Origin: a virus
Taxonomy: Duplodnaviria; Heunggongvirae; Uroviricota; Caudoviricetes
Reading direction: 5' to 3' (one strand)
DNA: 64,000 bases
Virus record (IMG/VR): IMGVR_UViG_3300044678_001935
Span: 35,982-99,981 of that record
In this document: in pieces, positions 1-64,000 of the stretch
Position numbering within the stretch: position 1 is the stretch's first letter
How the letters are laid out: each line of letters begins with the position of its first letter
The notes under the pieces: model-generated
What the model was told of the DNA's origin: nothing
Databases searched by the model: none
Seen by the model: only the letters and a program-made list of their open reading frames with translations
Made by a program: the position numbers and the translations under genes

Positions 1-39
1 AAAAACAGAAAAAAACCACAGAAAATAACTCTGGAACAG

Positions 40-702
40 ATGGTTGAATTACAGCCATTAACCGAAAATCAAGAGAAATTTTTTGATCTTTACGACAGCG
101 GTAAGTGTATGGTTGCCTATGGTTATCAAGGCACTGGTAAGACGTTCTTAACACTCTATAAAGCTTTAGAGGAAGTTCTGGACCCTACAACCCCTTATGA
201 TAAAGTTTTGATTGTAAGATCTATGGTTCCAACTAGGGAGATTGGTTTTCTCCCCGGTTCTCTTGACGATAAGCAATCTGAGTACGAGCGTCCTTACAAG
301 TATATGATTAAAAAGCTCTTTGAGTTAAATACCGAAGAGGAATATGAACTACTTTACGGTGCCTTAAAAAATCAAAAATCGTTATACTTTCTTTCAACCA
401 GTTTTATTCGTGGTGAAACTTTTGACGATTGTATTATTATCGTAGATGAATTCCAAAATTTGTCATCGCATGAAAATTCTTCTATCATAACTCGTGTTGG
501 TGAAAATTCAAAGATTATGTTCTGTGGTGATGCAGCTCAGAGTGATTTAATTAAGCTGAGTGAAAAATCTGGAATTCTTGATTTTATTCGGATTCTAAAA
601 AGAATGAATTCCATCGATTTTGTTGAGTTCGGTATTGATGACATCGTAAGATCTTCATTGGTGAAAGAGTTTATTATTGCCAAAACTGAGTTGGGTCTAT
701 AA
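40..702 (+). CDS. phoH: PhoH-like ATPase
   Basis: Walker A GYQGTGKTF near the N-terminus and a DEFQN Walker B/DEAD-like box. Length and motif order fit the PhoH family, which is common in T4-like phages. Confidence 0.8.
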   Translation: MVELQPLTENQEKFFDLYDSGKCMVAYGYQGTGKTFLTLYKALEEVLDPTTPYDKVLIVRSMVPTREIGFLPGSLDDKQSEYERPYKYMIKKLFELNTEEEYELLYGALKNQKSLYFLSTSFIRGETFDDCIIIVDEFQNLSSHENSSIITRVGENSKIMFCGDAAQSDLIKLSEKSGILDFIRILKRMNSIDFVEFGIDDIVRSSLVKEFIIAKTELGL

Positions 703-745
703 TACCAACACACTTCCTAGCCATTCTTTAATCCATAAAACGCGC

Positions 746-774
746 TTGACAACTCAGGCGCTTTGTGGTATGAT
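746..774 (+). promoter_or_regulatory. sigma70-type early promoter, TTGACA-17 nt-TATGAT with TG extended -10
   Basis: Perfect -35 TTGACA at 746-751, a 17-nt spacer, and TGgTATGAT at 766-774. The alternative reading (this is the translation start context ACTCAGG...TGTGGTATG) is not excluded. Confidence 0.5.
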
Positions 775-796
775 GGGGCTTCAGTTGAAGAAGAAA

Positions 797-1360
797 ATGG
801 AAAACGAATTTAATGAATTAAAGATGGTATCAATGGATATCAAAGACACCGCTGGCTTTATTCAGAATGATCTGCGTAAATGTTTAGATGATGGAGTAAT
901 AACAAGATCAGAACTCTGGGATGACTATTACGAGTTCAAACAACGGATGTCTTATCATAAGATCCGACTTGAACAAATAGAGAAAAAAGTCCGTGAAGAG
1001 TTTTTAAAATTTTATGACGAATCCTCAACAGTAAGAGTAAAGGGCAAATGTTACGCACGTTTTACTGGAAAAAATGGTTATGACTTTGAAAATAAACAAG
1101 CCAACTCAATTCTAGAAAAAGGTGAAGTTTATACTGTCGTCGGTGGAAGAATGGGTGGGATGAAAACTCATATCGTTTTAGAAGGTTACGAGAACACTTC
1201 CTTCAATTCTGTTATGTTTGATATTGAAGGTGAACTTCCTTTTAAGTATGAGGATAGTTATGTTACCAGTGAACAATTAATGAAATGGGTAAAAGAATAT
1301 AAAGATAATAAAGACAATGAAGACATTCACACACAACCCAATAACGCTACCGAAGCTTAA
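797..1360 (+). CDS. hypothetical protein
   Basis: Same frame as track ORF 677..1360. The start was chosen downstream of the candidate promoter, preceded by GAAGAAG. Alternative starts are ATGATG at 770 and TTG at 677, the latter overlapping phoH. Confidence 0.4.
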   Translation: MENEFNELKMVSMDIKDTAGFIQNDLRKCLDDGVITRSELWDDYYEFKQRMSYHKIRLEQIEKKVREEFLKFYDESSTVRVKGKCYARFTGKNGYDFENKQANSILEKGEVYTVVGGRMGGMKTHIVLEGYENTSFNSVMFDIEGELPFKYEDSYVTSEQLMKWVKEYKDNKDNEDIHTQPNNATEA

Positions 1361-2312
1361 ACAAGTCAATCTACCAGGATTAAGATACTATACAAAAGAA
1401 GGAACCGAAACAAAATTCGTTTCAGTCACATCTGTTATTTCACATAACACCAAACACAAATTCACAGATTGGCGAAAGGAAGTAGGTGAAAAAGAGGCCA
1501 ATAGAGTTACGAACAGATCAACAACCAGAGGCACAAAAACTCACTCTCTCGTTGAATCTTATGTTGGTAATGAACCACTTCTTGAAGAAGTCTTTAAACC
1601 GGAAGAAGACAATAAGATCTCCAATTTACTCAATCCTTACGATACAATTCGGGCAAAAAAGAATTCCGTTACTATTGATGTTTACCGAGAATCGGAAGAT
1701 CCTCTTAAAGTAGTAATAAGCGCAGGCAATATCATAGGTGATATTCTCGGTAAGATTTTCAAAGAATTTGGTGAAATCGTTATTGATGAAAAGTCAACTC
1801 AATATAAAAAGACGATTTACGTTCAGGCTTCTTATTATAACTTCGTCAATTTTTGTCTAGAATTATTTGAGGATTCTAAGCTCTATAAAGATACAGTAGA
1901 ATCATACAAGAGACTCCCGTTTTTTCTGTTTGAGAATCTTAAACCGGAACTCAACAAAATTGATAACATTCTGGGTATTGAGATTCCTCTTCATAGTGAA
2001 TACTTCGGTCTTGCTGGCACTTCCGACTGTATTGCTAAGTACAATGGAATTCTGAGTATTATTGACTATAAGACCTCAGAATACATCAAAAAGAAAGAGT
2101 GGATTTTTGATTACTTTGTTCAGGCTGTTGCTTATCGTTATATGCTAAAAGAGCTAACCGGAATAGATGCTCCGCAACTTGTGATCTTTATGGCTGCGGA
2201 AAACGGAGAAATTAAAACATTTGTGGAGACTAACTTCACACCCTATGCACGAAAACTCGTAGAATATATCAGAAATTTTAAAAATGCCAAAAACCAAGAA
2301 ATTGCAGATTGA
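1317..2312 (+). CDS. hypothetical protein with a PD-(D/E)xK nuclease-like motif
   Basis: C-terminal GTSDCI...IIDYKTSE resembles a D...(D/E)xK core. Function is inferred, not established. Confidence 0.4.
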   Translation: MKTFTHNPITLPKLKQVNLPGLRYYTKEGTETKFVSVTSVISHNTKHKFTDWRKEVGEKEANRVTNRSTTRGTKTHSLVESYVGNEPLLEEVFKPEEDNKISNLLNPYDTIRAKKNSVTIDVYRESEDPLKVVISAGNIIGDILGKIFKEFGEIVIDEKSTQYKKTIYVQASYYNFVNFCLELFEDSKLYKDTVESYKRLPFFLFENLKPELNKIDNILGIEIPLHSEYFGLAGTSDCIAKYNGILSIIDYKTSEYIKKKEWIFDYFVQAVAYRYMLKELTGIDAPQLVIFMAAENGEIKTFVETNFTPYARKLVEYIRNFKNAKNQEIAD

Positions 2313-2565
2313 AGAAGAATTAGAAAAAGAGTTTAATAAGAAGTTCATATCACAAGAAAAGTTCGCCGAAGAGATTGAAACTTATTTTCAAGATAACGGC
2401 TACAGCAATTACTTTACCGCAATGGCTGATTATTGTGAAGAGAATAACATTGACATTGAATCAGTACCAAAACTAATCTCAAAACAATTCAAAAAGAAGA
2501 TTGAACATCAAGCATCAAAGTTGCATTTAGTGAAGTTCAAACCTCTACCAGAATTGCCATTTTGA
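2284..2565 (+). CDS. hypothetical protein
   Basis: 93-aa ORF tightly packed with its neighbours. No recognisable motif. Confidence 0.4.
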   Translation: MPKTKKLQIEEELEKEFNKKFISQEKFAEEIETYFQDNGYSNYFTAMADYCEENNIDIESVPKLISKQFKKKIEHQASKLHLVKFKPLPELPF

Positions 2566-3158
2566 AACAAACTCCTTATGAATGTTACACAATATATCTC
2601 GCATTAAAACAACATTTCTCTAATGAGAATTACGACTTTCTTCAATACAACGGAAAAGTCAGGACATCAATAAAAACCTACAACAAGAGAAACGATCGAT
2701 ATTTTTTTGAGAAGTTAAGTAGAAAATACGACCGACAAGAAATTATTGAATACTTTGTTGCCTCTTTTATTCACTCCGATAATCCATCTTCATTGTGGAT
2801 CGGAGATTTAAAAAGCACGGGAGACGAAATCTATACATCATGGAAAGCCAACATCCAGGCACTAACTTATCGGTTTACAGAAGATCTAAAGAAATTAACT
2901 GAATCACAACATTTATATGAGTGTATTCAGTCTAAAGAAACAAAACATCCTCCAATTATAAAAGCCTTTCTAAGAAACGACATTACTTTGGAAACTTTGT
3001 TTATTCTTGAGGATATTTTACATTTTATGAAAGAAAGTGATTATGATCCTATTCTAAAGACGATTAATTTCAAGATTAAAAAATATCGTCCGTTCTTTGA
3101 GTACAATAAAAGTTACTTTATAGAACAGATGAAAACAATATGCTATCAGAAAACTTAA
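2562..3158 (+). CDS. hypothetical protein
   Basis: 198-aa ORF whose start overlaps the upstream stop (ATGA-type coupling). Confidence 0.45.
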   Translation: MKQTPYECYTIYLALKQHFSNENYDFLQYNGKVRTSIKTYNKRNDRYFFEKLSRKYDRQEIIEYFVASFIHSDNPSSLWIGDLKSTGDEIYTSWKANIQALTYRFTEDLKKLTESQHLYECIQSKETKHPPIIKAFLRNDITLETLFILEDILHFMKESDYDPILKTINFKIKKYRPFFEYNKSYFIEQMKTICYQKT

Positions 3159-3724
3159 TAACAGAAATAAAACACAGAATACATGAGCATCATAATCTAT
3201 ACGACCTAAGTGTAAAAGGTGAATATTGGGAAGAAATATTAGCGAAATCAATATTAGCTATAGGTGGAACAACTGATTGGGAGGCGGAAAGAACTCATAC
3301 GATAGGAAAGGATCAGATTTGTAGTTGGGATAATTATCAAAACAAGAGAATCTCAAACAAAAGTGGAGTTTATACAATCTCATCAAACACACTAAAAATC
3401 AATGGTTCCCGTAGCACAACATATCAAACACTAGAAGAAAAGATAGATTACTTTGCTGATAAACAAGAAGATTATTATTTCTGTTTAGCCACATCAACTC
3501 TAAAGAAAGATATAAATTACTACTTGTTCTTTTTTGCGTCATCTTTATTAGATTATAAGAATGCAGAATGGAAAGAACAACACAACGAACAACAAAAGCT
3601 TATCGGGTGGAACTGTGATACTCCGATATACAAAGCCTGGATAAAACGAAATATGTCAGATCAATTATGGACGCACATCAAACTAACACCAGCGAATCTT
3701 ACACCGACAATTCTGGAACGATAA
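3140..3724 (+). CDS. hypothetical protein
   Basis: 194-aa ORF within the compact early-gene block. Confidence 0.45.
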   Translation: MLSENLITEIKHRIHEHHNLYDLSVKGEYWEEILAKSILAIGGTTDWEAERTHTIGKDQICSWDNYQNKRISNKSGVYTISSNTLKINGSRSTTYQTLEEKIDYFADKQEDYYFCLATSTLKKDINYYLFFFASSLLDYKNAEWKEQHNEQQKLIGWNCDTPIYKAWIKRNMSDQLWTHIKLTPANLTPTILER

Positions 3725-4467
3725 GACTCTATCGCGGTGATTGTTTAGATGTTCTTCCATCTATAGATGACAACTCGGTAGATATGGTTATGTGTGATCT
3801 ACCTTATATGAAAACAGCTTGTTCTTGGGACCACATTATTCCACCAGAAGAATTATGGAAACAATACAACCGAATCTGTAAAGAAAATGCTGCAATGGTC
3901 TTTACGGCAGTTCAACCTTTCACCACACTTCTTATCAGTTCCAATCTTAAGAACTTTCGTTATGAGTTAATCTGGGAGAAACCACAAGGAACCAATCCCT
4001 TAAACAAAGACTACATGCCTCTTAGGTCACATGAGAATATTTTAGTCTTTTATCGCAGACCACCTACCTACAATCCACAGATGGAAAAAGGTAGTCCCTA
4101 CAAGGGTTTTCAGTCACAAAAATCGCTTATTGGGGAAATATACGGTTCGGTCAAAAGTAAGCACCGAAACAATGTAGAAGGAACAAGATACCCTAAAACC
4201 GTTCTTAAGTTTCAACAAGAAAAAGGATTACATCCAACACAAAAGCCTGTTCCTCTTATGGAATATCTCATAAGAACTTACACGAACGAAGGTGATACTG
4301 TTCTAGATAATACTATGGGTAGCGGCACTACCGGAGTAGCCTGCATAAATTCCCAAAGAAATTTTATCGGAATGGAGAGCGAAGAAGCTATCTATAATAC
4401 AGCATTAAAGCGAATTAAAGAAGAACATCTTCGGTCTCGGATGAATATCATGGAATTATTGAGCTAA
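3667..4467 (+). CDS. DNA methyltransferase (beta-class N6-adenine/N4-cytosine family)
   Basis: Motif IV context RLYRGDCLDVLPSI..SVDMVMCDLPY (a DPPY-type box, here DLPY) comes first. The AdoMet motif VLDNTMGSGTTGVA follows, which is the beta-class permutation. Confidence 0.8.
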   Translation: MDAHQTNTSESYTDNSGTIRLYRGDCLDVLPSIDDNSVDMVMCDLPYMKTACSWDHIIPPEELWKQYNRICKENAAMVFTAVQPFTTLLISSNLKNFRYELIWEKPQGTNPLNKDYMPLRSHENILVFYRRPPTYNPQMEKGSPYKGFQSQKSLIGEIYGSVKSKHRNNVEGTRYPKTVLKFQQEKGLHPTQKPVPLMEYLIRTYTNEGDTVLDNTMGSGTTGVACINSQRNFIGMESEEAIYNTALKRIKEEHLRSRMNIMELLS

Positions 4468-4485
4468 TAACAACACAAGAAAATT

Positions 4486-5100
4486 ATGAAAGAATTTACA
4501 CCGAATCAGGCGATTGTTGATCCCGAAACACACGAAAAAGTAGTTAAACTACTTGATAGGATTAAAGATGAGGCAGAAAAATCCAAGTGGGTCTGGGAAG
4601 ATGTTCCACCAGAGGAAGACGATTATATTGAATCCTATAATATTAGTTTTGATTTTGACTTGTTAGAAATTTTAGAGAAAAGGATTCTCGATGATAAAAA
4701 TTCAACGCCATGGGAAACTGTTATAATAAAACGTGGGAATTGTGAGACTTCATACTATAGGCAATTTAAAACCGAGGAAAGTTATAAAAATTATCTAAGT
4801 GAGCATAAAAAATATACTAAAGAAATTGCGCCTTATATTTTTGGTTATTGTAAGACTGCGTGTGGAATCTATAAAAACAAGTCATTAGAATTTCAGGATC
4901 TCAAATTTAAATCCTTTGATAATCTGATTACACATCTTAAAAAATTAACTGAAGATAAAAATATTATTCTAGTACGCTTCGGATATGCACATTTTGAGTT
5001 TAAAACTATTCTTGACGATAAACTTGGATTTAAGGATACTATTGAATTAGAAGAGCCCGATTCTTACTTCTACATCAAATTCGCTCTTGTAGACAAGTAA
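4486..5100 (+). CDS. hypothetical protein
   Basis: 204-aa acidic ORF. Confidence 0.45.
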   Translation: MKEFTPNQAIVDPETHEKVVKLLDRIKDEAEKSKWVWEDVPPEEDDYIESYNISFDFDLLEILEKRILDDKNSTPWETVIIKRGNCETSYYRQFKTEESYKNYLSEHKKYTKEIAPYIFGYCKTACGIYKNKSLEFQDLKFKSFDNLITHLKKLTEDKNIILVRFGYAHFEFKTILDDKLGFKDTIELEEPDSYFYIKFALVDK

Positions 5101-5209
5101 AATTATGAGTATTATTTTTGCGTGATTAATGGGCGAATAAATAAATCTGGGTTGGTAAACCCCTAAAGCTTCCATTTTTAAACACAACCATTTTAACTAA
5201 TTTAACAAC

Positions 5210-6172
5210 ATGTTTTCTGACTTTAAACAACTTAAAAAATCATCTTCAATCGGCTCATTAACTCAAAAACTTATTGAGCATTCCGAGAAACTATCAAAGG
5301 CTTCATCTACAAAAGACGATAGAATTTTTAGCGTAGATCGTGACAAAAAAACCGGAACTGGCTTTGCTATTGTACGGTTTATGCCACCACCGCCTAATGA
5401 GCCTAGCTCATGTGTTAAAATCGTAAATCACAATTTTAAGTATAACGGCAAGTATTTAAACGAGAATTGCCCAAATCACACTCCCGGAATCACCAAGAGA
5501 GATTGTCCTATTTGTGATTCTAATCGTGAACTTTGGGCAACAGAAGTTGAAACCAATAAGCAAATCGCATCACTAAGAAAGCTGCGAACTTCTTATTATA
5601 CTAACGTCTATATTGTTAAGAACCCAGCAAATCCAGAATTGGAAGGTCGGGTTATGCTTTATCGCTTCGGTGTTAAACTTTTTGAAAAAATTGAAAACGC
5701 CCGCAAGGAAAAGTATGTTGGGGATACCAATGTAATTGAACCGTATGATCTTTTTGACAGCGGTGCTAATTTCCGAATTGTTGTAAAAACTCAGGTTGAT
5801 TCTAAGAACAACAAAGAATTTCCTGAATATTCGGAATCCGGCTTTGAATCAAAAGGTGCTCTCTTTTCTGATGACACAAGACTAGAAGCCGTCTGGCGCC
5901 AGTGTCATTCTCTCCAGGAACTTATTTCACCAGAGAAGTTCCGCTCTTATGAAGATATTGAAAAAAGTCTTCGTCGGGTTATGGGAGTTTCTGCTAATTC
6001 TGTTCAGGCGCAAGAGGCTGAACTGGAAGAAGTTGCACAGGCGGTTAATGACGACTCCATTATGAGTGAACTAGAGGCTCATTATAAGAGCAAAAACAAT
6101 CCGCTAGATGAGGAAAATTCCTCGCTAGAAGATGCTCTTAAGGCCTTTGAAGAACTAGAGATGGACGACTAA
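5210..6172 (+). CDS. 32: ssDNA-binding protein gp32
   Basis: Segments align with T4 gp32: FAIVRFMPPP, the Zn site CPNHTPGITKRDCPICD (His/Cys ligands) and LYRFGVKLFEKI. It also has the acidic C-terminal tail. Confidence 0.9.
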   Translation: MFSDFKQLKKSSSIGSLTQKLIEHSEKLSKASSTKDDRIFSVDRDKKTGTGFAIVRFMPPPPNEPSSCVKIVNHNFKYNGKYLNENCPNHTPGITKRDCPICDSNRELWATEVETNKQIASLRKLRTSYYTNVYIVKNPANPELEGRVMLYRFGVKLFEKIENARKEKYVGDTNVIEPYDLFDSGANFRIVVKTQVDSKNNKEFPEYSESGFESKGALFSDDTRLEAVWRQCHSLQELISPEKFRSYEDIEKSLRRVMGVSANSVQAQEAELEEVAQAVNDDSIMSELEAHYKSKNNPLDEENSSLEDALKAFEELEMDD

Positions 6173-7167
6173 TTAAACAGTCTAATATTATCACCCTTCT
6201 TAAGGGAACGGCTCTCATATTGAGAGCTTTTTTTATACCTCATAATATTCTCAATATCCTCAAATAAGATGCCAAGATAGGCTGGTTTAAGAATATAAAT
6301 TCCCCTCTTTTTCTCTTCTTTCTCTATTTCGTAATCGTAGTTTGTTATTGGCTCAACGAATGTAGATTTTGGCACATGCACAGTATATCCCAAACCCTCA
6401 TCAAAAAATTCATAATAATAAGAGTTAGCAGTAAAGCTACTATTTTCTGCTAAGGTAAAATGTACTTCTTCAACTCTTGGATTCGCAAGAATTGGATTTG
6501 GGTTTGCTGGAATTTCGTTTAGAGCGAATTCAAAGGATTCAACAGTTCCATTATCTTCTTGTAGAATATTACTTATAATAAACTGTCCGTTATATTCGCT
6601 TTCTGTTACGTTAATAATCGTTATTTGAGTTCCGACTTCTAGACCAACGATTCCGTCAACTAGAGAGACTGTTGCCTTTGTTCCATCACTTGTTAAGGTA
6701 TTAATCTTAGAGTTGATAACTTCTATAAAATTACCGTTGGTTTTCCAAGTAGGTGATACCCTGATATTCCCTGGAAGCATTTTAATTCCCAAAGAATTTA
6801 AAATTTCTCTTGTTTGATAATGATGAATACCTGAGTATAATTGATCATAAGACCCATACTTTTGTAGCATTATCTTATCAAAAACATAAGAAGGCAACGG
6901 CCACTCTTCTTGTGCATTGATAATATTATTAGAAAGAAAAACAACCCAATCTAATGTTGGATCATCATAAACTTTATTTGCTACTTGATCAGCTCTCTCA
7001 TCACCTTCAATTTGATAATCCTCAAAATAAGCCAGATTGGTGAAAATACTCGGAACTATCTGCCCTCTTCTAAAGAAGTTCTTTACAACAGTGTATTCAG
7101 AAATTTTAGAATCTGGTAAAAGACTTATGTAATTGAAGTCTGAAACGTAACTGAAGTAATGAGCCAT
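6169..7167 (-). CDS. baseplate/tail-tube associated protein (gp54- or gp48-like by size and position)
   Basis: Last gene of a four-gene minus-strand operon whose sizes (150, 186, 329, 332 aa) match T4 gp4, gp53, gp48 and gp54. No motif-level proof. Confidence 0.3.
   Translation of the reverse strand: MAHYFSYVSDFNYISLLPDSKISEYTVVKNFFRRGQIVPSIFTNLAYFEDYQIEGDERADQVANKVYDDPTLDWVVFLSNNIINAQEEWPLPSYVFDKIMLQKYGSYDQLYSGIHHYQTREILNSLGIKMLPGNIRVSPTWKTNGNFIEVINSKINTLTSDGTKATVSLVDGIVGLEVGTQITIINVTESEYNGQFIISNILQEDNGTVESFEFALNEIPANPNPILANPRVEEVHFTLAENSSFTANSYYYEFFDEGLGYTVHVPKSTFVEPITNYDYEIEKEEKKRGIYILKPAYLGILFEDIENIMRYKKSSQYESRSLKKGDNIRLFN
6211..6234 (+). terminator. intrinsic terminator hairpin GCTCTC-ATATT-GAGAGC followed by T7
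   Basis: Perfect 6-bp stem plus T-run just downstream of the gp32 stop. It lies inside the 3' end of the convergent minus-strand ORF. Confidence 0.45.
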
Positions 7168-8156
7168 TAGTAGCCTATTGAATGATTGATTGTTTCCGCT
7201 GTTTCATAATCAACATCGTAAATAGGAACAATTTCTTGGAAGGTCATGTTAATATTATAAGAAACCATCGTTCCTTCTTGATATGTCATGTAAGAATTAT
7301 TAGGTGTATAATCAACAGTGCAATTTTGCAATGCACAATGTTTGATTTTACCAATACCATCGTGTTCTTTTTTATTACCCATCATGTACTTAATATCAAA
7401 GACATAAGGAGCAGTAAGAAAAAGATTATTCGCTTGTACTCTAGGTGCCATTCCCTGTTTGAAGAATCTTATGATCTTCTTCACTTCACTTCCTTCAATT
7501 TCGTCTCTCGGTGATAACTTAAAATTGAATGTAAAAGGTCTTAGAGTTGGAGTGCTGAACAATAACTCCAAATTGGGATTTAAAACTTTACCTGTGGCTC
7601 TACTCAATAGACCTTGAACACCAATAATTTGCTCTACCAGATAAAGTCTCCCAAGATTTCCAACATTTCCATCACTCAATAGATTTTTCATTGCATCTAT
7701 TGATGAGTCAACCTGTGGATTATCATCAGACATCATATTATAAGACAAGTTGGCAACTCTTCTTTGTAGATCGTTCAGAGTGCCATCTGCCCAGGTAACA
7801 GCATTGGTGTCTTGGATTTTATCCTGAATCGGGAGAAACACCTCACCAACCTTGGAACCACCTATGTTGATAGATGTTGCTTCATATTGATCGGATTCTT
7901 TTATTCTGTCTTTTGTTGAAGGGAAAGGAGCCTCTGATGAACCGGGTACTGGGCCAACAGCAGCATCGTCTTTTTTCTTGGTGTATTGCTTTAACCTAAA
8001 GTGAATTCTATCTTGACCTTCAATTTCTCGGCCATTAACAGTCCTATCATTTTTCATATTAATAGGATACATCAAATAAGACCTCCCAGGATTAACGTCG
8101 GGTCTTACGATGTTTTTATTAACAGTCCTTAAATTTTCAGCCGAAATAATTGGCAT
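7167..8156 (-). CDS. baseplate tail-tube cap-like protein (gp48-like by size and synteny)
   Basis: 329 aa, start abutting the stop of the downstream gene; part of the structural operon. Assignment is by inference only. Confidence 0.3.
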   Translation of the reverse strand: MPIISAENLRTVNKNIVRPDVNPGRSYLMYPINMKNDRTVNGREIEGQDRIHFRLKQYTKKKDDAAVGPVPGSSEAPFPSTKDRIKESDQYEATSINIGGSKVGEVFLPIQDKIQDTNAVTWADGTLNDLQRRVANLSYNMMSDDNPQVDSSIDAMKNLLSDGNVGNLGRLYLVEQIIGVQGLLSRATGKVLNPNLELLFSTPTLRPFTFNFKLSPRDEIEGSEVKKIIRFFKQGMAPRVQANNLFLTAPYVFDIKYMMGNKKEHDGIGKIKHCALQNCTVDYTPNNSYMTYQEGTMVSYNINMTFQEIVPIYDVDYETAETINHSIGY

Positions 8157-8171
8157 TGTTTTTGTTATTAT

Positions 8172-8732
8172 TTATAGCTTAATTGGGTAGAATGTTTGTA
8201 TTCTCATAACATCTTCCAATTCCCACTCTTTTATTTCATAAAATCTTGACTGGAATCTACTATAATCATAATTACGGTACATACTCTCAATATATTGTGG
8301 AGCGTTCCTCCAGTGTAGGTTTACACCAAATACATGAAAGGATTCTTTATGGAGTATTATAGAAACGGGATAAAGATCAAAATACTTACCTTTTGTTTTT
8401 GCCCAATACTTAAAAGTGTAATATTTTCCTATCTCTAGAGATTCTTCCTGACGACCAAGATTCTGAAGAGTTTCTACCAATTTATCCCAATAAAAATCAG
8501 GTGACTTCCCTGGTGGTAGAGAATCAGCCAACTCTTTTATGCTGTATAACTGCTGCCTATCGCGGATTCTTCTTTCTTTTGTTACACTAGATTGAATATC
8601 AATCTTCGGCTTCTTTTCTTCCTTCTCTAACGCAAGTCTCTTTGCCCGACCAATAAGACTTCCGAATTGGATATTTGTGTTAATCCAACGAAGAACCCAT
8701 TGAGTAGATCTGGAGATTGCGTTTTTAAACAT
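8172..8732 (-). CDS. baseplate wedge-like protein (gp53-like by size and synteny)
   Basis: 186 aa, immediately downstream of the gp4-like gene with a 1-nt overlap. Confidence 0.3.
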   Translation of the reverse strand: MFKNAISRSTQWVLRWINTNIQFGSLIGRAKRLALEKEEKKPKIDIQSSVTKERRIRDRQQLYSIKELADSLPPGKSPDFYWDKLVETLQNLGRQEESLEIGKYYTFKYWAKTKGKYFDLYPVSIILHKESFHVFGVNLHWRNAPQYIESMYRNYDYSRFQSRFYEIKEWELEDVMRIQTFYPIKL

Positions 8733-9184
8733 CAGACTTTCTTAAGACCTAAGTTTTTTTCTGTAAGTATAATAAATTCCATTCCATTGTTACGACAAAA
8801 ATCCTCAGCAAATTTCCATTTAGATTGATTTTTTGCGTAGGTATTACACTCATTAATATAAGTTCTGGTTTTCTTTCTTCCTTCTTTGGGTGGTAGCGTT
8901 TGCTTATAGGGTTTTACTTCAACAAGATATTTCTTTGTTGTCCCATCTGGTTGTAAGACTTCCATGTAAGCATCTGGGAAATAACGACGAGTTTTCATTG
9001 TAGATTCATCCCAATACTTTATGGCGAATGGCTCACTTGACCACTTTAGTATATTGCTACTGGAATCACAAAATTGGAACAGATGTCTTTCCCAAGAAGA
9101 TCTATAAACAATCTCACTAAGATCTCCGATATACTTGTCTGGATTAACGGGGTGATAAAAATTCTGAACCCAATTATTGGACAC
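8732..9184 (-). CDS. head completion protein-like (gp4-like), PD-(D/E)xK-type motif
   Basis: 150 aa, exactly the T4 gp4 length. It carries FPDAYMEV...LVEVKPYK, a D..EVK nuclease-like core. Its position is divergent from gp32. Confidence 0.35.
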   Translation of the reverse strand: MSNNWVQNFYHPVNPDKYIGDLSEIVYRSSWERHLFQFCDSSSNILKWSSEPFAIKYWDESTMKTRRYFPDAYMEVLQPDGTTKKYLVEVKPYKQTLPPKEGRKKTRTYINECNTYAKNQSKWKFAEDFCRNNGMEFIILTEKNLGLKKV

Positions 9185-9220
9185 TAAATATAGTTTAGAC
9201 TCTTAATATTTAGAGATAAG

Positions 9221-9940
9221 TTGTATAAACCCAAACCACCAACTATATCACAATTAAAGGATAAGATTCTTCGCCCAGCGACGACATCTAATTATCAATG
9301 CTGGTTTCCACCGCCGCTTAGTATCAAACAATGGTTTGATGAAAAGAAACTTGCTGGTCTTGATATAAATTTTAATGATGATACTTTTGAGATGATAAGT
9401 CTTAATTGTATGGAGGCCAATTTACCAGGCTCTACTTTTTTGACCAATGAAATCACCGATGATTATACTGGTGTAACCGAGCGGCATGTTTATCGTAGAC
9501 AATATGATGACAGAGCGGATTTTACGTTTCAGGTTGATAATTCCGTAAACAATTCATCAATCAATTCTGCTAATTATAGAGTCTTATTGTTTTTTGAACT
9601 TTGGATGCAATATATTGTTGATGAGCAAGAAGTATTAGGAATGAGAGATCCTAATTATTTCTATAGGGTGAACTACCCCTATAAGTATCAGGCACCTTAT
9701 ATTATCATCAATAAGTTTGAGAAGGATTTTAGAGGTAACTACTTACAATATAAGTTTTTGCAAGCTTTTCCTATTGCAGTTAACAGTATTCCAGTATCAA
9801 ACGAATCTTCTCAGATTCTTAAATGTACTGTTTCTTTCGCATACACTCGTTATATTATTGATACATTCCCTTTATCTGGATTACCCAAACCAAATACTCC
9901 AGCTAGAACTCGTGATAACTTCCCTCCACCACCAATCTAA
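9221..9940 (+). CDS. hypothetical protein (first gene of the late structural block)
   Basis: 239-aa ORF starting the long + strand structural operon. Confidence 0.35.
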   Translation: MYKPKPPTISQLKDKILRPATTSNYQCWFPPPLSIKQWFDEKKLAGLDINFNDDTFEMISLNCMEANLPGSTFLTNEITDDYTGVTERHVYRRQYDDRADFTFQVDNSVNNSSINSANYRVLLFFELWMQYIVDEQEVLGMRDPNYFYRVNYPYKYQAPYIIINKFEKDFRGNYLQYKFLQAFPIAVNSIPVSNESSQILKCTVSFAYTRYIIDTFPLSGLPKPNTPARTRDNFPPPPI

Positions 9941-9959
9941 ATAAAACGTCATAATTTAG

Positions 9960-10757
9960 TTGTTGTTTATGTCGGTTATTCCCGCTCCAATTTATCCTAC
10001 TTATGAGATCGTAATTCCATCTCTAAAAAAGAAAGTAAAATATCGCCCCTATATTGCCAGAGAAGAAAAAGTTTTAACAATCGCATTAGAAAGTAAAGAT
10101 CCTGAGGAGATGATAAATGCGATTAAAATTATTATTAAAAATTGCATTCAAACAAAAGACATTGATGTTGATAAGCTTGCCGTTTTTGATATTGAATATC
10201 TCTTTTTAAACATCAGAGCAAAAGCCGCTGGTGAAGAAATTGATTTGCAGGTTTTATATCCAGACGGAGCCGAAGAAGGTGAGGACGACCTTTATATCCG
10301 TGTGAAGTTAAACGTATCAGATATAAAAGTAATAGAGACAAAAGGTCACACTAATATTGTTGATCTTGGTAATGATATGAAACTGTTTATGAAATATCCG
10401 TCTTTTGATTATTTCGTTAACGACCAGTTTATGTTAACCGACGTTGAAAAAATGTCACTTGATGAGAAATTTGATAAAGGTTATGAGGTTTTGGCTTCTT
10501 GTGTAGATAAGATTTGTTATGGTGAAGATGTTTGGTTATCCGATGATGTTGGTAGAGAAGAAGTCGTTGATTTTCTGTGGAAATTAACCTCCAAACAACT
10601 TGAAAAGTTACAGAATTTCTTAGATACTATGCCTCAGATGAAACATGAGATTAAACTAAAACACCCAACCCGAACCGTTATTGATGAGAAGACGGGTGAA
10701 GAAGTTCCAGAAGAAACTAAAATCACTCTAAACGGTATCATTGATTTTTTTATCTAG
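9960..10757 (+). CDS. hypothetical acidic protein (possibly virion assembly)
   Basis: 265-aa ORF with acidic stretches. No motif identified. Confidence 0.4.
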   Translation: MLFMSVIPAPIYPTYEIVIPSLKKKVKYRPYIAREEKVLTIALESKDPEEMINAIKIIIKNCIQTKDIDVDKLAVFDIEYLFLNIRAKAAGEEIDLQVLYPDGAEEGEDDLYIRVKLNVSDIKVIETKGHTNIVDLGNDMKLFMKYPSFDYFVNDQFMLTDVEKMSLDEKFDKGYEVLASCVDKICYGEDVWLSDDVGREEVVDFLWKLTSKQLEKLQNFLDTMPQMKHEIKLKHPTRTVIDEKTGEEVPEETKITLNGIIDFFI

Positions 10758-10943
10758 GGCTGTCTCATATCAATTTAGAGACTTATTATAGACGCACATT
10801 TGCATTAGTACAATATCATAAATGGGATCCTATTTGGATGGATGATCTGATACCTTGGGAATTGGACGCTTATGTTGAACAACTAAAACAACATCTAGAA
10901 GAAGAAAGAGCGAAAAAAGCCCAACAACAGCATCAAATGTCCT

Positions 10944-10951
10944 CATAAATA
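10944..10951 (+). promoter_or_regulatory. T4-type late promoter-like element CATAAATA
   Basis: 7/8 match to TATAAATA, about 24 nt upstream of the ATG at 10975. Confidence 0.3.
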
Positions 10952-10974
10952 TAAAATAATTACGTTATTTTTTA

Positions 10975-13677
10975 ATGCCCGCAGCCAGAGTAAGGCAACC
11001 AAAAATAGAGGATCTTAATCTATCCCCAGTTCAATTAGCAAAGGCCCAAGACTTTGTTGAAGAGCTAGGAATAGGTGCTAAAGATCCTCTTTATTATTAT
11101 GCCTTATTGTGGTGTAAAGATAACGAAAAATCTAATGGTGATTATCTAAGCAATTCCGAAAGAAAAAAGTTTGATTCGGAAATATTAAAGAAACGTAGAG
11201 GATCAATATCACTTAAGATTCTTGGTGATATCGCATTACTGGAAAGTGTAAAAAAAGAAACTAAGAATAGACAACAGCAGACTTCAACAGATACCGCACA
11301 GCAGATTAGATCTGCTAAAACTAAGGTATTAAAAAAGAAGGCCCCGGCCAAGATTATTCCTCCTAAACTCACACTTACCATTGATAAGACGGAAGTAGAG
11401 AAAGGTGAGTCTTATACTGTTAGCTGGAAAGCCGAAAATGCTATTACTGTTTCTAGATCAATCGGATTCTATCCCCGTATTCTAGATGTAGAATTAAGCG
11501 GGTCTAGGACTATTACTGCCGATAGAATTGGTAGTAAGACTTATGGTATTACTGTAAGAAGTTCTACAGGCAGAGGTGTATTTGCTACTGCTAAAATTCA
11601 GATTGTTGAAGTAAAAACAGTTGACGATCCAGTTCAGAAACCTCAACCAAAAACTCCTGGAGCACCAAGAGTTATATCAAGAACATTATCAAGAAGTGGT
11701 GGTCCTGAAGATAGTAGTAGAGTTCTTAACGACATTAATAAATCCTTAGACACCATTCTAAAGATTCTCCAAACTCAAAACATGCTTACGCAGAGTTTGG
11801 CTAAAATGCAACTCAAAGAAGCCGAAAACGAAAGACGTAGAAAAAAAGAATCTGTTTTAGAGTCTGTTAAAAATATAAGGCAAAAAGCGATGGAGAAAGC
11901 TTTTGCTCCTATTAAAAATATTTTTGAACAGATTTGGAAATTCATTTATTACACTCTTTTAGGAAGAGCTTTTACTGAGTTTATACGATGGGCTGGTGAC
12001 CCAAAGAATTCTGGTAAAATAAAATCAATATCTAGATTTCTTAAGGATTTCTGGTTTTATATTGGTGGCGCAGCAATGTTTTTCTTAACACCTCTTGGGT
12101 CTATGGTCAAGGGTGTTTATTCAACTATTAAATTCCTTAGTGGGTTGTTACTGAAAAGCCCGCTTTTACTTGGATCTTCGGCTGTTGCTGGAATTGCAGT
12201 TTTAATGAATGAAATAACAGGACAAAGAGCTGCCGCACCACTTCAAGCAGAAAGAGCTGCAAGAGTTCAATCAGGAAAAACTATTGATATTCCTGGTGTT
12301 GATGTTATGAATGAAAAATATAAGACTCCTGGAATCGCAGGTAGAACTGGATACGGTTTATTGGGTGGTCTTGCTTATGGTGGAATAGTAACACCAGGAA
12401 CAGGCATGACAGTAAAAGGTGCTGGTGTTGATACACAACTTGTTCCAATAAAAGACGGTGGTTCTGTAGTTTTACAAAAAGGTGAAACCGTTCTACAGAA
12501 AGGCGCTAGAGAAAGAATGATGAGTGCGACAGGAATTGACCCACTTCTCTTTAACATCGGACCTAATGCCAATAAGCCAAGAACGATTGGATCTAAACTC
12601 ACCGCCATGAGCACTGGTGGTATCGTTGGTGGTAAATCTCCAAGTTTGCTCAATTCACAAGCAAGACATATTTTAAACCGACTTATTAGAGGTGGTTTAA
12701 CACCAACAGCAGCGGCTGGAATTGTTTCTAATATTGGTGTAGAAAGCGCCTATACTTATGACCCAAATACACATCAAGGTGGTGGAGGTCCCGGCAGAGG
12801 ATTAGTACAATGGGAAAAAGGTGGAAGATTTGATACTGACAATATTAATCTACAATCCTTTGCTAAGAGTAGAGGGAAGTCGTGGAATGATATGGACACT
12901 CAGATTGATTTTATATTACACGAGCTTAATACTCATCCAGAGTATAAGGCTGTTAAAAATAAAATCAATAAGAGCAAGAGTATTTCCGATGCAACGGGTA
13001 TCTTTCTTAAGGAATATGAAAAAGCTGGAACACCACACATTGAAGATAGACTTAAAATTGGTTCTGAATTAGCAAAATCTGGATGGTTAAATCCACCAAA
13101 GAAAAAAGAATCAGTTAAATCCAAAAATTCTGGCTTTAATCCTCTCGCTTTGTTAGGTGGCTTCCCTAGGCCGGTTAGAGCTGAAGAAATGTCCAAACCG
13201 ACTCGGCCTAAGGTAACACCAAAACCACAACCGAAACCCAAGTCACAGCAGCGGGCCTGGTGGGATCCTAGAGGTTTTATGGGTCTCAAAAAGGGTGGAT
13301 TCGTCAGCGGATCACTTCCTGTCGTTGGTAGTGATCCTGAAGACAGACATATGGCATTATTGAAAGCGGGTGAATACATTGTGCCTAAATTAACAGTCCA
13401 AAAATTGGGTGTAAATTTCTTTGATAATATCGTTTCAAATACCGATCCAAATTCTAATGCTGCAAGAGTATCACCAATAAGTAGAGAATATGATATTCCA
13501 ATGCCAGTATCTTCGTCTGGTGCTGGCGGCGCATTTATAACACTGCCACCGATTATGAAGAGTGCGATGGCGGATTCAACAGAAACTTCAACAACAAGCG
13601 TTCCATCTTTTTCTGCTATTTCTCCAATGGGTAATGGTGTCAGAGGAATGTTAGCTGAAATTTATGGTATCGGTTGA
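10975..13677 (+). CDS. large virion-associated protein with a tail-lysozyme-like peptidoglycan hydrolase domain (tape-measure/ejection-protein-like)
   Basis: 900 aa. It has an Ig-like N-terminal region, hydrophobic helices (FWFYIGGAAMFFLTPLG..) and the motif NIGVESAYTYDPN..GRGLVQWEKGGRF, which resembles the phage tail lysozyme ES..NP..GxGLxQW signature. A PK-rich linker is also present. Confidence 0.5.
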   Translation: MPAARVRQPKIEDLNLSPVQLAKAQDFVEELGIGAKDPLYYYALLWCKDNEKSNGDYLSNSERKKFDSEILKKRRGSISLKILGDIALLESVKKETKNRQQQTSTDTAQQIRSAKTKVLKKKAPAKIIPPKLTLTIDKTEVEKGESYTVSWKAENAITVSRSIGFYPRILDVELSGSRTITADRIGSKTYGITVRSSTGRGVFATAKIQIVEVKTVDDPVQKPQPKTPGAPRVISRTLSRSGGPEDSSRVLNDINKSLDTILKILQTQNMLTQSLAKMQLKEAENERRRKKESVLESVKNIRQKAMEKAFAPIKNIFEQIWKFIYYTLLGRAFTEFIRWAGDPKNSGKIKSISRFLKDFWFYIGGAAMFFLTPLGSMVKGVYSTIKFLSGLLLKSPLLLGSSAVAGIAVLMNEITGQRAAAPLQAERAARVQSGKTIDIPGVDVMNEKYKTPGIAGRTGYGLLGGLAYGGIVTPGTGMTVKGAGVDTQLVPIKDGGSVVLQKGETVLQKGARERMMSATGIDPLLFNIGPNANKPRTIGSKLTAMSTGGIVGGKSPSLLNSQARHILNRLIRGGLTPTAAAGIVSNIGVESAYTYDPNTHQGGGGPGRGLVQWEKGGRFDTDNINLQSFAKSRGKSWNDMDTQIDFILHELNTHPEYKAVKNKINKSKSISDATGIFLKEYEKAGTPHIEDRLKIGSELAKSGWLNPPKKKESVKSKNSGFNPLALLGGFPRPVRAEEMSKPTRPKVTPKPQPKPKSQQRAWWDPRGFMGLKKGGFVSGSLPVVGSDPEDRHMALLKAGEYIVPKLTVQKLGVNFFDNIVSNTDPNSNAARVSPISREYDIPMPVSSSGAGGAFITLPPIMKSAMADSTETSTTSVPSFSAISPMGNGVRGMLAEIYGIG

Positions 13678-16406
13678 TGTCCAATACTCCGGCAAAAGTT
13701 CTTACAAAAAGAGCAACGGTATTAAAAATAAGAAACAAAGTCCTTGCTATTGAGAAAGTATTCAAAAATAGTCTTGCTTATCAAATCGTATCAAAACAGA
13801 AAGATCAAAAACAAAAAATAAAAATAAGGATTCTTAACGGAGAAGAAGAGAGAAGAAAGAAGAAGAAATCCAATCTAGAAAAAATAAGAAACAAACTATC
13901 CTTAAGAACTGGTGTCGGTGAAGGTGCTGCAAATTTTCTAACAAACACTCTTATGGGGTTTTTGTTTACTGCAATTGTTCCTGCATTACCTAAACTTTCT
14001 GGTATTATTAACGCATTAAAACCCGCTGCATGGTTTGTATCGGTATTAACAAATCTTTTTCTTAATACAATCGGTGGTTTTATTGATACAGGTTATAAGC
14101 TACACGACACAATAAAAGGAACATCGGAAAACATCAAAAAGATTCCGATTAAGAAAGAATTTGATGATTTTCAAACAACTTTATCTAAAAGCCTCGGATC
14201 TGTTGTTGACGTTGTTTATGGTATCACTGGCAGTAAACCACCAACTCAACAAGCAAAAGAACAAACTAAAAAACCAGTAAAAGGTGCTGCGGTTGGTGGT
14301 CCAATTGCTTATACTCCACCGTCACGAAAACTTAAGAAATCACAGGAACTCAACATACCCAGAAAGCAAACAATACCCGAAACCAAAATCGGTAAAGATG
14401 TTGGAGGTGAAGGCAAAGTTAGAGAATTTTATGGTAGTCCGAAAGTTGGATTCGGTGGTATTCTTGGAATCTTTAAACCAAAAAATGCACCCCTAACAAA
14501 AACACCTGTTGACAGTATTTCAAATATTTCAAAAACCTTAAGAAGAAGAAATCTTCTTTTTGGTGACATTTCTAGTATTGGTTCTGATATCGCATTAGGA
14601 CAAAAACCAAATAAGAATGTTTATAGGAATACTGCCAAAGACGTTATTGAGTTGGCCCAGATGATATCCGAGAAGCAACAAAATAGTGCTATAGCAATGG
14701 CTACTGGTGGATCTGTTCCTAGTAGATCCTTAACATTAGCTTCTCGTGGAAATGTTGTTGATGCTGTTGCTACTGTTATTCAAAAGTCTGTTGATGATCG
14801 GGTGAATCGGGCAATGGCGGATTTTAGGCGCCCTGTTGGTAAGGAGGAAATGTTAGAAGAAAATCAGAAACGAACAGGTGGTGGCAGTTATGAATCAGGA
14901 GGTAGTTCTGGCGTCGCTGGTGGAATTTATGGCGGGTATCAACCTCGTGGTGAGATGGAAAAGAAAATATATGATTATCTTACAAAAGAAAAGAAACTGA
15001 ATGATATTCAGGCTCTTGGATTAATGGCTAACATTGAAAGAGAAAGTAGTTTTCGTCCTGGTATTAAAGAGAAAGGTGGAACTGGGCATGGCTTATTTCA
15101 ATGGTCTCATGGAAGAATTGCGCCTTTTATTCGCGCAGTACCTGATTGGCAGACTAACTGGAAGGCTCAGATTGATTATGCTTTGAGTGAACCAAAAACA
15201 TTATCAGGAGTAAATCCCGGAGAATACGCTTCCAAAACTTTTGCGTCTGCTCAAGAAGCTGCTGATTGGTGGATGAAAAAATGGGAAAGACCGAGGGATA
15301 AAATCTCCGGATCAAGAAAACATTCTGATTATCTTAAAGGTGTTCCGAAAGGTCCTACTGGAAGTGCCATGTTTAGGGCACCAGAAAGTGTAAAAAATTC
15401 TGAGGTTGAGGCTAAATCAAAGGGGTTTAGGACAGGGCTTAAAACGGGACCAGCCGGAAGAATAGGTTCTGGTACGGAATATCACATTGATGCCAGATTT
15501 GTCACTGGATTAAAGTTGGACGACAAGATTAAAATGATAGATTCTATGGCATCTGCACATGCAGCCGAAGGATTTGTTATAGAGTTTTCGGGAAGAAATG
15601 TTTCTGGGATGAGATGGAATCCGAATGCCTCTCAAAGAGAAAAAGAATCACTTGCAAAAAAAGTTTTAGTCTCTCACTGGGCTGCTAGAGAAGGATATGA
15701 ACCATTTGATTATTTTATTGTTAAATCATCTGCGAAAAATAGATCTCATAAAAGTGCAGAAGGATCTAATGTTATGGCGCCAATAATTTCGGGTGGAACC
15801 TATGAATATCAAGAGCAACCGGGTGGTTATGGAAGATTTCTAATTTTGCGGGATAAAAATGGTAAAGTTTTAATGAAGATTGGACATGGTGATTTGGGTG
15901 TACCATCACCAAGAGAATTAGGGCGAAGGTTTAATATGGATGAACTAGAAGAAAAATCTAGTGGTTTGGCAATGAAGGAAGGTAAACAGGGAGTAATAAT
16001 TAATGGGAAATTTAAAGCCCGAAAATGGACAGATGAAGAGAATGAGAGATATAAACAAAATATTAAAAATCAGAATGTACAACAACAACAAAAAACTAAT
16101 GTAGATGACAAGAAAAAACAGAAAATAACACCAACTAATAAAAAAACCAAACCAGGACAAAACGAATCACAGCAACCAAACCTATTAGAACAAGTCCGAA
16201 GTAACATTAAAAAAATAACGGGATTCAAAAAAGGCGGATCTGTTGGTAACATTTCAAACTATGCTTCGTATGAGAATACTGGCGGTTCTGTTGTCATTGC
16301 AATACAACCAATGATAATTCAAAAAGAAACACTTGTGGATCATAAGATTCCAGTATCTTTTCCTGTGCCTTCTCGTGTAAATAATAATACAAACTATAGA
16401 GCATAA
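13674..16406 (+). CDS. large virion-associated protein, paralog of the upstream gene, with a tail-lysozyme-like domain
   Basis: 910 aa. The equivalent motif is NIERESSFRPG..GTGHGLFQWSHGR, with hydrophobic helices near the N-terminus and a lysine-rich low-complexity C-terminal region. Its start overlaps the upstream stop. Confidence 0.5.
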   Translation: MMSNTPAKVLTKRATVLKIRNKVLAIEKVFKNSLAYQIVSKQKDQKQKIKIRILNGEEERRKKKKSNLEKIRNKLSLRTGVGEGAANFLTNTLMGFLFTAIVPALPKLSGIINALKPAAWFVSVLTNLFLNTIGGFIDTGYKLHDTIKGTSENIKKIPIKKEFDDFQTTLSKSLGSVVDVVYGITGSKPPTQQAKEQTKKPVKGAAVGGPIAYTPPSRKLKKSQELNIPRKQTIPETKIGKDVGGEGKVREFYGSPKVGFGGILGIFKPKNAPLTKTPVDSISNISKTLRRRNLLFGDISSIGSDIALGQKPNKNVYRNTAKDVIELAQMISEKQQNSAIAMATGGSVPSRSLTLASRGNVVDAVATVIQKSVDDRVNRAMADFRRPVGKEEMLEENQKRTGGGSYESGGSSGVAGGIYGGYQPRGEMEKKIYDYLTKEKKLNDIQALGLMANIERESSFRPGIKEKGGTGHGLFQWSHGRIAPFIRAVPDWQTNWKAQIDYALSEPKTLSGVNPGEYASKTFASAQEAADWWMKKWERPRDKISGSRKHSDYLKGVPKGPTGSAMFRAPESVKNSEVEAKSKGFRTGLKTGPAGRIGSGTEYHIDARFVTGLKLDDKIKMIDSMASAHAAEGFVIEFSGRNVSGMRWNPNASQREKESLAKKVLVSHWAAREGYEPFDYFIVKSSAKNRSHKSAEGSNVMAPIISGGTYEYQEQPGGYGRFLILRDKNGKVLMKIGHGDLGVPSPRELGRRFNMDELEEKSSGLAMKEGKQGVIINGKFKARKWTDEENERYKQNIKNQNVQQQQKTNVDDKKKQKITPTNKKTKPGQNESQQPNLLEQVRSNIKKITGFKKGGSVGNISNYASYENTGGSVVIAIQPMIIQKETLVDHKIPVSFPVPSRVNNNTNYRA

Positions 16407-17737
16407 TGGCTTTAAATCTCAGTGCTGCCGCTGGCTCAGCCCAACTTAAACAGTTTATTCTAGTCTCTAACGAAGACAAGGATGTTGATATTACTGGTGG
16501 CTTTGTTGAGATGACATTTTACCATAGCTGTTTAGATTATAGTACAAGAGTTACAGCTATTATTGGTGATACAGGTTATAGAGAATCTGGCGCATCGGTT
16601 GGTATATTTGAGAGAGACGATTTAAATCTAACTGCTGGAGAAAAAGCGACAATTCTAGCTGTTGATGGTTATGGTAATAAGTTGTCATTTTTGGGTGATT
16701 ATCATCTAAGACTACAACAATTAAGAAATGTTGATGAGCATACAGGAAAAGCTATTTTCACTCTAGATTTTTATTCAAAGGAATCTATTGATAATGAATT
16801 GGTAGATTGTAGAGTCACAAAAAGATACAATGGAAGAATTTCAGATTCCATTGAAAGTATATTAACAGAAACGCTTAAAACCTCAAAGAAACTTTACATT
16901 GATGAGACGGTAAATAAGTTTAATTTCTTAGGTAATATTGAGAAGCCTTTTTATAAGATTCCCTGGCTAGCATCTAAATCTATTCCCAATGTTCCTGGGG
17001 CAGTGGGTAAATATGCTGGTTATTTCTTTTATGAGACCCCGGACGATGGATTAGGTAATGGTGGTTATCACTTCAAATCCATTGACAAATTTTTCACACA
17101 AACACCGAAGAAAAAGCTAATTTTCAATAACACTCCCTATCTACCTTTTGGTTATGATGAGAAGATTCTTACTTATTCAATCAACAATTCCGTTAATCTG
17201 GACAACACATTAAAAGTTGGATCACTAACAAAACCCATTATCAAAAGCTTTAATCCTTTCACCAAAGAATATAAAGAAGAAACATCCTTTAGTGATGTTG
17301 AAAGAATGGGTGATGAATATATGGGTGGAACAAGTCTTCCTTTTATCGCAAAGGATTTAGACTTATGGAACAAGTCAACAAAAATTTATACAAAATGGAA
17401 GCCTGTGGGAATTTTGCCGACTGGCTCTACATTAGAATCTCAGTTATCCGAAATAGAATCCGAAGATTGGGATATTGAAGCGATTGAACGGCAAGCAAGA
17501 TCTAGATACAATAACCTCTTCAACACCCGTCTAAATATTACCATTCCAGGTGACTTCTCAATTTATGCTGGTGATGTTCTTTCCTGTGATTTCCCTGAAT
17601 TATCAGGCAAAGCCGCGAAAATAGTCAGCAATAAAAAGAGTGGTAATTATCTGGTTATTGATGTAGCCCACAGAATAACAAAAAACAATTCTTTTACAAC
17701 AATCAATCTAGTTAGAGAATCTATTTACAAATCTTAA
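16406..17737 (+). CDS. baseplate hub-like protein (gp27-like by position)
   Basis: 443-aa ORF immediately upstream of the gp5-like gene; assigned by synteny only. Confidence 0.3.
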   Translation: MALNLSAAAGSAQLKQFILVSNEDKDVDITGGFVEMTFYHSCLDYSTRVTAIIGDTGYRESGASVGIFERDDLNLTAGEKATILAVDGYGNKLSFLGDYHLRLQQLRNVDEHTGKAIFTLDFYSKESIDNELVDCRVTKRYNGRISDSIESILTETLKTSKKLYIDETVNKFNFLGNIEKPFYKIPWLASKSIPNVPGAVGKYAGYFFYETPDDGLGNGGYHFKSIDKFFTQTPKKKLIFNNTPYLPFGYDEKILTYSINNSVNLDNTLKVGSLTKPIIKSFNPFTKEYKEETSFSDVERMGDEYMGGTSLPFIAKDLDLWNKSTKIYTKWKPVGILPTGSTLESQLSEIESEDWDIEAIERQARSRYNNLFNTRLNITIPGDFSIYAGDVLSCDFPELSGKAAKIVSNKKSGNYLVIDVAHRITKNNSFTTINLVRESIYKS

Positions 17738-17741
17738 TTCC

Positions 17742-17951
17742 ATGGAAAATATTACAAATCACATTGAAGCTGATAAAAAAGAACTGGATAATCCGGCTAT
17801 CAGTCCACAAAGAAGGCGCCATATTTCTCAAGAGCTAGAATCACTTGAGCTTTATAGAGAGAAACATCCCAATGACGATAAAGATCCTTCTCCATTGGAA
17901 CTCTTTTGTAGTGAAAATCCAGATGCCTTAGAATGCAGAATTTATGAATGA
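17742..17951 (+). CDS. small hypothetical protein
   Basis: 69-aa ORF overlapping the start of the gp5-like gene. Confidence 0.3.
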   Translation: MENITNHIEADKKELDNPAISPQRRRHISQELESLELYREKHPNDDKDPSPLELFCSENPDALECRIYE

Positions 17952-20118
17952 TGCCCCAGGTGTTAATTCTACTTATTGGTGGGTCGGTCAAGTTGTTGAT
18001 GAAAAGAACTGGCAAAAATCTACTGCCGGTAAAATTCATAAACCAACCGACACAAAGGGAGAAGTTTTCTCATATAAGGTCCGAATCGTAGGTAGACACA
18101 CCACAGAAACTCCTGATATTGATCTACCAACAGCTTCTGTTGCATTGCCTGTAACGGCTGGTGGTGGATTAGCTGGTTCTGTTCAAACACCGAATGTACG
18201 GCAAGGATCTTATGTTATCGGTTTTTATCGTGACGGTAAAGATGGTAACGAGCCTTTTATCGCTTTCGTTCTTCCGATAAATCCAAAGACTCCTTTATTT
18301 CCTGGTAATCCTCAAACTGGATTTACAGCAAGAAGTGGATTCAATGGTGAGAACGGACAAAAGACGGTTTCCACATCCAATATTAGTATAAACCAAAACG
18401 GCACTACTCCAACGGAAAGTGTTGATCCCCATGTTTATTCTGTCAATAAGCGAGACCAATATGTTGACGGAAAAAGATTCTTTTATCTCCCGAAAACAAA
18501 AGCATGTGAAGGGCCATCAGGACCATTAAAAGGAATTCAAAAGAATCTCGGAGACGCAATAGCAACACTTAATCTAATAAAATCTGGAGTGTTAGGATCA
18601 ACTTCTGATCTTCAAGGATTACTTGAAAATCAAATAAGTTCTTATCAAACCCAAATAACAGCATTAACAAAGACTCTTATTGATTCAATGAGAAGTTTTG
18701 TTCTTAATAAGATCAATAATGAGCTTAGTTCAAAATTAGAAAAGTTTGAACCACAACTAAGAATAAAATACAGTAAGGATTTTGAATCGGCAAATGACAT
18801 AGTTTTTTGCATCTTTCAAAAAATTCTTAATAAACTACCAAATCTTATCACATCACTATTCAATCAAATTATTGATAAGTATATTAGCGCCCCTTTATGT
18901 GCTGCGGAGAATTTTGTTGCTGGAATATTATCGGATGTCTTCGGTGATTTATCTGATGGTATAAATTCGGCTCTGGCTTTTTCTGGTATAGGAAATATTC
19001 AAAATCAATTACTTTCAGGACTAGATGTTTTTATTGGTGTTCTAGAATTTTTGACTTGTGAAGAAGATTTGAATTGTGAAATGCCAGACCAATGGAGCAT
19101 TTTTGGTGGAGCGAAAAGAATTTTAGGTGATGTAAATGCCAAGGTTAATAAGAAAATAGAATCTCTTATTGATGATCCAGAATCTTCCTCTTGTAATACG
19201 TCTCAACTTCCTTGTGGTCCACCGACAATAAATTTCATTAGCAATAGTGGAAGTGGTGCTGCTGGTAATCCTATTGTAAGCGCAGCCGGATCCTTGTTAG
19301 GAATAGATTTGATTTCTGGTGGTAGAAATTATAATAATCCCCCGACTATAGAAATAACCGATAATTGTGGCAATGGTGGCGGAGCCTCTGCCATGGCTAT
19401 CATGAAAAACGACAATAGTGGAACCATTGATAAGATTGTTATTATTGACGGTGGAAGTGGTTATCTCCAATATCCAAATGGAAGCACCGGCGCAAATGGA
19501 TTTACATTCTCAAATCCAGACGATACAATAATCTTTAATACCAATAGTGGCTATAACGTTTACTCCTGCAACACGACTGTTAATGTCAATAAGAATGATC
19601 TAATATATCTTAAAACCTTGGCCTTTGTGGATGTTTATAGACAAGATGGTGAGATCTTACAAGAATTAATCGGCCTTGGTCCAACTATTCCAATCACAAT
19701 AGAATATGACGGTACAATAACAACACCTCCATGTTCTGACACCATTCAAGATTTTAAAGGAGAATTTCCATCAACCGATAGTTCTTATCCTGTTGTTCTG
19801 ACAATTGATGATATTGCTCTTACTAATAGTGGTGCAAATTATAGTTCTGGTGATAAGATCATAATCTCCCCTTCAAATGGGGCAGAATTGAATGTTTATT
19901 TTGATAAAAATGGTGCGGTCAATAATGTGGTTGTTGTTAATGGTGGAATTGGCTTTACTGAGATTCCGACGATAACGATAGAGAGTAAAACCGGATTTAA
20001 TTCTGGCTTTATTCCCGTATTCAAGATTCTAAGAATTGGTGATCTTAAAGAAGACCAAGACAAGATTCCTCTGAATACACCGACCATAAATGTTATAGAT
20101 TGTGTGGGGGTCGTATAA
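17944..20118 (+). CDS. baseplate hub/central spike protein (gp5-like OB-fold N-terminal domain)
   Basis: N-terminus YWWVGQVVDE...KVRIVGRHT..DLPTASVALP..GSYVIGFYRDGKDGNEPFIAFVLP parallels the T4 gp5/Vgr OB domain (FVGVVED..LPWA..V.F.DGD..P). No lysozyme domain is seen inside it. Confidence 0.65.
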   Translation: MNDAPGVNSTYWWVGQVVDEKNWQKSTAGKIHKPTDTKGEVFSYKVRIVGRHTTETPDIDLPTASVALPVTAGGGLAGSVQTPNVRQGSYVIGFYRDGKDGNEPFIAFVLPINPKTPLFPGNPQTGFTARSGFNGENGQKTVSTSNISINQNGTTPTESVDPHVYSVNKRDQYVDGKRFFYLPKTKACEGPSGPLKGIQKNLGDAIATLNLIKSGVLGSTSDLQGLLENQISSYQTQITALTKTLIDSMRSFVLNKINNELSSKLEKFEPQLRIKYSKDFESANDIVFCIFQKILNKLPNLITSLFNQIIDKYISAPLCAAENFVAGILSDVFGDLSDGINSALAFSGIGNIQNQLLSGLDVFIGVLEFLTCEEDLNCEMPDQWSIFGGAKRILGDVNAKVNKKIESLIDDPESSSCNTSQLPCGPPTINFISNSGSGAAGNPIVSAAGSLLGIDLISGGRNYNNPPTIEITDNCGNGGGASAMAIMKNDNSGTIDKIVIIDGGSGYLQYPNGSTGANGFTFSNPDDTIIFNTNSGYNVYSCNTTVNVNKNDLIYLKTLAFVDVYRQDGEILQELIGLGPTIPITIEYDGTITTPPCSDTIQDFKGEFPSTDSSYPVVLTIDDIALTNSGANYSSGDKIIISPSNGAELNVYFDKNGAVNNVVVVNGGIGFTEIPTITIESKTGFNSGFIPVFKILRIGDLKEDQDKIPLNTPTINVIDCVGVV

Positions 20119-20121
20119 GTT

Positions 20122-20778
20122 ATGATAGACTTATCAAGACATAAAATTAACGAGACTGGAGCAAAAACTGATCCAGAGACGATTACTTATGGTAATAAGG
20201 ATGGTGCTATCCATTTTGGATATTTGTACTCGGCCAATTTGGATGCAACATCGGCTCAGGCAGTTGCCGGTGTTCATCTTCAGGGATTTCACTCACTCCA
20301 TTATATTAGTTTATTGAAAAACGGTCCTATGAAAGGATCAACAATTAATCGTTGTCCTGGCCCGTTTCAAATTGTTTGTGCGTCAGAGCACGCAGGAAAT
20401 ATTGGAGATACTAATGGAAATGGATTTTTTCTTTTTGCTGAAAACGGAGATGTTGTTATTCGGGCGCCAAACGGAAGAGTCAGAATCTCAGGATTAGACG
20501 TTGATATAAGAGCCGAAGGTTCTGATAATTCCAGAGGAAGCATAAATTTAGATTCAAACCAATCAATAAATCTAAAGACTGGTAGTTTTGATGTGAAGGC
20601 CACTCTCGGTGTTAAGATGTTTACACCCAAGAGCATAGATATTATTGCTAACACGACTCTTGGTTTGGTCAGCAATTTCGTCAACGGCCTAACAGCAGCT
20701 TCCAAGACAAGGCCCGCCAAAAATATTCCACCAGAAGCATCTACTGCTAAATTTATACGTTCGCAAAATTATAATTAA
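20122..20778 (+). CDS. hypothetical baseplate-associated protein
   Basis: 218-aa ORF directly after the spike gene. Confidence 0.35.
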   Translation: MIDLSRHKINETGAKTDPETITYGNKDGAIHFGYLYSANLDATSAQAVAGVHLQGFHSLHYISLLKNGPMKGSTINRCPGPFQIVCASEHAGNIGDTNGNGFFLFAENGDVVIRAPNGRVRISGLDVDIRAEGSDNSRGSINLDSNQSINLKTGSFDVKATLGVKMFTPKSIDIIANTTLGLVSNFVNGLTAASKTRPAKNIPPEASTAKFIRSQNYN

Positions 20779-20780
20779 TT

Positions 20781-21572
20781 ATGGCATTTTCACAAGATGA
20801 TGTTTACATCAGTCATCAACTTTCTATTGGTGAAGGTTTTCCCAAAAGAGTATTGAAGACCGGCGATGAAAAAGTTCGCGGATCTGCGGCGATTGAAGGT
20901 CCGGTTGTTATTGGTTCTTTAGACTCCTGGAATCAACAGACAGCAACGGTTATGATTGGTCCAGATGAGAATACTGATTCTGCAGGACCACAGTTGGATG
21001 ATGCTATTATTAGTTGTGGTAGTCACAATAATTCACCTTATTCTCTGCATGTAGTTGGTGACGGTAGAATTGATGATAATCTAGATGTAAAACGAGATGT
21101 AAATGCTGGTGGAATAGTAAGAGCAGGAAATAATATTGAATCTCAAGGTGATGTGACTGCATTATGTGGCGCCCATCGTTTATCACTGAAAAAGAATTTT
21201 GATATTCCTCACCCAACAAAACCTGGTTGGCGCCTAAGACATACGTGTACTGAGGCTCCTTATAATGATGTCTACATACGGGGAAGGCTCAAACATCAAA
21301 ACGAAATTATTCTCCCTGATTATTGGGAAGAGTTCGTAGATGTCAAATCCATAACAGTGAATGTAACACCCATCGGTGTATCACAGCATATTATGGTTTC
21401 AGGAATAACAAAGAAAAAAATTATTTTATCATCAAATTCCGTATTACCGATAGATTGTTTTTATCACGTATTTGCCACAAGAGCTGATGGTGATGTTCTT
21501 ATTCCAGAATATGAAGGAAACACACCAGACGATTATCCCGGAAACAATTCAGAATATCTTATTAACAAATAA
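20781..21572 (+). CDS. hypothetical structural protein
   Basis: 263-aa ORF in the structural operon. Confidence 0.35.
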   Translation: MAFSQDDVYISHQLSIGEGFPKRVLKTGDEKVRGSAAIEGPVVIGSLDSWNQQTATVMIGPDENTDSAGPQLDDAIISCGSHNNSPYSLHVVGDGRIDDNLDVKRDVNAGGIVRAGNNIESQGDVTALCGAHRLSLKKNFDIPHPTKPGWRLRHTCTEAPYNDVYIRGRLKHQNEIILPDYWEEFVDVKSITVNVTPIGVSQHIMVSGITKKKIILSSNSVLPIDCFYHVFATRADGDVLIPEYEGNTPDDYPGNNSEYLINK

Positions 21573-21573
21573 A

Positions 21574-21729
21574 ATGAAAGTAACCAGAGAAGTTAGCAAC
21601 GAACTTATTGAACTACAAGAGGATGTCGCATCTCAATTTTGTCAAGATAATTTTCCCATAAGTGGTGAACTTTATTGGACTCTCGTTGAATCTATTGCAA
21701 CCGCAAAACTGGCGGAAATTCAATCTTAA
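21574..21729 (+). CDS. small hypothetical protein
   Basis: In-frame ATG within track ORF 21472..21729, after the upstream stop; 51 aa. Confidence 0.25.
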   Translation: MKVTREVSNELIELQEDVASQFCQDNFPISGELYWTLVESIATAKLAEIQS

Positions 21730-21808
21730 CCAATTTACAAACTGGCATAGCCTAATCTCAAACCTTGGACGGATGTGGTATGATTGATTCATCTTCGCAC
21801 TTGAAGTC

Positions 21809-22006
21809 ATGAAAATTCAAAAGTCTACAATTCAATCAGCTTATCAACAATATCTTCAATCGGGAAATGACGATTGGTCTGCAAGAACATCAGTTATTGA
21901 ATCAATTATCAATATCGCTGATGTGGAAGACGAGAATTATGTTGAGCCACAAAGTCCAGAGTATTACTTCACAATCCAAACTATTTGGAATCTTTGTGAT
22001 TCATGA
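21809..22006 (+). CDS. small hypothetical protein
   Basis: 65-aa ORF preceded by the conserved AACTGGCA...TGTGGTATGAT module. Confidence 0.3.
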   Translation: MKIQKSTIQSAYQQYLQSGNDDWSARTSVIESIINIADVEDENYVEPQSPEYYFTIQTIWNLCDS

Positions 22007-22247
22007 GACCGGAAACCCGCAAAGCTATGGAAATGTTGTTTGCCGCTAAATGGAATCTTCCAAAGGCGGCAGAGTATTGTAATCTTACAAATAAAGAATG
22101 CAAAATCGTTTTTAGTGAATATTGTATGTTGAATCCACCTACATACCATGAAACTTAAAAAACCGCTTTTACGTTACCTTTTCTATCTGATAATTATAAG
22201 CTAATGACAAAGATTTTGCTAGATGTATTTCTTATTTTTGGTGTTGT

Positions 22248-22556
22248 TTGTTTTGCGTCACTTCTTCTAACTCTAAATTAATGTATAATCTATCTGTAGA
22301 TTATCATTGGTATCGGACTCCTGAAAACGACGTAGAAATTATAAAAGTCTTTAATATCAATAACATTACTTATTCCTTTGATTATATTCCTTCTTTAGAA
22401 TTAGATAATCCGTCTGTTGTTGAGATTGCTGAAAATAACCCGGTTCTAACAGCAGACGATCTTTTTAGAATGTCTTATTATCTTGTTGCCGAGATGGTTC
22501 ATCCTCTTCTTTTTGAATTAGAAGTTGATGATCCATCGCTTCTTCCCAAGGATTAG
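22248..22556 (+). CDS. hypothetical protein
   Basis: 102-aa ORF. Confidence 0.35.
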   Translation: MFCVTSSNSKLMYNLSVDYHWYRTPENDVEIIKVFNINNITYSFDYIPSLELDNPSVVEIAENNPVLTADDLFRMSYYLVAEMVHPLLFELEVDDPSLLPKD

Positions 22557-22595
22557 TGGGCGATAAATAATAACACAAGGAATGTTATAGAACCC

Positions 22596-25500
22596 ATGAG
22601 TCTGACTAGGCTGGAGAATTTTTTACGATCTGTTAAAGGGTCTACAATTTATGTAAACAGTGATAGCTTAGATTCCACTGATAGTATTGAAAATACCGGG
22701 TCTTCTCTTACAAGACCATTTAAAACAATTCAACGTGCTTTAATTGAGGCAGTTAGATACAGCTATAGAGCTGGTTTGGATAATGACCGATTTGGTAAAA
22801 CAACCATTATCGTCTATCCTGGAGAATATGATATTGACAATAGACCCGGTGTTCTTATTAAAGACGACGGGTCTTTGCTGTATAGAAATAGTCTTACCGC
22901 TTCTCTCCCCGAATGGAATCTTTCCAGCAATTTTGATATCTATAACCAGAATAACGAATTATACAAACTTAACTCTATTCATGGTGGAGTTTTTATTCCT
23001 CGTGGTGCTACTCTGTGGGCTTATGATCTAAGAAAAACTATTATACGACCACTTTACGTCCCTAGTCCAACGAACAATAGTATAGAAGAAAGTTCAGTAT
23101 TCCGACTAACTGGCGCATCTCTCCCAGAAAGATTCACTTTTCTTGATTCAAATCCAAATGGCTCCTGCTATAAGGATTATACGTCTAATAAATTCGCTCC
23201 TATTTTCTCCCACCATAAACTACACTGTTATCTCAATGCTGATGGTGTTAATGATGTAGTAGTTAATGATGATTTTCTCAACGTAACTACAACAAGAACT
23301 GATCTTGAAATGTATTATGAGAAAATCTCTCTTGTTTATGGTGAATCCTCTGGCAGAGAAATTCAAGACGTAATTTATTCACCTAATCTTTCTCTTGATC
23401 TAGAACCTATTATTGATGAGATTCGTATTGTAGGTTCAAAAGGAAAAGAAGTAGGAATCACAACAATTCGCTCTGGTGATGGTGTAACACCATCAACCAC
23501 AATAACAGTATTTGTCTCAGAAGAATTAACCGACGTTAGCGTAGACACTCCAATTCAAATTAGCGGTGTTGGACAAGCTGGCTATGATGGTCAATTTGTT
23601 GTTTATAATGTAATAAGCTCTTCTCAGTTAGAATATAAAACATCAATTGTTCCAACAGTTGCAAGTCCGTCTACTGTAGGATCAACTCTTAATATTGTTG
23701 TTGATAGTGTAACATCAGCTTCACCGTACATAAAAACCAATACACTAAGAAGTGTTTATGGTATGTGTGGTTATAAGGCTGATGGTAATGTTGTTTCGGG
23801 TTTTAAGAGTGCCGTAGTATCAGAATTTACCGGAATTAGCGTTCAGAAAGATGATAACGCTTTCGTAAAATATGATTCTGTTAGCGGAACTTATAGAGAT
23901 TCAACAACGGTTCCCAATCTACATAAGGATCCAAGAGCAAGATATAAACCAGAATACGAACACTATCACCTAAAGTTTATCAATAATGCTTTTGGTGAAG
24001 TTGTGTCCAGCTTTGCTATTGGTATGGCAAATCAGTATGTCGTAGAATCTGGCGGAGATATTACTATAACCGCATCCAAGTCTGATTTTGGTGCCAAAGC
24101 CTTGGTCTCTGATGGATTCAAAAAAGAGGCTTTTACTCAAGACGATCAAGGTTATTTTGTTGGGTTTGTTCCACCGAAAATCGTTGGTACCAATACATTC
24201 AATGTGGAATTTTATTCTGTTGATGTTGGCCTAACAACTTCCGTTGCCAATAACACCAGGCTTTATATCTCAGAAGCAAAGAATATTGATTCACCCCCAA
24301 TCCATCTTGTTGATGGTTACAGATTTGGTGCTAACAGTAATGAAATTCTAGGTGTTGAGCTGTCTAACGGAACCACTGTTGGAATTTATACAGCTAAAGT
24401 CTTACAGCCGAATAGTGCAACATCTTCTGAAAAGTCATATACTGTTGCAAGAATCAATAATAACACAGAAAACTCCATAACTAATAACACCTTTAACCTG
24501 AATTCACCCCATAACATTGTAACAGGTGAAAAGATTAGAGTTGTGTCTGAAAATGGTCATCTTCCTGATGGTTTAATTTCTCATAGAGTTGGTTATGCTA
24601 TCACTACGGGTTTACCTGCAACAAGAATTAAAATTGCGGAAACCTTCAATAATGCACTGTCTAATAATGCGATAACTATAAATCGTAAAGGTGGAAATCT
24701 TAGTATTGTTAGTAAAGTATCCGATAAACTACCAGGAGAAGCCGGGCATCCTATTCAATGGGATTCAACCAATAATAATTGGTATGTGAATGTTGATTCC
24801 ACGAATTCTGTGTATTCTCAATTGAATACTTTAGGAGTCTCTGTTTTAGGATCTTCTACTCCAAGATCTTTTATTTCAAGAACAACAGATTCTCGTTCAG
24901 ATGAAGATAAGATTTTTAAAATTCAATATGTTATTCCATCAAACACTAATGTTTCAGGTAGACCACCGCTGGAATCCTATGTGATTCAGGAGTCTAATGA
25001 TGTTCTTTTAGATTCAACCGAAATTGTTAAATATTTCTCTGATTCTGTTTCAACTCTTAATAATGTATCAGAACTGAGGAATTATCATTACATTTCTAAT
25101 GTAACTTGGGATTCTGGTTTTGCTACCGTCTGGACTGAAACTCCACACAATCTTTCTATTGGAACAAAAATTGAAAGTATTAATGTTATTGAAGGTGAAT
25201 ACCTTGTAAGTGGCATTGTTGATGATAAAAAATTCACTGTTCCTCTTTCTACCAATCCCGGAACATTTAATGTAGATACAACACAAAGAAATCAAAATCT
25301 TCCATACTTTAAAAAGCTGGAGACTGCAAATACATATCAAATTTATAAAGTAAACGAAGTTCAAGAGTATATCTATAATAAGCAAGACGGTGTTTATGAG
25401 TTTATTGTTGTAAATACCTCTAATTCTCCGACTGTTTCTCCATTCCAAGGTCTTAAATTCTCTCAACCAATAGAGAACCTATATCCGCAATTAGATAGAG

Positions 25501-27263
25501 ATAATGTAGAATCTGATCCAGATTCAGCACTATGTTTTGCTCTTCCAGATAAGATCGGTGAAGTTGTTATCAATAAAGAACAGAACTCCTTAACAAAGGA
25601 AACCAAGTATAAAATAGATAAAGACTTTAATCATGGTTATGAGGTTGTAAATATCATTTCAAATTCTTCTGGTATTGCTCATACTTTTACTACCGGAACA
25701 ACCCACAACCTCAGAGGTATAACAAATCTATCACTTCTTACCGCTGGTAGTAATTATATTCCAGGGACTTATTATGCTGCTAATGTGTTAGCCCAAGAGG
25801 GAACCGGAAGAAATGCTAATGCGAGAATTACTGTAAATGGTAGTGGCTTTGTTAGTGGACTCCAAATTATGGATGGTGGTGCGGCCTATTGTGTTGGTGA
25901 TGTTGCTAATCTAGTTCCTGTTGCGGGAATTGGAACAACAACCGGCTTTGTTCCTGCTACTATTATTGTAACAAGTGTAAATGATAATCTGAATGATACT
26001 TTCTATTTTAATAATAGCACCACACCATTTAGAATCACTGCCGTTGAGGATCATAATAAAATTCAGGTTTCGTCTGCTACAACCGCAGTAGGATTGGATA
26101 ATGGTGATATTACACCCTCAGGTAAGGCTATTTCAATAACAACCTTTAGTTATTCTCCAACCACTGGTATAGCAACGGCAATTTGCTCTGGTTCACATGG
26201 ATTCCAGGTTAATGAAACCACAATTTTAGGTGGATTTGATTCTGAATTTTATAACAAACAAGTTCTAATTAAACAAGTTCCTGATATCACGTCTATTATT
26301 GTGGATCTAGGTAAAAATACAACTTCTCCGGTAACTACTGGAACTCCGTTTGTCTATCCGACATTGACGGCAAATCACGGAAAAGTCTTGTATCCTTATG
26401 GTGGTATAAGTGCAACACTAGCGTCACAATTAACTTCAGAGTCTACTTCTGATGTATTAACAATTGCCAACGCTGTGAGTCTCGGTCTTATTATTGGGGA
26501 TTTTGTTAAAGTTGACGATGAGGTATTCAGAATTAAATCCGATATCACATCTAATAATATTTCTGTCTTCCGCGCCCAACTGGGTACTAAGAAACAAACT
26601 CACCCAATTAATTCGGTTGTCAGAAAAATCAAAGTTACTCCCGTTGAATTAAGAAAGAGTTCTAGCATTAGGGCTTCTGCTCATACTTTTGAATCAGTTG
26701 GTTTTGGTCCTGGTAACTATTCAACGGCTCTCCCAGAGAGACAGACTATAACGATAACAACAAAAGAAAAAAATCTGGCACATAGCTTTAAGACAAATTC
26801 TGGAGTTATTAATTATAGTGCTAATGATGAAAATGGTGATCTTTACACAACCAATAAGAAAACTTATGCTCATACCGGAGTTGAAGAAGTTTATGAATCT
26901 CCAATTTCTAATATTCTAGGTGATCCGAAAACAAATGATCTCCTCACCAGTAGTAATGTTATTGTAAATAATACCATTAAGATTTCTGGTGGATCTGAAG
27001 GCGATTTATTATCTGAGATTTATGGCCCTCTTGTTTTGAATAATAAGCTAACTTCTTATTCAGATAAGGGTATTGAGGCTCCTTGTTTTCTCATTCAAGG
27101 TCAAGAGTCAACATCCAGAAAAATTGGTGTTGGTTCAACTACTCCGACTTCTGGTGGTTATGGAGATATTATCTTCAACAGTAAGCCAAAAAATGGTGGA
27201 TATATTGGTTGGTCTTATACCGTTGACAATAGATGGATTGGTTTTGGTAAAATCGGTTCTTAA
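22596..27263 (+). CDS. very large structural protein (1555 aa; baseplate wedge or fibre component)
   Basis: Long uninterrupted ORF rich in Thr/Ser/Asn/Val, typical of beta-rich virion proteins. A GATAAATA late-promoter-like element lies at 22562-22569 upstream. Confidence 0.5.
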   Translation: MSLTRLENFLRSVKGSTIYVNSDSLDSTDSIENTGSSLTRPFKTIQRALIEAVRYSYRAGLDNDRFGKTTIIVYPGEYDIDNRPGVLIKDDGSLLYRNSLTASLPEWNLSSNFDIYNQNNELYKLNSIHGGVFIPRGATLWAYDLRKTIIRPLYVPSPTNNSIEESSVFRLTGASLPERFTFLDSNPNGSCYKDYTSNKFAPIFSHHKLHCYLNADGVNDVVVNDDFLNVTTTRTDLEMYYEKISLVYGESSGREIQDVIYSPNLSLDLEPIIDEIRIVGSKGKEVGITTIRSGDGVTPSTTITVFVSEELTDVSVDTPIQISGVGQAGYDGQFVVYNVISSSQLEYKTSIVPTVASPSTVGSTLNIVVDSVTSASPYIKTNTLRSVYGMCGYKADGNVVSGFKSAVVSEFTGISVQKDDNAFVKYDSVSGTYRDSTTVPNLHKDPRARYKPEYEHYHLKFINNAFGEVVSSFAIGMANQYVVESGGDITITASKSDFGAKALVSDGFKKEAFTQDDQGYFVGFVPPKIVGTNTFNVEFYSVDVGLTTSVANNTRLYISEAKNIDSPPIHLVDGYRFGANSNEILGVELSNGTTVGIYTAKVLQPNSATSSEKSYTVARINNNTENSITNNTFNLNSPHNIVTGEKIRVVSENGHLPDGLISHRVGYAITTGLPATRIKIAETFNNALSNNAITINRKGGNLSIVSKVSDKLPGEAGHPIQWDSTNNNWYVNVDSTNSVYSQLNTLGVSVLGSSTPRSFISRTTDSRSDEDKIFKIQYVIPSNTNVSGRPPLESYVIQESNDVLLDSTEIVKYFSDSVSTLNNVSELRNYHYISNVTWDSGFATVWTETPHNLSIGTKIESINVIEGEYLVSGIVDDKKFTVPLSTNPGTFNVDTTQRNQNLPYFKKLETANTYQIYKVNEVQEYIYNKQDGVYEFIVVNTSNSPTVSPFQGLKFSQPIENLYPQLDRDNVESDPDSALCFALPDKIGEVVINKEQNSLTKETKYKIDKDFNHGYEVVNIISNSSGIAHTFTTGTTHNLRGITNLSLLTAGSNYIPGTYYAANVLAQEGTGRNANARITVNGSGFVSGLQIMDGGAAYCVGDVANLVPVAGIGTTTGFVPATIIVTSVNDNLNDTFYFNNSTTPFRITAVEDHNKIQVSSATTAVGLDNGDITPSGKAISITTFSYSPTTGIATAICSGSHGFQVNETTILGGFDSEFYNKQVLIKQVPDITSIIVDLGKNTTSPVTTGTPFVYPTLTANHGKVLYPYGGISATLASQLTSESTSDVLTIANAVSLGLIIGDFVKVDDEVFRIKSDITSNNISVFRAQLGTKKQTHPINSVVRKIKVTPVELRKSSSIRASAHTFESVGFGPGNYSTALPERQTITITTKEKNLAHSFKTNSGVINYSANDENGDLYTTNKKTYAHTGVEEVYESPISNILGDPKTNDLLTSSNVIVNNTIKISGGSEGDLLSEIYGPLVLNNKLTSYSDKGIEAPCFLIQGQESTSRKIGVGSTTPTSGGYGDIIFNSKPKNGGYIGWSYTVDNRWIGFGKIGS

Positions 27264-27264
27264 T

Positions 27265-27272
27265 TATAAATA
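27265..27272 (+). promoter_or_regulatory. T4-type late promoter TATAAATA
   Basis: Exact TATAAATA about 30 nt upstream of the ATG at 27302. Confidence 0.4.
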
Positions 27273-27301
27273 ATAAAAAGAGTGGATAGGGAAACTCTAT
27301 T

Positions 27302-29467
27302 ATGGCAAATAATAATTTTGTTGTAAAGAACGGAATTGAAGTAGCAAATAAGTTACTTTATGCTGATTCTATTACCAATAGAGTTGGTATTGGAACTTCA
27401 ACTCCGACTGTGGAATTGGATGTTGCTGGTGATGTTAGACTAGACAATCTAACTATTTCTGAGATTTTATCGTTATATGGTAATGTCCGGCTTAATGGTC
27501 AACTAGGTTCGGAAGGGGATATTTTATCCGTAACTGGTACTGGTGTTACCTGGCGCCCAGCACCAGGATTGAGAAGTCTTGCTAGTTTTAATGCAACTCA
27601 AGATCAGTTTATTTTTAACGTTCTTTATACACCAGCCAATGGTGTTGATGTTTTCTTAAACGGTGCTAGATTATCAGCTAGTGATTATGTTGCAAGTAAC
27701 GGAACAACTGTAGAATTAATTGTTCCTTGTTATGCCGGGGATAAGGTAGACATTGTTTCCTACTCAGTTTTCGGTGAATCAAATCCTGGTATAACGATTA
27801 AAGAAAATTCGGTCGCTGTTGGTTCTAATAATGCTATCAACGAAATCAACTTTGTTGGCTTCACAAGTGTATCTTTAAGCAGTAGTGGTCTGGGTATTAG
27901 TGTATTCAGTAATTTTTATGAATTTGATAATATAGATCTGACTGGTAAGCTAGCTTTCTATGAAGATACTCCTAACTGCCCAAATTATATCGGGTTTCAG
28001 GCTCCTTCAGCATTTACTACATCAACCACATATACTCTTCCAACAGCCTATCCACCTGATCCTGGAATGGTATTATCGTCAAATACCGTTGGTATTCTGA
28101 CTTGGGTTACTGGCGTTGGTGGCAGCAGTGGTGGTGCATTTAGTTACATTAACGTTGATAATATTACGTCAACAAATTTAACATCCCACCCCAGTTTAAC
28201 TTCAGCTAATCACAACTTTTTTGTTGGCAGCAATAGCGGCACATCTATTACTTCTGGTGATGATAATACTTTTATTGGTCGGGATTCAGGAAGAACTAAT
28301 ACAATTGGTGCCCAAAACGTTTTTATTGGTTATGAAGCGGGAAGATCTAACATTGATGGGGGATCTAACGTTTTTATTGGTCGCGGGGCGGGTTATTCTA
28401 ACAATTACGCATATTCCAATGTTTTTATTGGTGATCAAGCAGGAAGAAGTAATACAGTTGGAAACAATAACGTATTTCTAGGTTTTTATGCTGGTAATGG
28501 TAATGTGGGAGGTGAACATAATGTTTTTACCGGAACCTACGCAGGCACGAGTGTTGCTAGTGGTTCATATAATATTATGTCTGGATATCTAGCTGGAAGA
28601 GAGTCTACTGGTTCTAATAACATTTTTCTTGGAGCTTCTGCTGGTTCCAATCATATATCTGGGGATTATAATATAGCTATTGGCCCTGCTGCCGGAGGAA
28701 AGGGTGGATCATTCAATATTGCTATGGGGTCGGATGCTGGGCAGAATAATATAGGAACTCGGAATATCTTCATAGGTGAAGACTCTGGTTTGCGGAATAC
28801 AACGGGTAATTATAATAGTTTTTATGGTAGAAACTCTGGCAGTGAAAATAAGACTGGTTCTAGTAACATTTGTATTGGTGATTTTTCTGGTTGGAATAAT
28901 ATTAGTGGTAATCAGAATCTTTATCTTGGTGCTTCTTCGGGTGTTTCCACTAACGCTTCGTATAAAGTAATCATAGGTAATGGTAGATATCTAGACCAAG
29001 CGAATCCTTTTGATTCCCCAAGTACAACCAAAGATTTACAATTAGCCATCGGTATGAGAACCGATACTAATGCCAGTAAGTATTGGATAGTTGGTGATGA
29101 GAATTTCAACATTGGTATCGGAACAACTGCCCCAACTTCTAAATTAGATGTTATTGGAATCACAAGACTTCAAGATAATGTTACAATTGGTTCTGGTTCT
29201 ACAATGTTAGGATCCAGACTAACTGTTAATGGAAATTCTAATTTTCTTGGTATAGCAACTATTGGTATTGGATCTACTGTTGGTGCGCCAACATTAGATG
29301 TTCGTGGTAATGCTAGTATTAGTGGTATTGTTACTGTTGGATTGGGAACTACTTCTAGCCCGTCTAATTCTTCTATGAGTTTTGAGCTTACAACAAATAC
29401 ATCTTTGATTATAAAAGTCAGAGGAACTGATGGTGTTCTTAGAAGTACAACTCTCACATTAGCATAA
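27302..29467 (+). CDS. fibre protein with glycine-rich beta-helix-like repeats
   Basis: N-terminal and C-terminal IGIGTTxPTxKLDVxG segments. The central region has tandem roughly 19-20-aa repeats NxFIGxxAGRSNT..N (NVFIGYEAGRSN, NVFIGDQAGRSN, NIFLGASAGSN and so on). Confidence 0.5.
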   Translation: MANNNFVVKNGIEVANKLLYADSITNRVGIGTSTPTVELDVAGDVRLDNLTISEILSLYGNVRLNGQLGSEGDILSVTGTGVTWRPAPGLRSLASFNATQDQFIFNVLYTPANGVDVFLNGARLSASDYVASNGTTVELIVPCYAGDKVDIVSYSVFGESNPGITIKENSVAVGSNNAINEINFVGFTSVSLSSSGLGISVFSNFYEFDNIDLTGKLAFYEDTPNCPNYIGFQAPSAFTTSTTYTLPTAYPPDPGMVLSSNTVGILTWVTGVGGSSGGAFSYINVDNITSTNLTSHPSLTSANHNFFVGSNSGTSITSGDDNTFIGRDSGRTNTIGAQNVFIGYEAGRSNIDGGSNVFIGRGAGYSNNYAYSNVFIGDQAGRSNTVGNNNVFLGFYAGNGNVGGEHNVFTGTYAGTSVASGSYNIMSGYLAGRESTGSNNIFLGASAGSNHISGDYNIAIGPAAGGKGGSFNIAMGSDAGQNNIGTRNIFIGEDSGLRNTTGNYNSFYGRNSGSENKTGSSNICIGDFSGWNNISGNQNLYLGASSGVSTNASYKVIIGNGRYLDQANPFDSPSTTKDLQLAIGMRTDTNASKYWIVGDENFNIGIGTTAPTSKLDVIGITRLQDNVTIGSGSTMLGSRLTVNGNSNFLGIATIGIGSTVGAPTLDVRGNASISGIVTVGLGTTSSPSNSSMSFELTTNTSLIIKVRGTDGVLRSTTLTLA

Positions 29468-29475
29468 AATAACCA

Positions 29476-30870
29476 ATGACCTATCCTAACAGAGAACTAT
29501 CACAGTTTGCATCATTTTTAAAAGTTAATGATGTAAATCAAAAAATAGCAATAACAACCTCAGCAACCCCTTATATTGGTATTGGTTTAACTAATCCTTC
29601 TGAAAAGTTAGAAGTATTGGGTAACATAAAAGCCAGTGGTGTTGTGAGCGCAACTCAATATTTTGGTGATGGAAGTTCTTTGAGCAATGTAACTGCTATT
29701 GTGAATGGATATTTTGTTAATACTGTATCTGGTATTTGGACTGGATCCAGTGTCGGAATTGGAACTACACTTTTTCCTAATAAGTTAAATGTTAATGGAA
29801 ATGTTGGTGGATTTATTTTTTACTCTAATGCGCCGATTGGAACTGCACCTCTTAATGTTCAATCAACAACGAGAGTTAATAATCTCAATGTTCAATTTTT
29901 AGATGGTCTATCCGCACCTTCTAGTAATATTGTCGGTGAGTCTGATGTTCAAACTCTGGAGAATAAGACTCTTGTTCAGCCTGATATATCCATAATTAAA
30001 AATGGTTCGGCTAGTTTAACGGTGCCATCCACATCTGGCACTTTAATTAGTTCTGGATCTAGTGGTATTATTACCAGTGGAATGTATGCAAGTGGAAGTA
30101 TAAACGATTCTGTTATTTCTGTTGGCGCTGGAATTTCTTATGCTAAATTAAATCTAGGTAGTGCTATTAAGTCTTCTGATATTGATCCGAATAACAGAAT
30201 TCAAAATAATAAGTTAGTAAATAGTACGATCTCTGGAGTTTCTCTTGGTAGTAATTTATTAAATTTAGTTGCTGGTAGTTATATTGACGGTGGTTCTTAT
30301 AATGGCTCAGGTATTGTTACTTTTTCCATTCGGGCTAGTGTTGATAATGTTGCGAATACTCTTGTTGCTAGAGATGCAAATGGTAATGTAAATATTCAGG
30401 GTGCTAATTTTAACGGATCTATTCCTATTGGTGGAATTATTATGTGGAGTGGTGCGACTGTTCCTTCTAGTTGGGCATTATGTAATGGTGCTACTGTTAA
30501 TGGTGTTGCGACTCCAGATTTAAGAGATCGTTTTATTGTTGGTTCAGGTTCTGCTTATAACATTGGTAACACTGGTGGTGCGAATGCCGTTACTTTGAGT
30601 ATAGCTCAGATGCCGGCACACGCTCATGGCGGAGTGACTAACACCGATTTTCCAGATCACACACATAACGTTTCATTCCAAACAGAAAATGTGCCGAAGA
30701 ACCCAGGCCAAACATCGGTTATAACACCTAAACCTAATCTCAATTTCACTGTCGGGAGCAGCGGAGCCACATCTAGACACCAACACTCAATTAGCGCCGA
30801 GGGTGGTTCCAGCGCACATGAAAACCGTCCACCATATTATGCTTTGGCTTTTATTATGCGAGTTCAATAA
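29476..30870 (+). CDS. tail fibre protein with a C-terminal phage tail-collar domain
   Basis: C-terminus GGIIMWSGATVPSSWALCNGATVNG..PDLRDRFIVGSG...LSIAQMPAHAH matches the tail-collar (Collar) domain signature W..C.G..LPDLRGRF...LP.H.H. The N-terminus has fibre-type IGIG..KLEVLG motifs. Confidence 0.6.
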   Translation: MTYPNRELSQFASFLKVNDVNQKIAITTSATPYIGIGLTNPSEKLEVLGNIKASGVVSATQYFGDGSSLSNVTAIVNGYFVNTVSGIWTGSSVGIGTTLFPNKLNVNGNVGGFIFYSNAPIGTAPLNVQSTTRVNNLNVQFLDGLSAPSSNIVGESDVQTLENKTLVQPDISIIKNGSASLTVPSTSGTLISSGSSGIITSGMYASGSINDSVISVGAGISYAKLNLGSAIKSSDIDPNNRIQNNKLVNSTISGVSLGSNLLNLVAGSYIDGGSYNGSGIVTFSIRASVDNVANTLVARDANGNVNIQGANFNGSIPIGGIIMWSGATVPSSWALCNGATVNGVATPDLRDRFIVGSGSAYNIGNTGGANAVTLSIAQMPAHAHGGVTNTDFPDHTHNVSFQTENVPKNPGQTSVITPKPNLNFTVGSSGATSRHQHSISAEGGSSAHENRPPYYALAFIMRVQ

Positions 30871-31023
30871 CGAAGATAAGAATCTTACCACAGAAACTCA
30901 AGACTGTCAATCCTCCGTGTGTCAATTCCAGAATCGGCATAGTGAAGGTTGACAGTTTCCCGTTTAGGGTGTAGGATCAGCCTTGTCAGCGTTGATGAAC
31001 ATTTACTATCTAATTAACTACTT

Positions 31024-31224
31024 ATGAATAAAACACTAAAGATTACTAATGGTATTGAATCATTTGATATTGAATGTACAAATAAGATTCATACTAGAGT
31101 CAGCGAAGAATGCCTACTTCAGATGACTTATAAGAACAAAATTATTCCAGAACAGGTAGTTCTACAAGTTCTGTTAGAAGAATTAAAAATTGCAAACAAA
31201 GAAGATTGGTCACTATGTATCTAA
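31024..31224 (+). CDS. small hypothetical protein
   Basis: 66-aa ORF after a promoter-like TTGACA-17-TAGGAT at about 30947-30975. Confidence 0.3.
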   Translation: MNKTLKITNGIESFDIECTNKIHTRVSEECLLQMTYKNKIIPEQVVLQVLLEELKIANKEDWSLCI

Positions 31225-31442
31225 TTTCAATCTGGTTTAATGTTCTAAATGGAACCTCATCCAATCATGAATTTTTTCATTTGATTAATTCTGGTTGGTT
31301 AGAGATGAAATTTATAGAAAAGTATGGAGATAATCCATCAGAAGAAGTTTACTGGGAATGGATGTATGAACATGCTGAAACAATTTATATTTCACAACAA
31401 GACTACGATTACCTAACTCGTGATGATGTTTTAAGTGAATAA
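31206..31442 (+). CDS. small hypothetical protein
   Basis: 78-aa ORF. Confidence 0.3.
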   Translation: MVTMYLISIWFNVLNGTSSNHEFFHLINSGWLEMKFIEKYGDNPSEEVYWEWMYEHAETIYISQQDYDYLTRDDVLSE

Positions 31443-31779
31443 TTATTTTGTTCGTCGTCGGGTCGCATTGAATCCTAAAACATTACCAGAAATCTTAGAA
31501 GGTCTGGCTAATGATAAGGATTGGAGTGTTCGTATTGAGGTTGCAGAAAATTCCAACACACCACCAGAAACCTTAGAACGGCTGGCTGATGATGAGAGTT
31601 CTTTTGTTCGTAGCTGTGCTGTACGAAATCCCAACACACCACCAGAAACCTTAGCTCGTCTGGCTAATGATGAGGATTGGTATGTTCGTCTTGGGGTTGT
31701 AATTAATCCCAACACACCACAATACATTAGAACTTATCTTAAAATTAAAAAGCTTCTGAATTATTATGAGCAATTATGA
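31435..31779 (+). CDS. LRV/HEAT-like repeat protein (26-aa repeats NPNTPPETLERLANDxDxxVRxxVA)
   Basis: GTG start within GTGAATAATTATTTTG. It has three 78-nt repeats and the conserved C-terminal tail NPNTPQYIRTYLKIKKLLNYYEQL. Confidence 0.55.
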   Translation: MNNYFVRRRVALNPKTLPEILEGLANDKDWSVRIEVAENSNTPPETLERLADDESSFVRSCAVRNPNTPPETLARLANDEDWYVRLGVVINPNTPQYIRTYLKIKKLLNYYEQL

Positions 31780-32053
31780 GCTAGCGAGGAGTCGCAACAC
31801 CACACCAGAAACATTAGAACGTCTGGCTAATGATGTGAATGCCACTGTTCGTTGTGAGGTTGCAGAAAATATCAACACACCACAAGAAAGTTTAAAAAAT
31901 CTGGCAAATGATAATAATCGGACTGTTGCGTATTATGCTAGAAATAATAAAAATTATAATAATCCAATGAAACTAGAGACCTTTGAGTTTTTTGAATGGG
32001 TGGAAAATGCAAGCATAGAAGATCTAGAGAACTTTGCAAATAAAGAATTGTGA
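31766..32053 (+). CDS. LRV/HEAT-like repeat protein
   Basis: Starts MSNYELA inside the conserved junction TTATTATGAGCAATTATGA. Repeats ETLERLANDVNATVRCEVAENINTP. Confidence 0.55.
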   Translation: MSNYELARSRNTTPETLERLANDVNATVRCEVAENINTPQESLKNLANDNNRTVAYYARNNKNYNNPMKLETFEFFEWVENASIEDLENFANKEL

Positions 32054-32403
32054 AAACTATTATTGCCGGATCAAGAAATTGTAATAACATAAAAGAATTA
32101 ATAAAAGCTATTGAAGATTGTAATTGGGTAATAACAACAGTAATAAGTGGAAAAGCTAAGGGTGCTGATACATTAGGTGAATTGTGGGCCAAATATATGA
32201 AGGTTCCTATTATTGAATTTCCAGCCGATTGGAAAACTTATGGTAGATCCGCCGGCCCCCGTAGAAATATTCAAATGGCAGATAATGCAGAAGCTCTTAT
32301 TGCATTATGGGATGGTGAGAGTCGTGGAACAAAACACATGATAAGTGTAGCCGAAGAAAAACAACTATTGGTACACGTCCATAAATTCTGTTGTGACGGT
32401 TGA
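32050..32403 (+). CDS. SLOG/DUF2493 (YspA-like) domain protein
   Basis: IIAGSRNC...ISGKAKGADTLGELWA..VPIIEFPADWKTYGRSAGPRRNIQMAD..ALIALWDGESRGTKHMI matches the DUF2493 consensus GsR..GGA.GaD..A..WA...PAdW..G..AGp.RN..M. GTG start overlapping the upstream TGA. Confidence 0.6.
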   Translation: MKTIIAGSRNCNNIKELIKAIEDCNWVITTVISGKAKGADTLGELWAKYMKVPIIEFPADWKTYGRSAGPRRNIQMADNAEALIALWDGESRGTKHMISVAEEKQLLVHVHKFCCDG

Positions 32404-32424
32404 AAAACTGTCACTTCTTTTCGT

Positions 32425-32895
32425 TTGTGGGTGGTAATCGCTGTTATTCTATTCGGAGAGTTCACGAGAAGAATGTTTTCTGAAGAAGATACTGCGCGAT
32501 GTTGGGATGCACAAAATCCTAAAACCACACCAGAAACCTTAGATCGTCTGGCTAACGATAAGAGTAATCTGGTTCGTCGTAGGGTTGCAGAAAATCCCAA
32601 TACACAATCAGAAACATTAGAACGTCTAGCTGATGACGACGATTATTGGGTTCGTTTTCGGGTTGCAATTAATCCCAACGCACCACCAGAAGCCTTAGAA
32701 CGGCTGGCGAATGATAAGGATTCTTCTGTTCGTTGGTATATTGCAAGAAATCCTATCACACCACCAGAAGTTTTAGAACTTATGGCTAATGATAGGGATT
32801 GGGATGTTCGTTGGCAGGTTGCAAGAAATCCTAACACACCGCAATACATTATAACGTATCTTAAAATCAAGGAGTTTCTGAATTATTATGAGTAA
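32425..32895 (+). CDS. LRV/HEAT-like repeat protein
   Basis: Four 26-aa repeats and the C-terminal NPNTPQYIITYLKIKEFLNYYE. The true start may be the internal ATG at 32473 (MFSEEDTARC). Confidence 0.5.
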   Translation: MWVVIAVILFGEFTRRMFSEEDTARCWDAQNPKTTPETLDRLANDKSNLVRRRVAENPNTQSETLERLADDDDYWVRFRVAINPNAPPEALERLANDKDSSVRWYIARNPITPPEVLELMANDRDWDVRWQVARNPNTPQYIITYLKIKEFLNYYE

Positions 32896-33205
32896 TTATG
32901 ATCTAGCAAGAAATTCCAACACATTACCAGAAGCTTTAGATCGTCTGGCTAATGATAACGATTATTGGGTTCGTCAATATGTTGCATATAATCCATCCAC
33001 GCCACCAGAAGCTTTAGAACGTCTGGCTAATGATAAGTATCCATGTATTCGTTGTGGGGTTGCATGGAATCCCAACACACTACCAGAAATATTAGTTAAT
33101 ATGTCTAATGATAAGTATATTTATATTCGTAGCTGTGTTGCAAATAATCCCAGCACACCACAATACATTAGAACATATCTTAAACTCAACCAAAACAATT
33201 TTTGA
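32888..33205 (+). CDS. LRV/HEAT-like repeat protein
   Basis: Starts MSNYDLA at the junction TTATTATGAGTAATTATGA, overlapping the upstream stop by 8 nt. Confidence 0.55.
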   Translation: MSNYDLARNSNTLPEALDRLANDNDYWVRQYVAYNPSTPPEALERLANDKYPCIRCGVAWNPNTLPEILVNMSNDKYIYIRSCVANNPSTPQYIRTYLKLNQNNF

Positions 33206-33206
33206 C

Positions 33207-34460
33207 ATGTCTTTGAGCGCCATTAAACTCCGCCCACAACAGACCGAAGCTCTTGGTATTATGGAAGAGCATAATAAAGTTCGGGTTATTGCTGCAACAT
33301 CAGCGGGTAAGAGTTACATCATCTTCTTTGATATTCATAAGAAAGCGAAGAATAAAGAGAACTCTTTGTTTGTTATCGTAAGCTCTCGTATTCTACTCCT
33401 TCAACAACTAGAGAAAGAATATTCTAAACTATTTGATAATACTCATATCGTTCATATGCACTCTGGAGAAGCCAAAAGCCGTAAGATTACAGATTATCTT
33501 GAGTTCAGTTATTGGGCAGAAGTCACCGAAGGACCTAAGATTGTTTTTGTAACTTATCATTCTCTTAAGAAGATCGTTAAGAGTGAGATGAATATTGATG
33601 CTCTATATTTGGACGAATGCCACAATGGAGCTAAGAGTCACTTCTTTGAGTATATTAAAGGAGTTGAACCTTATTGTAATAATCTTTACAGTTTCACCGC
33701 TGCTCCTCGTTATCATCCAGATCCTACAAAAAACGGTAACAACAACTCAGAAGTTTTTGGTAGTCAAGTTTATAATGTTAATACTCTTGATTTGATCAAG
33801 AATGGTTCTATTCTTCCACCAAAATCCCAAACCATGAGAATTCCTTCCGTGCGGGATAAGAAGCAGAACCCTCATGAGAGTGATTATTATACTCTTATGG
33901 ACTATCTTTATAATAACGATAATACCGAGAGAGTTCTTATTACTTGCCCCTCTTCAAGATCACTTATGGATTTGATTTGTCTTACTGATTTTTTGAAAGA
34001 TTTGAATGATAGTGGTTATGATGTATTTCATATCACATCAAAATATGGTGCCTTCCATAATAAGACAAAGATTAAACGGTCAGAATTCTTGAATCGGATG
34101 GAAGAGTATGGGGAGCAAAATAAAAAATTTGTCGTTCTCCATTATAGTATCTTGACCGAAGGTTGGAGTAATAATTCCATTCAGGCATCTATTCTCATGC
34201 GACAACAACAATTGGGTGCTACAATTCAAAATATTGGTAGGACACTACGGATTGGCCATTCAGATATTGATCGTATTCAAAAAGGGGAGTTGACTGCTGG
34301 TGATTATGATAATTATGAAAAGCCCTGTGGTAACATAATCATTCCAGTATATGAGAACGTGGGTTCTAACATTGAAGAACAGGTAGATTTTGTTATTGAC
34401 GAGGTTTTTACCAAAGGTAATTATGTTCACGATCTTATTAATGAGAAAAAGAAGTCATGA
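33207..34460 (+). CDS. superfamily 2 DEAD/DEAH-type helicase
   Basis: Motif I AATSAGKS, motif II LDECH, and a C-terminal helicase domain with QN.GRTLR. The in-frame ATG at 33207 is preferred over the track start at 33108, which overlaps the upstream gene. Confidence 0.65.
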   Translation: MSLSAIKLRPQQTEALGIMEEHNKVRVIAATSAGKSYIIFFDIHKKAKNKENSLFVIVSSRILLLQQLEKEYSKLFDNTHIVHMHSGEAKSRKITDYLEFSYWAEVTEGPKIVFVTYHSLKKIVKSEMNIDALYLDECHNGAKSHFFEYIKGVEPYCNNLYSFTAAPRYHPDPTKNGNNNSEVFGSQVYNVNTLDLIKNGSILPPKSQTMRIPSVRDKKQNPHESDYYTLMDYLYNNDNTERVLITCPSSRSLMDLICLTDFLKDLNDSGYDVFHITSKYGAFHNKTKIKRSEFLNRMEEYGEQNKKFVVLHYSILTEGWSNNSIQASILMRQQQLGATIQNIGRTLRIGHSDIDRIQKGELTAGDYDNYEKPCGNIIIPVYENVGSNIEEQVDFVIDEVFTKGNYVHDLINEKKKS

Positions 34461-34801
34461 ATAATGAAGGATTGAAAATATTACAGGCGTCTAATACCAA
34501 CACACCAACAGAAATCTTAGAACGTCTGGCTAATGATGGGGATTATTATGTTCGTTCTCGGGTTGCATCTAATCACAACACATCACCAGAAACCTTAGAA
34601 CGTCTGGCTAATGATGATTTTGTGGATGTTCTTTATTGGGTTGCAGAAAATCCCAACACTCCGTCAGAAATCTTAGAACGTTTGGCTAATGATGGTTCTT
34701 GGTTTGTTCGTTGTGGGGTTGCAAATAATCCCAATACACCTCAATACATTATAACATATCTTAAAATCAAGAAGTTTCTGAATTATTATGAGCAATTATA
34801 A
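34457..34801 (+). CDS. LRV/HEAT-like repeat protein
   Basis: ATGA overlap with the helicase stop. Repeats TEILERLANDGDYYVRSRVASNHNT.., C-terminus NPNTPQYIITYLKIKKFLNYYEQL. Confidence 0.55.
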   Translation: MNNEGLKILQASNTNTPTEILERLANDGDYYVRSRVASNHNTSPETLERLANDDFVDVLYWVAENPNTPSEILERLANDGSWFVRCGVANNPNTPQYIITYLKIKKFLNYYEQL

Positions 34802-35336
34802 TCCCAACATATCACCAGAAACATTAGCTAGTCTGGCTAATAATGATTATGGGGTTGTTCGTTTTGGGGTTGCAACAAATCCTAACACACCACCAGAAGC
34901 ATTAGAACTTCTGGCGAATGATGATCATATTGATGTTCGTCGTGGGGTTGCAGTGAATCCCAACACACCACCAGAAACATTAGAACTTCTGGCTAATGAT
35001 GAGAATGTTGGTGTTCGTGTGAGGGTTGCAGGAAATCTCAACACACTACCAGAAGCATTAGAACGTCTTGCTAATGATGGCGATTATTATGTTCGTTATT
35101 GGGTTGCATCAATTACCAACACACCACCAAAAATATTAGTTATTATGGCTAACGATAAGCATTCTCATGTTCGTAGCTGTGTTGCATCTAATACCAATAC
35201 ACCACCAGAAGCCTTAGAACGTCTGGCTAATGATAATAATTGGCTTGTTCGTTGGCAGGTTGCATATAATCCCAACACTCCCCAATACATTCTAACTTAT
35301 CTTAAAATCAAGGAGTTTCTGAATTATTATGAGTAA
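34788..35336 (+). CDS. LRV/HEAT-like repeat protein
   Basis: 182 aa with six repeats, starting MSNYNPN at the conserved junction. Confidence 0.55.
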   Translation: MSNYNPNISPETLASLANNDYGVVRFGVATNPNTPPEALELLANDDHIDVRRGVAVNPNTPPETLELLANDENVGVRVRVAGNLNTLPEALERLANDGDYYVRYWVASITNTPPKILVIMANDKHSHVRSCVASNTNTPPEALERLANDNNWLVRWQVAYNPNTPQYILTYLKIKEFLNYYE

Positions 35337-35338
35337 TT

Positions 35339-35581
35339 ATGAGTAATTATGATCCCCACACATCAACAGAAACATTAGATCGTCTGGCTAATGATGAAGA
35401 TTTGGAAGTTCGTTGTCAGGTTGCACAAAATCCCAATACACCACCAGAAGCATTATCACGTCTGGCTGATGATAAGAGTTATTATGTTCGTTCTGGGGTT
35501 ACATTTAATCCCAACACACCTCAATACATTCTAACTTATCTTAAAATCAAGAAGTTTCTGAATTATTATAAATTATTATGA
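35339..35581 (+). CDS. LRV/HEAT-like repeat protein
   Basis: Preceded by a duplicated junction ATGAGTAATT x2 (35329-35348) that creates a 5-codon mini-ORF MSNYE. Confidence 0.5.
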   Translation: MSNYDPHTSTETLDRLANDEDLEVRCQVAQNPNTPPEALSRLADDKSYYVRSGVTFNPNTPQYILTYLKIKKFLNYYKLL

Positions 35582-35910
35582 CTAATTACGATATAGCAAA
35601 AAATCTCAATACATCAATAGAAACCTTAGAACGTCTGGCTAATGATGACGATTGTTGTGTTCGTTGTGGGGTTGCAGAAAATCCCAACACACCACCAGAA
35701 GCATTAGCACGTCTGGCGAATGATAATAGTTATTATGTTCGTGGCTGGGTTGCAAGAAATCCCAATACACCACCAGAAGCCTTAGAACGTCTGGCTAATG
35801 ATAATAATTGGCTTGTTCGTTGGCAGGTTGCATTTAATCCCAACACCCCCCAATACATTCTAACTTATCTCAAAGTTAGACAGTTTCTGAGGTGTCACAC
35901 TAGAACCTAA
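35578..35910 (+). CDS. LRV/HEAT-like repeat protein
   Basis: Starts MTNYDIAKN and carries four repeats. Confidence 0.55.
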   Translation: MTNYDIAKNLNTSIETLERLANDDDCCVRCGVAENPNTPPEALARLANDNSYYVRGWVARNPNTPPEALERLANDNNWLVRWQVAFNPNTPQYILTYLKVRQFLRCHTRT

Positions 35911-35956
35911 AAACTCACAGGGGGTGCTATTATGGATTCATAATTCAGCTCAAACC

Positions 35957-36700
35957 ATGACCAATTACGTTTTTATCGGAGACGTTCACTCTCAATTCTC
36001 CAAATTTTCCGCAGCGGTGGATTGGATTCAAAATAATGTGAAAGATTATCACATTATTCAAGGTGGTGATCTCTTTGATTCTAGGTCAGAGGAATCTAAT
36101 TCTATGTTAGTTTATAATCTTGTTAAACTATTGGAGGATCGTATTACGGTTCTACATTCAAATCATCATATTAAACTCTATAAGATTCTAACACAAGAAA
36201 ATAATAACATGCAAAATCTGGAGAGTCTTCATAGGACTGTTATAGATTTTGATTTTGATAATAACAAAAGTCTGAAAGACGAGATCGTGAATTGGTTAGA
36301 AACCCTTCCTTACGGCGTCTCTTTTAAAGATCAGACGGGATTGGAATATAGGGCCTGCCATGCTTATTGGTTCAAAAAGCTTTATGTGCCGAATGAGTAT
36401 GAAGGACTTTATCCCATTCATGAAGTTTCAGCAAAAGCCAAGGGGCAGATGTTGTATGGAATTAGCCGAAAAGGAGAAGACGGTGGAAATGAAAGGATTT
36501 TGTGGTGGAGTAATATCAATAATTCTTATTGTGGAGAGAAAGAAGAATTTGTAAGAGTTTCTTTTCATTATCATACAGTATCTTTGGATATTGAAGGAAC
36601 TTCGGGACGAAAGCATCTGATTTTGGATGGATCTTGTGGTGACAAAGGTGGAGAATTGGTTGTCTATGATGTAAGCAATCATAGATGTGTCAGATTTTAA
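35957..36700 (+). CDS. calcineurin-like metallophosphoesterase
   Basis: Motifs FIGDVHSQ (GDxHG), GGDLFDSR (GDxxDRG) and LHSNHH (GNHE-like). The in-frame ATG at 35957 is preferred over the track start at 35924. Confidence 0.65.
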   Translation: MTNYVFIGDVHSQFSKFSAAVDWIQNNVKDYHIIQGGDLFDSRSEESNSMLVYNLVKLLEDRITVLHSNHHIKLYKILTQENNNMQNLESLHRTVIDFDFDNNKSLKDEIVNWLETLPYGVSFKDQTGLEYRACHAYWFKKLYVPNEYEGLYPIHEVSAKAKGQMLYGISRKGEDGGNERILWWSNINNSYCGEKEEFVRVSFHYHTVSLDIEGTSGRKHLILDGSCGDKGGELVVYDVSNHRCVRF

Positions 36701-37522
36701 AGTGGCACACCAGCAACACAAACTCTTCACTCATCGTGTTATTCTTATTGAAACTTTGGAGGACCAATGGAACTGAATGCTTTTCTGAATCAATTGATTA
36801 TTGATCTTGAAGATGTCTGTGATGACATTGAATTTGACTTCGGCAATAATACTGTCCCGGAAGAAAAAGTTCGCCAGATCAAAAAGGCCGTTGAGGATTT
36901 TCATAATGAAATTTAAAGTTGCTTATCAACGACCCAAAAAGAAAAAGGGTTTCTATGTCAAAGAAGAAGTTGTTTTTTATGACATTGAATCTGCTGTCTT
37001 CTATGAGTCGGAGATGACCAAACGAGGATCCAAGAACTTTAAAATTACCCCAATTTAGGAGAATCTCATGACTGCTTTGGTTGAAACACTGTTACCTAGG
37101 ATCACCAGCATTGAAGCATTTTTTTCTGATGGTGAATGGTGGGCTAGCATTCGCTATAGTGATGGAGGTGAAGATGAGTTTGGACCTTTTGACACTAAAG
37201 AGAAAGCTGAAGGAGTTATCTTTTGATGATTTTGAATCCGCTCTTTATGTTTTTTCTGACGAATTCGGGTTTTTATCTTCCGATCAGATGTTGATCTTGG
37301 ATGTTGTATGCCTTAGTCCTCTACACGTAGAGGATTTTCTAGATATTTTTCTTTATACGAGGATATTAAATTCATGACTAAAATAACTACAGAACAAAAA
37401 CAACAGAAGACCGAAGTAAATGAACTATCGGAAAAATTTCTAGAGTATATGGAGGATGTCATTCGTGATGACGAGGAATACGAATATCCTGAATACGATG
37501 ATGCACCCTCATCTTTTTAATC

Positions 37523-37795
37523 ATGAACAGTATTGATAAAATTGTTTCTGTTGAAACAGAATATCGTCCAGGAGAAATTCCAACTCTTCGGGTTAATGTA
37601 ACTGCTATTGTTGAAGATTTTGTTGTTGTCCATCAACAAACGCTAAACGATCCAGAGGAGTTAGGTCCTGCTGAATGTTTTATGGAATTTACTGTTGATG
37701 ATTATGAAGAAGATCTCGTTATGAATGAGCCAAATATTCTTGAGCTTATTGATCATTTTGGAACCGAATGGAAGCTAACCTCTTATGACGATTGA
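37523..37795 (+). CDS. small acidic hypothetical protein
   Basis: 90-aa ORF with ATGA-type coupling to an upstream 48-codon ORF. Confidence 0.35.
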   Translation: MNSIDKIVSVETEYRPGEIPTLRVNVTAIVEDFVVVHQQTLNDPEELGPAECFMEFTVDDYEEDLVMNEPNILELIDHFGTEWKLTSYDD

Positions 37796-37837
37796 ACAAC
37801 TGGCACAATACCCTTTGCAAACTCAGGAGAATGTGGT

Positions 37838-38281
37838 ATGGTAAGAAAGTCAAGTCGTAGGAGGTCTACCGATATAACATCCCTTGCTGACTCTCTCATT
37901 GATACCGAAGTTTTTTCTTGTTACAATGAGGAACTTGATTTAGAAACACTTAAACTTTTGGAGATTTACGAAATGCAATCTACTATGAATTCTGTTGATA
38001 CTATGCCGGCCATGGGGCAACTTGATGTCGGCCCGAATAATACCTTTAGTGCTACCTTTACCGAAGAAGGAAGTAGTGCTATTCAATCTGTTTCCTATAT
38101 GGGCGAAATGCTGGATGTTATCTATCGCAGCAATCCTTCCGTGATTTATCAATACACTGCAACCGAAGATACTCTTTCTGCTATTATGAAAGAAGTTCAG
38201 GCTACTCTTGTTGATGGTGAAGGATCTGTCGGCTCTATCATCTCTCGTCTAAAAAATTCCAACGCTATCCAACTTGTTTGA
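37838..38281 (+). CDS. hypothetical protein
   Basis: 147-aa ORF preceded by AACTGGCACA..CAGGAGAATGTGGTATG (a strong SD AGGAG 8 nt upstream). Confidence 0.4.
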   Translation: MVRKSSRRRSTDITSLADSLIDTEVFSCYNEELDLETLKLLEIYEMQSTMNSVDTMPAMGQLDVGPNNTFSATFTEEGSSAIQSVSYMGEMLDVIYRSNPSVIYQYTATEDTLSAIMKEVQATLVDGEGSVGSIISRLKNSNAIQLV

Positions 38282-38425
38282 TATGTACCATAAGAAAATT
38301 GAAACACAAAAAGACGCCATTGAATATCTACAAAAAGGTAAGGTGTCTAAAATTCTAGAACGACTTGACAATCTACCTCTTATGATTGAAACTCCCGAAC
38401 AAGAGGAACGAAATCCTGTTGAGGT

Positions 38426-38989
38426 TTGATTATGTCTCAACCAAGTTTTAAGGTTGGTGATATTGTTGTTTCTAAGAAAGGAACCCGCCCAGGAAAAATA
38501 ATTGAAACTGATGCCTACAACTATAGCACCGACAGCTATGGATATGTAAAAGTTCAATATCTTCACAATAAAAGAACCCAACTCTTAGCAAAAGAAAACC
38601 TTGTACTTTATAATGATTCAAAAACAATGACACCAGAACAAAACACCCTTTATCAATTTAAACCTTCCGACTCTTCGGAATCCCTTTATGGGCATCACAT
38701 TGGCACTAATCAACAAAGTCAATGGGTAATGGAAGAAAAAGGTACTGGGAAAATTCACGTTATTCCAAAAGAAGCTGCTGAAGAAGTTCTTCCTTTCACC
38801 TTCAGCGTAAAAATGGGGGGCACACGTCATTTTATCGCTGATCCTGACACGGTTCAAAAAGATGATATTCTTCTTTACACTGGAGGAGAATACCCAGAAC
38901 TGGCTGTAGTGATTGCGACCAACACAAAAAACAAATCCGCTCAGAGTAAATTCATCGGTGTAAAATTAGTAACTACGGAAAAATTATGA
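38426..38989 (+). CDS. hypothetical protein
   Basis: 187-aa ORF. Confidence 0.45.
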   Translation: MIMSQPSFKVGDIVVSKKGTRPGKIIETDAYNYSTDSYGYVKVQYLHNKRTQLLAKENLVLYNDSKTMTPEQNTLYQFKPSDSSESLYGHHIGTNQQSQWVMEEKGTGKIHVIPKEAAEEVLPFTFSVKMGGTRHFIADPDTVQKDDILLYTGGEYPELAVVIATNTKNKSAQSKFIGVKLVTTEKL

Positions 38990-39222
38990 TTGATTTAGAA
39001 TCTGCCGATGAGGCATTCAAACTAACAGACGAGCAACTAACAGCTCTTATTATTGAGGATGTATTCCAAGGTGATAATACAGCTAAAGAAAGTTGTCTAA
39101 AAGAACTAGCTGAGTTGAGAGGTTTAGATTACTCAAATCTAACACCCGAAGAACAGCAAAATCTTATTATTGATAACGAAGACGATCTCTATTCCCTATC
39201 GGATCAATACAACGCTGCTTGA
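38986..39222 (+). CDS. small acidic hypothetical protein
   Basis: 78-aa ORF with ATGA overlap to the upstream gene. Confidence 0.4.
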   Translation: MIDLESADEAFKLTDEQLTALIIEDVFQGDNTAKESCLKELAELRGLDYSNLTPEEQQNLIIDNEDDLYSLSDQYNAA

Positions 39223-39279
39223 ACATTAATCCACGGGCGTCTTTATGGCGCCCATTTTTAGCAATTTTGGGGTACACTC

Positions 39280-39468
39280 ATGAAAACAATTTATTCACAT
39301 CAAAAATGGGTTCTTTTTACACCCAGAAAAGCTACAGAGATCTCTAACCATTTGAATGAAATTCGTGAAAATGGATTGATGTACGCTCCAAATAAAATAG
39401 GTAAAAACAAGTATGCCACGGTTGAAGTCTTTGACGAGGATGGGTATTCTTTGGGATTCTTAAATTAA
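39280..39468 (+). CDS. small hypothetical protein
   Basis: 62-aa ORF. Confidence 0.35.
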   Translation: MKTIYSHQKWVLFTPRKATEISNHLNEIRENGLMYAPNKIGKNKYATVEVFDEDGYSLGFLN

Positions 39469-39470
39469 GT

Positions 39471-40007
39471 TTGGCTATGTATGAAGATTATTCTAAAAAA
39501 CAATTAGCTCTTCTGGCTAATGATAAACATTATTATGTTCGTTGTGGTGTTGCAAATAATCCCAACACACAACCAGAAACATTAGATCGTTTAGCGAACG
39601 ATGAGCATCTGCATGTTCGTAGATATGTTGCACGAAATCCAAACACACCACCAGAAGCCTTAGATCGTCTGGCTAATGATGAGGATTCTTGGGTTCGTCT
39701 TGGGGTTGCAAGACATCCCAACACACCACCAGAAGTTTTAGAATGTTTGGCTAATGATAAGGATTATTCTGTTCGTTGTTGGGTTGCGAGAAATCCCAAC
39801 ACAACACCAGAAACCTTAGATCGTCTGGCTAATGATGAGCATTATTATGTTCGTACGCCGGTTGCATTTAATCCCAACACACCACCAAAAAGCTTAGAAC
39901 GTCTGGCTAATGATGAGGATTGGTATGTTCGTTTTGGAGTTACAATAAATCCCAGCACACCTCAATACATTAAAACCTATCTTAAAATTTTAAAATTATT
40001 CAAATGA
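39471..40007 (+). CDS. LRV/HEAT-like repeat protein
   Basis: 178 aa with six 26-aa repeats. C-terminus NPSTPQYIKTYLKILKLFK. Confidence 0.55.
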   Translation: MAMYEDYSKKQLALLANDKHYYVRCGVANNPNTQPETLDRLANDEHLHVRRYVARNPNTPPEALDRLANDEDSWVRLGVARHPNTPPEVLECLANDKDYSVRCWVARNPNTTPETLDRLANDEHYYVRTPVAFNPNTPPKSLERLANDEDWYVRFGVTINPSTPQYIKTYLKILKLFK

Positions 40008-40211
40008 AACATTATAGCGTAGTTAGTGGGCCGGACTCTTTTGATACCGATTCCGTTGAAGAAGCCATTTCCGTTATGCAATCTATGGCAGAACATTTTG
40101 GTGGTGCTAAAGTTGTTGATAACACAACCAAAGAAATTATCTACGAAATCTAATAGACACATCCCGAACTGTCCATTCAGACTCGTAGAGCCATTGGCTA
40201 GAGGATAAAAT

Positions 40212-40580
40212 ATGAGGAGTAAGGGTAACCCCATGAAAACTCTCAATGAAAAAGAACAAAAAGTTTTGCTTTTGGCTCTTAATCACCATCAAAAATACCA
40301 TAATGACATTATCTCTCAATATTTTTTTGAGGATGATAAAAACTCGGTTGTATCGGAATCTTTTGAAAGTCTTGGGACAATTAACGATTTACACAATACT
40401 TTTTCGGGTGATTCAAATCTTCATCTTTTGAGATCAGGAGATTTAGAAAACATTGAAGCCGCTTTTACTCGTTCTGACGAGATTTATAATAATGGTGATA
40501 ATGTAATCATGAAGGCCAGTCTTTATTTGGCTCTTATTGATACTATTAAGGCAATTCTGAGAAAAGATGATTGTACTTGA
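40212..40580 (+). CDS. hypothetical protein
   Basis: 122-aa ORF. Confidence 0.35.
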   Translation: MRSKGNPMKTLNEKEQKVLLLALNHHQKYHNDIISQYFFEDDKNSVVSESFESLGTINDLHNTFSGDSNLHLLRSGDLENIEAAFTRSDEIYNNGDNVIMKASLYLALIDTIKAILRKDDCT

Positions 40581-41010
40581 ATCTTATTTGAAACCTCGCA
40601 TTTTGGACCAAGCAATCGCTGTGGCTATGGTAAGTAACGGATCTAAAAGAATTGGTGCGATTCTTCTTAAAAAGAATAAGATTGTCGCGGCAGCCTGTAA
40701 CAATTACGACAAATCAGATGCGTTTCAATTTAGGGCTTCCCAAAGAGCCTCTATCATATACAATAAACCAGAATATTCAAAACGTGTTTACGGGCACGCT
40801 GAAACCCTGGCTCTTAAAAAAATTAACGATGGTGACGCTGATACGATTGTAGTTTGCAGACTTTCTGGTAAACACAATTCTAAAAAACTGAGATTGGCTA
40901 GACCATGTAGAATTTGTTCTCATCTTATTCAAAATTTCTACCCCTCAATTCGGTATATCCATTATTCCACCGAAAGAGGATTTTTCTACGAGACTTGGGG
41001 TCTTATCTAA
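40567..41010 (+). CDS. zinc-dependent cytidine/deoxycytidylate (CDA-fold, TadA-like) deaminase
   Basis: HAETLAL (HAE zinc/catalytic motif) and PCRICSHLI (PCxxC zinc ligands) at the spacing typical of the CMP/dCMP deaminase fold. Confidence 0.55.
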   Translation: MIVLESYLKPRILDQAIAVAMVSNGSKRIGAILLKKNKIVAAACNNYDKSDAFQFRASQRASIIYNKPEYSKRVYGHAETLALKKINDGDADTIVVCRLSGKHNSKKLRLARPCRICSHLIQNFYPSIRYIHYSTERGFFYETWGLI

Positions 41011-41276
41011 TGAAAAAACTTTCTCTTAAAGAAACTCACACTCTTTTGAAGAAATACAATCATGTTATTTTTGACGAAGAAACCTCTGGGTTAAATTCAA
41101 AACTTAATGACGATGGGTTAATTATTACGTTAAAAAGTGGTAACAATAAGAGTGTTATGTTGTTTCCCCATGAAAAAAATGAGTCTGTTGAGATCACTAA
41201 AACCACAGTAACTCTTTATGATAGTATGGGTTGGGTTCATAATTTCATCCCCCTTATGAATGCCGACTTGATTTGA
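41010..41276 (+). CDS. small hypothetical protein
   Basis: In-frame ATG of track ORF 40914..41276, overlapping the deaminase stop by 1 nt (TAATG). Confidence 0.35.
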   Translation: MKKLSLKETHTLLKKYNHVIFDEETSGLNSKLNDDGLIITLKSGNNKSVMLFPHEKNESVEITKTTVTLYDSMGWVHNFIPLMNADLI

Positions 41277-41282
41277 ATTATT

Positions 41283-41609
41283 ATGAGTAATTATGAGCTA
41301 GCGAGGAGACGTAACACTCCACCAGAAGCATTATCACGTCTGGCTAATGATAAGGATTCTTATGTTCGTCGTGGGGTTGCATGGAATCCCAAGACCCCTC
41401 TAGAAACCTTAGATCGTCTGGCTAATGATAAGGATTCTTGGGTTCGTGGTGAGGTTGCATTTAATCCCAACACACCACCAGAAGTTTTAGAACGTCTGGC
41501 TAATGACGAGTATCGGTATGTTCGTCGTTTGGTTGCCAAAAATCCCAACACGCCACAATACATTAGAACATATCTTAAAATTACCGAGGTTTTGAATTAT
41601 TATGAGTAA
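41283..41609 (+). CDS. LRV/HEAT-like repeat protein
   Basis: MSNYELARRRNTPPEALSRLANDKDSYVRRGVA.. with C-terminal NPNTPQYIRTYLKITEVLNYYE. Confidence 0.55.
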   Translation: MSNYELARRRNTPPEALSRLANDKDSYVRRGVAWNPKTPLETLDRLANDKDSWVRGEVAFNPNTPPEVLERLANDEYRYVRRLVAKNPNTPQYIRTYLKITEVLNYYE

Positions 41610-41928
41610 TTATGAGCTAGCAGATAATCCCAACACCCCACCAGAAACATTAGAAAGTCTAGCGAATGACGATAATTGGTATGTTCGTAGCTGTGTGGCA
41701 TTTAATCCCAACACACCACCAGAAGCTTTAGAACGTCTGGCTGATGATGAGGATTTAAATGTTCGTTATTATGTTGCAAGAAATCCCAACACATTACCAG
41801 AAACCTTAGCTCGTCTGGCTAAGGATGAGGATTGTCGTGTTCGTCGTTGGGTTGCAAGAAATCCTAACACACCACAATACATCAAAGATTATCTTAAAAT
41901 CAAGGGGTTTTTGGGTTGTTATGAGTAA
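41602..41928 (+). CDS. LRV/HEAT-like repeat protein
   Basis: Starts at the conserved 8-nt overlap junction; four repeats. Confidence 0.55.
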   Translation: MSNYELADNPNTPPETLESLANDDNWYVRSCVAFNPNTPPEALERLADDEDLNVRYYVARNPNTLPETLARLAKDEDCRVRRWVARNPNTPQYIKDYLKIKGFLGCYE

Positions 41929-42100
41929 TATTGAACTAGCAGGAAATCCCAACACACCACCAGAAACCTTAGATCTTCTGGCTAATGATAATATTTGGAA
42001 TGTTCGTTATTTGGTTGCAAAAAATCCCAACACTCCACAATACATTAGAACATACCTTAAACTTCAAAGGACGATTGGTGGACTGTCCACAAGAAGTTGA
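41921..42100 (+). CDS. short LRV/HEAT-like repeat protein
   Basis: MSNIELAGNPNTPPETLDLLANDNIWNVRYLVAKNPNTPQYIRTYLK. The in-frame ATG sits at the junction TTATGAGTAATATTGA; the track ORF starts upstream at 41825. Confidence 0.4.
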   Translation: MSNIELAGNPNTPPETLDLLANDNIWNVRYLVAKNPNTPQYIRTYLKLQRTIGGLSTRS

Positions 42101-42435
42101 CAAACCAGGGATCTTGTGGTACTATTATTGAGTAGTGGGGAGTTACTCTTTTTATGATAACTTGAGATTTATGTTATGGGCTCTGCCCCGGCAGTGGCCT
42201 TCTAAGCCATTCCATTAAACGCCGGAAGGACGGTACGATGTTCGATTCATCCAGAGCCTGCTAAATGAAATAACTTATAGTTATTTACTAATCACACCTC
42301 ATTGGAGATATGATGCTCGGTTATTTAAAAAATGAGTTGAAGGCCAATCCTTAAACTGTCACACTAGACTTTGTTACAGCTAGACTTCGTGTTATGCTTT
42401 ACTTGCGAAACAATTCAACCCACCATTAATAAAAA

Positions 42436-42597
42436 ATGATTGTTCGTTTTCTTGGAATTACAGTTGGTATTTCTATCATTCTGTTTATTCTTTTTCTGAG
42501 AGGACTTCCGGTTCTTATTCTGTTGAAAGCAGTTCCTCTCATTGTCCTACTCCTGATTGGAGCTGCTTTCATCTATGCCGGAGTTACCTCCGATTAA
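42436..42597 (+). CDS. small integral membrane protein (NfeD-like partner candidate)
   Basis: 53 aa, almost entirely hydrophobic (two predicted TM helices), immediately upstream of the SPFH gene. It is below the 60-aa track threshold. Confidence 0.35.
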   Translation: MIVRFLGITVGISIILFILFLRGLPVLILLKAVPLIVLLLIGAAFIYAGVTSD

Positions 42598-42627
42598 TCC
42601 TGTTCTTTATTCTTTTTTAAAAACATT

Positions 42628-43437
42628 ATGTCTCTCGTAAAAGTTGGTATTGGTGCTGGAGCACTTCTTGGAGTTATTCTGCTTACTGCTGGACAATTCA
42701 CAACTATTAACACTGGTGAAAATGGATTATACATCGGATTTGATGGCCAGGTAAAAAATGAGATCCTTACTCCTGGTATCAAATATGATGGTCTAGGATC
42801 TATTAAAGTCTTCAACACCCGTAAGATTACTGTTACAGCAAATGATCTTCGTCCTAAAACAAAGGACAATACGATTATGAAGGAGATGGATGTGACTGTA
42901 ACTTACAGTATCAATCCTACTTCTCTGTATGAGTTCTATACGAATTATGATCTTACTAATCACGCAATTGGTGATGGTGGACAAGTTCAATTGATGTCTA
43001 GTTATATCTCTCGTCTGATTACATCCTCTGTTAATCAGTCGGTTGACGAGTTTCCTGCTCTTGCAGTAAATTCAAACTTGGAACAAATCCAAGACACTAT
43101 TAAGAATAATCTTTCAGGTGCACTCAAGAAGAACGGTCTGGAAGGTAAGATTACTATTGATTCAATTATCGTAGGTAAAGCCGACCTTCCCGATGACCTT
43201 GTTGCTTCTGTGAATCGTGTGGTTGCCGCCCAGTCTGCTAACAAAGAGCAACAAGTAAGGACTGAAACTGCTCAGTTGAAAGCGGAGGAAAACAAAGCTC
43301 TAGCATCTACAGTATCGTCACAATCACTTGAGTACCAAAGGAACGAAATTCTTCGTGCCGCGATGGAGAACGGAAGCATCCAGAAAATGCTTATTGTGAA
43401 TGGTACGCCTCTTCAGTTCTTCCCAACTGACAAATAA
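42628..43437 (+). CDS. SPFH/band-7 (stomatin/prohibitin-like) domain protein
   Basis: N-terminal TM helix followed by ..TINTGENGLYIGFDGQVKNEILTPGIKYDG..KITVTANDLRPKTKDNTIMKEMDVTVTYSINP, the SPFH pattern (..TKDN..v.vd..v.y.I.dp). Confidence 0.55.
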   Translation: MSLVKVGIGAGALLGVILLTAGQFTTINTGENGLYIGFDGQVKNEILTPGIKYDGLGSIKVFNTRKITVTANDLRPKTKDNTIMKEMDVTVTYSINPTSLYEFYTNYDLTNHAIGDGGQVQLMSSYISRLITSSVNQSVDEFPALAVNSNLEQIQDTIKNNLSGALKKNGLEGKITIDSIIVGKADLPDDLVASVNRVVAAQSANKEQQVRTETAQLKAEENKALASTVSSQSLEYQRNEILRAAMENGSIQKMLIVNGTPLQFFPTDK

Positions 43438-43508
43438 AAACTGATTGGTGATGATGGTTAAAATAATACTAACCATCATCACCCTTACGTTTCATAATTA
43501 TTTTTATA

Positions 43509-43895
43509 ATGAACTTCTTCAATAAAAACAAAAATAAAGATAAAGACACAACTCCAGAATGGGTCAAAGGTGTATGCGTGTTTCTTGAAATTCAAGAAAT
43601 CCCCGAGTGTAAAGATTGGGGTGTCGTTAATTCCTGTATTCTAATGGTAATTATGTCAGAATTTCCCGGACAATACATTGAAGATCATTGGGTTAATTTA
43701 AGAAATGGGAGTTCTTTATTAACCACAAGGTCATTTTTAGCTAGAGTCTTTATGACTGTTGCTACGAAAAAGTACAAAAAAGAATCATCTATTGAAAATA
43801 ATCTTTTCAATGTTGGGTTAGAATATAGCCGACTCCGGGATAACTTCAGAAACAAATTCTACGAGGCAGTAAACTATGGAAACACACGAGATTGA
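43509..43895 (+). CDS. hypothetical protein
   Basis: 128-aa ORF. Confidence 0.35.
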   Translation: MNFFNKNKNKDKDTTPEWVKGVCVFLEIQEIPECKDWGVVNSCILMVIMSEFPGQYIEDHWVNLRNGSSLLTTRSFLARVFMTVATKKYKKESSIENNLFNVGLEYSRLRDNFRNKFYEAVNYGNTRD

Positions 43896-44295
43896 AAATA
43901 AATTTTGGGACCTTGAATCTAATCTAAATGAGATTGAATCCAATTATTTGGATCTTGAAGAGCAGTTAGCACATTTTGTTACAGATTCGCTTCTACTTAT
44001 TGAAAACTTAGATCTTGAATCTTTGGCAATACCAATATTCGCTCAGAGTCTTATTATTCGTAATTACCGAGATTACAAATATCAAGATTTATTAAAAAAA
44101 TTACTGGTATCTAAAAATTTCACACCAGGCCTAATATACCGCACAAGAGAAATTTTTACAGAAAAAGAGTTTGAACCTTTTTTACAATACTTACTACAAA
44201 ATCCAAATTTAGACCAGTATGCAAGAGAATACTACACCAACCTAAAAAAATCTTATGACCGAAGACTTACTAGGGAACAAACTAAAAAAGCTTGA
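43876..44295 (+). CDS. hypothetical protein
   Basis: 139-aa ORF. Confidence 0.35.
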   Translation: METHEIENKFWDLESNLNEIESNYLDLEEQLAHFVTDSLLLIENLDLESLAIPIFAQSLIIRNYRDYKYQDLLKKLLVSKNFTPGLIYRTREIFTEKEFEPFLQYLLQNPNLDQYAREYYTNLKKSYDRRLTREQTKKA

Positions 44296-45025
44296 GCAAC
44301 TGGAGGCTGGGCGTTATGCCGATCCTTTTCTTCCACTCATGGCCAGAATTGATGGTAAGTGCTTCAGTAATTTCACTAGAAGTCTAAAACGTCCTTATGA
44401 CGAGAGATTTATTCGGCTTATGATAGCAACGACAAAATATCTTGTTGAAGAAAGTGAGGCTATTTTAGGTTATTGCCAATCTGATGAAATTACTCTTTAT
44501 TGGTACTTAGATAAAGAAAACTTTTCCAATAGAGAATTCTGGTTTCGTGGTAAGTTTCAGAAATTAACTTCTGTCTTAGCCTCAACTGCTAGCTCTTATT
44601 TTTGTGGTAATCTCGCACATTATTTACCAGAAAAGACTGGTAACTATCCAACCTTTGATACAAGAGTTTGGAGTGTTCCCGATTTGGAATGCGTTTATGA
44701 GAATTTTCTATGGCGGTTTAAGGATGCGAGAAAAAATTCTGTATCCATGTATGCAAGACATTTCTTTTCACCAAACCAGCTTTTTAAAAAGTCCTGTGAA
44801 GAAATGAAAGAAATGTTAGCGGTTATTCGTAGGCCGTGGGAAGAATTACCTAAATTCTTTACCGATGGGACGTATATTAAAAGACAAAAATTCTTATTGT
44901 CTCCTTATGATCCTAGATGGAATGACGTTCCCTCTCAATACCGGCCAACAAAACCTGTTGAGCGTACATTGGTTTCCGTTTGGGAACCAGAGACAACGGT
45001 ATCACTTGATTGGTTCACTTATTAA
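44255..45025 (+). CDS. Thg1-like protein (tRNA-His guanylyltransferase family 3'-5' nucleotidyltransferase)
   Basis: MARIDGKCFSNF..KRPYDERFIRLM aligns with the Thg1 region VRLDGRNFHRF..KPNDSRALQLM. GYCQSDEITLYW aligns with AYGQSDEYSFVF, SVLASTASSYF with HVASQFASSY, and the C-terminal FDTRVWSVPD...ENFLWRFKDARKNSVSMYARHFF with FDGRVVVYPS..LSWRQADCHINNLYNTVFW. Confidence 0.75.
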   Translation: MTEDLLGNKLKKLEQLEAGRYADPFLPLMARIDGKCFSNFTRSLKRPYDERFIRLMIATTKYLVEESEAILGYCQSDEITLYWYLDKENFSNREFWFRGKFQKLTSVLASTASSYFCGNLAHYLPEKTGNYPTFDTRVWSVPDLECVYENFLWRFKDARKNSVSMYARHFFSPNQLFKKSCEEMKEMLAVIRRPWEELPKFFTDGTYIKRQKFLLSPYDPRWNDVPSQYRPTKPVERTLVSVWEPETTVSLDWFTY

Positions 45026-45074
45026 ACTGGCACATCAGAAACCCGCTGACGCCTCTTGTGGTCTACAATAATCT
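45024..45074 (+). repeat. 51-bp direct repeat copy A (AAACTGGCACATCAGAAACCCGCTGACGCCTCTTGTGGTCTACAATAATCT)
   Basis: Copy B at 45357-45407 is identical except for one T/C difference. Each copy precedes a small ORF. Confidence 0.7.
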
Positions 45075-45096
45075 CACATTCAAAAAGGAAAAATTG

Positions 45097-45345
45097 ATGG
45101 CCAGTGTTGATGCAAAAGATTTGATGAATACACTCAGTAATATCTGGGTTGTAGAGTTCCGTGAGAGTGAGCTTGGTTGGGGTAGTCATACTTGGACTTT
45201 AATGTTTGACAATTATACAGAAGCTTCAAATGTAGTAAAAAACACTAACAAGGAAAATATTTCTAACACAGCCCCTGATTATTATATTCAGGCAAACCAA
45301 CCAAAATTGTTTGCAGATTATTATAAATTCAAACTGAGTTGCTAA
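45097..45345 (+). CDS. small hypothetical protein
   Basis: In-frame ATG downstream of repeat copy A with AAAAAGGAAAAA upstream. The track ORF starts at 45010 inside the repeat. Confidence 0.35.
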   Translation: MASVDAKDLMNTLSNIWVVEFRESELGWGSHTWTLMFDNYTEASNVVKNTNKENISNTAPDYYIQANQPKLFADYYKFKLSC

Positions 45346-45356
45346 GACCAATTCTT

Positions 45357-45407
45357 AAACTGGCACACCAGAAACCCGCTGACGCCTCTTGTGGTCTACA
45401 ATAATCT
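45357..45407 (+). repeat. 51-bp direct repeat copy B
   Basis: See copy A. It is followed by an ATG at 45427. Confidence 0.7.
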
Positions 45408-45426
45408 TACACAAACAGTCAACACC

Positions 45427-45609
45427 ATGCACACCATAGAACTTTTTACTTTTAAAGACGCTATACATCTTTTTAACATAGAAATGCAGATTGTTCCCAT
45501 TGCTGGAGATTATATTAAGTATAATTACATCTTATACAAAGTTATTGAAAGAGGTTTTGAAGTTTTTCCGGCTACAACTATTCGTCTTTACGTAGAAGAA
45601 ACCAAATGA
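45427..45609 (+). CDS. small hypothetical protein
   Basis: In-frame ATG within track ORF 45391..45609, downstream of repeat copy B. Confidence 0.3.
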   Translation: MHTIELFTFKDAIHLFNIEMQIVPIAGDYIKYNYILYKVIERGFEVFPATTIRLYVEETK

Positions 45610-46223
45610 ATTACACCGAAGAACAAGTTAAAGAAATCGTCAGAAATGTCATTTCTGAGATGCAATCTGTAAATGTTAAGGATCTTACACTTTACCAAAA
45701 AAGGGGTGTTGCAAGAAATCCCAATACAGCACCAGAAGTCTTAGACCGTCTGGCTAATGATAAGGATTCTTATGTTCGTTGGCAGGTTGCAGAAAATCCC
45801 AACACACCACCAGAGACCTTAGAACGTCTGGCTAATGATGACGATTATTGTGTTCGTTGGAGTGTTGCATTTAATCCCAACACACCACCAGAAACATTAG
45901 CTCGTCTAGCTAATGATGTGGATTATTGTGTTCGTACGCCGGTTGCATTTAATCCCAACACACCACCAGAAGTTTTAGAACGTCTGGCTAATGATAACGA
46001 TTCTGTGGTTCGTTATTATGTTGCAAGAAATCCCAACACATTAACAGAAACTTTAGAACGTTTGGCTAATGATAAGAGTTCTTCTGTTCGTGAATGTGTT
46101 GTACAAAATCCTAACTACAAACGGAAATCCAACAATAAGATCACTATTGAGCTTACAGAAGAACAGTTGTCTCAATTACGAAAATGTGCAGACATGTTCT
46201 CTGGTCTTTTAGGATCTGTATAA
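45606..46223 (+). CDS. LRV/HEAT-like repeat protein
   Basis: 205 aa with six 26-aa repeats, a unique N-terminal 30 aa and a unique C-terminal 35 aa (no NYYE tail). Confidence 0.55.
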   Translation: MNYTEEQVKEIVRNVISEMQSVNVKDLTLYQKRGVARNPNTAPEVLDRLANDKDSYVRWQVAENPNTPPETLERLANDDDYCVRWSVAFNPNTPPETLARLANDVDYCVRTPVAFNPNTPPEVLERLANDNDSVVRYYVARNPNTLTETLERLANDKSSSVRECVVQNPNYKRKSNNKITIELTEEQLSQLRKCADMFSGLLGSV

Positions 46224-46250
46224 CCTTACTACCATCGTATAAAAATTATT

Positions 46251-46505
46251 ATGGAAAAACTAAAATTCGTTGAAACCATTCTTGATCGGCTACAAGAATA
46301 TTCTATATCTCATCCACAACATGATACAGATGATGTGCTTAGCAAAGCACGAAAAGAACTTGAAAAACTTAATAAAAATTATGTTTTGATTGAAAACACT
46401 GAACATATTAAACTTTTGGACAATCAACGCACTCTTTATGCTCTTCATCGTGGTGGTGTTGATAATTGGGAATGGTATGACGAGTCTTTGAGCAGTTTGG
46501 ACTGA
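46251..46505 (+). CDS. hypothetical protein
   Basis: 84-aa ORF. Confidence 0.35.
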   Translation: MEKLKFVETILDRLQEYSISHPQHDTDDVLSKARKELEKLNKNYVLIENTEHIKLLDNQRTLYALHRGGVDNWEWYDESLSSLD

Positions 46506-46676
46506 CACTTTCAGAACCGTCCACAACCGCTTGACAATCCAGCCAATCCATGGTAGATTGAACAAGTTCAAAGATGAGGCAGCAATTCCTTTCTTCTGCA
46601 AATAGAAACAAAACTCATCTTGTATTAAGTTGATTCCGCATCAACAACAGCAAAAACATCAACTTGGAGATTAATT

Positions 46677-48140
46677 ATGACTTTTATGCAAGCTCTTTCT
46701 TCTGAAATGAACGTAACCACCACCGCTAATGGTGCCAAGGCTTACGAATCAACCGAAAATGAATGTCTTGATCTTTTCGGTTCAATTGGTGCCTGTCGCA
46801 ATAATATGTCTTTGGCTGAACGGTTGTTCTTTAATGCTTATAACCAACACCCAGAAACTGCCGCTAGAATTCTCTTCTACTCCCGCGATATTCGTGGAGC
46901 TAGTCAAGGTGAGCGAGCCGTATTTCGGGCTCTTATGCCGAAGTTCGCACAAAAGAATCCGACTGTTGCAAAAAAACTTGTTTCTTTGATTCCTTATTAT
47001 GGCCGATGGGATGATCTTCTATGTCTAGAAGGAACTCCTGTTTGGACAGAGGCTCTAGAAACTATTAAAGTTCAACTTAATGCAGATCTTAATAACAATA
47101 AGGTTTCTCTGGCAGCAAAATGGATGCCTAGTATCAATGCTTCAAGCAAAGAAAGCAAGCGTCTTGGTCGGATGATTGCGAATCATATGGGTTGGTCTGA
47201 ACGACAGTATCGTAAGAATCTTTCTACTCTTCGGGCGAAAATTAACATTGTTGAAACTCCGATGTGTGCCAAAGAGTGGGGACTTATCAATTATGAGAAT
47301 CTTCCTTCTCGTGCGGCGATGATGTACCGCAAAGCCTTTAAAAAGCACGATGAGACCCGATATAATAACTATCTCTCTAGTGTAGAGAAAGGTGAAGCGA
47401 AGATCAATGCTGGGACTCTGTTTCCTTATGATATTGTGAGCAAGTACCTCTACAAAGGTGCTCATAATGATAAAACTCTTGAGCTTCAATGGGATGCTCT
47501 TCCTAATTATATGGAAGGACTAGAGTTTAATGGTCTTGTTGTTGCAGACGTTTCAGGATCAATGACTTGCGCTGCTGGTATGCCATTGGCCGTTTCTATC
47601 TCACTTGCGATGTATATTGCCGAAAGAAATCCTTCAAGCGTTTGGAAAAATAAGTTCATCACTTTTTCTCAAAATCCAAAACTTCAATCTATTCTTGGTA
47701 ATAATATTGAAGAGAAAATTAGGTATCTCCAACGTGCTGAATGGGGAGTTAATACTGATCTAATGGCAGTATTCCGTACTGTTCTTGATGCTGCAACCAA
47801 TAATAATGTTGCACAATCAGATATGCCCCAGAAGCTAATTATCGTTTCCGATATGCAATTTGATAAGGCTTGTGCCTCAAATAAGCGAACTAATTTTGAG
47901 CAGATTCAGAAACTTTATCGTAAGGCTGGTTATGAAATGCCAGAACTCGTATTCTGGAATGTAAATGCTGGTGCAAATGTTCCAATTCAGGCCGATGATA
48001 ATGGAACCTGTCTTGTTTCGGGATGTAGTCCTGCTATTCTAAAGAGTGTTCTTAGTGGTAAAATCGTTTCTCCTATTGATGTTATGATGGAAAGTCTTTA
48101 TGTGGAACGATACGCTCCTATTGGTGAAGCGTTTGCATAA
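46677..48140 (+). CDS. von Willebrand factor A (vWA) domain protein (DUF2828-like architecture)
   Basis: MIDAS-type motif VVADVSGSM at the start of a C-terminal alpha/beta domain, after a long helical N-terminal region. Confidence 0.5.
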   Translation: MTFMQALSSEMNVTTTANGAKAYESTENECLDLFGSIGACRNNMSLAERLFFNAYNQHPETAARILFYSRDIRGASQGERAVFRALMPKFAQKNPTVAKKLVSLIPYYGRWDDLLCLEGTPVWTEALETIKVQLNADLNNNKVSLAAKWMPSINASSKESKRLGRMIANHMGWSERQYRKNLSTLRAKINIVETPMCAKEWGLINYENLPSRAAMMYRKAFKKHDETRYNNYLSSVEKGEAKINAGTLFPYDIVSKYLYKGAHNDKTLELQWDALPNYMEGLEFNGLVVADVSGSMTCAAGMPLAVSISLAMYIAERNPSSVWKNKFITFSQNPKLQSILGNNIEEKIRYLQRAEWGVNTDLMAVFRTVLDAATNNNVAQSDMPQKLIIVSDMQFDKACASNKRTNFEQIQKLYRKAGYEMPELVFWNVNAGANVPIQADDNGTCLVSGCSPAILKSVLSGKIVSPIDVMMESLYVERYAPIGEAFA

Positions 48141-48207
48141 TTAAATTTCTTAAGATGGTTCAGCAATTCTCATATGTTTTGGGTACATAAAAGACCATCT
48201 TGTTTAA

Positions 48208-48322
48208 AGAGCGAGTAGCTCAGGGGTAGAGCAACGTAATAACAAATCTCGTTTGAGATTTTAACAGCAATCAAAACCGCATGTTAAGCCGTAGGCCCCA
48301 GGTTCAAATCCTGGCTCGCTCA
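48208..48322 (+). tRNA. tRNA-like gene with a roughly 42-nt insertion between the D and T arms (isotype unresolved)
   Basis: Perfect 7-bp acceptor GAGCGAG/CTCGCTC, D arm GCTC-AGGGGTA-GAGC and T arm CCAGG-TTCAAAT-CCTGG. The central region is 65 nt instead of about 23 and contains the hairpin AAATCTC-GTTT-GAGATTT (48243-48260). Confidence 0.4.
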
Positions 48323-48433
48323 TCAGATGATTCAGCAATTATCTCTTCGCTAGGAAAACAAAATCATCTAGTTAAACAATTTTATCAATTCTCAAAAAAT
48401 GTTCAATTTCGTTATTAATACTAAATAACCAAC

Positions 48434-48507
48434 AGCGGGCGAGTGTAACGGTAGTCACGTCGGGCTCATAACCCGGAGGAATATGGGTTCAATTCCCAGG
48501 TCCGCCA
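48434..48507 (+). tRNA. tRNA-Met (CAT), initiator-like
   Basis: Anticodon arm TCGGG-CTCATAA-CCCGG is the same as E. coli tRNA-fMet through its three G-C pairs. There is an A1·C72 mismatch at the acceptor end, T loop TTCAATT and acceptor 3' GTCCGCC. Confidence 0.55.
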
Positions 48508-48572
48508 TCAGATGATTCAGCAATTTCAAAACTTCTTATTGGTTAGAAAAACAAAAATCATCTAGTCTTATT

Positions 48573-48693
48573 ACGAGAGTAGCCCAATTGGTTGAGGTGA
48601 GCGTAAGAAACAAAAATGATCTAGACAGATCATTCAGCAATAATACACTTTCTAAGGAACGCTTTGATGTCAGTTCAAATCTGACCTCTCGTA
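48573..48693 (+). tRNA. tRNA-like gene with a roughly 49-nt insertion in the anticodon-loop region (isotype unresolved)
   Basis: Perfect acceptor ACGAGAG/CTCTCGT and T arm GTCAG-TTCAAAT-CTGAC. A candidate anticodon stem GAGCG/CGCTT encloses 56 nt that include the hairpin AATGATCT-AGAC-AGATCATT (48614-48633). Confidence 0.35.
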
Positions 48694-48809
48694 TTTGGTA
48701 GTCGCTAGACACATAGCCTAGAAAGACGCCATATTTTCATTATAAATACAACCAACAGACTTTAACACTACAAAACGATCACTTAGTCTGTGTGATCTGA
48801 AAGAAACAA

Positions 48810-49514
48810 ATGATGTACTCAAACAACTTTGCTGCGGCAATTAAGGTAAACGGTAAAATTCTCCGTGAGTTCGGTGATACTGTTTATCTTCCATTCGGCT
48901 CTGAATATGAAATCAGACTGAAGAACTTACATTCTCAAAGAGCCAAAGTCAATATTGATATTGACGGTTCTACTGTTACAGGGAATGGTCTTATTATCCG
49001 ACCCCAACAGACTGTAGATCTAGAAAGATTCATTCGTGATAATCTAAACGAAGGTAATAAATTCAAGTTTATTGAGCGAACAGATAAGATTGAAAATCAT
49101 CGCGGAATTAAACTTGAAGATGGATTGATTACGATTCGTTTTGAGTTTGAAATTACTCTTAATAATTTTGCTATTTCAACTCCATTAACTTATAGATCTT
49201 ATGGTGGAGGTCTTTATAACTCTTCTAATGTGGTTTCTAATAATATTGTAAGCGTTCCCGTAAATGATACAGGAATCACTGTAGAAGGATCCAAAAGCGA
49301 TCAATCGTTTGGTGCGACAAGTTGGTTTGGATCTATTGGTGGGACTCATGTTTTGAACATTAAACTTTTAGGTGAAACTGAAGACAATAAAAAAATTAGA
49401 GAACCAGTTACAGTTAAAACTAAATTAGAATGTAAAACTTGTGGTACTATTAACAGTGTAACATCCAAGTTCTGTTCTGAATGTGGAACATCTTTACACA
49501 TCGTAGCCGCCTGA
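48810..49514 (+). CDS. hypothetical protein with a C-terminal zinc ribbon
   Basis: C-terminus CKTCGTINSVTSKFCSECGT (a CxxC-x9-CxxC motif). Confidence 0.45.
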   Translation: MMYSNNFAAAIKVNGKILREFGDTVYLPFGSEYEIRLKNLHSQRAKVNIDIDGSTVTGNGLIIRPQQTVDLERFIRDNLNEGNKFKFIERTDKIENHRGIKLEDGLITIRFEFEITLNNFAISTPLTYRSYGGGLYNSSNVVSNNIVSVPVNDTGITVEGSKSDQSFGATSWFGSIGGTHVLNIKLLGETEDNKKIREPVTVKTKLECKTCGTINSVTSKFCSECGTSLHIVAA

Positions 49515-49588
49515 TAAACTGGCACAATGGGTACTCAGATTCTCTCTGGGTGCCCTATACTGTATAAGTCCTTAAAAGAATTTTAATT

Positions 49589-49780
49589 ATGTACGAAAAT
49601 AATCAGCCATTGGTTATTGCTGTTATTGTATTGTCTTGTTTTTCTTTTATGCTTGGTGCGATCATCGGAATTGGCACCAGCGAAAGCTATAACAGAGAAA
49701 AAACTGTTATTGATTGTATTACACGACCCAAAGAATGTAAAAGTGAATATGATTATTATCAATTAAAAAATAAAGAATAG
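49589..49780 (+). CDS. small membrane protein
   Basis: 63 aa with one hydrophobic helix PLVIAVIVLSCFSFMLGAIIGIG. Confidence 0.3.
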   Translation: MYENNQPLVIAVIVLSCFSFMLGAIIGIGTSESYNREKTVIDCITRPKECKSEYDYYQLKNKE

Positions 49781-49962
49781 TATTAAATGAAACATTGTTC
49801 AGGTTATGACGCACAACAACTTCTTGATGTGACAATGAATTGTTCGCTAAGACCAAAGCGAAACGATAGAATTGAGCTAATTGTAACTGTGTTAAGATGG
49901 TTAAACTCTAATGACTTTGATGATCTTATTCAAAACCTTGAAAACCTTAAGACTTAATTATT

Positions 49963-50298
49963 ATGGACCAACAAATTAAAAAACAATGGGTTGAGGCACT
50001 TCGCTCTGGTAAGTATAAACAAGGAACTGGACATCTTCGTACTGGGGATAATTACTGTTGTTTGGGTGTCTTGTGTGATTTGAACGAGTACACCAATTGG
50101 ACTCCAGTTTGTGAAATGGCTGATGAGATAGTTTATGAACTCCAACCAGATAAAAATGAACTTACTTACTGGCCATCAGGATATATCCGCGATTGGGCTG
50201 GTATATCTAAAGACAATGAAGACCATTTGATTCATCTTAATGATACCTTAGAGTGTAACTTTAATCAAATTGCCGACTACATTGAGAATAATCTTTAA
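49963..50298 (+). CDS. hypothetical protein
   Basis: 111-aa ORF. Confidence 0.4.
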   Translation: MDQQIKKQWVEALRSGKYKQGTGHLRTGDNYCCLGVLCDLNEYTNWTPVCEMADEIVYELQPDKNELTYWPSGYIRDWAGISKDNEDHLIHLNDTLECNFNQIADYIENNL

Positions 50299-50300
50299 TC

Positions 50301-50519
50301 ATGTCAAGTAAAAAACATCAAACGATTCTCAAGAAAGAGTATCAAAAAGAACATTTCTTTCAAGAAGAATATGAAGTTCATTTTACTACCGGAAAAGTTA
50401 TCTATGTTGATGTTGATGTTGAACATGGAGTGAATGAGAAAAACAATCATCAAAAAGCTGGTTTAATTGCGGCTTCACTTCATCCCGATCTTAAAATTCT
50501 TAAAATTTATTATTGTTAA
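50301..50519 (+). CDS. small hypothetical protein
   Basis: 72-aa ORF. Confidence 0.3.
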   Translation: MSSKKHQTILKKEYQKEHFFQEEYEVHFTTGKVIYVDVDVEHGVNEKNNHQKAGLIAASLHPDLKILKIYYC

Positions 50520-50794
50520 TTATGGACCTCAATAATTTTGATTATTTCCGAGCCGGTAAATATCCAGGATGTATGGATATTAAAAAAATCGGGTATCATT
50601 CATCAGTTGGTGTTATGGCGGTGGTATCATCACTACCACCTGAGATAAATGCCCCAGATATTGAGAAAAATTTCGTTCAATTTCGTAAGCATAAAAATAC
50701 TCCGAAAGTTGCTCTTTTCTCATTTAATTATGAAGTAGAACTGGATGAATACTGGCAAGATTCTGATATTATTTGGGATAGTCGCAACTCATGA
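50513..50794 (+). CDS. hypothetical protein
   Basis: 93-aa ORF. Confidence 0.35.
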   Translation: MLIMDLNNFDYFRAGKYPGCMDIKKIGYHSSVGVMAVVSSLPPEINAPDIEKNFVQFRKHKNTPKVALFSFNYEVELDEYWQDSDIIWDSRNS

Positions 50795-51312
50795 CTGAAC
50801 AAGAGCAAAAACTATTAAACAAGTTTCTTTCCTCTATTGAAGAAGACGAAAAGTTCTTCAAAGAGATTATGAACCGAACAGATGAAGACGCAAGACTTCT
50901 TCAATGGATTGTCAATAATAATATCAATCCTTACGGTGTTTTTCCTTATTATATTGCTGGCAGTCTTTCCGAATTACAATCCTTTGTTGCCATCTACATT
51001 AAGATGACGTATCAAAGAAAGCACTGTGAAATTAATTACGTCAACGTTGAAAGAACAAGTAGCTCACATGATCATGTTGATAACCTAGGACCGAGAGTAG
51101 TTTTTGTTGGTAAATGGGAAGATGATTTTCATGCGCTAGTTAAAAAAGAATTAAATCTACCCGACGATGAGCTACCATGGGAATCATACACTTATGACTT
51201 TGACATCTTAGAAAACGTAGACGCCTTTATTGAAACATACAATAGGGTTGAAGATTATCACAAGAATCGTTATGAAGAAAACAGTAAGCTTGCGGATAGG
51301 TGGTTATCATGA
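50791..51312 (+). CDS. hypothetical protein
   Basis: 173-aa ORF whose stop TGA overlaps the lysS ATG (ATGA). Confidence 0.4.
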
Positions 51313-52787
51313 ATGAAGAAACATCACAATTTTTATCAGCCAGGTTGGATAAGATTTCAGAACTACAGAAAATAGGGCAAGTTGCATATGCTAATTCTTT
51401 TCACCCTACAATTAAAGCATTAGAATTACATAAGAATTATTTTAATCTGGAAAATGGTTCTGAATGTGATGATAATGTTGTTATAGCTGGTCGTATTATC
51501 GCAAGAAGAGTATTCGGTAAGTTGTCATTTTTTACTCTTTCCGATGACAGTGGAACAATTCAGCTTTATATTGAGAACGCCATCGTTGGTTCCGATATTG
51601 TTTCCTTAACCGATGTCGGCGACTGGATCGGCGCCACCGGCACCCTGCGGCGCACCGACCGGGGCGAGCTTTCGGTCAAGGTGCGCGACTGGACGATGCT
51701 CAGCAAGTCGCTTCAGCCCCTGCCCGACAAGTGGCATGGCCTGGCGGACGTGGAGAAGCGCTACCGGCAGCGCTATCTCGATCTGATCGTCTCCCCCCAC
51801 ACCCGCGAAACTTTCCGGCGACGTGCCATTTTGATTAGAACTATTCGCAATTGGCTTGACTCGCGGGAATTTTTGGAGATTGAAACTCCTATTCTACAAA
51901 CCGAAGTTGGCGGAGCCGAGGCCAAACCTTTCTCAACATATCATAACACTCTAGATCTATCATTAACTCTAAGAATTGCGACCGAGTTGCACCTTAAGAG
52001 GATGATTGTTGGTGGTTTTGAAAGAGTTTATGAGTTGGGTCGTATATTTCGTAATGAAGGTCTAAGCACCCGCCATAATCCAGAGTTTACAACCGTTGAG
52101 ATTTATCAGGCATATGCAGATTATAATGATATGATGATTTTAACAGAAAATCTCATATCTACTTGCGCAGAGACAGTTTGTGGTTCTACTGTAATAGTTT
52201 ATCAAGATGAAAAAATTGATCTAACTCCTCCTTGGAATAAATGTACAATGCACGAATTGGTTTTTGAGCATACTGGTCTTGATTTTCATCAATTTTCGTC
52301 AAGAACCGATGCCGCTAATGCTATGGAAACTATTGGATTGGTTGTTCCTGATAGTGCCGATTCCGTTGGTCGGTTATTAAACGAAGCCTTTGAACAAAGA
52401 GTTGAAAAACAGCTCATTCAACCGACTTTTGTTTTAGATTATCCTGTTGAAATTTCTCCACTGGCCCGTTCTCATAGAGAAAAACCGGAATTGGTTGAAA
52501 GATTTGAATTATTCATCTTTGGTCGTGAAATTGCCAATGCCTTTAGCGAACTCACCGATCCTTTAGAACAGAGAAAAAGATTAGAAGAACAACAAACCCG
52601 CCGCAATAATGGCGATCAAGAGGCTCACACTATTGATGAAGACTTTTTAAACGCACTTGAAATTGGAATGCCGCCAACCGGAGGACTAGGTATTGGTATA
52701 GACAGATTGACAATGTTACTTACGGATAGTCCGTCTATTCGTGATGTTATCGCTTTTCCTTTAATGCGCCCAGAGGACAAAACATGA
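51309..52787 (+). CDS. lysS: lysyl-tRNA synthetase (class II)
   Basis: N-terminal OB anticodon-binding region ([23 protein letters not shown]), motif 2 [23 protein letters not shown] and motif 3 [18 protein letters not shown] at 51309; the track lists a GTG at 51300. Confidence 0.85.
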
Positions 52788-53017
52788 ATGAAGAAACACT
52801 AACAATTGAAAATTTTATTCGTCTTCTCAAATCTCACATAAAAACCAATCACTATAAGTACAGCGATTCTTTTGAAACAGTAGTCAAAGATCTTATTGAA
52901 CAAATTTCAGATACAGCAGAAGAAAAAGGTTATCGTAATGGTTATTCTGCTGGTTATGATGCCGGACAATACGATAAAAAGCAAGAACTTATTGAAAATC
53001 TGAGGACTATGTTATGA
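52784..53017 (+). CDS. small hypothetical protein
   Basis: 77-aa ORF with ATGA overlap to lysS. Confidence 0.3.
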
Positions 53018-53185
53018 AAACAAAAATACTCATTGGATTTACAGTAGGGCTTATTCTTAGTTTTATTGGTATATTTACATCAGACTTAATGTGCATGTGG
53101 ATTGGTGGTTTGTTTGTTGGTGGGAATATTTCAATTCTTAGTTTAGTAAAATGCCAAAAAATTATTATGAAAGAGGAGAACTGTA

Positions 53186-53428
53186 ATGAGTAAACTTACA
53201 ATTAATGAAGAAGAATTCTTTGATAAAGAAGGAGCACTTAAAACAGTAGTTGAATATCTTCAAAAAATGTTAAACGAAGGTTGGAAAGATGTTGTTTGTG
53301 AGGGGACGCTTTACCGATCTAGGGAAGAAAACGATGATGAATACGCAGATCGTCTTGCTATAGAAGCACGAGAAAAAGAACGGCGCCGCAAACAGTACGA
53401 AAAACTAAGAAAAGAATTTGAGGAATGA
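53186..53428 (+). CDS. small hypothetical protein
   Basis: 80-aa ORF with AGGAG upstream. Confidence 0.35.
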   Translation: MSKLTINEEEFFDKEGALKTVVEYLQKMLNEGWKDVVCEGTLYRSREENDDEYADRLAIEAREKERRRKQYEKLRKEFEE

Positions 53429-53655
53429 TTATGAGAGCAACAGTTTATAAGGCAGTCTTGTGTATTGTTGATCATGAAGATATGCCAGAAGAATCCGTTA
53501 TTCATCTTTTAGAAAATGTTCGTTATCTTTATCCGAACATTATTAGTCTAGAATCACGAGAGATTGAAGAGTGGAATGATGAACATCCATTAAACAAAAA
53601 AGACACACATACTCAAGAATTTGGAAGATTATTCAATGGCATTCATTCAAAATAA
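53425..53655 (+). CDS. small hypothetical protein
   Basis: 76-aa ORF. Confidence 0.3.
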   Translation: MIMRATVYKAVLCIVDHEDMPEESVIHLLENVRYLYPNIISLESREIEEWNDEHPLNKKDTHTQEFGRLFNGIHSK

Positions 53656-54091
53656 AAACATTCTAACGCTTCATGATAACGAAATCTTCGTCTTTGGAAG
53701 CAACCGCGCTGGCATTCATGGAGCAGGAGCCGCTCTGCACGCCGCAAGATACTTTAAGGCTGTCCACGGGGTCGGTGAGGGCCTTACAGGGTTCTCCTAC
53801 GCACTACCAACAAAGCGAGCCAACTTTACCATCTGCTCTCTGGATGAGATTTCTTGGTCATTAAAATGTTTAAAAGAGTGTGCTAAAGAAAATCATATGT
53901 TCACTTTCTTCTTAACGAGAATCGGGCAGGGTTATGCAGGAATTCCAGAGAAAGATATTAAGAATCTGGTTATAAAAACCGATTTGCCTGATAATGTTCT
54001 TCCTTGGTGGATATGGGAGAATGCTTTTGGAACTTTCACAAAGGAAAATATTAACGTAAATTTGGATATTTTGGGTGTGACAGTTGATTAA
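53621..54091 (+). CDS. hypothetical protein, tentatively macro-domain-like (ADP-ribose binding)
   Basis: FVFGSNRAGIHGAGAALHAARY resembles the macro signature NAAN..LGGGGVDGAIHRAAG. It contains a GC-rich island at 53690-53840. The assignment is tentative. Confidence 0.3.
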   Translation: MEDYSMAFIQNKNILTLHDNEIFVFGSNRAGIHGAGAALHAARYFKAVHGVGEGLTGFSYALPTKRANFTICSLDEISWSLKCLKECAKENHMFTFFLTRIGQGYAGIPEKDIKNLVIKTDLPDNVLPWWIWENAFGTFTKENINVNLDILGVTVD

Positions 54092-54156
54092 GTGGCTACC
54101 ACGAACTTCAATGATTCTGTTTTGTGCTATGATTTTCTGGTAACTTAAGAGGTTTT

Positions 54157-54381
54157 ATGTGCCCTATGGATGAACTTGATCTGTATTTTGAACAAATTTG
54201 GGAGAAGCACAAGCCTTCAAAAAAACTTCCTGTAGAGTTTGAGAAAAATCTTAAACAGTCTTTTATGTCTGCTGCTCGTGAAGTGTGGAAAAAAAGCCTA
54301 GAACATGATAGAGAACGAATGATTCAGGAATTTCCTGATTTCGTCAAAGAACGATATTTTCATACAGGCCCAGTTGCATAA
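54157..54381 (+). CDS. small hypothetical protein
   Basis: 74-aa ORF. Confidence 0.3.
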   Translation: MCPMDELDLYFEQIWEKHKPSKKLPVEFEKNLKQSFMSAAREVWKKSLEHDRERMIQEFPDFVKERYFHTGPVA

Positions 54382-54842
54382 TAAAAACAAATTATTACGA
54401 TAACATTCTTCTAAATTTATGAACTTTGATTTTTTAGAACGACAACCAAAAATTATTCAAGAGTTTTTATTATTTTTTGTTGAAATTTATTTTGGATTTA
54501 CCATAAAATGTAATATGGCATTTTTCTTATGGCGCTATATTATGACTCATGATATTGATGTATTAAAAAAACATGTTTTGGATTAACTACATTTAATGAC
54601 TTTTATGCTACACTTAATGGAGGATGGAGAGGCGCCAAATAAAAAAGTGTAAAATCTGTAAACAAACTAGGACAACCTCTTGTTACGCCAGGTGTTTGAA
54701 TTCCCGGAACAAACATTAATACAAAAGATTTTGTTTATACCTAATCAACTTGGTGTTGTGCCAATTGGAAACGTGTCCACTAATCCATCTTATATCCAGT
54801 AAATCTGCTACTATACAAGGAGTTAAAACAAATGGGTGAACT

Positions 54843-55010
54843 ATGAAACGTTTATTATCTTTTCTCTGGTCTGGCTGTTGGCATGAATGGGTAGATGAAA
54901 AACGGGAAGCTGTTACTTTTGTGAGTGATTATTCGCCGGATGTTTCTGGTTATAGAGTATTTCAGAAGTGCAAAAAATGTGGTGATACGCGGGTCAAAAG
55001 GCTTATGTAA
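54843..55010 (+). CDS. small Cys/His-containing protein (not in the ORF track; 55 aa)
   Basis: ATG preceded by AGGAG. Encodes ..SGCWHEW..CKKCGD.., a possible zinc-binding motif. Confidence 0.3.
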   Translation: MKRLLSFLWSGCWHEWVDEKREAVTFVSDYSPDVSGYRVFQKCKKCGDTRVKRLM

Positions 55011-55033
55011 GTTATCGCTAAATAACAATTCAC

Positions 55034-55105
55034 CTGGAAATAAGTCAGTGGTAGACGGTCTAGTTTGGGGCTAGAAAGACGTTGGTTCGAGTCCAACTTT
55101 TCAGA
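55034..55105 (+). tRNA. tRNA-Pro (TGG)
   Basis: Acceptor CTGGAAA/TTTTCAG, D arm AGTC-AGTGGTA-GACG, anticodon arm TCTAG-TTTGGGG-CTAGA (U33, anticodon TGG, G37) and T arm GTTGG-TTCGAGT-CCAAC. Confidence 0.55.
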
Positions 55106-55175
55106 TTTGGGATAATCCCCAAAACAAATTGGAGATAGACTCCGATTTTTAAACTATTCTAAGGAGCTTAGAACA

Positions 55176-56234
55176 ATGAAAAAATACGATGCGGTGGTTT
55201 TCATCGGCAGGTTTCAACCTTTCCATAACGCTCATTTTGATATTATCAAAAAAGCTTATGAGCTAACTGATTATGTAATTCTTATCGCGGGTTCTCAGTA
55301 TCAACCACCTAGCTATAAGAATCCATTTCAGGCTTTAACTTTTGACGGTTATTTTGATTCAATTGGAAAAACCATTGATAATTATCTTAGAGTTAACTTT
55401 GAGGATTATTATGACGAAGACCGTAACTATGAGTTCTCGTTTTGTTTTCAACGAGATATTTACGGTGATAATCTCTGGTGCAAAAGTGTACAGGAAAAAG
55501 TATCAGAATTATTCTTAGGTCAAGAAGCTGAAATAGCCATTATTGGTTGTAATAAGGATGAAAGTTCTTATTACTTAAATATGTTCCCTCAGTGGGATCT
55601 TATTGAGGTTCCTCTGGATCAAAACCTTAGTGCTACACAGATCAGAGAACTTTATTTCGTTGAAGAACCAAATATGAGTTTTCTTCAAGGTGTTGTATCG
55701 TCTGAGGTTTTTAATTATCTTGACGAACACAAAAATACCGAATGGCACAATAATATCGTAAACGAACGAAATTTTATTGAAAAATACAAAGCCCAATATG
55801 CTTCTTTCCCATATCCACCAACATTCGTTACTGTAGATTCTGTAGTATTTCAATCCGGTCATGTTCTCGTTGTTCGGAGAAATGCTTATCCTGGTAAAGG
55901 TCTTATTGCTCTTCCTGGTGGATTCTTAGACGCTAATAGTGATGCCTCTTTGGAAGATGCTATGATTAGAGAACTGAGAGAGGAAACAGGGCTTAAAGTG
56001 CCAACTCCGGTTCTCAAGGGATCTATTAAAGATGTTAAAGTTTTTGATTCTCTTTATAGAAGCTCTCGTGGACGGACTATTACTCATGCTCATAACATTG
56101 TATTGTCTGATGGAGAACTACCTAGAGTCAAAGGTGATTCTGATGCTGATAAGGCTTTCTGGTTACCATTCAGCCAACTTAAATCAGAGCAATTTTTTGA
56201 AGACCATTATCAAATTATCAATTATTTTCTATGA
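55176..56234 (+). CDS. natV: bifunctional NMN adenylyltransferase / Nudix hydrolase (NadM-Nudix, NatV-like)
   Basis: N-terminal GRFQPFHNAH (the H/TxGH nucleotidyltransferase motif) and a C-terminal Nudix box GGFLDANSDASLEDAMIRELREETGL. Confidence 0.8.
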   Translation: MKKYDAVVFIGRFQPFHNAHFDIIKKAYELTDYVILIAGSQYQPPSYKNPFQALTFDGYFDSIGKTIDNYLRVNFEDYYDEDRNYEFSFCFQRDIYGDNLWCKSVQEKVSELFLGQEAEIAIIGCNKDESSYYLNMFPQWDLIEVPLDQNLSATQIRELYFVEEPNMSFLQGVVSSEVFNYLDEHKNTEWHNNIVNERNFIEKYKAQYASFPYPPTFVTVDSVVFQSGHVLVVRRNAYPGKGLIALPGGFLDANSDASLEDAMIRELREETGLKVPTPVLKGSIKDVKVFDSLYRSSRGRTITHAHNIVLSDGELPRVKGDSDADKAFWLPFSQLKSEQFFEDHYQIINYFL

Positions 56235-56431
56235 TTATGAATCAAGTGCAACTGAGTAAAATGTCAAGAGAAGAAAAACTTAAGGCATTGGCTTTAATTG
56301 ATAAAAACATTGAGACAACAAAACTTAAATTAAGCCAATTACATCATGAAGCCTATAAGTTGCAATATGAATTAGGTTATTACGCTAAAAAAGAAATCCT
56401 TTATGGAATTAAATATGATGTTCAAAATTAA
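56231..56431 (+). CDS. small hypothetical protein
   Basis: 66-aa ORF with ATGA overlap to natV. Confidence 0.3.
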   Translation: MIMNQVQLSKMSREEKLKALALIDKNIETTKLKLSQLHHEAYKLQYELGYYAKKEILYGIKYDVQN

Positions 56432-56951
56432 TAAAAATCGAAACTTCCTAGAAGACTATAAGAAATATTATTTCTTTTATGATACTCCATTGTCAAATTG
56501 GGCAGGTTATTCTTTTGTTGATACAACAACTGGAGTTTCTTACAATTGCTCAGAACAGTTTATGATGCACAAGAAGGCCCTACTTTTTTCTGATTATAAT
56601 ACTGCCGGCAAGATCATGAATAAAGAATACCCAGGAGATCAAAAAGCCTTGGGTAGAATGGTGGCAGGCTTTGATGTTAGCATTTGGAATGAATATGCAA
56701 GAGATCTTGTGTATGAAGGATGTTATTATAAGTTTACCCAAAATAAGGAAGCTTATGAATATCTTATGGGGACAGAAGGTTATCTTCTAGTAGAGGCATC
56801 ACCAACAGATACTATTTGGGGTATTGGACTTGGAGGTTATGATGCAGATAATCAAGATCCTAAAAATTGGAGAGGAACTAACTGGTTGGGTGAAGTTCTT
56901 ACACAACTACGAGAAGATTTGAAAGATAACCCAGAGTTAGTTTTATTCTAG
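56403..56951 (+). CDS. NADAR (DUF1768, YbiA-like) domain protein
   Basis: ..NCSEQFMMHKKALLF..KALGRMV..WNEYARDLVYEGCYYKFTQNKEAYEYLMGTEGYLLVEASPTDTIWGIGLGG matches the NADAR pattern (EH....K......LGR...W......M......KF.QN..L...LL.T...L.E.SP.D..WG.G). Confidence 0.65.
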   Translation: MELNMMFKINKNRNFLEDYKKYYFFYDTPLSNWAGYSFVDTTTGVSYNCSEQFMMHKKALLFSDYNTAGKIMNKEYPGDQKALGRMVAGFDVSIWNEYARDLVYEGCYYKFTQNKEAYEYLMGTEGYLLVEASPTDTIWGIGLGGYDADNQDPKNWRGTNWLGEVLTQLREDLKDNPELVLF

Positions 56952-57027
56952 TCAGATGTAAAGACTTTAAAACATAATTCAACGATAGACGTTGAATTTT
57001 ATCCACTATCATTTTAAGGAGTTTAAA

Positions 57028-59343
57028 ATGGACAACATTATTCTTTCTGCTGATTCTTACAAATACTCTCAGTTCAATCAATATCCTCCACAAACAGAGG
57101 GTGTTTATTCTTACATTGAGAGTCGCGGTGGTGGAGAAGAAGTTCTCTTTATGGGTCTTCAGATCTATCTTAAGGAATATCTATCTCGTCCCATTCGCAT
57201 GGAAGATATTGACGAAGCAGAGGAACTTATTCTCGCTCACGGAGAACCTTTTTATCGTGGCGGGTGGGAATACATCGTTAAGAAGCATGGTGGTTATCTA
57301 CCCGTAAGAGTAAAAGCCGTTCCAGAAGGAATGGTGATTCCAACGAAAAATGTTTTGGTTACGATTGAGAATACAGATCCAAACTGCTATTGGCTGACAA
57401 GTTTTCTAGAGACAAGTCTTCTTCGGCATGTTTGGTTTCCAACAACGGTTGCGACGAATTCTTATAACATCAAGAAGCTTATTTTGAGTTACTTGATTCG
57501 TAATGGAGATCCCAATACGATTGATTATAAGCTACATGACTTTGCATTTCGAGGTGTGTCTTCTTCTGAATCTGCCGGAATCGGTGGTATTGCACACCTT
57601 GTTAATTTCAAGGGAACTGATACAGTTGCCGCTCTTCGTTATGGTAGAAAATATTATAACGAAAAAATGGCAGGCTACTCGGTCCCAGCTTCAGAACATG
57701 GTGGAATCACGAGTTGGGGTAAAGAAAACGAAGTAGCGGCATATAGAAATATGCTTAATCATTATGCTAAGCCTGGTGCTATCGTCGCTTGTGTAAGTGA
57801 CAGTTATGACATTTATAACGCTTGCGATAAGCTCTGGGGTGAGGAGTTAAAGGATGAAGTTATTGCTTCTGGTGCTACTCTGACGGTCAGGCCGGATTGT
57901 TATGATGATCAAACTAAGATTTTAACTCCTAGTGGGTGGAAATTATTTTGTGAATTATCGGAAAACGATCTGGTTGCCCAGGTTAATCCCGATAAAACTT
58001 ATGAATTTGTCAAACCTCTTGAAATTATTAATGAATATTATGAAGGAGAAATGTATCAAATTCGGGATTTTCACGGAAAAATTGATCTCTTAGTCACTCC
58101 TAATCATAGATTAGTGGTTGTAGATAGAGCTGGTGAACTTATAGTAAAAGAAGCCAAAGATTATAACCCAAAAAATTTGAATTACCGAAAACTTCGTTCG
58201 GCTAAGGCCAAAACTTTTGGGAAAAATTTAACCTGGCACGAAAGACTATTAATCGCATTACAGGCTGATGGTACTATTAGAAAAACGACCTCCAATAAGA
58301 CGAGTATTGAATTCAATTTTCAAAAAGAGCGAAAGCATAATAGATTATTAAATATTCTTAATAATTTAAATTATGAGTATAGTGTCTTTTATAGTGAGTC
58401 TAGGGAGGGCCAATCAATTATAACCGTGTCAATACCATTGGGTGAAATTGTTTCTAAAACATTTGATTGGGTTGATATTTCAAACTTGGATAGTCAATGG
58501 TGTGAGCAATTTATAGATGAATTAAAACATTGGGATTCTTCTATTAGAAATAGTGGAAGATTTAAATATGATACTACAGTTAAATTTAACATAGACGTAG
58601 TAGAATATATTGCCATTTCTTCAGGGAAAGGGATTTTAATTTCCGTCGCCGAAGATAATAGACAATCTTATTATTCTGATGTTTATACTGCACATATATT
58701 GGATAATCCTTATTCTGGTGGTCAGACCATAACCAAAACAAAAGTTAATTATAAAGGAAGTGTACATTGTGTTAAAGTTCCGAGTGGTATGGTTTTAGTT
58801 AAAAGACACCGGGGAGTTTCTGTTTCTGGAAATTCTGGAGAACCTGTAGAAGTGAATCTTAAGTGTGCTCAAATTCTTGAAAGTCATTATGGATCTACCG
58901 TAAACTCTAAAGGATTTAAGGTACTCAATAACGTCAAGCTCATTCAGGGTGATGGTGTTAATTATGAAACTGTAGATCGGGTTCTTCATGTACTTGAATC
59001 TAACGGATATAGTAGTGATAACATTGGTTTCGGAATGGGTGGCGCCCTGCTCCAGGCTGTTACTCGTGATGATTACAAATTTGCCATGAAGTGTAGTGCG
59101 GTTAATGTGGCTGGAAATTGGAGGGATGTTTACAAGGATCCTATTACAGATCCAGGTAAAACATCTAAGAAAGGTCGTCTGAATCTGATTCATACCGATA
59201 ATGGTTACGAAACGGTTCCTGAACGCCCATGGAATAAAGATGTTCTTGAGGTTGTTTATGAGAATGGAGAACTTCTAAAGGATTATACTTTGGAAGAAAT
59301 CCGAGTGAACGCAAATCGGTGTATTCATAATTACTTCGCATAA
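57028..59343 (+). CDS. nadV: nicotinamide phosphoribosyltransferase NadV, interrupted by an intein
   Basis: N-terminus MDNIILSADSYKYSQFNQYPP is NAMPT-like and has a TAAGGAG RBS. The extein aligns with NAMPT on both sides of a 312-aa insertion between RPD and SGEP (human RPDSGNP), and NSKGFKVL..LIQGDGV matches NSKGYKLL..VIQGDGV. Confidence 0.8.
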   Translation: MDNIILSADSYKYSQFNQYPPQTEGVYSYIESRGGGEEVLFMGLQIYLKEYLSRPIRMEDIDEAEELILAHGEPFYRGGWEYIVKKHGGYLPVRVKAVPEGMVIPTKNVLVTIENTDPNCYWLTSFLETSLLRHVWFPTTVATNSYNIKKLILSYLIRNGDPNTIDYKLHDFAFRGVSSSESAGIGGIAHLVNFKGTDTVAALRYGRKYYNEKMAGYSVPASEHGGITSWGKENEVAAYRNMLNHYAKPGAIVACVSDSYDIYNACDKLWGEELKDEVIASGATLTVRPDCYDDQTKILTPSGWKLFCELSENDLVAQVNPDKTYEFVKPLEIINEYYEGEMYQIRDFHGKIDLLVTPNHRLVVVDRAGELIVKEAKDYNPKNLNYRKLRSAKAKTFGKNLTWHERLLIALQADGTIRKTTSNKTSIEFNFQKERKHNRLLNILNNLNYEYSVFYSESREGQSIITVSIPLGEIVSKTFDWVDISNLDSQWCEQFIDELKHWDSSIRNSGRFKYDTTVKFNIDVVEYIAISSGKGILISVAEDNRQSYYSDVYTAHILDNPYSGGQTITKTKVNYKGSVHCVKVPSGMVLVKRHRGVSVSGNSGEPVEVNLKCAQILESHYGSTVNSKGFKVLNNVKLIQGDGVNYETVDRVLHVLESNGYSSDNIGFGMGGALLQAVTRDDYKFAMKCSAVNVAGNWRDVYKDPITDPGKTSKKGRLNLIHTDNGYETVPERPWNKDVLEVVYENGELLKDYTLEEIRVNANRCIHNYFA
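57898..58833 (+). mobile_element. intein (312 aa) with a LAGLIDADG-like motif, in-frame within nadV
   Basis: Begins with Cys (CYDDQTKILTPSGW) and has block B LVTPNHRL. The LAGLIDADG-like motif is LLIALQADGTIRK. It ends ..VSVSGN followed by an extein Ser, and it sits in the conserved PRPP-binding RPDSG site. Confidence 0.65.
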
Positions 59344-59348
59344 GGAGT

Positions 59349-59379
59349 GTGCCAGCCTAAAAACTGGCACTTTCTTTTT
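59349..59379 (+). terminator. rho-independent terminator GTGCCAG-CCTAAAAA-CTGGCAC followed by TTTCTTTTT
   Basis: Perfect 7-bp stem, 8-nt loop and a T-rich tail immediately after the nadV stop. Confidence 0.6.
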
Positions 59380-59428
59380 ACGGTCGTCACATAAGGCATC
59401 TATAGTTGTTTGGTCAGACTCTCTTTTT

Positions 59429-59905
59429 ATGAAACGTCCTCAGGTAAAAACCTCTACGTTTAAGGAAATTCGTCCAATCACAAAATTGGATGATATTCCA
59501 CGTATAAAGCAATTTAATTTTTTTCATAAAAAAGGAGTAAAATGTGTTAAATGTGGTTGTGAGGGAAAGTTTATTGTTAAAGATAACCTTAATAGACGCA
59601 AAATTTGTACAGAAAATTACATTAGTTTGAGTAGGGATCATATTATTCCAATCTCTAAAGGTGGGTCCAACGTAATAAAAAATATGCAGACGATGTGTGA
59701 ATATTGTAATGGTTTAAAGGGTACCATGAATAATGAGATTTTTATGTCTATACCAAATTTCTTTTTAGACGATGCTTTTAAATGTGACCGGAGCAAAAGT
59801 TTTAAAGTGTTTATTCTTCTATTAAGAGTTATGGCAAAATTTTATAGGACTAAAACCAGGATTTACTCAAGAATGAAAAATCTGCACTCACAAACTCTAA
59901 CCTAA
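59429..59905 (+). CDS. HNH endonuclease (free-standing)
   Basis: CVKCGCEG..C..RDHIIPISKGGSNVIKNMQTMCEYCNGLKG carries the HNH core with its flanking Cys pairs. Confidence 0.7.
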   Translation: MKRPQVKTSTFKEIRPITKLDDIPRIKQFNFFHKKGVKCVKCGCEGKFIVKDNLNRRKICTENYISLSRDHIIPISKGGSNVIKNMQTMCEYCNGLKGTMNNEIFMSIPNFFLDDAFKCDRSKSFKVFILLLRVMAKFYRTKTRIYSRMKNLHSQTLT

Positions 59906-59926
59906 AAGTAACAATTCTTAACCGTT

Positions 59927-60205
59927 ATGATCAAACTGAATGAAATCACCGTCAAGGTTACGTTTAACATTAACAAATATATTGATTATTGTTGGGACCA
60001 AAGAATCATACCATCGCAAGATAATTATAGAGAGTGGGTTATTCAGCAAATGTCTGATTGTAGTGAAGACGAACTCAAAGTTACCTACTCTAAAAAGCAG
60101 CAAATCTTTAATAACAATAAGGTGGAATTTGTTTGTTTGAATGACAAATTGGCTAAAAGGCTAAAGCGGGGCCACCAATTATTCAAGAAAAAAATGGAAA
60201 GATAA
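59927..60205 (+). CDS. hypothetical protein
   Basis: 92-aa ORF. Confidence 0.35.
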   Translation: MIKLNEITVKVTFNINKYIDYCWDQRIIPSQDNYREWVIQQMSDCSEDELKVTYSKKQQIFNNNKVEFVCLNDKLAKRLKRGHQLFKKKMER

Positions 60206-60360
60206 AACTCTATGGTGAATTTTTTGAGCCTATACTTAATTCCACTGACACACAAATAGGAGTGGTTGTTCAGAATAAAAAAAGCGAATCCTTGAGGCAT
60301 CATTGGGATTTAGATAAAATCTTTATTCTAAAAAGTTCTATTAAACCCTGAGCCATAACT

Positions 60361-61710
60361 ATGTCATTGTTTCTAACAGATACTCTAACAAAAGAAAAAA
60401 GGGAATTCGTTCCACTAGAAAATAACACTGTCAACATATACTCCTGTGGTGTGACCGTTTATGATCTAACACACTTTGGTCATGCTCGCAGTTTTATAGT
60501 TTGGGATGTTCTTCGTAGACACCTAAAATGGCTTGGATATGCTGTTAAATTTGTTCAGAACTATACCGATATTGATGATAAAATTATTGCAAAAGCCAAT
60601 GAACAGAATCAAACAATCAAAGAAATAACAGAAAAGTACATTAACGAGTATGAGAAAGATATGACCTTTCTTAATGTTATGTTGCCGGATAAGATGCCTA
60701 GAGCCACAGATCATTTATCCGAAATTCGCAGTATGATTAAAACTCTAGAATCTAAAGGTGCTGCATATACTTTAGATGGTAGTGTTTATTTTTCTGTTAA
60801 TACTCATGAGAATTATGGTAGATTATCTGGAAGAATTTTAGACAATCAAAAAGATAACTCAGGTGAATTTCTTAAAAAGAATTCTTTTGATTTCGCATTA
60901 TGGAAAGCTTCTAAACCAGGTGAACCGAGTTATTCTTCTTATTGGGGAAATGGTAGACCGGGATGGCATATAGAATGTTCGGCGATGATCTGGAAGGAAT
61001 TTGGAAAGACTATTGATATCCATCTTGGGGGTTCTGATCTGATTTTTCCACATCATGAGAATGAAATAGCCCAAACTGAAGTTGCAACAGAAAATCAATT
61101 ATCTCGTTGGTGGTTACATTCTGGAATGGTAATGGTTGATGGTAAAAAAATGAGCAAGTCTCTAGGAAACTTTACAACCATTCGGTCCTTACAAGAATCA
61201 GGATTTAGTCCAATGGCCATAAGGCTTTTCGTATTACAGGGGCATTATCGCAAACCTCTTGATTTTACGGAAAATGCTTTAAAAATGGCAACGAATTCCT
61301 GGAATAAATTAAATGAAGTTTTGTTGTTAAAATCTTCAAAAGAAACTACCGAAATTGATTTTGATGATAAGCTAAGATCTTATCACAATAATTTTATAGA
61401 TGCTCTTAACGACGATCTCAATACTTCTCTTGCAATCTCAGTTCTTTTTGTTTTGGTTAAAGAAATAAGAGTGAATAACTCAGACTCTTATATTTTACTT
61501 TTGTGCGAATTATCAGCAATTCTTGGTCTTTTTGGAGAGCAAAAGTCCAATATAAGCGAATCAGAAATTTTAGAACAAATTGAATTAAGAAATTCAGCAA
61601 GAAAAGAAAAGAATTTTACTCTTGCGGATGAGATCAGAGAAAAATTATTAACTTCTGGTGTTAAACTTGAAGATACAAAAGACGGAACTAGTTTTAATTT
61701 TATTGTGTGA
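60361..61710 (+). CDS. cysS: cysteinyl-tRNA synthetase (class I)
   Basis: HIGH-type motif THFGHARS, zinc ligands CGVTVYD and WHIECSAM, the KMSKS motif GKKMSKSLGNF, and overall collinearity with bacterial CysRS (NYTDIDDKII, PRATDHL, FPHHENEIAQ). Confidence 0.85.
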   Translation: MSLFLTDTLTKEKREFVPLENNTVNIYSCGVTVYDLTHFGHARSFIVWDVLRRHLKWLGYAVKFVQNYTDIDDKIIAKANEQNQTIKEITEKYINEYEKDMTFLNVMLPDKMPRATDHLSEIRSMIKTLESKGAAYTLDGSVYFSVNTHENYGRLSGRILDNQKDNSGEFLKKNSFDFALWKASKPGEPSYSSYWGNGRPGWHIECSAMIWKEFGKTIDIHLGGSDLIFPHHENEIAQTEVATENQLSRWWLHSGMVMVDGKKMSKSLGNFTTIRSLQESGFSPMAIRLFVLQGHYRKPLDFTENALKMATNSWNKLNEVLLLKSSKETTEIDFDDKLRSYHNNFIDALNDDLNTSLAISVLFVLVKEIRVNNSDSYILLLCELSAILGLFGEQKSNISESEILEQIELRNSARKEKNFTLADEIREKLLTSGVKLEDTKDGTSFNFIV

Positions 61711-61785
61711 CAATAATCAAACTGGCACACAAAACATCTAAAGGCTTCTGAATTGTGTTAAGATTGAAACTTAAAGGAAAGAATT

Positions 61786-62661
61786 ATGATCATTAAAGCA
61801 CCACTTCTCGCAGGAAACTTTGACCCAGCAAAGGCAAGATACCCTTATATTGCCACACAAAAGATTGATGGAATTCGTTTCCTAATGGTTTCCGGTGTAG
61901 CTGTATCTCGCACATTCAAACCAATTCGTAATAAACACATTCAATCTCTTTTGTCTCAATACTTACCAGACGGTATTGACGGTGAATTAACTTCTGGTAA
62001 TAATTTTCAAGACTCTACGTCTGCTATTATGAGAATTGAAGGAGAGCCTGAATTTAAGGTTTGGGTCTTTGATTATGTTAATCCGAAGTCTCCTGATATT
62101 CTGCCATATTATTTGAGAATGCTACAACTTGGAGATATTAATATTTCTCAAGAACTTAATTATGAAAAATTGTTAGGTACTAATATTAAAACCGAAGACG
62201 ATCTTGTTGCTATTGATAAGATTTATCTTGAATCTGGATATGAAGGCACAATGCTTCGTGATCCAAATGGTACTTATAAATTTGGAAGATCTACCGTAAA
62301 CGAAAACATTCTTCTTAAGGTAAAACACTTTATTGATGACGAAGGATTACTTGTTAATGTTCATGAGAAAATGAGCAATCAGAACGAATTAGGTGTTGAT
62401 GAACTCGGACACGCTAAAAGATCTTCTGCTCTAGATGGAATGGTTCCAATGGACACTGCTGGTAGCTTGGTTGTCAATGGATCTTATGGTGAAGTTAAAA
62501 TTGGTAGTGGTTTAGATGATAAATTGAGAGAATATATCTGGGCCAATAAAGAAAAACTGATTGGTAAGACCTACGTGAAATATAAGTTCTTTCCTCATGG
62601 TGTTAAGAATCTTCCGCGCCATCCAGTTTTCATTGGATTTCGTGACCCTGATGATATGTGA
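61786..62661 (+). CDS. ATP-dependent DNA ligase (minimal T7/Chlorella-virus type)
   Basis: Motif I KIDGIR, motif III IDGEL, motif IV YEGTMLRDPNGTYKFGRS and motif V ILLKVKHF in the canonical order. Confidence 0.75.
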   Translation: MIIKAPLLAGNFDPAKARYPYIATQKIDGIRFLMVSGVAVSRTFKPIRNKHIQSLLSQYLPDGIDGELTSGNNFQDSTSAIMRIEGEPEFKVWVFDYVNPKSPDILPYYLRMLQLGDINISQELNYEKLLGTNIKTEDDLVAIDKIYLESGYEGTMLRDPNGTYKFGRSTVNENILLKVKHFIDDEGLLVNVHEKMSNQNELGVDELGHAKRSSALDGMVPMDTAGSLVVNGSYGEVKIGSGLDDKLREYIWANKEKLIGKTYVKYKFFPHGVKNLPRHPVFIGFRDPDDM

Positions 62662-62738
62662 CAATAATCAAACTGTCCTACCTGATCCCAAAAGACATTT
62701 TCAACCCACTACACTGTTAAAAACAAAGGAGATTTACT

Positions 62739-63155
62739 ATGCTTATTGATGATTCGTTTATTTACATTCTTAAAAGCGATGCGAGGAAAATAGTCGCTCA
62801 AATTATTACAGTTCCTGAAGTTTTAGCTCGTTTAGCTAAGGATAATAATTCTAATGTTCGTTGTCATGTTGCATGGAATCGCAACACACCACCAGAAGCA
62901 TTAGAACGTCTGGTTAATGATGATGATGATTGGGTTCGTTATTATGTTGCACAAAATCCCAACACATCAACAGAAACCTTAGAACGTTTGGCTAATGATA
63001 GGAGTTCTTCTGTTCGTGCGAATGCTACATGTAATCCCAATTATAAAAAACCTAACACCATTCATTTCACAAATGAGCAAATGGTAGCACTAAAATCTTT
63101 GATTGAAAGTGCTAGTAACCCACATCTTCAGGAATTTCTTAAAAATGCTGATTGA
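62739..63155 (+). CDS. LRV/HEAT-like repeat protein
   Basis: 138 aa. Repeats PEVLARLAKDNNSNVRCHVAWNRNTPPEALERLVNDDDDWVRYYVAQNPNT. Unique C-terminus. Confidence 0.5.
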   Translation: MLIDDSFIYILKSDARKIVAQIITVPEVLARLAKDNNSNVRCHVAWNRNTPPEALERLVNDDDDWVRYYVAQNPNTSTETLERLANDRSSSVRANATCNPNYKKPNTIHFTNEQMVALKSLIESASNPHLQEFLKNAD

Positions 63156-63589
63156 CCTTTCAGATGGAATTTTTAACCATAGATATGTATCGTTATGAGG
63201 TTGCAAATAATCCAAACACATCACCAGAAACTTTAGAACGTCTTGCTAATGATAAAGATTGGCGTGTTCGTTATTATGTTGCAAGAAATCCCAACACACC
63301 ACCAGAAACCTTAAAGTGTCTGGCTAATGATGTGTATTCTGATATACGTTGTGGGGTTGCACTGAATCCCAATACACCAACAGAAACAGTAGATCGTCTG
63401 GCTAATGATGAGTATCTGCATGTTCGTAGATATGTTGCACAAAATCCCAACACACCACCAGAAGCTTTAGATCGTCTGGCTAATGATGTGGATTGGGGGG
63501 TTCGTGGATGGGTTGCAAATAATCCTAACACACCACAATACATTAGAACCTATCTTAAACTCAAGGAGTTTCTGAATTATTATGAGTAA
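63152..63589 (+). CDS. LRV/HEAT-like repeat protein
   Basis: 145 aa with five repeats. C-terminus NPNTPQYIRTYLKLKEFLNYYE. The true start is uncertain (several in-frame Met). Confidence 0.5.
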   Translation: MTFQMEFLTIDMYRYEVANNPNTSPETLERLANDKDWRVRYYVARNPNTPPETLKCLANDVYSDIRCGVALNPNTPTETVDRLANDEYLHVRRYVAQNPNTPPEALDRLANDVDWGVRGWVANNPNTPQYIRTYLKLKEFLNYYE

Positions 63590-63842
63590 TTATGATCTTG
63601 ATCTAGATCTTGCATGGAATCCCAACACACCCCCAGAAACATTGGATCTTCTGGCTAATGATGTGGATTGGATTGTTCGTTGGTATGTTGCAGAAAATCC
63701 CAACACACAATCAGAAACCTTAGAACGTCTGGCTAATGATAGCGATTATTGTGTTCGTTGGTGTGTTGCAACAAATCCCAACACACCACAATATATTCTA
63801 ACATATCTTAAAATCAAAAAGTTTTTGAATTGTTATGAGTAA
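63582..63842 (+). CDS. LRV/HEAT-like repeat protein
   Basis: MSNYDLDLDLAWNPNTPPETLDLLANDVDWIVRWYVAENPNT.. at the conserved junction. Confidence 0.55.
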   Translation: MSNYDLDLDLAWNPNTPPETLDLLANDVDWIVRWYVAENPNTQSETLERLANDSDYCVRWCVATNPNTPQYILTYLKIKKFLNCYE

Positions 63843-64000
63843 TTTTGATCTTGCAAAAAATCCCAACACACCACCAGAAGTCTTAGACCGTCTGGCTGAT
63901 GATGAGGATTTAAATTTTCGTTATTATGTTGCATGGAATTCCAACACGAAAACAGAAACCTTAGAACGTTTGGCTAATGATGGGGATACTAAGGTTCGTG
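63839..64000 (+). CDS. LRV/HEAT-like repeat protein (3' truncated by the window end)
   Basis: MSNFDLAKNPNTPPEVLDRLADDEDLNFRYYVAWNSNTKTETLERLANDGD.. continues beyond position 64000. Confidence 0.45.

Follow-up and report, generated by a model that had tools for sequence, protein, structure and literature searches.

The window analysed here, a stretch of 64,000 nt from a large, T4-like freshwater phage, raises the question of what its recurrent 26-aa (78-nt) repeats encode, and of what use such proteins might be to a phage. A first-pass annotation had described arrays of this repeat at six intervals, and its observation is confirmed, as Tandem Repeats Finder recovered 78-nt arrays at every one of them. 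Its assignment of the genome to the T4-like phages also stands: the phage is a T4-like myovirus, encoding gp32 as well as baseplate wedge, gp48-like and gp5-like proteins.

Seventeen LRV genes in six arrays

A scan for the repeat motif and an HMM derived from its units identified 17 ORFs, every one on the plus strand, that together contain 55 repeat units, each in the frame of its ORF; no comparable repeats were found elsewhere in the window. Sixteen ORFs are complete and one is truncated by the window end, which lowers the original count of at least 18 genes; the span first assigned to the family, 31435-35910, takes in just arrays 1 and 2 of the six. The aligned units reproduce the proposed consensus, NPNTPPE(T/A)LERLANDxDxxVRxxVAx, in which one unit comprises helix A, a loop and helix B. 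A typical protein proceeds from a short N-terminal repeat remnant through one to six units to NPNTP and an amphipathic capping helix (QYIxTYLKIK). The conserved ends noted earlier are likewise present, the tail NPNTPQYIxTYLK... in 13 of the 16 complete genes and an MSNY(D/E)LA-type N-terminus in 10 of 17, while three members carry different terminal modules in place of the tail. Complete proteins are 59-205 aa long and mostly acidic (pI 4.2-6.5 in 14/16).

Array 1 opens with gene 1 (31435-31779; 114 aa, GTG start, three repeats and the C-cap tail; Pfam LRV E = 3.8e-24), whose start falls within a truncated repeat. Gene 2 (31766-32053; 95 aa, MSNYELA, two repeats; E = 1.4e-6) has a C-terminus that differs from the tail, NPMKLETFEFFEWVENASIEDLE, and is common to the metagenome orthologs P0066, P0078 and P0100. 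Gene 3 (32497-32895; four repeats and a tail ending in KEFLNYYE; E = 7.4e-26) likely starts at ATG 32497, the longest ORF beginning at TTG 32425, and a terminator-like hairpin lies near its start, at 32393-32414. Gene 4 (32888-33205; 105 aa, MSNYDLA, three repeats; Pfam LRV match) overlaps the stop of gene 3 by 8 nt (ATGAGTAA, 32888-32895); its tail end is degenerate (YLKLNQNNF) because it is the final gene of the array. Array 2 begins with gene 5 (34457-34801; 114 aa, three repeats and tail; E = 1.4e-21), which overlaps the helicase stop via ATGA, and continues with gene 6 (34788-35336; 182 aa, six repeats and tail; E = 3.5e-37) and gene 7 (35339-35581; 80 aa, two repeats and tail; E = 6.6e-14). 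It ends with gene 8 (35578-35910; 110 aa, three repeats, degenerate tail; E = 5.4e-25), the final repeat of which is 97% identical to that of gene 6.

Gene 9 (39471-40007; 178 aa, six repeats, degenerate tail; E = 1.5e-39) is solitary and starts at TTG 39471 or ATG 39477. Genes 10 (41283-41609) and 11 (41602-41928), both detected by the unit scan and the HMM, each encode 108 aa with MSNYELA, three repeats and the tail, and gene 11 is flanked at both ends by 8-nt stop/start overlaps. Gene 12 (41921-42100; 59 aa from ATG 41921, MSNIELA, one repeat, degenerate tail), detected by the HMM, ends this array. Gene 13 (45606-46223; 205 aa, five repeats; E = 5.2e-33) departs from the common layout: an N-terminal helix (MNYTEEQVKEIV...) precedes the repeats, which are followed by a linker, NPNYKRK, and a C-terminal ITIELTEEQLSQLRK... 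helix replacing the tail. Gene 14 (62739-63155; 138 aa, N-terminus MLIDDSFIY, three repeats), with an NPNYKK linker and a C-terminus ending in LIESASNPHLQEFLKNAD, belongs to the same subfamily as gene 13 and has orthologs in P0026, P0030 and P0056. Gene 15 (63152-63589; four repeats and tail) starts at TTG 63152 or ATG 63164; gene 16 (63582-63842; 86 aa, MSNYDLDLDLA, two repeats and tail) has an ortholog, P0004; and gene 17 (63835-64000; MSNFDLA..., at least two repeats) runs past the window end. Genes 14 to 17 were all detected by the HMM.

The genes are tightly packed, with ATGA or ATGAGTAA overlaps between neighbours, the helicase included. At the conserved junction ...TTGAATTATTATGAGTAATTATGAGCTAGCA (41588-41622, plus strand), the upstream TAA lies inside ATGAGTAA and the next gene starts at its ATG. 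This junction recurs at 32888, 41921, 63582 and 63835 and has variant forms at 31766, 34788, 35339 and 35578, and Tandem Repeats Finder detected 10-nt ATTATGAGTA micro-repeats at the conserved junctions. Judging from this arrangement, the LRV genes are probably expressed within operons, their translation coupled by the stop/start overlaps. The arrays are not marked by promoter motifs of either the sigma-70-like or the T4-late type.

Coding status and fold

Across 53 units there are no stop codons in the coding frame, compared with 43-169 in the other five frames, and the hypervariable codons described below contain none where 24.4 would be expected (P about 8e-12). The LRV ORFs are real protein-coding genes, selected to stay open.

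The repeat is a genuine LRV repeat, as first suggested. Pfam LRV (PF01816) matched all ten members scanned, with E values of 1e-6 to 1e-39 and every score above the gathering score, and the family profile matched the founding structure, 1LRV (E = 2.6e-12). The AlphaFold2 model of gene 6 (pLDDT 95.2) is a helix-turn-helix solenoid of six helix A/helix B pairs with a C-terminal capping helix at residues 166-180. Its top Foldseek match was again 1lrv (TM 0.67, 31% identity); the next matches were the HEAT repeats of PP2A-A and artificial alphaRep binders (TM 0.65-0.70). The Azotobacter vinelandii protein of 1LRV (PF01816/PF25591) is homologous in sequence to the phage family and has the same repeat motif, P..L..La.D.d..VR..vA. 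However, its repeat period is 24 aa, whereas the phage repeat has 26 aa with an NPNT turn; the phage proteins lack its N-terminal Fe-S domain, are much shorter and have a dedicated C-cap helix; and, unlike it, they form a 17-gene family with position-specific hypervariability. As 1LRV itself has no assigned function, membership of the LRV family yields no mechanism, and PADLOC and NCBIfam searches returned no functional match for the LRV genes.

A hypervariable helix face and its turnover

Seven positions per unit are hypervariable: 16 and 17 in the A-B loop, and 18, 19, 22, 23 and 26 in helix B. Entropy is 2.1-3.6 bits at these positions, against less than 1 bit at most positions of the scaffold, and the variable signature was unique in 53 of the 53 units analysed. 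In the model, helix B corresponds to unit positions 18-26, so its five variable positions all lie on the same side, spread over an arc of about 140 degrees. With a constant scaffold and variable positions on one helix-B face, the stacked repeats of the model present a continuous surface that is different in every protein; the diversifying binding role envisaged by the first-pass annotation fits such a face. Enrichment at the variable positions is 13-fold for Trp, 10-fold for Cys, 4-fold for Tyr and 2.3-fold for Arg, and K, A, D, T and V are under-represented there. The identical positions are hypervariable, with the same residue bias, across 71 other viral loci (317 unique units). The pN/pS ratio is 1.45 at hypervariable and 0.51 at scaffold codons, exceeding 1 only at the former, these being raw proportions from saturated, non-independent paralogous units rather than estimates from a formal codon model. 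The marked excess of Cys is unusual for a surface that binds proteins in the cytoplasm, and may derive partly from the codon neighbourhood (TAT, TGT, TGG, CGT) or from other chemistry, such as metal or redox chemistry.

Could this variation be largely neutral? The exposed helix-B positions would then be unconstrained, copies would pile up by unequal crossing-over in a hyperplastic region, and all members would share one conserved role, as a scaffold, chaperone, adaptor or C-cap-mediated interaction module. Exposed positions do vary in most solenoid repeat families, the arrays lie in a plastic region crowded with small ORFs, and the related phages L008-L010 and L013 have no LRV genes near Thg1, which implies that individual copies are dispensable. 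Nevertheless, we regard neutrality as unlikely: the composition of the variable positions is far from neutral and equally biased in other phages, pN/pS exceeds 1 at these positions alone, stops one mutation away from TAT, TGG and TGT are wholly avoided there, and orthologs differ mainly at variable positions while their termini are conserved.

Comparison with related phages revealed LRV cassettes, repeat numbers and variable residues that differ between near-identical flanks. In L014, the helicase is 98.2% identical in nucleotides to that of the window, whereas the adjoining LRV gene, in the place of gene 4, is 73% identical, differs from gene 4 at 30 nonsynonymous and 8 synonymous codons and is nearer to another paralog of the window (84%); in the place of gene 5, L014 carries a different cassette with two repeats. 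The gene 13 orthologs P0047, P0062 and P0071 have three repeats versus five in gene 13. Their termini are 89-100% identical to those of gene 13 (33-36 of 37 N-terminal and 37-38 of 38 C-terminal residues), while only 5-9 of 21 hypervariable residues match. A syntenic relative has LRV genes at the same places but of different sizes, with genes of 75 and 50 aa at the position of gene 9. At the sequence level, these comparisons show substitution and recombination to be the source of putative new specificities: point substitutions at variable codons would create them, and recombination between constant 45-nt blocks would alter repeat number and swap cassettes between arrays.

Candidate functions and known parallels

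With moderate confidence, we propose that the 17 real genes form a single, rapidly evolving family whose products, small soluble LRV proteins of the HEAT-like alpha-solenoid type, serve as variable binders. By analogy with HEAT-like binders, the variable surface would be the ligand-binding face, and the family would supply a range of intracellular proteins that bind host or competitor macromolecules stoichiometrically. The pattern of variation, together with this analogy, points to cytoplasmic binding of host factors as the most likely function; host defence or takeover targets would be the most likely ligands, and perhaps such binders would act in counter-defence. A shared helical scaffold with distinct W/Y/C-rich surfaces resembles a natural library of binding proteins.

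The first-pass interpretation was partly supported. An expansion of this kind is indeed unusual among sequenced phages, as 1 of 50,697 GenBank phage records has an LRV gene (Moorella phage MTATph1, single copy), but other genomes have the family too: 71 uncultured viral loci in IMG/VR carry LRV genes, up to nine per locus, and more than 100 metagenome proteins belong to it. The suggestion that the arrays form a coherent system with SLOG, helicase, phosphoesterase and deaminase enzymes was not supported, since no neighbouring enzyme is consistently linked to LRV genes across the 71 loci; the helicase adjoins them in close relatives only, through synteny. Immediately downstream of gene 13 lies a T7 gp5.9-like RecBCD inhibitor, and the surroundings also hold NAMPT, NMNAT-NUDIX, NADAR and Thg1-like genes. 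This counter-defence neighbourhood is guilt by association, with no neighbour consistently LRV-linked across the 71 loci.

LRV proteins might instead be associated with the virion, either injected with the DNA against host nucleases or decorating and adapting tail fibres with an effect on host range, and MSNY(D/E)LA would then be a targeting leader for packaging like that of T4 internal proteins. T-even internal-protein loci are polymorphic, with a conserved capsid-targeting leader, and the T4 prohead protease motif is (L/I)-x-E; in T4-like phages, these loci and hyperplastic regions hold variable accessory genes between conserved modules and turn over fast in close relatives. The LRV genes are alike in setting, short conserved N-terminus and rapid turnover, which would suit an arms race against restriction systems, and the tail-fibre genes (29476-30870) end about 560 nt before array 1. 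However, T4 internal proteins are not repeat proteins, and the cleavage motif that ends their leader is absent from MSNYELA on direct reading; the N-terminal motif is also explicable as a piece of the duplicated stop/start junction. All but one of the six arrays sit among non-structural genes (helicase, deaminase, Thg1, ligase, aminoacyl-tRNA synthetases), and the T4-type late promoter TATAAATA precedes none of the arrays, unlike the structural genes at 8169 and 27265. We consider a virion role improbable.

Hypervariation at fixed positions of a regular repeat, together with the invariant Arg21, also recalls modular nucleic-acid readers such as TALE, PUF and PPR proteins, in which each repeat reads a base or short element through hypervariable residues; genes 13 and 14, with a C-terminal strand-helix module, would then be ribbon-helix-helix-type DNA-binding regulators. 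Among relatives of these two genes, P0011 has a Pfam RHH_1 domain and P0052 is called a CopG/RHH protein by JGI, which also gives some homologs the name AlkC, that of a HEAT-like glycosylase that binds DNA. We nonetheless consider nucleic-acid reading very unlikely, as the proteins are mostly acidic and a 26-aa repeat with seven variable positions, filled predominantly by aromatic residues and Cys, is unlike known base-reading codes. The AlphaFold2 monomer model of gene 13 (pLDDT 90.7) has a disordered linker and one C-terminal helix and no ribbon-helix-helix fold, and the Pfam RHH_7 matches in LRV ORFs lie within the repeats, below threshold.

Scaffold codons are constant even at synonymous sites, often as codons rare in the phage genome: Leu12 is CTG in 78% of units (7% genome-wide), Pro2 is CCC in 82% (11%) and Arg21 is CGT in 100% (16%). 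Variation so sharply localised on a nucleotide-conserved background could indicate targets of a diversity-generating retroelement or other templated mutagenesis. This is extremely improbable: the scanned subset of window ORFs contains no reverse transcriptase, many scaffold adenines are invariant (AAT, AAC, ACA, GAA, AAT, GAT), variable codons change at each of their three bases, with T and G predominating instead of bases derived from A, and such elements have one template and one or two targets, as against 55 units in 17 genes. The same synonymous constancy, and antisense ORFs such as 31443-31727, might suggest an untranslated, degenerate satellite or selfish DNA repeat with incidental ORFs, as the first-pass annotation had allowed, but the strong LRV matches, the confidently modelled fold, the single open frame, the avoidance of stops, and the conserved start/stop boundaries and non-repeat termini of orthologs refute it for practical purposes.

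As putative variable binders, the LRV proteins have several parallels. With the ankyrin, MORN, F-box and BTB families of giant viruses and the ankyrin genes of Wolbachia phage WO, viral genomes likewise hold large sets of paralogs built from protein-protein interaction repeats, whose presumed role is to engage host factors. Their fold is different, and they concern eukaryotic hosts or a phage of an endosymbiont; to our knowledge, no description of these families reports genes that are short, capped and single-domain and are coupled by stop/start overlaps. The alphaRep libraries also consist of two-helix repeat solenoids with N- and C-caps and one to six internal repeats, and their concave face, which binds the target, is made up of variable positions 18, 19, 22, 23, 26 and 30 (PMC3754942). 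Both systems vary the pairs 18-19 and 22-23 plus 26 on the second helix, with a constant scaffold and a variegated surface in each member. However, alphaReps are man-made, with 31-aa repeats from the PBS_HEAT family rather than LRV, whereas the phage "library" of putative binders is natural and consists of separate genes of one genome. Tandem hypervariable LRR loci of Flavobacterium psychrophilum and hypervariable LRR families of Dictyostelium purpureum, the latter enriched in Y, D, C and N at variable positions (PMC10392669), resemble the phage family in their tandem paralogous repeat-protein genes, variable repeat number, hypervariable residues on one face, inter-repeat recombination or rearrangement, and strain differences. 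These are beta/alpha LRR horseshoes of cellular genomes, at the cell surface in F. psychrophilum, whereas the phage proteins have no evident signal peptide and are all-alpha LRV solenoids encoded in a viral genome.

Coding status and layout of the repeat genes

We identified 55 copies of the 26-aa (78-nt) LRV unit in 17 ORFs on the + strand, and nothing else in the window matched the profile HMM, which had been built from 53 in-register units. The first-pass annotation had described a multigene family of at least 18 genes; the family stands, and the number is corrected to 17, of which 16 are complete and one (gene 17, 63835 to beyond 64000) is cut at base 64000. Tandem Repeats Finder and the HMM agree with it on the placement of the 78-nt arrays, which lie at all six intervals it listed (31435-33205, 34457-35910, 39471-40007, 41283-42100, 45606-46223 and 62739 to beyond 64000). 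A six-frame scan of the window for the core L..LA(N/K/D)D found it on the + strand only and in these intervals only, bar two chance matches. The unit alignment also reproduces the proposed consensus, NPNTPPE(T/A)LERLANDxDxxVRxxVAx. Of the 16 complete genes, 13 carry the C-terminal tail NPNTPQYIxTYLK..., and 10 of the 17 genes begin with an MSNY(D/E)LA-type sequence.

The codon pattern of the units identifies the LRV ORFs as protein-coding genes. Across 53 units the coding frame contains no stop codon, compared with 43-169 in the other five frames. At the nine most variable codons, base frequencies predict 24.4 stops and none is seen (P about 8e-12); the commonest codons at these positions, TAT, TGG and TGT, are each one mutation short of a stop. 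A nucleotide-level satellite without codon-position conservation, which the first-pass annotation had set against its own reading, is thus rejected on the codon pattern of the units and the avoidance of stops in the one open frame, and the ORFs match Pfam LRV. Antisense ORFs of 63-94 aa also run through the arrays on the − strand (31443-31727, 32643-32870, 39533-39724, 41360-41563 and 63274-63543; ...GVLGF..SLARRSK...). They are open in some units only, with 43-78 stops in the antisense frames over 53 units, and are read as by-products of the repeat.

The packing of the LRV genes is that of ordinary genes in a phage operon. Neighbouring genes in an array meet at ATGAGTAA, which contains the stop of the first and supplies the ATG of the second, and the start of gene 5 (34457-34801) overlaps the helicase stop via ATGA. 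A promoter-like sequence, TTAAAA-N17-TATTAT (9/12 matches), is present on the + strand in every LRV tail or junction (31739, 32861, 34761, 35302, 35541 and 41575). Because the ATG of the next gene overlaps its -10 element, this motif is probably a by-product of the coding sequence. Array 1 also contains a SLOG-family gene (Pfam YAcAr, E 6e-13; 32050-32403, +), whose overlap with the stop of gene 2 is GTGA; a terminator-like hairpin follows at 32393-32414. The longest ORF of the helicase, which separates arrays 1 and 2 (33108-34460, +), overlaps gene 4 (32888-33205) by 98 nt. Its true start is probably the ATG at 33207 (MSLSAIK...), 2 nt past the gene 4 stop, which would explain why the 450-aa sequence has no exact entry in the protein collection.

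Family and fold

The suggested likeness to LRV solenoids was upheld by both profile search and structure prediction, which together establish membership of the LRV family (PF01816), a known family and not new in itself. All 10 members scanned exceeded the gathering score, with 28.7-132.1 bits against a cut-off of 21.6 and E-values of 1e-6 to 1e-39; the best stretches fill positions 1-26 of the 26-position model, and most members also matched LRV_2. A search of PDB sequences with our family alignment A1 (hmmsearch) found 1lrv_A at E 2.6e-12 in four matched stretches. The AlphaFold2 model of gene 6 (34788-35336, 182 aa; pLDDT 95.2, pTM 0.86) is a helical solenoid of six helix pairs (helix A of 7 residues, helix B of 9) that closes with a C-terminal helix of 15 residues, as read from a DSSP string that does not separate alpha from 3-10 helices. 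Foldseek ranked 1lrv first (E 1.8e-6, TM 0.67, rmsd 3.1 over 163 columns, 31% identity), ahead of PP2A-A HEAT repeats and artificial alphaRep binders at TM 0.65-0.70. In a viral structure library, the top matches were already named 'Leucine rich repeat variant [uncultured Caudovirales phage]'. The repeat period of the phage genes is 26 aa against 24 aa in 1LRV, for which the alignment shows a 2-residue gap at the NPNT turn; this does not exclude LRV membership, because the 26-position Pfam model is matched end to end.

Matches to the Pfam HEAT and HEAT_2 models are secondary to those to LRV, and HEAT_2 and HEAT_EZ fall under the gathering score for most members. HEAT-type repeats are about 31-47 aa long, in contrast to 26 aa in the phage genes. 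The likeness of the model to HEAT and alphaRep proteins suggests that the phage proteins may work like a HEAT binder, not that they belong to that class.

Since the tail segment NPNTPQYIxTYLK(I/L) is found in every tail-bearing gene and forms an amphipathic last helix in the model, it is most simply regarded as a C-cap. The (K/E)FLNYYE end is kept only where a further LRV gene follows and is degenerate in the last genes of arrays (genes 4, 8, 9 at 39471-40007, and 12 at 41921-42100). It therefore seems, from this pattern of conservation, to be retained as a stop/start junction and duplication boundary rather than for the protein.

Surface variation and cassette turnover

Positions N1, T4, E7, L9, L12, A13, D15, V20, R21, V24 and A25 of the unit form a near-invariant scaffold, and entropy is 2.1-3.6 bits at positions 16-19, 22, 23 and 26. 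Helix B of the model runs from unit position 18 to 26, so that helical geometry would place 18, 19, 22, 23 and 26 on one side and V20, R21, V24 and A25 on the other. The variable face is enriched in Trp (13-fold), Cys (10-fold), Tyr (4-fold) and Arg (2.3-fold), and depleted in Lys, Ala, Asp, Thr and Val. No two of the 53 units share a seven-residue signature, and for most units the nearest relative is found in another array. Compared among units, hypervariable codons have a raw pN/pS of 1.45, against 0.51 for the scaffold codons. In 71 other viral loci, 317 unique units show the same variable positions and the same residue bias. In the alphaRep library, positions 18, 19, 22, 23, 26 and 30 of a HEAT-like repeat were randomised as naturally variable, and crystal structures place those positions on the concave, target-binding face (PMC3754942). 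We infer by analogy, with alphaRep as the strongest argument, that the variable stripe is a recognition surface.

The scaffold codons are close to single and are often those that are rare in the window genome: CTG accounts for 78% of Leu12 codons (7% in other genes), CCC for 82% at Pro2 (11%), CGT for 100% at Arg21 (16%) and TTA for 98% at Leu9 (27%). A search for long near-identical tracts found a maximum of about 80% identity over 300 nt, so recent whole-gene duplication does not account for the scaffold conservation. Short-tract homogenisation or selection for homology tracts appears the more likely explanation on the nucleotide pattern.

The first-pass annotation had singled out cassette number and order for comparison among related genomes; both the number of repeats and the cassettes themselves are different in the related contig L014, in a syntenic 18-kb contig and in the related metagenome proteins P0047 and P0062. 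A metagenome scan with the helicase returned one locus, 2.4 kb long. At the nucleotide level the L014 helicase is 98.2% identical to that of the window, and its 451 codons include 21 synonymous and 13 nonsynonymous differences. Just upstream of it, the LRV gene is only 73% identical: 86 codons contain 8 synonymous and 30 nonsynonymous differences, most of them at variable positions, and the gene is nearer to another window paralog (84%). Downstream of the helicase lies a different cassette, with two repeats. The syntenic contig carries LRV genes of other sizes at the same three places. In orthologs of gene 13 (45606-46223, 205 aa), 33-36 of the 37 N-terminal residues and 37-38 of the 38 C-terminal ones match, but only 5-9 of 21 hypervariable residues do, and there are three repeats in place of five. 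The more distant relatives L005-L007 have their own consensus, LEQLATDED, and their own tail, ...HYIKKYLKIQxHLKTL, a sequence pattern that indicates lineage-specific homogenisation or expansion.

The closest described case is a tandem hypervariable LRR-protein locus in Flavobacterium psychrophilum, together with related cases (PMC10392669). The phage arrays resemble such loci in their non-identical copies (17 genes in 6 arrays), in hypervariation at fixed positions on one face, and in differences of repeat number and cassettes between strains, as in L014, the syntenic contig and P0047/P0062. Short-read metagenome contigs stop in LRV arrays, or have masked or N runs inside them (L088, L014 and L003); L088 ends at 11220, 258 nt into an LRV gene that follows the ligase. 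Arrays of this kind break short-read assemblies and are hence probably under-represented in viral catalogues.

Distribution, neighbourhood and possible function

The proposal that such an expansion is unusual held among sequenced phages: tblastn with the LRV proteins against 50,697 GenBank phage records returned only one single-copy gene, of 327 aa, in Moorella phage MTATph1, and megablast of window positions 31000-37000 gave no match in GenBank phages. An IMG/VR scan with a single LRV protein gave no match; an alignment query recovered 124 stretches in 71 loci, with a median of 3 LRV ORFs per locus (loci of at most 21 kb), a maximum of 9 and nearly all on one strand. A collection of 5.8 billion proteins yielded 122 relatives, whose subfamilies are set by non-repeat termini matching those of window genes 2, 13 and 14 (62739-63155). 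Among the 185,579 species genomes of GTDB, the tail motif was absent and the repeat-consensus DNA pattern occurred in only one, the cyanobacterium [Phormidium] sp. LEGE 05292, in ordinary large LRV proteins; the GTDB scans therefore gave no clear host homolog or donor. In that genome (L015, 4127-7963), two large LRV proteins of 566 and 368 aa, with irregular repeats, flank a gene that by eye encodes a MoxR-like AAA+ ATPase.

The window comes from a T4-like myovirus, with gp32, baseplate wedge, gp48-like and gp5-like proteins and long tail fibres; among its further products are CysRS, a class II aminoacyl-tRNA synthetase, a Thg1-like protein, NAMPT, NMNAT-like/NUDIX, NADAR, DNA ligase and tRNAs. 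The arrays do not stand out as foreign in composition, because G+C stays at about 36% along the whole window. Among cultured phages, the nearest relatives are B3 and B23, freshwater Synechococcus/Cyanobium phages of 244 kb (PMC7171214), whose gp32 is 54% identical to that of the window. Exact copies of gp32 and CysRS are present on metagenome contigs, and a gp32 at least 90% identical lies on a 244,048-bp ENA contig. On the related 244-kb ENA contig (L003, 5185-6125), a ClpS gene (PF02617) abuts, directly upstream, a divergent LRV gene of 215 aa, which could hint at a link to substrate delivery for proteolysis.

The first-pass annotation had further suggested that the arrays and the flanking enzyme genes (SLOG, helicase, phosphoesterase, deaminase) may work as one coherent accessory system. 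This was not supported: no neighbour is consistently linked over the 71 loci, and the helicase-LRV adjacency is conserved among close relatives only. The commonest neighbours in these loci are homologs of window 1-5100 and gp32. When the loci (L017-L087) were compared with window 1-6172, LRV genes lay beside homologs of the ORFs at 40-702, 1317-2312 (exonuclease) and 2562-4467 in 13-15 of the 71, and they lie beside a gp32 homolog in 10 of 71. From this arrangement, a further LRV array probably lies just upstream of the window start.

LRV members had no meaningful match in PADLOC or NCBIfam, and none of the databases searched assigns them a function. We suggest that the family would be a set of small binders acting in the cytoplasm, each using its variable face to engage macromolecules of the host or of competitors; defence or takeover targets are the most plausible ligands. 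This reading draws on the binder-like architecture and residue usage, the arms-race-like turnover and, weakly, the neighbourhood (RecBCD inhibitor, NAMPT, NMNAT-NUDIX, NADAR, Thg1-like protein and synthetases). A bolder version, which we consider possible yet unlikely, is that the arrays are a virus-encoded anticipatory repertoire: a recombination-maintained combinatorial library of alphaRep-like binders, in which constant 45-nt blocks (synonymous sites included) would act as homology tracts that shuffle variable patches among genes and arrays and give each lineage dozens of surfaces to neutralise variable defence proteins of cyanobacterial hosts. Such a repertoire would be a phage-side counterpart of immune receptor repertoires built on repeats, such as variable lymphocyte receptors (VLR) and STAND and NLR sensors.

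Among other explanations, LRV proteins could possibly be virion-packaged internal proteins or fibre-associated factors, although the position of most arrays argues against either role. T4 internal proteins carry a capsid-targeting leader that ends in an (L/I)-x-E prohead-protease site; the MSNY(D/E)LA N-terminus of the LRV proteins has no such leader, and the T4 late motif, TATAAATA, was not found ahead of the arrays in a window scan. Promoter and terminator scans were likewise not above shuffled expectation and gave no indication of expression timing. A nucleic-acid reading code is weakened by the number of variable positions, seven in each 26-aa unit and enriched in W, Y and C, in contrast to the few-residue codes of TALE, PUF and PPR proteins, and by a pI of 4.2-6.5 in 14 of 16 proteins, where a basic surface would be expected. 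Ribbon-helix-helix (RHH) regulation fares similarly: the related protein P0011 carries PF01402, but the window proteins have no RHH match at their C-termini, and the gene 13 model, a monomer only, ends in a disordered linker and one helix, so that the idea was not confirmed for genes 13 and 14. That the exposed residues vary neutrally is at odds with the biased composition, the pN/pS values and the ortholog comparisons. A DNA-mimic role, considered as many members are acidic, is rejected as a general explanation because pI reaches 9.4 and the variable face argues for specific recognition. Targeting by a diversity-generating retroelement is rejected, as scaffold adenines are invariant, variable codons change at all three positions and no reverse transcriptase was found among the window ORFs scanned.

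Literature searches on LRV and phage, PF01816 and phage repeat multigene families returned no relevant report. Neither the fold nor the family is new, and annotations of single LRV genes in uncultured phages already exist. Three features seem to lack a description in the literature searched: the layout of short capped LRV genes as dispersed tandem arrays in a T4-like phage clade, the hypervariability at set positions on one helix face of LRV, and the turnover of LRV cassettes among near-identical strains. Counter-defence proteins of phages usually come to light singly and are unrelated to each other, whereas the LRV set would be a whole family on one scaffold with a defined surface diversified, present in many uncultured large freshwater phages and nearly absent from cultured ones. 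If the proteins are binders, each member would be a ready-made affinity reagent offering a direct route to host targets, the family would be a natural example of a virus keeping a binder repertoire by recombination, and the compact 26-aa scaffold, with permissive positions already mapped by nature, would be of use in protein engineering.

Several neighbouring features deserve mention in their own right. Directly downstream of gene 13, an 84-aa ORF (46251-46505, +) matches Phage_T7_Gp5_9 (RecBCD inhibitor, PF25708) with 35 bits against a cut-off of 24.5, and in the syntenic contig, too, the LRV gene is followed by this same gene. An NAD+ salvage block at 55176-59343 (+) comprises an NMNAT-type cytidylyltransferase-like and NUDIX gene (55176-56234), NADAR (56403-56951) and NAMPT (56992-59343), and presumably resembles phage NAD+ reconstitution pathways that counter NAD-depleting defences. 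Additionally, Rfam detects a third tRNA at 48209-48322 (+; 50.7 bits, model positions 1-71) that ARAGORN missed; at 114 nt, it may contain an insertion or intron of about 40 nt.

Follow-up and report, generated by a model that had tools for sequence, protein, structure and literature searches.

The window, as we call the whole 64-kb stretch of phage DNA analysed, carries 17 genes of one leucine-rich repeat variant (LRV) family, which together occupy around 9-10% of it. A preliminary description of this DNA had singled out the joint between two of them, at 32881-32903 (local sequence AATTATTATGAGTAATTATGATC), as one copy of a recurring stop/start junction. The recurrence is real, both here and at all the other sites that it listed (31761, 34783, 35324/35334, 41597 and 63577), and alignment of the junctions gave near-identical sequences linking consecutive members of a single gene family. 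The LRV genes and joints of the window are as follows (-stop marks the end of a reading frame).

31435..31779, + strand: LRV gene, 114 aa, GTG start, tail ..KKLLNYYEQL-stop; also a JGI gene call; start overlaps an upstream non-family gene by 8 nt (GTGAATAA)
31761..31779, + strand: joint variant TTATTATGAGCAATTATGA, TAA>CAA, overlap 14 nt (31766-31779)
31766..32053, + strand: LRV gene, 95 aa, MSNYELA head, one clear repeat; PF01816, 28.7 bits; tail of a second type (NNKNYNNP.. then a helical end)
32473..32895, + strand: LRV gene, 140 aa, 4 repeats, tail ..KEFLNYYE-stop; PF01816, E=7.4e-26; ORF open from 32425
32883..32901, + strand: exact 19-mer joint; ATGAGTAA at 32888-32895 doubles as stop and start
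32888..33205, + strand: LRV gene, 105 aa, last before the helicase gene; diverging tail ..YLKLNQNNF-stop
34457..34801, + strand: LRV gene, 114 aa, atypical head MNNEGLK, tail ..NYYEQL-stop; start overlaps the helicase stop (ATGA)
34783..34801, + strand: joint variant, TAA>CAA, 14-nt overlap (34788-34801)
34788..35336, + strand: LRV gene, 182 aa, 6 repeats; PF01816, E=3.5e-37
35324..35352, + strand: joint with 10-nt tandem duplication (ATGAGTAATT twice); first ATG opens a 5-codon mini-ORF, MSNYE-stop (35329-35346), and the real start is at 35339
35339..35581, + strand: LRV gene, 80 aa, 2 repeats, tail ..NYYKLL-stop; identical to protein P0067
35563..35591, + strand: joint with a different 10-nt insertion (TTATTATAAA TTATTATGAC); ATGA overlap 35578-35581; joint type also present in locus L009
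35578..35910, + strand: LRV gene, 110 aa, last of its array; diverging tail ..RQFLRCHTRT-stop
39477..40007, + strand: solitary LRV gene, 176 aa, 6 repeats, tail ..YLKILKLFK-stop
41278..41296, + strand: exact 19-mer at array head; the gene upstream (40914-41276) is non-family and stops 7 nt before the ATG
41283..41609, + strand: LRV gene, 108 aa, 3 repeats; used for the structure model
41597..41615, + strand: exact joint, 8-nt overlap (41602-41609)
41602..41928, + strand: LRV gene, 108 aa
41916..41934, + strand: diverged joint TTGTTATGAGTAATATTGA, 8-nt overlap (41921-41928)
41921..42100, + strand: LRV gene, 59 aa, 1 repeat, diverged tail
45606..46223, + strand: LRV gene, 205 aa, 5 repeats, second tail type
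62739..63155, + strand: LRV gene, 138 aa, second tail type; its counterpart in locus L004 shares the head but has more repeats, and its first-type tail leads into a joint
63164..63589, + strand: LRV gene, 4 repeats, tail ..KEFLNYYE-stop; ORF open from 63152
63577..63595, + strand: exact joint, 8-nt overlap (63582-63589)
63582..63842, + strand: LRV gene, 86 aa, identical to protein P0073
63830..63848, + strand: joint variant TTGTTATGAGTAATTTTGA, 8-nt overlap (63835-63842)
63835..64000, + strand: further LRV gene, start only (MSNFDLAKNPNTPPE..), continuing beyond the window end

Membership of the LRV family (PF01816) follows from profile and predicted fold. The profile scores (89.2, 56.5, 124.7, 79.3 and 28.7 bits) all exceed the curated cut-off of 21.6; four typical cassettes reach 56-125 bits, and the lowest score, 28.7, belongs to the one-repeat gene 31766-32053. 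An AlphaFold2 model of the protein encoded at 41283..41609 (pLDDT 96.5) predicts 8 helices, all in helical hairpins, with H3-8 as the N-cap and H92-107 as the C-cap helix, and its top Foldseek match in the PDB is 1LRV (42% identity, rmsd 2.2 Å), a helix-helix solenoid like the one predicted. Each gene would encode a small alpha-helical solenoid of the LRV type, made up of an N-cap, repeats and a C-capping helix. The N-terminal cap is MSNY[DE]LA; the repeat unit, PPETLERLANDxDxxVRxxVAxNPNT, has 26 residues and is present in 1-6 copies per protein; and the C-terminal capping helix is NPNTPQYIxTYLKIKxFLNYYE. The likeness to the Azotobacter vinelandii leucine-rich repeat variant protein (1LRV; PF01816) lies in profile scores and predicted solenoid. 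In 1LRV the repeats are of 24 residues and an Fe-S domain precedes them at the N-terminus, whereas the phage proteins are of 59-205 aa, with their own N- and C-caps, no other domain and a 26-residue period.

The framework codons of 47 repeats are fixed, synonymous sites included (CGT in 46/46, GTT in 44/44), and the leucine codon depends upon the position in the repeat, TTA at position 5 (45 copies) and CTG at position 8 (37 copies). This fixity points to common descent and homogenisation. Six positions of the repeat (12, 14, 15, 18, 19 and 22) are hypervariable and rich in W, Y, C, R and G. Long ORFs on the antisense strand of the LRV genes were not accepted as real genes, being a by-product of the repeat codon pattern. 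A further 5 LRV genes lie on locus L013, which is continuous with the window start, and 8 on L005, from the same sample; the genome as a whole probably carries at least 30. PADLOC gave no hit, and the only PHROGs match is phrog_20647, a group with no function assigned. In the searchable literature we found nothing relevant on LRV or HEAT repeat families in phages, and no description of this family's pattern of conservation, hypervariability and copy number.

The arrays belong to a T4-like jumbo phage that is a distant relative of Synechococcus phages B3 and B23 and whose host is probably a cyanobacterium of fresh water. The products of neighbouring genes include a SLOG protein, a helicase, a phosphoesterase and a deaminase. 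No near-identical match to the locus turned up among isolate phages, and tblastn of an LRV protein against isolate phages found Moorella phage MTATph1 only. Searches with the joint pattern returned two chance matches in IMG/VR, both in unrelated genes, none in the JGI metagenome collection and one chance match in GTDB genomes, in a Bacillaceae genome. A helicase-anchored metagenome scan recovered a single short contig. When the 182-aa cassette served as query for homologues, repeat words saturated the search and the 160- and 162-aa variants were not among the results.

The joint can be represented by a 19-mer (TTATTATGAGTAATTATGA) that matches the window 12 times at up to 3 mismatches, 12/12 on the + strand and five of them exactly, while dinucleotide-preserving shuffles give a mean of 0.06 matches and a maximum of 1. 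The copies are paralogous and not independent, and so this statistic describes a repeated module rather than convergent recurrence. Those at 41597 and 63577 are exact, those at 31761 and 34783 have 1 and 2 mismatches respectively, TAA>CAA included, and 35324 and 35334 represent one exact copy and its 10-nt tandem duplicate. To the sites already described can be added 41278 (exact), 41916 (3 mismatches), 35573 (2) and 63830 (2).

At the joint the upstream gene ends ..K.FLNYYE-TAA and the downstream gene starts ATG-AGT-AAT (MSNY[DE]LA), with ATGAGTAA as the 8 nt common to the stop of one and the start of the other. In the joint first described, ORF 32425-32895 ends ..FLNYYE-TAA and ORF 32888-33205 starts ATG AGT AAT TAT GAT in the +1 frame. 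The stop/start distance in the window is -8 nt at five joints (32888, 41602, 41921, 63582 and 63835), -14 nt at two (31766 and 34788), -4 nt at one (35578, where the overlap is ATGA) and +2 nt at one (35339, the start lying 2 nt past the upstream stop). The -14 nt cases are those in which TAA has become CAA, as at 31761..31779, so that the upstream gene extends to a TGA and ends ..YYEQL-TGA. The variants are therefore two TAA>CAA changes, two separate 10-nt insertions and one array-head copy with no family gene upstream.

The joint is handed down together with the tail of one gene and the head of the next, as one module, and it is conserved no better than the adjacent tail and framework. Over 15 joints, conservation per column is 0.93 at -6..+5 and 0.97 at -30..-19; the framework segments closest to the joint have 0.83-0.91, and the bins farther out, which include the variable codons, 0.68-0.78. 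Every tail checked that ends in YE, YEQL, YELL or YKLL before its stop has a start codon that overlaps the stop or is at most 2 nt away, and in all but two cases that start codon opens a family head. In the genes that close an array, the tail retains ..K.FLN at most before it diverges. The head motif is also found without an upstream cassette (41278 in the window; 3832 and 8484 in L005; 4857 in L008). Each LRV subfamily has its own stereotyped tail/head joint: of 51 adjacent LRV gene pairs counted over the fetched loci, that is, viral contigs, the window and close relatives of the window, 30 overlap by ATGA, 8 by 8 nt and 2 by 14 nt.

The joint is dual coding: its 19 bases are read upstream as N-Y-Y-E-TAA and downstream as an AU-rich leader followed by ATG-AGT-AAT-TAT-GA. 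We attribute the recurrence of the motif to copying of the entire tail/head module at each cassette duplication or conversion, and the double reading would then hold the joint bases in place. It is an ordinary, textbook-type overlapping stop/start that was copied along with the duplicated gene, and it is the linked LRV gene family, rather than the joint, that is unusually large and variable. An account of the joint as a boundary in tandem arrays, that is, a dual-coding joint between paralogs, inherited as a module and with a -8 nt overlap at which translation would be coupled, is in our view quite probable. Against this, some of the conservation at the nucleotide level may reflect neutral identity by descent and not constraint.

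Overlapping co-directional pairs coupled by termination-reinitiation, at -8, -4 or -1 nt, are a known class (Huber et al. 2019, PMC6728339; 2023, PMC10666635). Such pairs are recognised as co-directional genes whose stop and start overlap or lie around -8 to +10 nt apart; overlaps of -8 nt rank third in frequency among prokaryotic overlap classes and are taken to predict termination-reinitiation, re-initiation at them being less efficient than at -4 or -1 (PMC10666635). The stop/start distances of the window joints fall within this definition, and since the 8-nt overlap is of a class associated with termination-reinitiation, coupling is a reasonable reading. By analogy, we infer that the cassettes may be co-transcribed and coupled in this way. 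A ribosome terminating at the UAA would sit 5 nt past the AUG and could re-initiate there, and a run of cassette genes lacking a Shine-Dalgarno would be translated as a coupled chain. As in the known pairs, the window genes run in one direction, the distance from start to stop is 5 nt with variants of -14 and -4 in the overlap, and the overlaps are in phase 1 with no need for a Shine-Dalgarno. In contrast, the known pairs are enriched for subunits of heteromeric complexes whereas here all members are paralogs from a single variable family that uses the same joint over and over, and coupling is a prediction from the layout. Overlaps on the + strand of the whole window number 11 at -4, 6-7 at -8, 4 at -1 and 3 at -14; two of those at -8 are non-LRV.

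There is no conserved Shine-Dalgarno at the joints, the AAGGAG found 13 nt upstream being AAGAAG, AAAAAG, ACCGAG or AAGGGG elsewhere, and no consistent RNA structure occludes the start; folding z-scores of -1.95 to +0.06 are not significant, and RNA structure at the joint was rejected. Co-transcription of the cassettes is suggested, and a consensus scan, which is weak evidence, found no + strand terminator-like site in 32415-33205 or 34457-35910.

Alternatively, the joint may have no function of its own, the AU-rich, Shine-Dalgarno-less starts working independently and the motif being kept through copying with the cassette and through its two-frame reading. We regard this as the less likely reading, though a possible one. 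Consistent with it, conservation at the joint does not rise above that of its neighbours, synonymous-site conservation extends throughout the cassettes and is not confined to the joint, heads occur without an upstream cassette, and both the +10-nt and the TAA>CAA variants are tolerated. The two joints with 10-nt insertions lack the 8-nt overlap and neither gene is visibly harmed, and so the exact geometry is not essential. However, in every variant the stop stays within -14 to +2 nt of the start, and LRV subfamilies with an unrelated tail and head keep -4 overlaps too (30/51 pairs), which suggests selection for tight stop/start juxtaposition.

The preliminary description had also proposed that the short homology at the joint supports unequal crossover that adds, deletes or shuffles cassettes. 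Cassette number was indeed found to vary between near-identical genomes, including at the window's own locus, but the joint is not a special source of homology and the mapped breakpoints are mostly inside repeats. A comparison that rests on gene coordinates and one protein (P0066) sets an ENA contig (ERZ22067504), with an identical SLOG protein and LRV genes of 89-105-[helicase]-114-160-162 aa, against the window, with 140-105-[helicase]-114-182-80-110. Different cassettes follow a 93%-identical helicase gene in L009, and L005 has 3 cassettes to the 2 of L008, with the flanks nearest the block 97-100% identical.

That the joint is the preferred recombination site in this variation is nonetheless doubtful. 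It is true that ATTATGA occurs twice in it, 10 nt apart, and that two independent +10-nt slippage products are seen (35324/35334 and 35563/35573, the latter matching L009). Furthermore, at 9930-10008 of L004 a 28-aa stub (MNKSEIATDPNTPPETLDRLANDKNYYE-stop) consists of half a repeat fused onto the joint via a 10-nt microhomology (AATTATTATG), the first cassette after the helicase gene in L009 has a canonical head behind a joint-like leader (ATCGTTATGAGTAAT), and the array head at 41278 retains TGAATTATT upstream of its ATG. But most of the mapped breakpoints are within the 26-codon repeats and not at the joint. The longest exact matches between paralogs (72, 54 and 40 nt) are all inside repeats, the tail-joint match being fourth at 39 nt, and a perfect 116-nt tract common to dispersed cassettes is also within repeats. 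L005 and L008 differ by 475 bp in a stretch of diverged repeats, not in a segment bounded by two joints, and the window ceases to match L004 at 63017, within a repeat. Orthologs differ by whole repeats with head and tail unchanged (2 repeats against 4 for P0066; 167 aa in L006 and 219 aa in L007), and the metagenomic variant P0002 has the head and tail of the 45606..46223 gene with 3 repeats against 5. There is, in addition, no integrase in the scanned window ORFs and no inverted-repeat site.

Short-read assembly of repetitive metagenomes could produce differences in cassette number as artefacts, and runs of N inside the LRV arrays of L004 do mark these as regions that are hard to assemble. 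This explanation is improbable: at least one other assembly record, a 34.7-kb NCBI contig (GCA_041443065.1), has the layout of the window, another NCBI/JGI contig, of 100 kb, encodes the same proteins, the layout of KRAE22-1 scaffold_3 recurs in ERZ21966605 contigs, and the variant layouts have intact reading frames and canonical overlaps (8, 14 and 8 nt). Over 20 kb the window is 100% identical to a 94.9-kb JGI contig, which may be the source of the window.

The suggestion of the preliminary description that AAUUAUUAUGAG is slippery and could give fusion products finds no support; by the usual rule this is no slippery site. Programmed +1 ribosomal frameshifting or read-through at AAUUAUUAUGAGUAA, with two-cassette fusion proteins as the result (a +1-shift peptide spanning the joint would read ..FLNIIMSNYDLA..), is very improbable. 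The downstream frame is +1 relative to the upstream one, the stop codon would be in the A site, where it is a known frameshift stimulator, and AAGGAG is present upstream at some joints. However, by frameshift rules, in AAU UAU UAU GAG UAA the UAU must pair as AUU/AUG and the GAG as AGU, and neither is possible; tRNA-Tyr (UAU) and tRNA-Glu (GAG) cannot re-pair in the +1 frame. The AAGGAG is 13 nt distant and not conserved, the folding z-scores (-1.95 to +0.06) predict no consistent stimulatory RNA structure, and read-through is blocked by a second upstream-frame stop, TGA, two codons past the TAA. Moreover, clean tail-head fusions number 0/120 among homologues. Five of the 120, the MYKPK.. group, have a faint tail-like motif near the N-terminus and then repeats; it looks like a diverged relic. 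The joint shares with prfB-type sites a second frame that is +1 and a stop codon at the shift point, but it has no slippery P-site codon, no conserved, well-spaced Shine-Dalgarno-like stimulator and no fused homologues.

Equally improbable is a reading of tail and joint as a sigma-70-type promoter (TTAAAA, 17 nt, TATTAT) giving each cassette its own transcript, since the 9-of-12 consensus match at six joints is simply explained by AT-rich coding sequence, the region has no excess of matches (49, where 40.7 +/- 6.3 are expected), and the -10 hexamer overlaps the ATG, so that a transcript would begin downstream of the start codon. Integron-type cassettes were rejected, as there are no attC-like sites or consistent hairpin, the boundary is coding sequence, and there is no integrase in the scanned window ORFs. 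In a comparison with diversity-generating retroelements, no reverse transcriptase was found among around 40 window ORFs scanned against Pfam, and all three codon positions vary at the hypervariable sites; variation is not limited to one base.

The joint, read as a copied boundary in tandem arrays, adds little in itself; its value is in the LRV family to which it led. This is a variable multigene family, with many paralogs and with layouts that differ between near-identical genomes. Poxviruses have ankyrin-repeat families and 'genomic accordions'. A lineage-specific paralog expansion is known from Bacillus phage G, with around 35 zinc-ribbon copies (PMC7824862). As in such large-virus expansions, many tandem or dispersed paralogs of a small binding domain are present in a jumbo genome and copy number differs between close relatives; here, in contrast, the fold is LRV and variation has two levels, whole genes and 26-codon repeats. 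The next-best structural matches after 1LRV are the alphaRep artificial binders (HEAT-like; PDB 3LTJ, 3LTM and 4JW2; TM-scores around 0.6-0.69), which similarly combine a fixed framework with a small number of hypervariable positions in helix 2 of every repeat, but the phage family is natural and differs in repeat length and caps.

A jumbo cyanophage lineage gives around 9-10% of this window to one LRV repeat family, in which gene and repeat number vary between flanks that are 97-100% identical. A fixed framework, hypervariable sites and variation in number together form the pattern expected of arms-race proteins. It is possible, and we offer it tentatively, that in the LRV arrays the phage carries a repertoire of small binders diversified by recombination, a natural counterpart of an alphaRep library. 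In such a repertoire the phage's own homologous recombination would swap 26-codon repeats and whole cassettes in register by means of the identical framework codons, the conserved tail/head joint would keep new arrangements translatable as a coupled chain, and the aromatic-rich hypervariable face would bind changing host targets, for example in defence or takeover. If the LRV proteins do bind host factors, they would represent a compact natural system in which a virus diversifies its binders through recombination alone.

The 17 LRV genes of the window occupy ~6 kb (9-10% of it) and are built to one plan: a head, MSNY[DE]LA, then one to six copies of a 26-residue repeat, PPETLERLANDxDxxVRxxVAxNPNT, and a tail, NPNTPQYIxTYLKIKxFLNYYE. 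Each such gene is referred to as a cassette and a tandem run of them as an array.

LRV genes in the window (from ORF maps; second tail type from the tail sequence)
31.4-35.9 kb, 41.3-42.1 kb and 62.7-64 kb, + strand: LRV arrays
39477 and 45606, + strand: solitary LRV genes
31766-32053, 45606-46223 and 62739-63155, + strand: LRV genes with the second tail type, NPNYKKP.. or NPNYK(K/R).. then a helical end

Four typical cassettes score 56-125 bits against Pfam LRV (PF01816; cut-off 21.6), and the one-repeat gene at 31766-32053 scores 28.7 bits. In the AlphaFold2 model of the 41283 cassette (pLDDT 96.5) the repeats form stacked helical hairpins, with the head predicted as the first short helix and the tail as a long capping helix; the closest PDB structure is 1LRV (42% identity, rmsd 2.2 Å), followed by artificial alphaRep binders. 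In the second tail type a short helical segment follows NPNYK(K/R), for example ..TNEQMVALKSLIESASNPHLQEFLKNAD, and the ATGAGTAA joint described below never follows these three genes. The counterpart of the 62739 gene in the related locus L004 bears the other tail type; tails are therefore exchangeable. PADLOC returned no match to the family, the sole PHROGs match is a family without assigned function, and no account of the family was found in the searchable literature. Within the LRV genes there are also long antisense ORFs (- strand: 31443-31727, 32643-32870, 41360-41563, 63274-63543), all starting MYCGVLG, which is what the tail codons ..CCAACACACCACAATACAT give on the opposite strand; these ORFs look more like a side effect of the repeat codon pattern than like genes.

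The joint is the place where the stop of one LRV gene meets the start of the next, as at 32881-32903 (AATTATTATGAGTAATTATGATC). The upstream frame reads AAT TAT TAT GAG TAA and the downstream frame ATG AGT AAT TAT GA, with eight nucleotides, ATGAGTAA, common to both genes. The 19-mer TTATTATGAGTAATTATGA has 12 matches in the window at up to 3 mismatches, every one on the + strand, compared to a mean of 0.06 and a maximum of 1 in dinucleotide-preserving shuffles. Five are exact (32883, 35324, 41278, 41597, 63577). Every site at which the preliminary description had reported the junction is real, those at 31761 and 34783 being TAA>CAA variants and 35324/35334 being two overlapping copies from a 10-nt tandem duplication; further sites, absent from its list, lie at 41278, 41916, 35573 and 63830. 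In the -14 nt variants AGT>AGC makes the TAA into CAA, so that the next stop is TGA. All copies sit between family genes or at the head of an array, among small + strand genes in the ORF maps. The core ATGAGTAA by itself is mildly enriched (10 copies vs 4 expected), and the signal therefore resides in a longer module. Since an 8-nt overlap also joins two non-LRV gene pairs, at 17944-17951 (ATGAATGA) and 53186-53193 (ATGAGTAA), it is a recurrent feature of this genome that extends beyond the LRV family.

Nor is the joint specially conserved. When 15 simple joints, taken from the window and its close relatives, were aligned, the columns had an average conservation of 0.93 at -6..+5, 0.97 at -30..-19, 0.83-0.91 in the nearest framework segments and 0.68-0.78 in outer bins including variable codons. 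As the joint is no better kept than the cassette framework, it is one part of a ~75-nt tail/head module, within cassettes that are nucleotide-conserved throughout. Across the 47 repeats of the window the framework codons are near-invariant, synonymous sites included: Arg17 is CGT in 46/46 and Val16 is GTT in 44/44. One residue can also have different fixed codons depending on its place in the repeat (Leu5 TTA in 45 copies vs Leu8 CTG in 37; Ala9 GCT vs Ala21 GCA; Asn23 AAT vs Asn25 AAC). The fixed codons thus carry the signature of common descent and homogenisation rather than of codon bias. Repeat positions 12, 14, 15, 18, 19 and 22 are hypervariable (entropy 2.6-3.5 bits) and rich in W, Y, C, R, G and S; from the spacing i, i+3/4, i+7, positions 15, 18/19 and 22 are expected to share a face of the second helix.

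Where a tail in the window or its relatives ends YE, YEQL, YELL or YKLL before its stop, a start codon always overlaps that stop or lies no more than 2 nt away, and in nearly all cases it begins a family head; in the related loci L012 and L013, ..RILRCYE-stop overlaps a non-family gene via ATGAATAA. Array-terminal genes retain ..YLK(IK.FLN) and diverge afterwards, ending ..NQNNF, ..QRTIGGLSTRS, ..FLRCHTRT, ..FLNYNTR or ..FLNFST. Up to about FLN, therefore, the capping helix belongs to the protein itself, and the closing Y-E-stop accompanies the overlapping ATGAGTAA. Heads with no cassette upstream are found at 41278, after an unrelated gene, and at L005 3832 and 8484 and L008 4857, after unrelated sequence.

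Across 1,695 prokaryotic genomes, overlaps fall most often into the -4, -1 and -8 nt classes, which are taken to predict termination-reinitiation; the -8 class is somewhat less efficient, and coupling drops steeply within about 14-20 nt (PMC10666635). The joint has the -8 geometry, plus the -14 variants; on the + strand of the window, overlaps of -4 (n=11), -8 (6-7), -1 (4) and -14 (3) occur. Of 51 adjacent LRV pairs from the fetched loci (IMG/VR contigs, the window and close relatives), 30 overlap by -4 (ATGA), 8 by -8 and 2 by -14, and LRV subfamilies each have their own stereotyped joint (for example, as upstream end, stop, then start: ..HLKTL/MNKLEQA, ..KEHPTL/MKDQNLL, ..YKQEQ/MKYEQK). Close stop/start juxtaposition is thus common to phage LRV arrays in general, with ATGAGTAA as this clade's version. 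The AAGGAG found at some joints was rejected as a conserved Shine-Dalgarno: its distance to the ATG is 13 nt, and other joints have AAGAAG, AAAAAG, ACCGAG or AAGGGG in its place. No consistent RNA fold was predicted around the joint start codons, and a consensus scan listed no terminator-like sites on the + strand in 32415-33205 and 34457-35910. On the favoured reading, the cassettes form a chain of genes lacking Shine-Dalgarno sequences that would be translated by ribosomes re-initiating at each joint. Programmed frameshifting, proposed earlier as a +1 shift at a slippery joint, is very unlikely: although the downstream frame is +1, neither UAU nor GAG can re-pair in it, the upstream frame holds a back-up stop (TAA TTA TGA), and no conserved stimulator is present in the upstream AAGGAG or RNA structure at the joints.

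By gene content the window is T4-type phage DNA.

Other genes of the window
T4-type genes: gp32, PhoH, a gp53-like protein, a T4 baseplate protein and tail-lysozyme proteins
tRNA-related genes: two aminoacyl-tRNA synthetases, Thg1 and two tRNAs
NAD-related genes: NAMPT, an NMNAT-Nudix protein and a NADAR protein

The tRNA and NAD set (44255-45025, 51300-52787, 55176-56234, 56403-56951, 60361-61710) is unusually rich, comprising Thg1, a class II aminoacyl-tRNA synthetase, CysRS, NMNAT-Nudix, NADAR, NAMPT, tRNA-Met and tRNA-Pro. The NAMPT gene (56992-59343) encodes 783 aa; its NAPRTase domain match is split in two stretches and tblastn against cyanophage NAMPTs aligns two pieces covering just ~60% of the protein, which suggests a ~300-aa insertion, possibly an intein or other inserted domain. 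The closest isolates are Synechococcus phages B3 and B23 (~244 kb; gp32 identity only 54%). Neither has a match to an LRV cassette by tblastn, for which Moorella phage MTATph1 was the sole match among the isolate records searched. Closer matches are metagenomic: a 94.9-kb contig of JGI metagenome 3300044858 (100% identity across 20 kb); L013 (IMG/VR), which extends into the first 1481 bases of the window at 100% identity and adds 5 LRV genes; KRAE22-1 scaffold_3 (ENA, 244,048 bp; loci L004 and L008), a close relative with 97% identity over the CysRS-ligase region; and L005, another contig of that JGI sample (70 kb), syntenic with L008 and bearing 8 more family members.

The cassette variation that had been predicted is seen in four comparisons. 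A 7.3-kb contig (ENA ERZ22067504), encoding a 117-aa SLOG protein identical to that of 32050-32403, has the LRV layout 89-105-[helicase]-114-160-162 aa vs 140-105-[helicase]-114-182-80-110 aa in the window, with overlaps of 8, 14 and 8 nt; its 89-aa protein P0066 has the head and tail of the 140-aa gene, but 2 repeats vs 4. In L009 the helicase gene (93% identity) is followed by a first cassette unlike that of the window, with 2 repeats and the head MIVMSNYDLA, then by one resembling 35578. L005 and L008 are 98.8% identical over 1 kb upstream of their block of LRV genes and 97-100% in its closest flanks; the block itself measures 1025 nt with 3 cassettes in L005 vs 550 nt with 2 in L008, and the first cassettes are only 79.7% identical (32 non-synonymous, 10 synonymous codon differences). 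The window and L004 share 97% identity up to 63017, inside an LRV repeat, beyond which it is lost; in L004 this gene keeps the head but carries more repeats and the other type of tail. The layouts are reproduced in other assembly records, which speaks against assembly artefacts, although N runs within the L004 arrays show these regions to be hard to assemble. In a more distant relative, a 219-aa LRV gene (L007 11260-11919; 167 aa in L006) holds a perfect tandem duplicate of one repeat, NPNTPPKVLELLATDEDSSVRYCVAIH, a recent change in repeat number.

Recombination falls mostly inside the repeats, with the joint occasionally involved. Orthologous LRV genes differ by whole repeats. Window 34491-34606 (cassette 34457) and L005 10763-10878 (cassette 10741) have an identical tract of 116 nt, which takes in one complete set of hypervariable codons, with diverged sequence on both sides; this is a gene-conversion-like mosaic, between cassettes on different contigs that probably come from one genome. 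The joint, suggested earlier as the homology for unequal crossover, does not stand out as its source: the longest exact matches among window paralogs are internal (72, 54 and 40 nt), with the 39-nt tail-joint match fourth. It does take part at times. ATTATGA occurs twice within the joint, 10 nt apart, and there are two independent +10-nt products, one at 35324/35334, leaving a mini-ORF (MSNYE-stop), and one at 35563/35573, common to L009. A 28-aa stub gene in L004 (9930-10008, MNKSEIATDPNTPPETLDRLANDKNYYE), directly before a normal MSNY cassette, has a half repeat, ..LANDKNYY, attached to the joint through AATTATTATG, and seems to be the remnant of a cassette that lost everything between mid-repeat and joint via this microhomology. 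Loss of 10 nt would join two cassettes in one frame (..FLNYYDLA..); no clean tail-head fusion was found among 120 homologues. The MYKPK..KTQYLLSYLKNTWILLNNRIFDLARNPNT orthologue group (L008 8339-8470; proteins P0016, P0047, P0081, P0098, P0101) comes nearest, with a diverged tail-like stretch running in frame into a head-like stretch over 57 nt vs the canonical 58 nt, and its N-terminus may be the fossil of an old fusion. T4-type phages recombine efficiently on short homology, which would explain the pattern without a special site.

The joint itself is ordinary, falling in a known class of short stop/start overlap, and the proteins belong to the known LRV family; it is the family behind the joint that is of moderate interest. 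Poxviruses carry ankyrin-repeat families, which the phage LRV family recalls. It likewise resembles the lineage-specific expansions reported in jumbo phages, of which Bacillus phage G with ~35 zinc-ribbon copies is an example (PMC7824862). Taken together, this is a large, tandem and dispersed, recombining LRV family of putative binders in jumbo cyanophage-like viruses.

Follow-up and report, generated by a model that had tools for sequence, protein, structure and literature searches.

The eukaryotic tRNA-His guanylyltransferase Thg1 acts on tRNA-His only, placing a G-1 opposite A73 without a template, whereas the Thg1-like proteins (TLPs) extend many different tRNAs by templated nucleotides (PMC5041481). 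The sole activity demonstrated in vitro for the TLP branch is Watson-Crick-templated 3'-5' repair of 5'-truncated tRNAs (PMC3701042, PMC5041481), and none of the bacterial or archaeal TLPs has an established biological function (PMC5041481). Biological roles have been demonstrated for DdiTLP3 and DdiTLP4 of Dictyostelium, which likewise carry out templated 3'-5' polymerisation (PMC5041481); these, however, are eukaryotic proteins, and they enter the present comparison by description, not by sequence.

The active site has been dissected by mutation and structure. In BtTLP, the TLP of Bacillus thuringiensis (PDB structures: 4KGK and 4KGM), R28 binds the incoming NTP, D30 and D75 are the first and second metal-binding carboxylates, E76 is the third carboxylate, S74 contacts the activating NTP, and K43 positions ATP; the K43A replacement lowers adenylylation about 10-fold and leaves guanylylation unchanged (PMC3701042). 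In ScThg1, R27, K96 and R133, together with E13, serve nucleotidyl transfer, while K44 and S75/S76 serve 5'-activation (PMC3701042).

The phage protein and its active site

The DNA analysed here, called the window below, is a stretch of 64,000 nucleotides from an IMG/VR virus record. The phage is T4-like and related to Kyanoviridae, and its nearest cultured relatives are Synechococcus phages B3 and B23. A preliminary description of the window had read one ORF as Thg1-like on the strength of several conserved blocks. The ORF and the blocks are all present, at the following positions, and the similarity to Thg1 is far beyond chance by Pfam, PHROG, phmmer and AlphaFold2/Foldseek.

44255-45025, plus strand: TLP gene, an ATG-to-stop ORF of 256 amino acids, the coordinates including the stop codon
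44345-44365, plus strand: RIDGKCF block, residues 31-37, by alignment to 4kgk
44387-44422, plus strand: KRPYDERFIRLM block, residues 45-56
44390-44392, plus strand: codon of R46, at the site of the ATP-positioning lysine (BtTLP K43, ScThg1 K44)
44477-44497, plus strand: QSDEITL block, residues 75-81, by alignment to 4kgk
44711-44749, plus strand: WRFKDARKNSVSM block of the C-terminal half, in which M165 aligns with BtTLP M158 (Asn161 in eukaryotic Thg1)

The product is a member of the Thg1 family, of the TLP subtype, with the fold of that family and a complete set of catalytic residues. It matches Pfam PF04446 (Thg1) with E 1.1e-26; the score is 93.8 bits, where the cut-off is 29.2, and the alignment spans positions 5-130 of the 130-position profile. 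PHROG 4717, named 'tRNA-His guanylyltransferase', matches with E 1.1e-63. The AlphaFold2 model (pLDDT 91.2, pTM 0.87) retrieves 32 PDB chains at E <= 0.001 in Foldseek, all of them Thg1 or TLP, with TM-scores of 0.62-0.79, and BtTLP is the top match (4kgm, E 8e-18). Of the two domain searches that had been proposed as a check, the one for PF04446 thus gives a match and the one for the Thg1 C-terminal domain, PF14413, gives none at E <= 1, though the C-terminal half can be aligned with BtTLP, as far as residue 211 in sequence and along the entire chain in fold. A few homologs have a precomputed match to PF14413. Residues 1-20 are conserved among homologs, with D4, G7, K11 and E14 invariant, which supports the start codon at 44255.

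Conservation was assessed in 124-125 aligned relatives with 42-98% identity. R31, D33 and G34 occur in 124 of 124 relatives, S76, D77 and E78 are invariant in 125 of 125 sequences, and E14, K103 and R137 are likewise invariant across the clade. The three carboxylates D33/D77/E78 align with D29/D76/E77 of hTHG1 and with D30/D75/E76 of BtTLP, and R31, E14 and S76 align with BtTLP R28, E12 and S74; K103 and R137 are matched to ScThg1 K96 and R133 by alignment position alone. The residues matching this catalytic set are required in BtTLP or Thg1, as judged by mutation and structure (PMC3701042). The acidic residues whose absence, according to the preliminary description, would speak against the assignment, i.e., D33 and S76-D77-E78, are therefore all in place. 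Of the residues serving 5'-activation, the serine is kept (S76) and the lysine is replaced by Arg46. The replacement is typical of the clade as aligned: arginine occupies position 46 in 120 of 124 relatives and lysine in the other 4, and phages 201phi2-1, D69 and BcepSaruman are among those with arginine. Taken by its sequence, the ORF encodes a Thg1-like 3'-5' RNA polymerase with an intact catalytic residue set, for which we infer the activity itself.

An inactive remnant, or a palm enzyme turned to the synthesis or breakdown of a nucleotide signal, with no role at RNA 5' ends, would be an exceedingly improbable reading of this gene. The palm domain of Thg1 is akin to the GGDEF and CRISPR polymerase domains (PMC2904730), and Foldseek returns weak matches of the model to domains of these types, at E 0.04 or higher. 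These GGDEF/cyclase matches, however, are without significance, PADLOC finds no match for the TLP as a member of a known defence system, the ORF is full-length, and the residues for both steps of 3'-5' addition are strongly conserved in the 125 sequences.

The phage protein sides with the bacterial branch. In the phmmer search of PDB, BtTLP (4kgk) aligns over residues 4-211 with E 3.8e-22 and 82.5 bits, against at most 44.2 bits and E 1.9e-10 to 1.6e-07 for the Thg1 proteins of yeast (5XOX), Candida (3WBZ) and human (3OTB/7CV1). The latter share with the phage protein the Pfam domain, the fold and the two-metal active site, but the Thg1-type surroundings of Asn161 are missing: the query reads 'wrfkdarknsv' where yeast Thg1 has 'WRYVDTHINNL' and BtTLP 'WRQQDASKNSISM', that is, 'DARKNSVSM' in the place of 'DTHINNL', and M165 is found in 123 of 125 sequences. 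Because BtTLP outscores the Thg1 proteins and M165 replaces Asn161, we assign the protein, at the sequence level, to the bacterial-type TLPs and not to the eukaryotic-type tRNA-His guanylyltransferases; the label 'tRNA-His guanylyltransferase', common in databases, probably gives a wrong idea of these phage proteins. Of the relatives with solved structures, BtTLP is the best match in sequence as well as in fold, and has in common with the phage TLP the carboxylates, the E12/R28/S74 equivalents and the methionine at the Asn161 site. Identity between the two is, however, only about 30%, BtTLP has K43 in the place of Arg46, and the viral protein is longer by about 40 conserved C-terminal residues (P226, P231 and R237 invariant), which are predicted to form a β-hairpin.

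Probable repair of tRNA 5' ends and the gene neighbourhood

The likeliest function, to which we give a probability of roughly 55%, is template-dependent repair of 5'-truncated tRNAs; here we infer the activity, the use of tRNA as substrate and the gain for the phage. The gene product would be an active bacterial-type TLP, a palm-domain enzyme with RNA extension running 3'-5'. If it works as BtTLP does, a 5'-monophosphate end would be activated by ATP or GTP, or a 5'-triphosphate end would be used directly; the incoming NTP would pair with the facing strand in the acceptor stem and attack the activated end via its 3'-OH, and pyrophosphate would be removed. During infection, missing 5' nucleotides would most likely be restored on host or phage-encoded tRNAs, so that the tRNA pool is kept usable, and the TLP would be a part of a translation-maintenance kit together with tRNAs, LysRS, CysRS, a Ro60-like protein and tRNA-like RNAs. 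The same repair reading has been put forward for jumbo phages (PMC7824862). We came across no nuclease and no defence system of a host that is known to remove nucleotides from the 5' ends of tRNAs, and a role against host defences that target tRNA, as raised in the preliminary description, is at most putative.

The genomic context lends modest support to tRNA repair. Within 17 kb, the window also encodes LysRS, CysRS, the Ro60-like protein and two tRNAs. In those of its ORFs that were searched against Pfam and PHROGs there is no CCA-adding enzyme, polynucleotide kinase or RNA ligase, and a weak metallophosphoesterase match at 35924-36700 is the sole repair-type candidate. The four small ORFs that flank the TLP gene have no homolog in any of 80 TLP loci from IMG/VR, and the immediate neighbours differ even in the closest relative. 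Scans for sigma-70 promoters and terminators in 42000-49500 performed no better than on shuffled sequences.

Elsewhere, a tRNA gene lies 149-981 nt from the TLP gene in the four closest loci with intact flanks. In one locus, tRNA-Gly and an array of at least 10 tRNAs come after the TLP gene, and a CCA-adding enzyme is encoded 6 kb upstream of it; in another, the genes for a CCA-adding enzyme, a small ORF, the TLP and a metallophosphoesterase follow one another in this order. A tRNA is found within 10 kb of the TLP gene in 22 of the 80 loci and within 2 kb in 15 (raw counts). RNA_ligase (PF09414) is the commonest Pfam family among the 150 nearest ORFs, with 5 occurrences. Most of the 80 loci have neither a tRNA nor a repair gene nearby, where the repair-gene counts are lower bounds because the seed-based tblastn that produced them is insensitive.

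Vibrio phage D69 has a CCA-adding enzyme, the TLP, an Rnl1-type RNA ligase, a polynucleotide kinase and a phosphoesterase in 12 kb, grouping the TLP with components of the T4-type pathway, in which Pnk and Rnl1 reverse anticodon-loop cleavage. In that pathway, too, phage enzymes restore damaged tRNA, as proposed for the TLP. The chemistry is nevertheless different, end healing and ligation as opposed to 5'-end polymerisation, as is the lesion, which lies in the anticodon loop and not at the 5' end; Pnk and Rnl, moreover, are the very enzymes missing from the scanned ORFs of the window.

The tRNA genes near phage TLPs also bear on whether the protein might be a tRNA-His guanylyltransferase after all, adding G-1 opposite C73 to host or phage tRNA-His, either as the sole source of this nucleotide or as a backup after its removal by RNase P. 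This is the name used by PHROG 4717 and by most GenBank records, and in two phage contigs tRNA-His lies within 4 kb of the TLP gene. A bacterial case of G-1 addition was reportedly described by Heinemann in 2010, as the title of that work indicates. Some archaeal TLPs add G-1 post-transcriptionally, although many TLP-bearing organisms encode it (PMC5041481). In our data, the phage protein is of the TLP type and not of the Thg1 type, ARAGORN and Rfam detect no tRNA-His in the 64-kb window, and tRNA-His accounts for only 2 of 161 tRNAs near phage TLP genes. Both of these encode G-1 together with C73, the ordinary bacterial arrangement, so its addition would be unneeded there. A guanylyltransferase role is thus rather unlikely, and the suggestion, made in advance of this analysis, that a phage tRNA may need G-1 finds no support.

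The Ro60-like gene and the tRNA-like RNAs

A Ro60-like gene begins 1.6 kb downstream of the TLP gene and is followed by an array of structured RNAs:

46677-48140, plus strand: Ro60-like RNA-binding protein gene, Pfam DUF2828 and DUF7788, vWA MIDAS motif D291-S293-S295
48148-48700, plus strand: RNA array consisting of leader hairpin, tRNA-like RNA, initiator-like tRNA-Met and tRNA-like RNA
48209-48322, plus strand: tRNA-like RNA with a 53-nt insert, Rfam tRNA
48434-48507, plus strand: initiator-like tRNA-Met, Rfam tRNA, the only array member seen by ARAGORN
48573-48693, plus strand: tRNA-like RNA with a 54-nt insert, Rfam tRNA

The Ro60-like protein matches PHROG 850, 'RNA-binding protein', with E 1e-145. 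A sequence profile of DUF2828 gives only sub-threshold TROVE matches in PDB (E 0.24), while the five best Foldseek PDB matches of its AlphaFold2 model (pLDDT 81.6) are all Ro60/TROVE, with E 1.5e-6 to 3.5e-5; the fold search therefore suggests a relationship to Ro60. Rfam tRNA scores in the array are 50.7, 38.7 and 37.3 bits, and comparison with homologous elements from 7 other loci reveals covariation in the acceptor stem, the T stem and the insert hairpin. For both long tRNA-like RNAs ARAGORN offers 'intron' solutions, Leu(UAA) and Leu(AAG); we rejected them because the long variable arm of bacterial tRNA-Leu is missing, the intron positions are non-canonical, and one anticodon stem has 3 bp. 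Nor is there a match to Rfam YrlA at 48148-48261 (17.5 bits versus a gathering score of 69, E 0.89). The Ro60-like gene keeps its position relative to the TLP gene only in the closest relative (L001/L010), and we treat the gene and the array as context, with a putative link to the TLP at most.

The tRNA-Met of the array has an A1-C72 mismatch, the same in L001, which might be taken for a sign of 5'-editing, i.e., removal of mismatched nucleotides at acceptor positions 1-3 of phage tRNAs and their re-synthesis from the 3' strand. There is a precedent in DdiTLP3, which edits the 5' ends of Dictyostelium mitochondrial tRNAs (PMC5041481). The mismatch signature at acceptor positions 1-3 is, however, missing from the phage tRNAs adjoining TLP genes: mismatches at 1:72 occur in 10 of 161 such tRNAs, 8 of these being tRNA-Met(CAU), and those at 2:71 and 3:70 in 2 and 1 of 161, respectively. 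A 1:72 mismatch is a hallmark of bacterial initiator tRNA, and the tRNA-Met of the window has the initiator-type GGG:CCC anticodon stem. Acceptor stems are fully paired in the tRNA-Pro and in both tRNA-like RNAs of the window. We regard editing as very unlikely.

Other small structured RNAs could also be the substrates, for example the insert-bearing tRNA-like RNAs 3.2 kb downstream, the 5' ends of which the TLP would maintain or extend. DdiTLP4 acts on such non-tRNA substrates, namely 5S rRNA and class I ncRNAs (PMC5041481). The window and L001 share the synteny of TLP gene, Ro60-like gene and tRNA-like array, and tblastn finds a TLP also in CcrColossus and Bacillus phage G, both cited as having Ro60 homologs and Y-like RNAs (PMC12135203). 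Against this, DUF2828 is found near the TLP gene in just 1 of 80 TLP loci, Synechococcus phage B3 has a DUF2828 gene and a tRNA-like RNA but no TLP in the 19-kb region examined, and the acceptor stems of the tRNA-like RNAs are complete and paired. Such a role is possible but unlikely.

A more far-reaching reading would make the TLP the 5'-end arm of a tRNA-surveillance island, with the Ro60-like protein, the tRNA-mimic RNAs, LysRS, CysRS and the tRNAs. The TLP would then either undo the trimming of tRNA 5' ends by a host defence yet to be discovered, or complete phage tRNAs transcribed from at or just inside +1, the latter version appealing to the placement of a CTAAATAAC box, which precedes each of the two canonical tRNA genes in the window by 5-8 nt. 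We hold this proposal, in either version, to be quite doubtful; if true, it would provide the first physiological role of a prokaryotic-type TLP.

TLPs in other phages

The preliminary description was right about the Thg1/TLP family, the intact active site and the TLP branch, but its remark that a Thg1-family gene is unusual in a phage was overstated. TLP relatives are found by tblastn in 151 of 50,697 GenBank phage records, many of them already named tRNA-His guanylyltransferase, and among the viral contigs of IMG/VR at least 582 have such a gene; phage TLPs have their own PHROG family, 4717. The gene of phage 201phi2-1, annotated 'putative Thg1' in GenBank, was among the sequences aligned in a paper of 2010 (PMC2904730), and phage Thg1 was treated under RNA repair in 2021 (PMC7824862). 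In the literature that we searched there is no characterised phage TLP. The gene family is thus already annotated in hundreds of large phages, and the present copy leaves the knowledge of the family unchanged.

As regards this copy, TLPs with 60-98% identity to it occur solely in metagenomic contigs, and no near-identical DNA was found in GenBank phages. Among the best 60 of the 151 GenBank records, the nearest phage TLP has 46.5% identity, and phages B3 and B23 are absent. The PHROG 4717 proteins of 201phi2-1 (gp319), BcepSaruman (gp332) and Vibrio phage D69 (VPHD69_0113) belong to the same clade, with Arg at position 46, and have 38-44% identity to this TLP over 81-94% of its length. They are encoded by stand-alone genes of 250-285 amino acids in large phage genomes, of Pseudomonas in the case of 201phi2-1 and of Burkholderia in that of BcepSaruman, whereas the copy described here comes from a cyanophage-like, Kyanoviridae-related genome. 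It extends the TLP family to T4-like cyanophage relatives and is located in a region rich in translation genes.

With the roles of bacterial and archaeal TLPs not established (PMC5041481), phage copies could settle the function of these proteins. They are attractive because a lytic phage retains only genes that pay off in infection, and because deletion phenotypes and sequencing of tRNA 5' ends are straightforward in cultured carriers, among which are 201phi2-1, CcrColossus, Bacillus phage Bc431v3 and Vibrio phage D69.

Identity and active site of the Thg1-like protein

44255-45025 (+): gene of the Thg1-like protein (TLP), an ATG-to-stop open reading frame of 256 aa

By sequence and predicted fold, the product of this reading frame is a genuine TLP-type enzyme of the Thg1 family. 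The preliminary description had proposed a Thg1-like protein here, and the Pfam, PHROG, PDB-sequence and fold matches agree in confirming it; the conserved blocks on which it relied are found at residues 31-37 (RIDGKCF), 45-56 (KRPYDERFIRLM) and 75-81 (QSDEITL). Almost the whole PF04446 (Thg1) profile is matched, with E 1.1e-26 and 93.8 bits (curated cut-off, 29.2 bits); the C-terminal domain of Thg1, for which a search had also been suggested, is a separate Pfam model, PF14413, and gives no match at E <= 1. The phage protein family PHROG 4717, named 'tRNA-His guanylyltransferase', is matched at E 1.1e-63. Among solved structures searched by sequence, the TLP of Bacillus thuringiensis (BtTLP, 4kgk) comes first (E 3.8e-22, residues 4-211), followed by yeast, Candida and human Thg1 (E 1.9e-10 to 1.6e-07), and the Methanosarcina TLP is matched at E 5.6e-4. 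The AlphaFold2 model, built on an alignment of 26 homologs, is confident (pLDDT 91.2, pTM 0.87). Its only significant Foldseek matches in the PDB are Thg1/TLP chains, with BtTLP at the top (E 8e-18); palm domains of the GGDEF, cyclase and Cas10 types appear only at E >= 0.04.

Residue roles were taken from BtTLP and from yeast and human Thg1 (PMC3701042), and transferred through the BtTLP alignment and an alignment of 125 sequences.

Conserved residues of the TLP and their BtTLP counterparts
D33, D77, E78 (BtTLP D30, D75, E76): active-site carboxylates; invariant
E14, R31 (BtTLP E12, R28): positioning of the incoming NTP; invariant
S76 (BtTLP S74): contact with the activating NTP; invariant
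K103, R137, D157, K160, N161: invariant or nearly so

The acidic residues singled out in the preliminary description (the D of RIDGK and the SDE) are thus D33, D77 and E78, invariant throughout the 125-sequence alignment. Met165 corresponds to M158 of BtTLP, at a site where eukaryotic Thg1 has Asn161, and the phage sequence around it, DARKNSVSM, resembles DASKNSISM of BtTLP and differs from DTHINNL of yeast. On these grounds a eukaryotic-type tRNA-His guanylyltransferase was rejected; judged by its mapped residues, the protein is of TLP type and its catalytic set is complete.

The TLP shares with BtTLP the carboxylates, the NTP-positioning residues, the serine and the methionine, but differs in Arg46 (44390-44392, +), which replaces the lysine that positions ATP for 5'-adenylylation (BtTLP K43, ScThg1 K44). 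Arginine occupies this position in 120 of the 124 members of a mostly phage clade, including the copies in phages 201phi2-1, D69 and BcepSaruman, and appears to be a clade-wide variant, not a defect. In BtTLP, the K43A substitution slows adenylylation about 10-fold and leaves the guanylylation rate unaffected (PMC3701042). Arg46 predicts an altered ATP/GTP preference in 5'-end activation.

Distribution and gene neighbourhood

The TLP belongs to a phage gene family already known and annotated. That a Thg1-family gene is unusual in a phage was overstated: relatives were found by tblastn in 151 of 50,697 GenBank phage records, and IMG/VR contains at least 582 viral contigs with such a gene. In GenBank most of the carriers are large or jumbo phages (of Bacillus, Caulobacter, Mycobacterium, Brevundimonas, Erwinia, Vibrio, Aeromonas, Burkholderia and others), and for many of the relatives the annotation tRNA-His guanylyltransferase is already in place. 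At E <= 1e-5, 763 relatives are present in the protein database, among them about 60 clusters at 60-98% identity. The 201phi2-1 gene, annotated 'putative Thg1', was in the alignment set of a 2010 paper in which Thg1 was assigned to the palm-domain polymerases (PMC2904730), and a 2021 comparative survey of jumbo phages counted Thg1 as an RNA repair function restoring tRNA 5' ends (PMC7824862). Our literature search found no experimental characterisation of a phage TLP.

The present copy stands apart by its lineage. Two other proteins of the window, the tail protein and the DUF2828 protein, have their closest counterparts in Synechococcus phages B3/B23 (54% and 64% identity), Kyanoviridae of 244 kb, so that the window comes from a T4-like cyanophage relative. 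Among the matches listed by tblastn, no copy in a GenBank phage exceeds 46.5% identity to the TLP.

Even the closest relative does not share the small reading frames flanking the TLP gene, and the SPFH/Band 7 (prohibitin-like) membrane protein gene two genes upstream (42628-43437, +; PF01145, E 4e-20) is not conserved beside TLPs at other loci. A tRNA gene lies 149-981 nt from the TLP gene in four of the five closest loci, the fifth ending at a contig edge. In one related contig (L003) tRNA-Gly directly follows the TLP and is itself followed by a tRNA array with 10 members or more, and a CCA-adding enzyme is encoded 6 kb upstream of the TLP; in another (L005) the order is CCA-adding enzyme, small reading frame, TLP, metallophosphoesterase. 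Vibrio phage D69 has a CCA-adding enzyme, TLP, Rnl1, Pnk and a phosphoesterase inside 12 kb. The signal is weaker across 80 loci, with a tRNA within 10 kb in 22 and within 2 kb in 15. RNA_ligase was the commonest Pfam family in a census of the two nearest reading frames of at least 165 aa per locus, with only 5 of 150. The enrichment of tRNA and repair genes near TLPs is suggestive only. A PADLOC scan for defence systems gave no match.

Candidate substrates and function

By homology with BtTLP, the TLP would activate an RNA 5'-monophosphate with ATP or GTP, or use a 5'-triphosphate directly; an NTP pairing with the opposite strand of the acceptor stem would then be added with release of pyrophosphate, and a shortened 5' end would be rebuilt nucleotide by nucleotide. 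The residues that each step would require are present, as mapped by alignment, and a role other than at RNA ends is scarcely credible. We favour, at a probability of about 0.55, the reading that the TLP repairs shortened tRNA 5' ends and so keeps the tRNA pool usable during infection. Both the substrate and the benefit are inferred from the preference of TLPs for tRNA substrates in vitro (PMC5041481) and from the loose association with tRNA genes, CCA-adding enzyme and RNA ligase. As a prediction, tRNA 5'-end repair is reasonable. Against it we count that, to our knowledge, no host nuclease produces such 5' lesions and bacterial TLPs have no established function, and that the classical repair partners were not found among the reading frames scanned in the window.

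Templated addition of the extra 5' G (G-1) to tRNA-His, the activity for which the family is named, is quite unlikely. The only canonical tRNAs of the window are tRNA-Met(CAU) and tRNA-Pro(UGG), accompanied by two tRNA-like RNAs. ARAGORN found 161 tRNAs in 82 TLP-bearing viral loci and the window, only two of them tRNA-His, both with an encoded G at -1 and with C73, as is normal in bacteria. The search for a phage tRNA in need of G-1 thus turned up none, and a dedicated G-1 role is unsupported. Editing of tRNA 5' ends is very improbable, as the same 161 tRNAs carry no signature of it: 1:72 mismatches occur in 10, eight of which are tRNA-Met(CAU) genes, such a mismatch being a functional hallmark of bacterial initiator tRNA, and mismatches at 2:71 and 3:70 are almost absent.

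The Ro60-like gene, tRNA-like RNAs and other features

The surroundings of the TLP are a stretch devoted to translation and counter-defence.

46251-46505 (+): 84-aa protein, C-terminus matching the phage T7 gp5.9 RecBCD inhibitor (PF25708, E 1.3e-8; PHROG 6234), between the TLP and Ro60-like genes
46677-48140 (+): Ro60-like gene (Pfam DUF2828 and DUF7788; PHROG 850, 'RNA-binding protein')
48148-48700 (+): RNA array directly downstream
48209-48322 (+): tRNA-like element, 114 nt
48434-48507 (+): initiator-like tRNA-Met(CAU), with A1-C72 mismatch and GGG:CCC anticodon stem
48573-48693 (+): tRNA-like element, 121 nt

The DUF2828 protein has no match in the PDB by sequence. The significant fold matches of its AlphaFold model (pLDDT 81.6) are Ro60/TROVE only, namely Ro60 of Thermus phage phiLo (9kop, 9l5y) and Xenopus Ro (1yvr, 1yvp), at E 1.5e-6 to 3.5e-5, the next match being at E 0.07. 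The tRNA-Met is called initiator-like because of its A1-C72 mismatch and the three G:C pairs at the bottom of the anticodon stem; its sequence is identical in the closest relative (L001). None of the tRNAs or tRNA-like elements of the array encodes CCA, the 3' ends being A-TCA. In both long elements the acceptor, D and T arms are normal, and 53-54 nt of inserted sequence replace the anticodon loop. Homologous elements lie 3' of the DUF2828 gene in L001, in six further contigs (L090-L095) and in Synechococcus phage B3, where the copy is annotated as a 110-nt pseudo-tRNA. In their alignments the acceptor and T stems covary, with double changes in 10 of 28 pairs, and the insert holds a hairpin, one pair of which covaries; after the hairpin comes a ACAGCAAT/TCAGCAWT motif (also ACAGCAAT/TCAGCAAT) that hardly varies. 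This helix-plus-motif recurs, permuted, in the spacer after each element; the 15-mer AGATGATTCAGCAAT, with at most one mismatch allowed, has only four sites in the window, and these all fall within 48153-48641.

Ro60 beside tRNA-mimicking Y RNAs is known from bacteria and some phages (PMC4201824, PMC12135203). The present pair, likewise a Ro60-type protein with adjacent tRNA-like RNAs, looks like a version of that module whose RNAs have a new topology. Its proximity to the TLP is kept only in the nearest relative and is thus context, not part of the TLP mechanism; that the TLP acts on substrates other than tRNAs, including these neighbouring RNAs, is unlikely. For more distant DUF2828 genes on phage contigs, the usual position is just 3' of an ordinary tRNA array. 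The arrays next to the gene also contain a permuted (two-piece, cyanobacterial-type) tmRNA in L094 and L095 (2028-2279, 116 bits), and in one case a GOLLD RNA cut by the contig end (L137, 1-384, 169 bits).

The box CTAAATAAC has only two copies in the 64 kb, at 48421-48429 and 55018-55026 (+), one for each of the two canonical tRNA genes, at 5 nt and 8 nt upstream of position +1; in L090, CTAAATAAT lies 5 nt upstream of tRNA-Met. It could be a late-promoter-like box starting transcription at or next to the tRNA +1, or a processing signal.

51300-52787 (+): lysyl-tRNA synthetase, bacterial-type (NCBIfam lysS, 689 bits, above cut-off)
55176-59343 (+): NAD salvage and ADP-ribose cluster
55176-56234 (+): NMN-adenylyltransferase-like plus NUDIX
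56403-56951 (+): NADAR domain protein
56992-59343 (+): nicotinamide phosphoribosyltransferase, 783 aa
59429-59905: HNH endonuclease
60361-61710 (+): cysteinyl-tRNA synthetase (PF01406, 407 bits)
32425-32895, 34788-35336, 39471-40007, 41825-42100, 45606-46223, 62739-63155, 63152-63589 (+): LRV/HEAT-like proteins

The TLP itself is arguably less remarkable than the Ro60-like/tRNA-like RNA module and the two aminoacyl-tRNA synthetases. An intein-like insertion is suggested in the nicotinamide phosphoribosyltransferase, whose residues ~298-615 match not NAMPT but PHROGs that bear inteins; the HNH endonuclease gene follows. Scattered through the window are at least seven small proteins, paralogous to one another, that consist of 'leucine rich repeat variant' (LRV/HEAT-like) repeats, and the closest relative (L001/L010) has a similar expansion.
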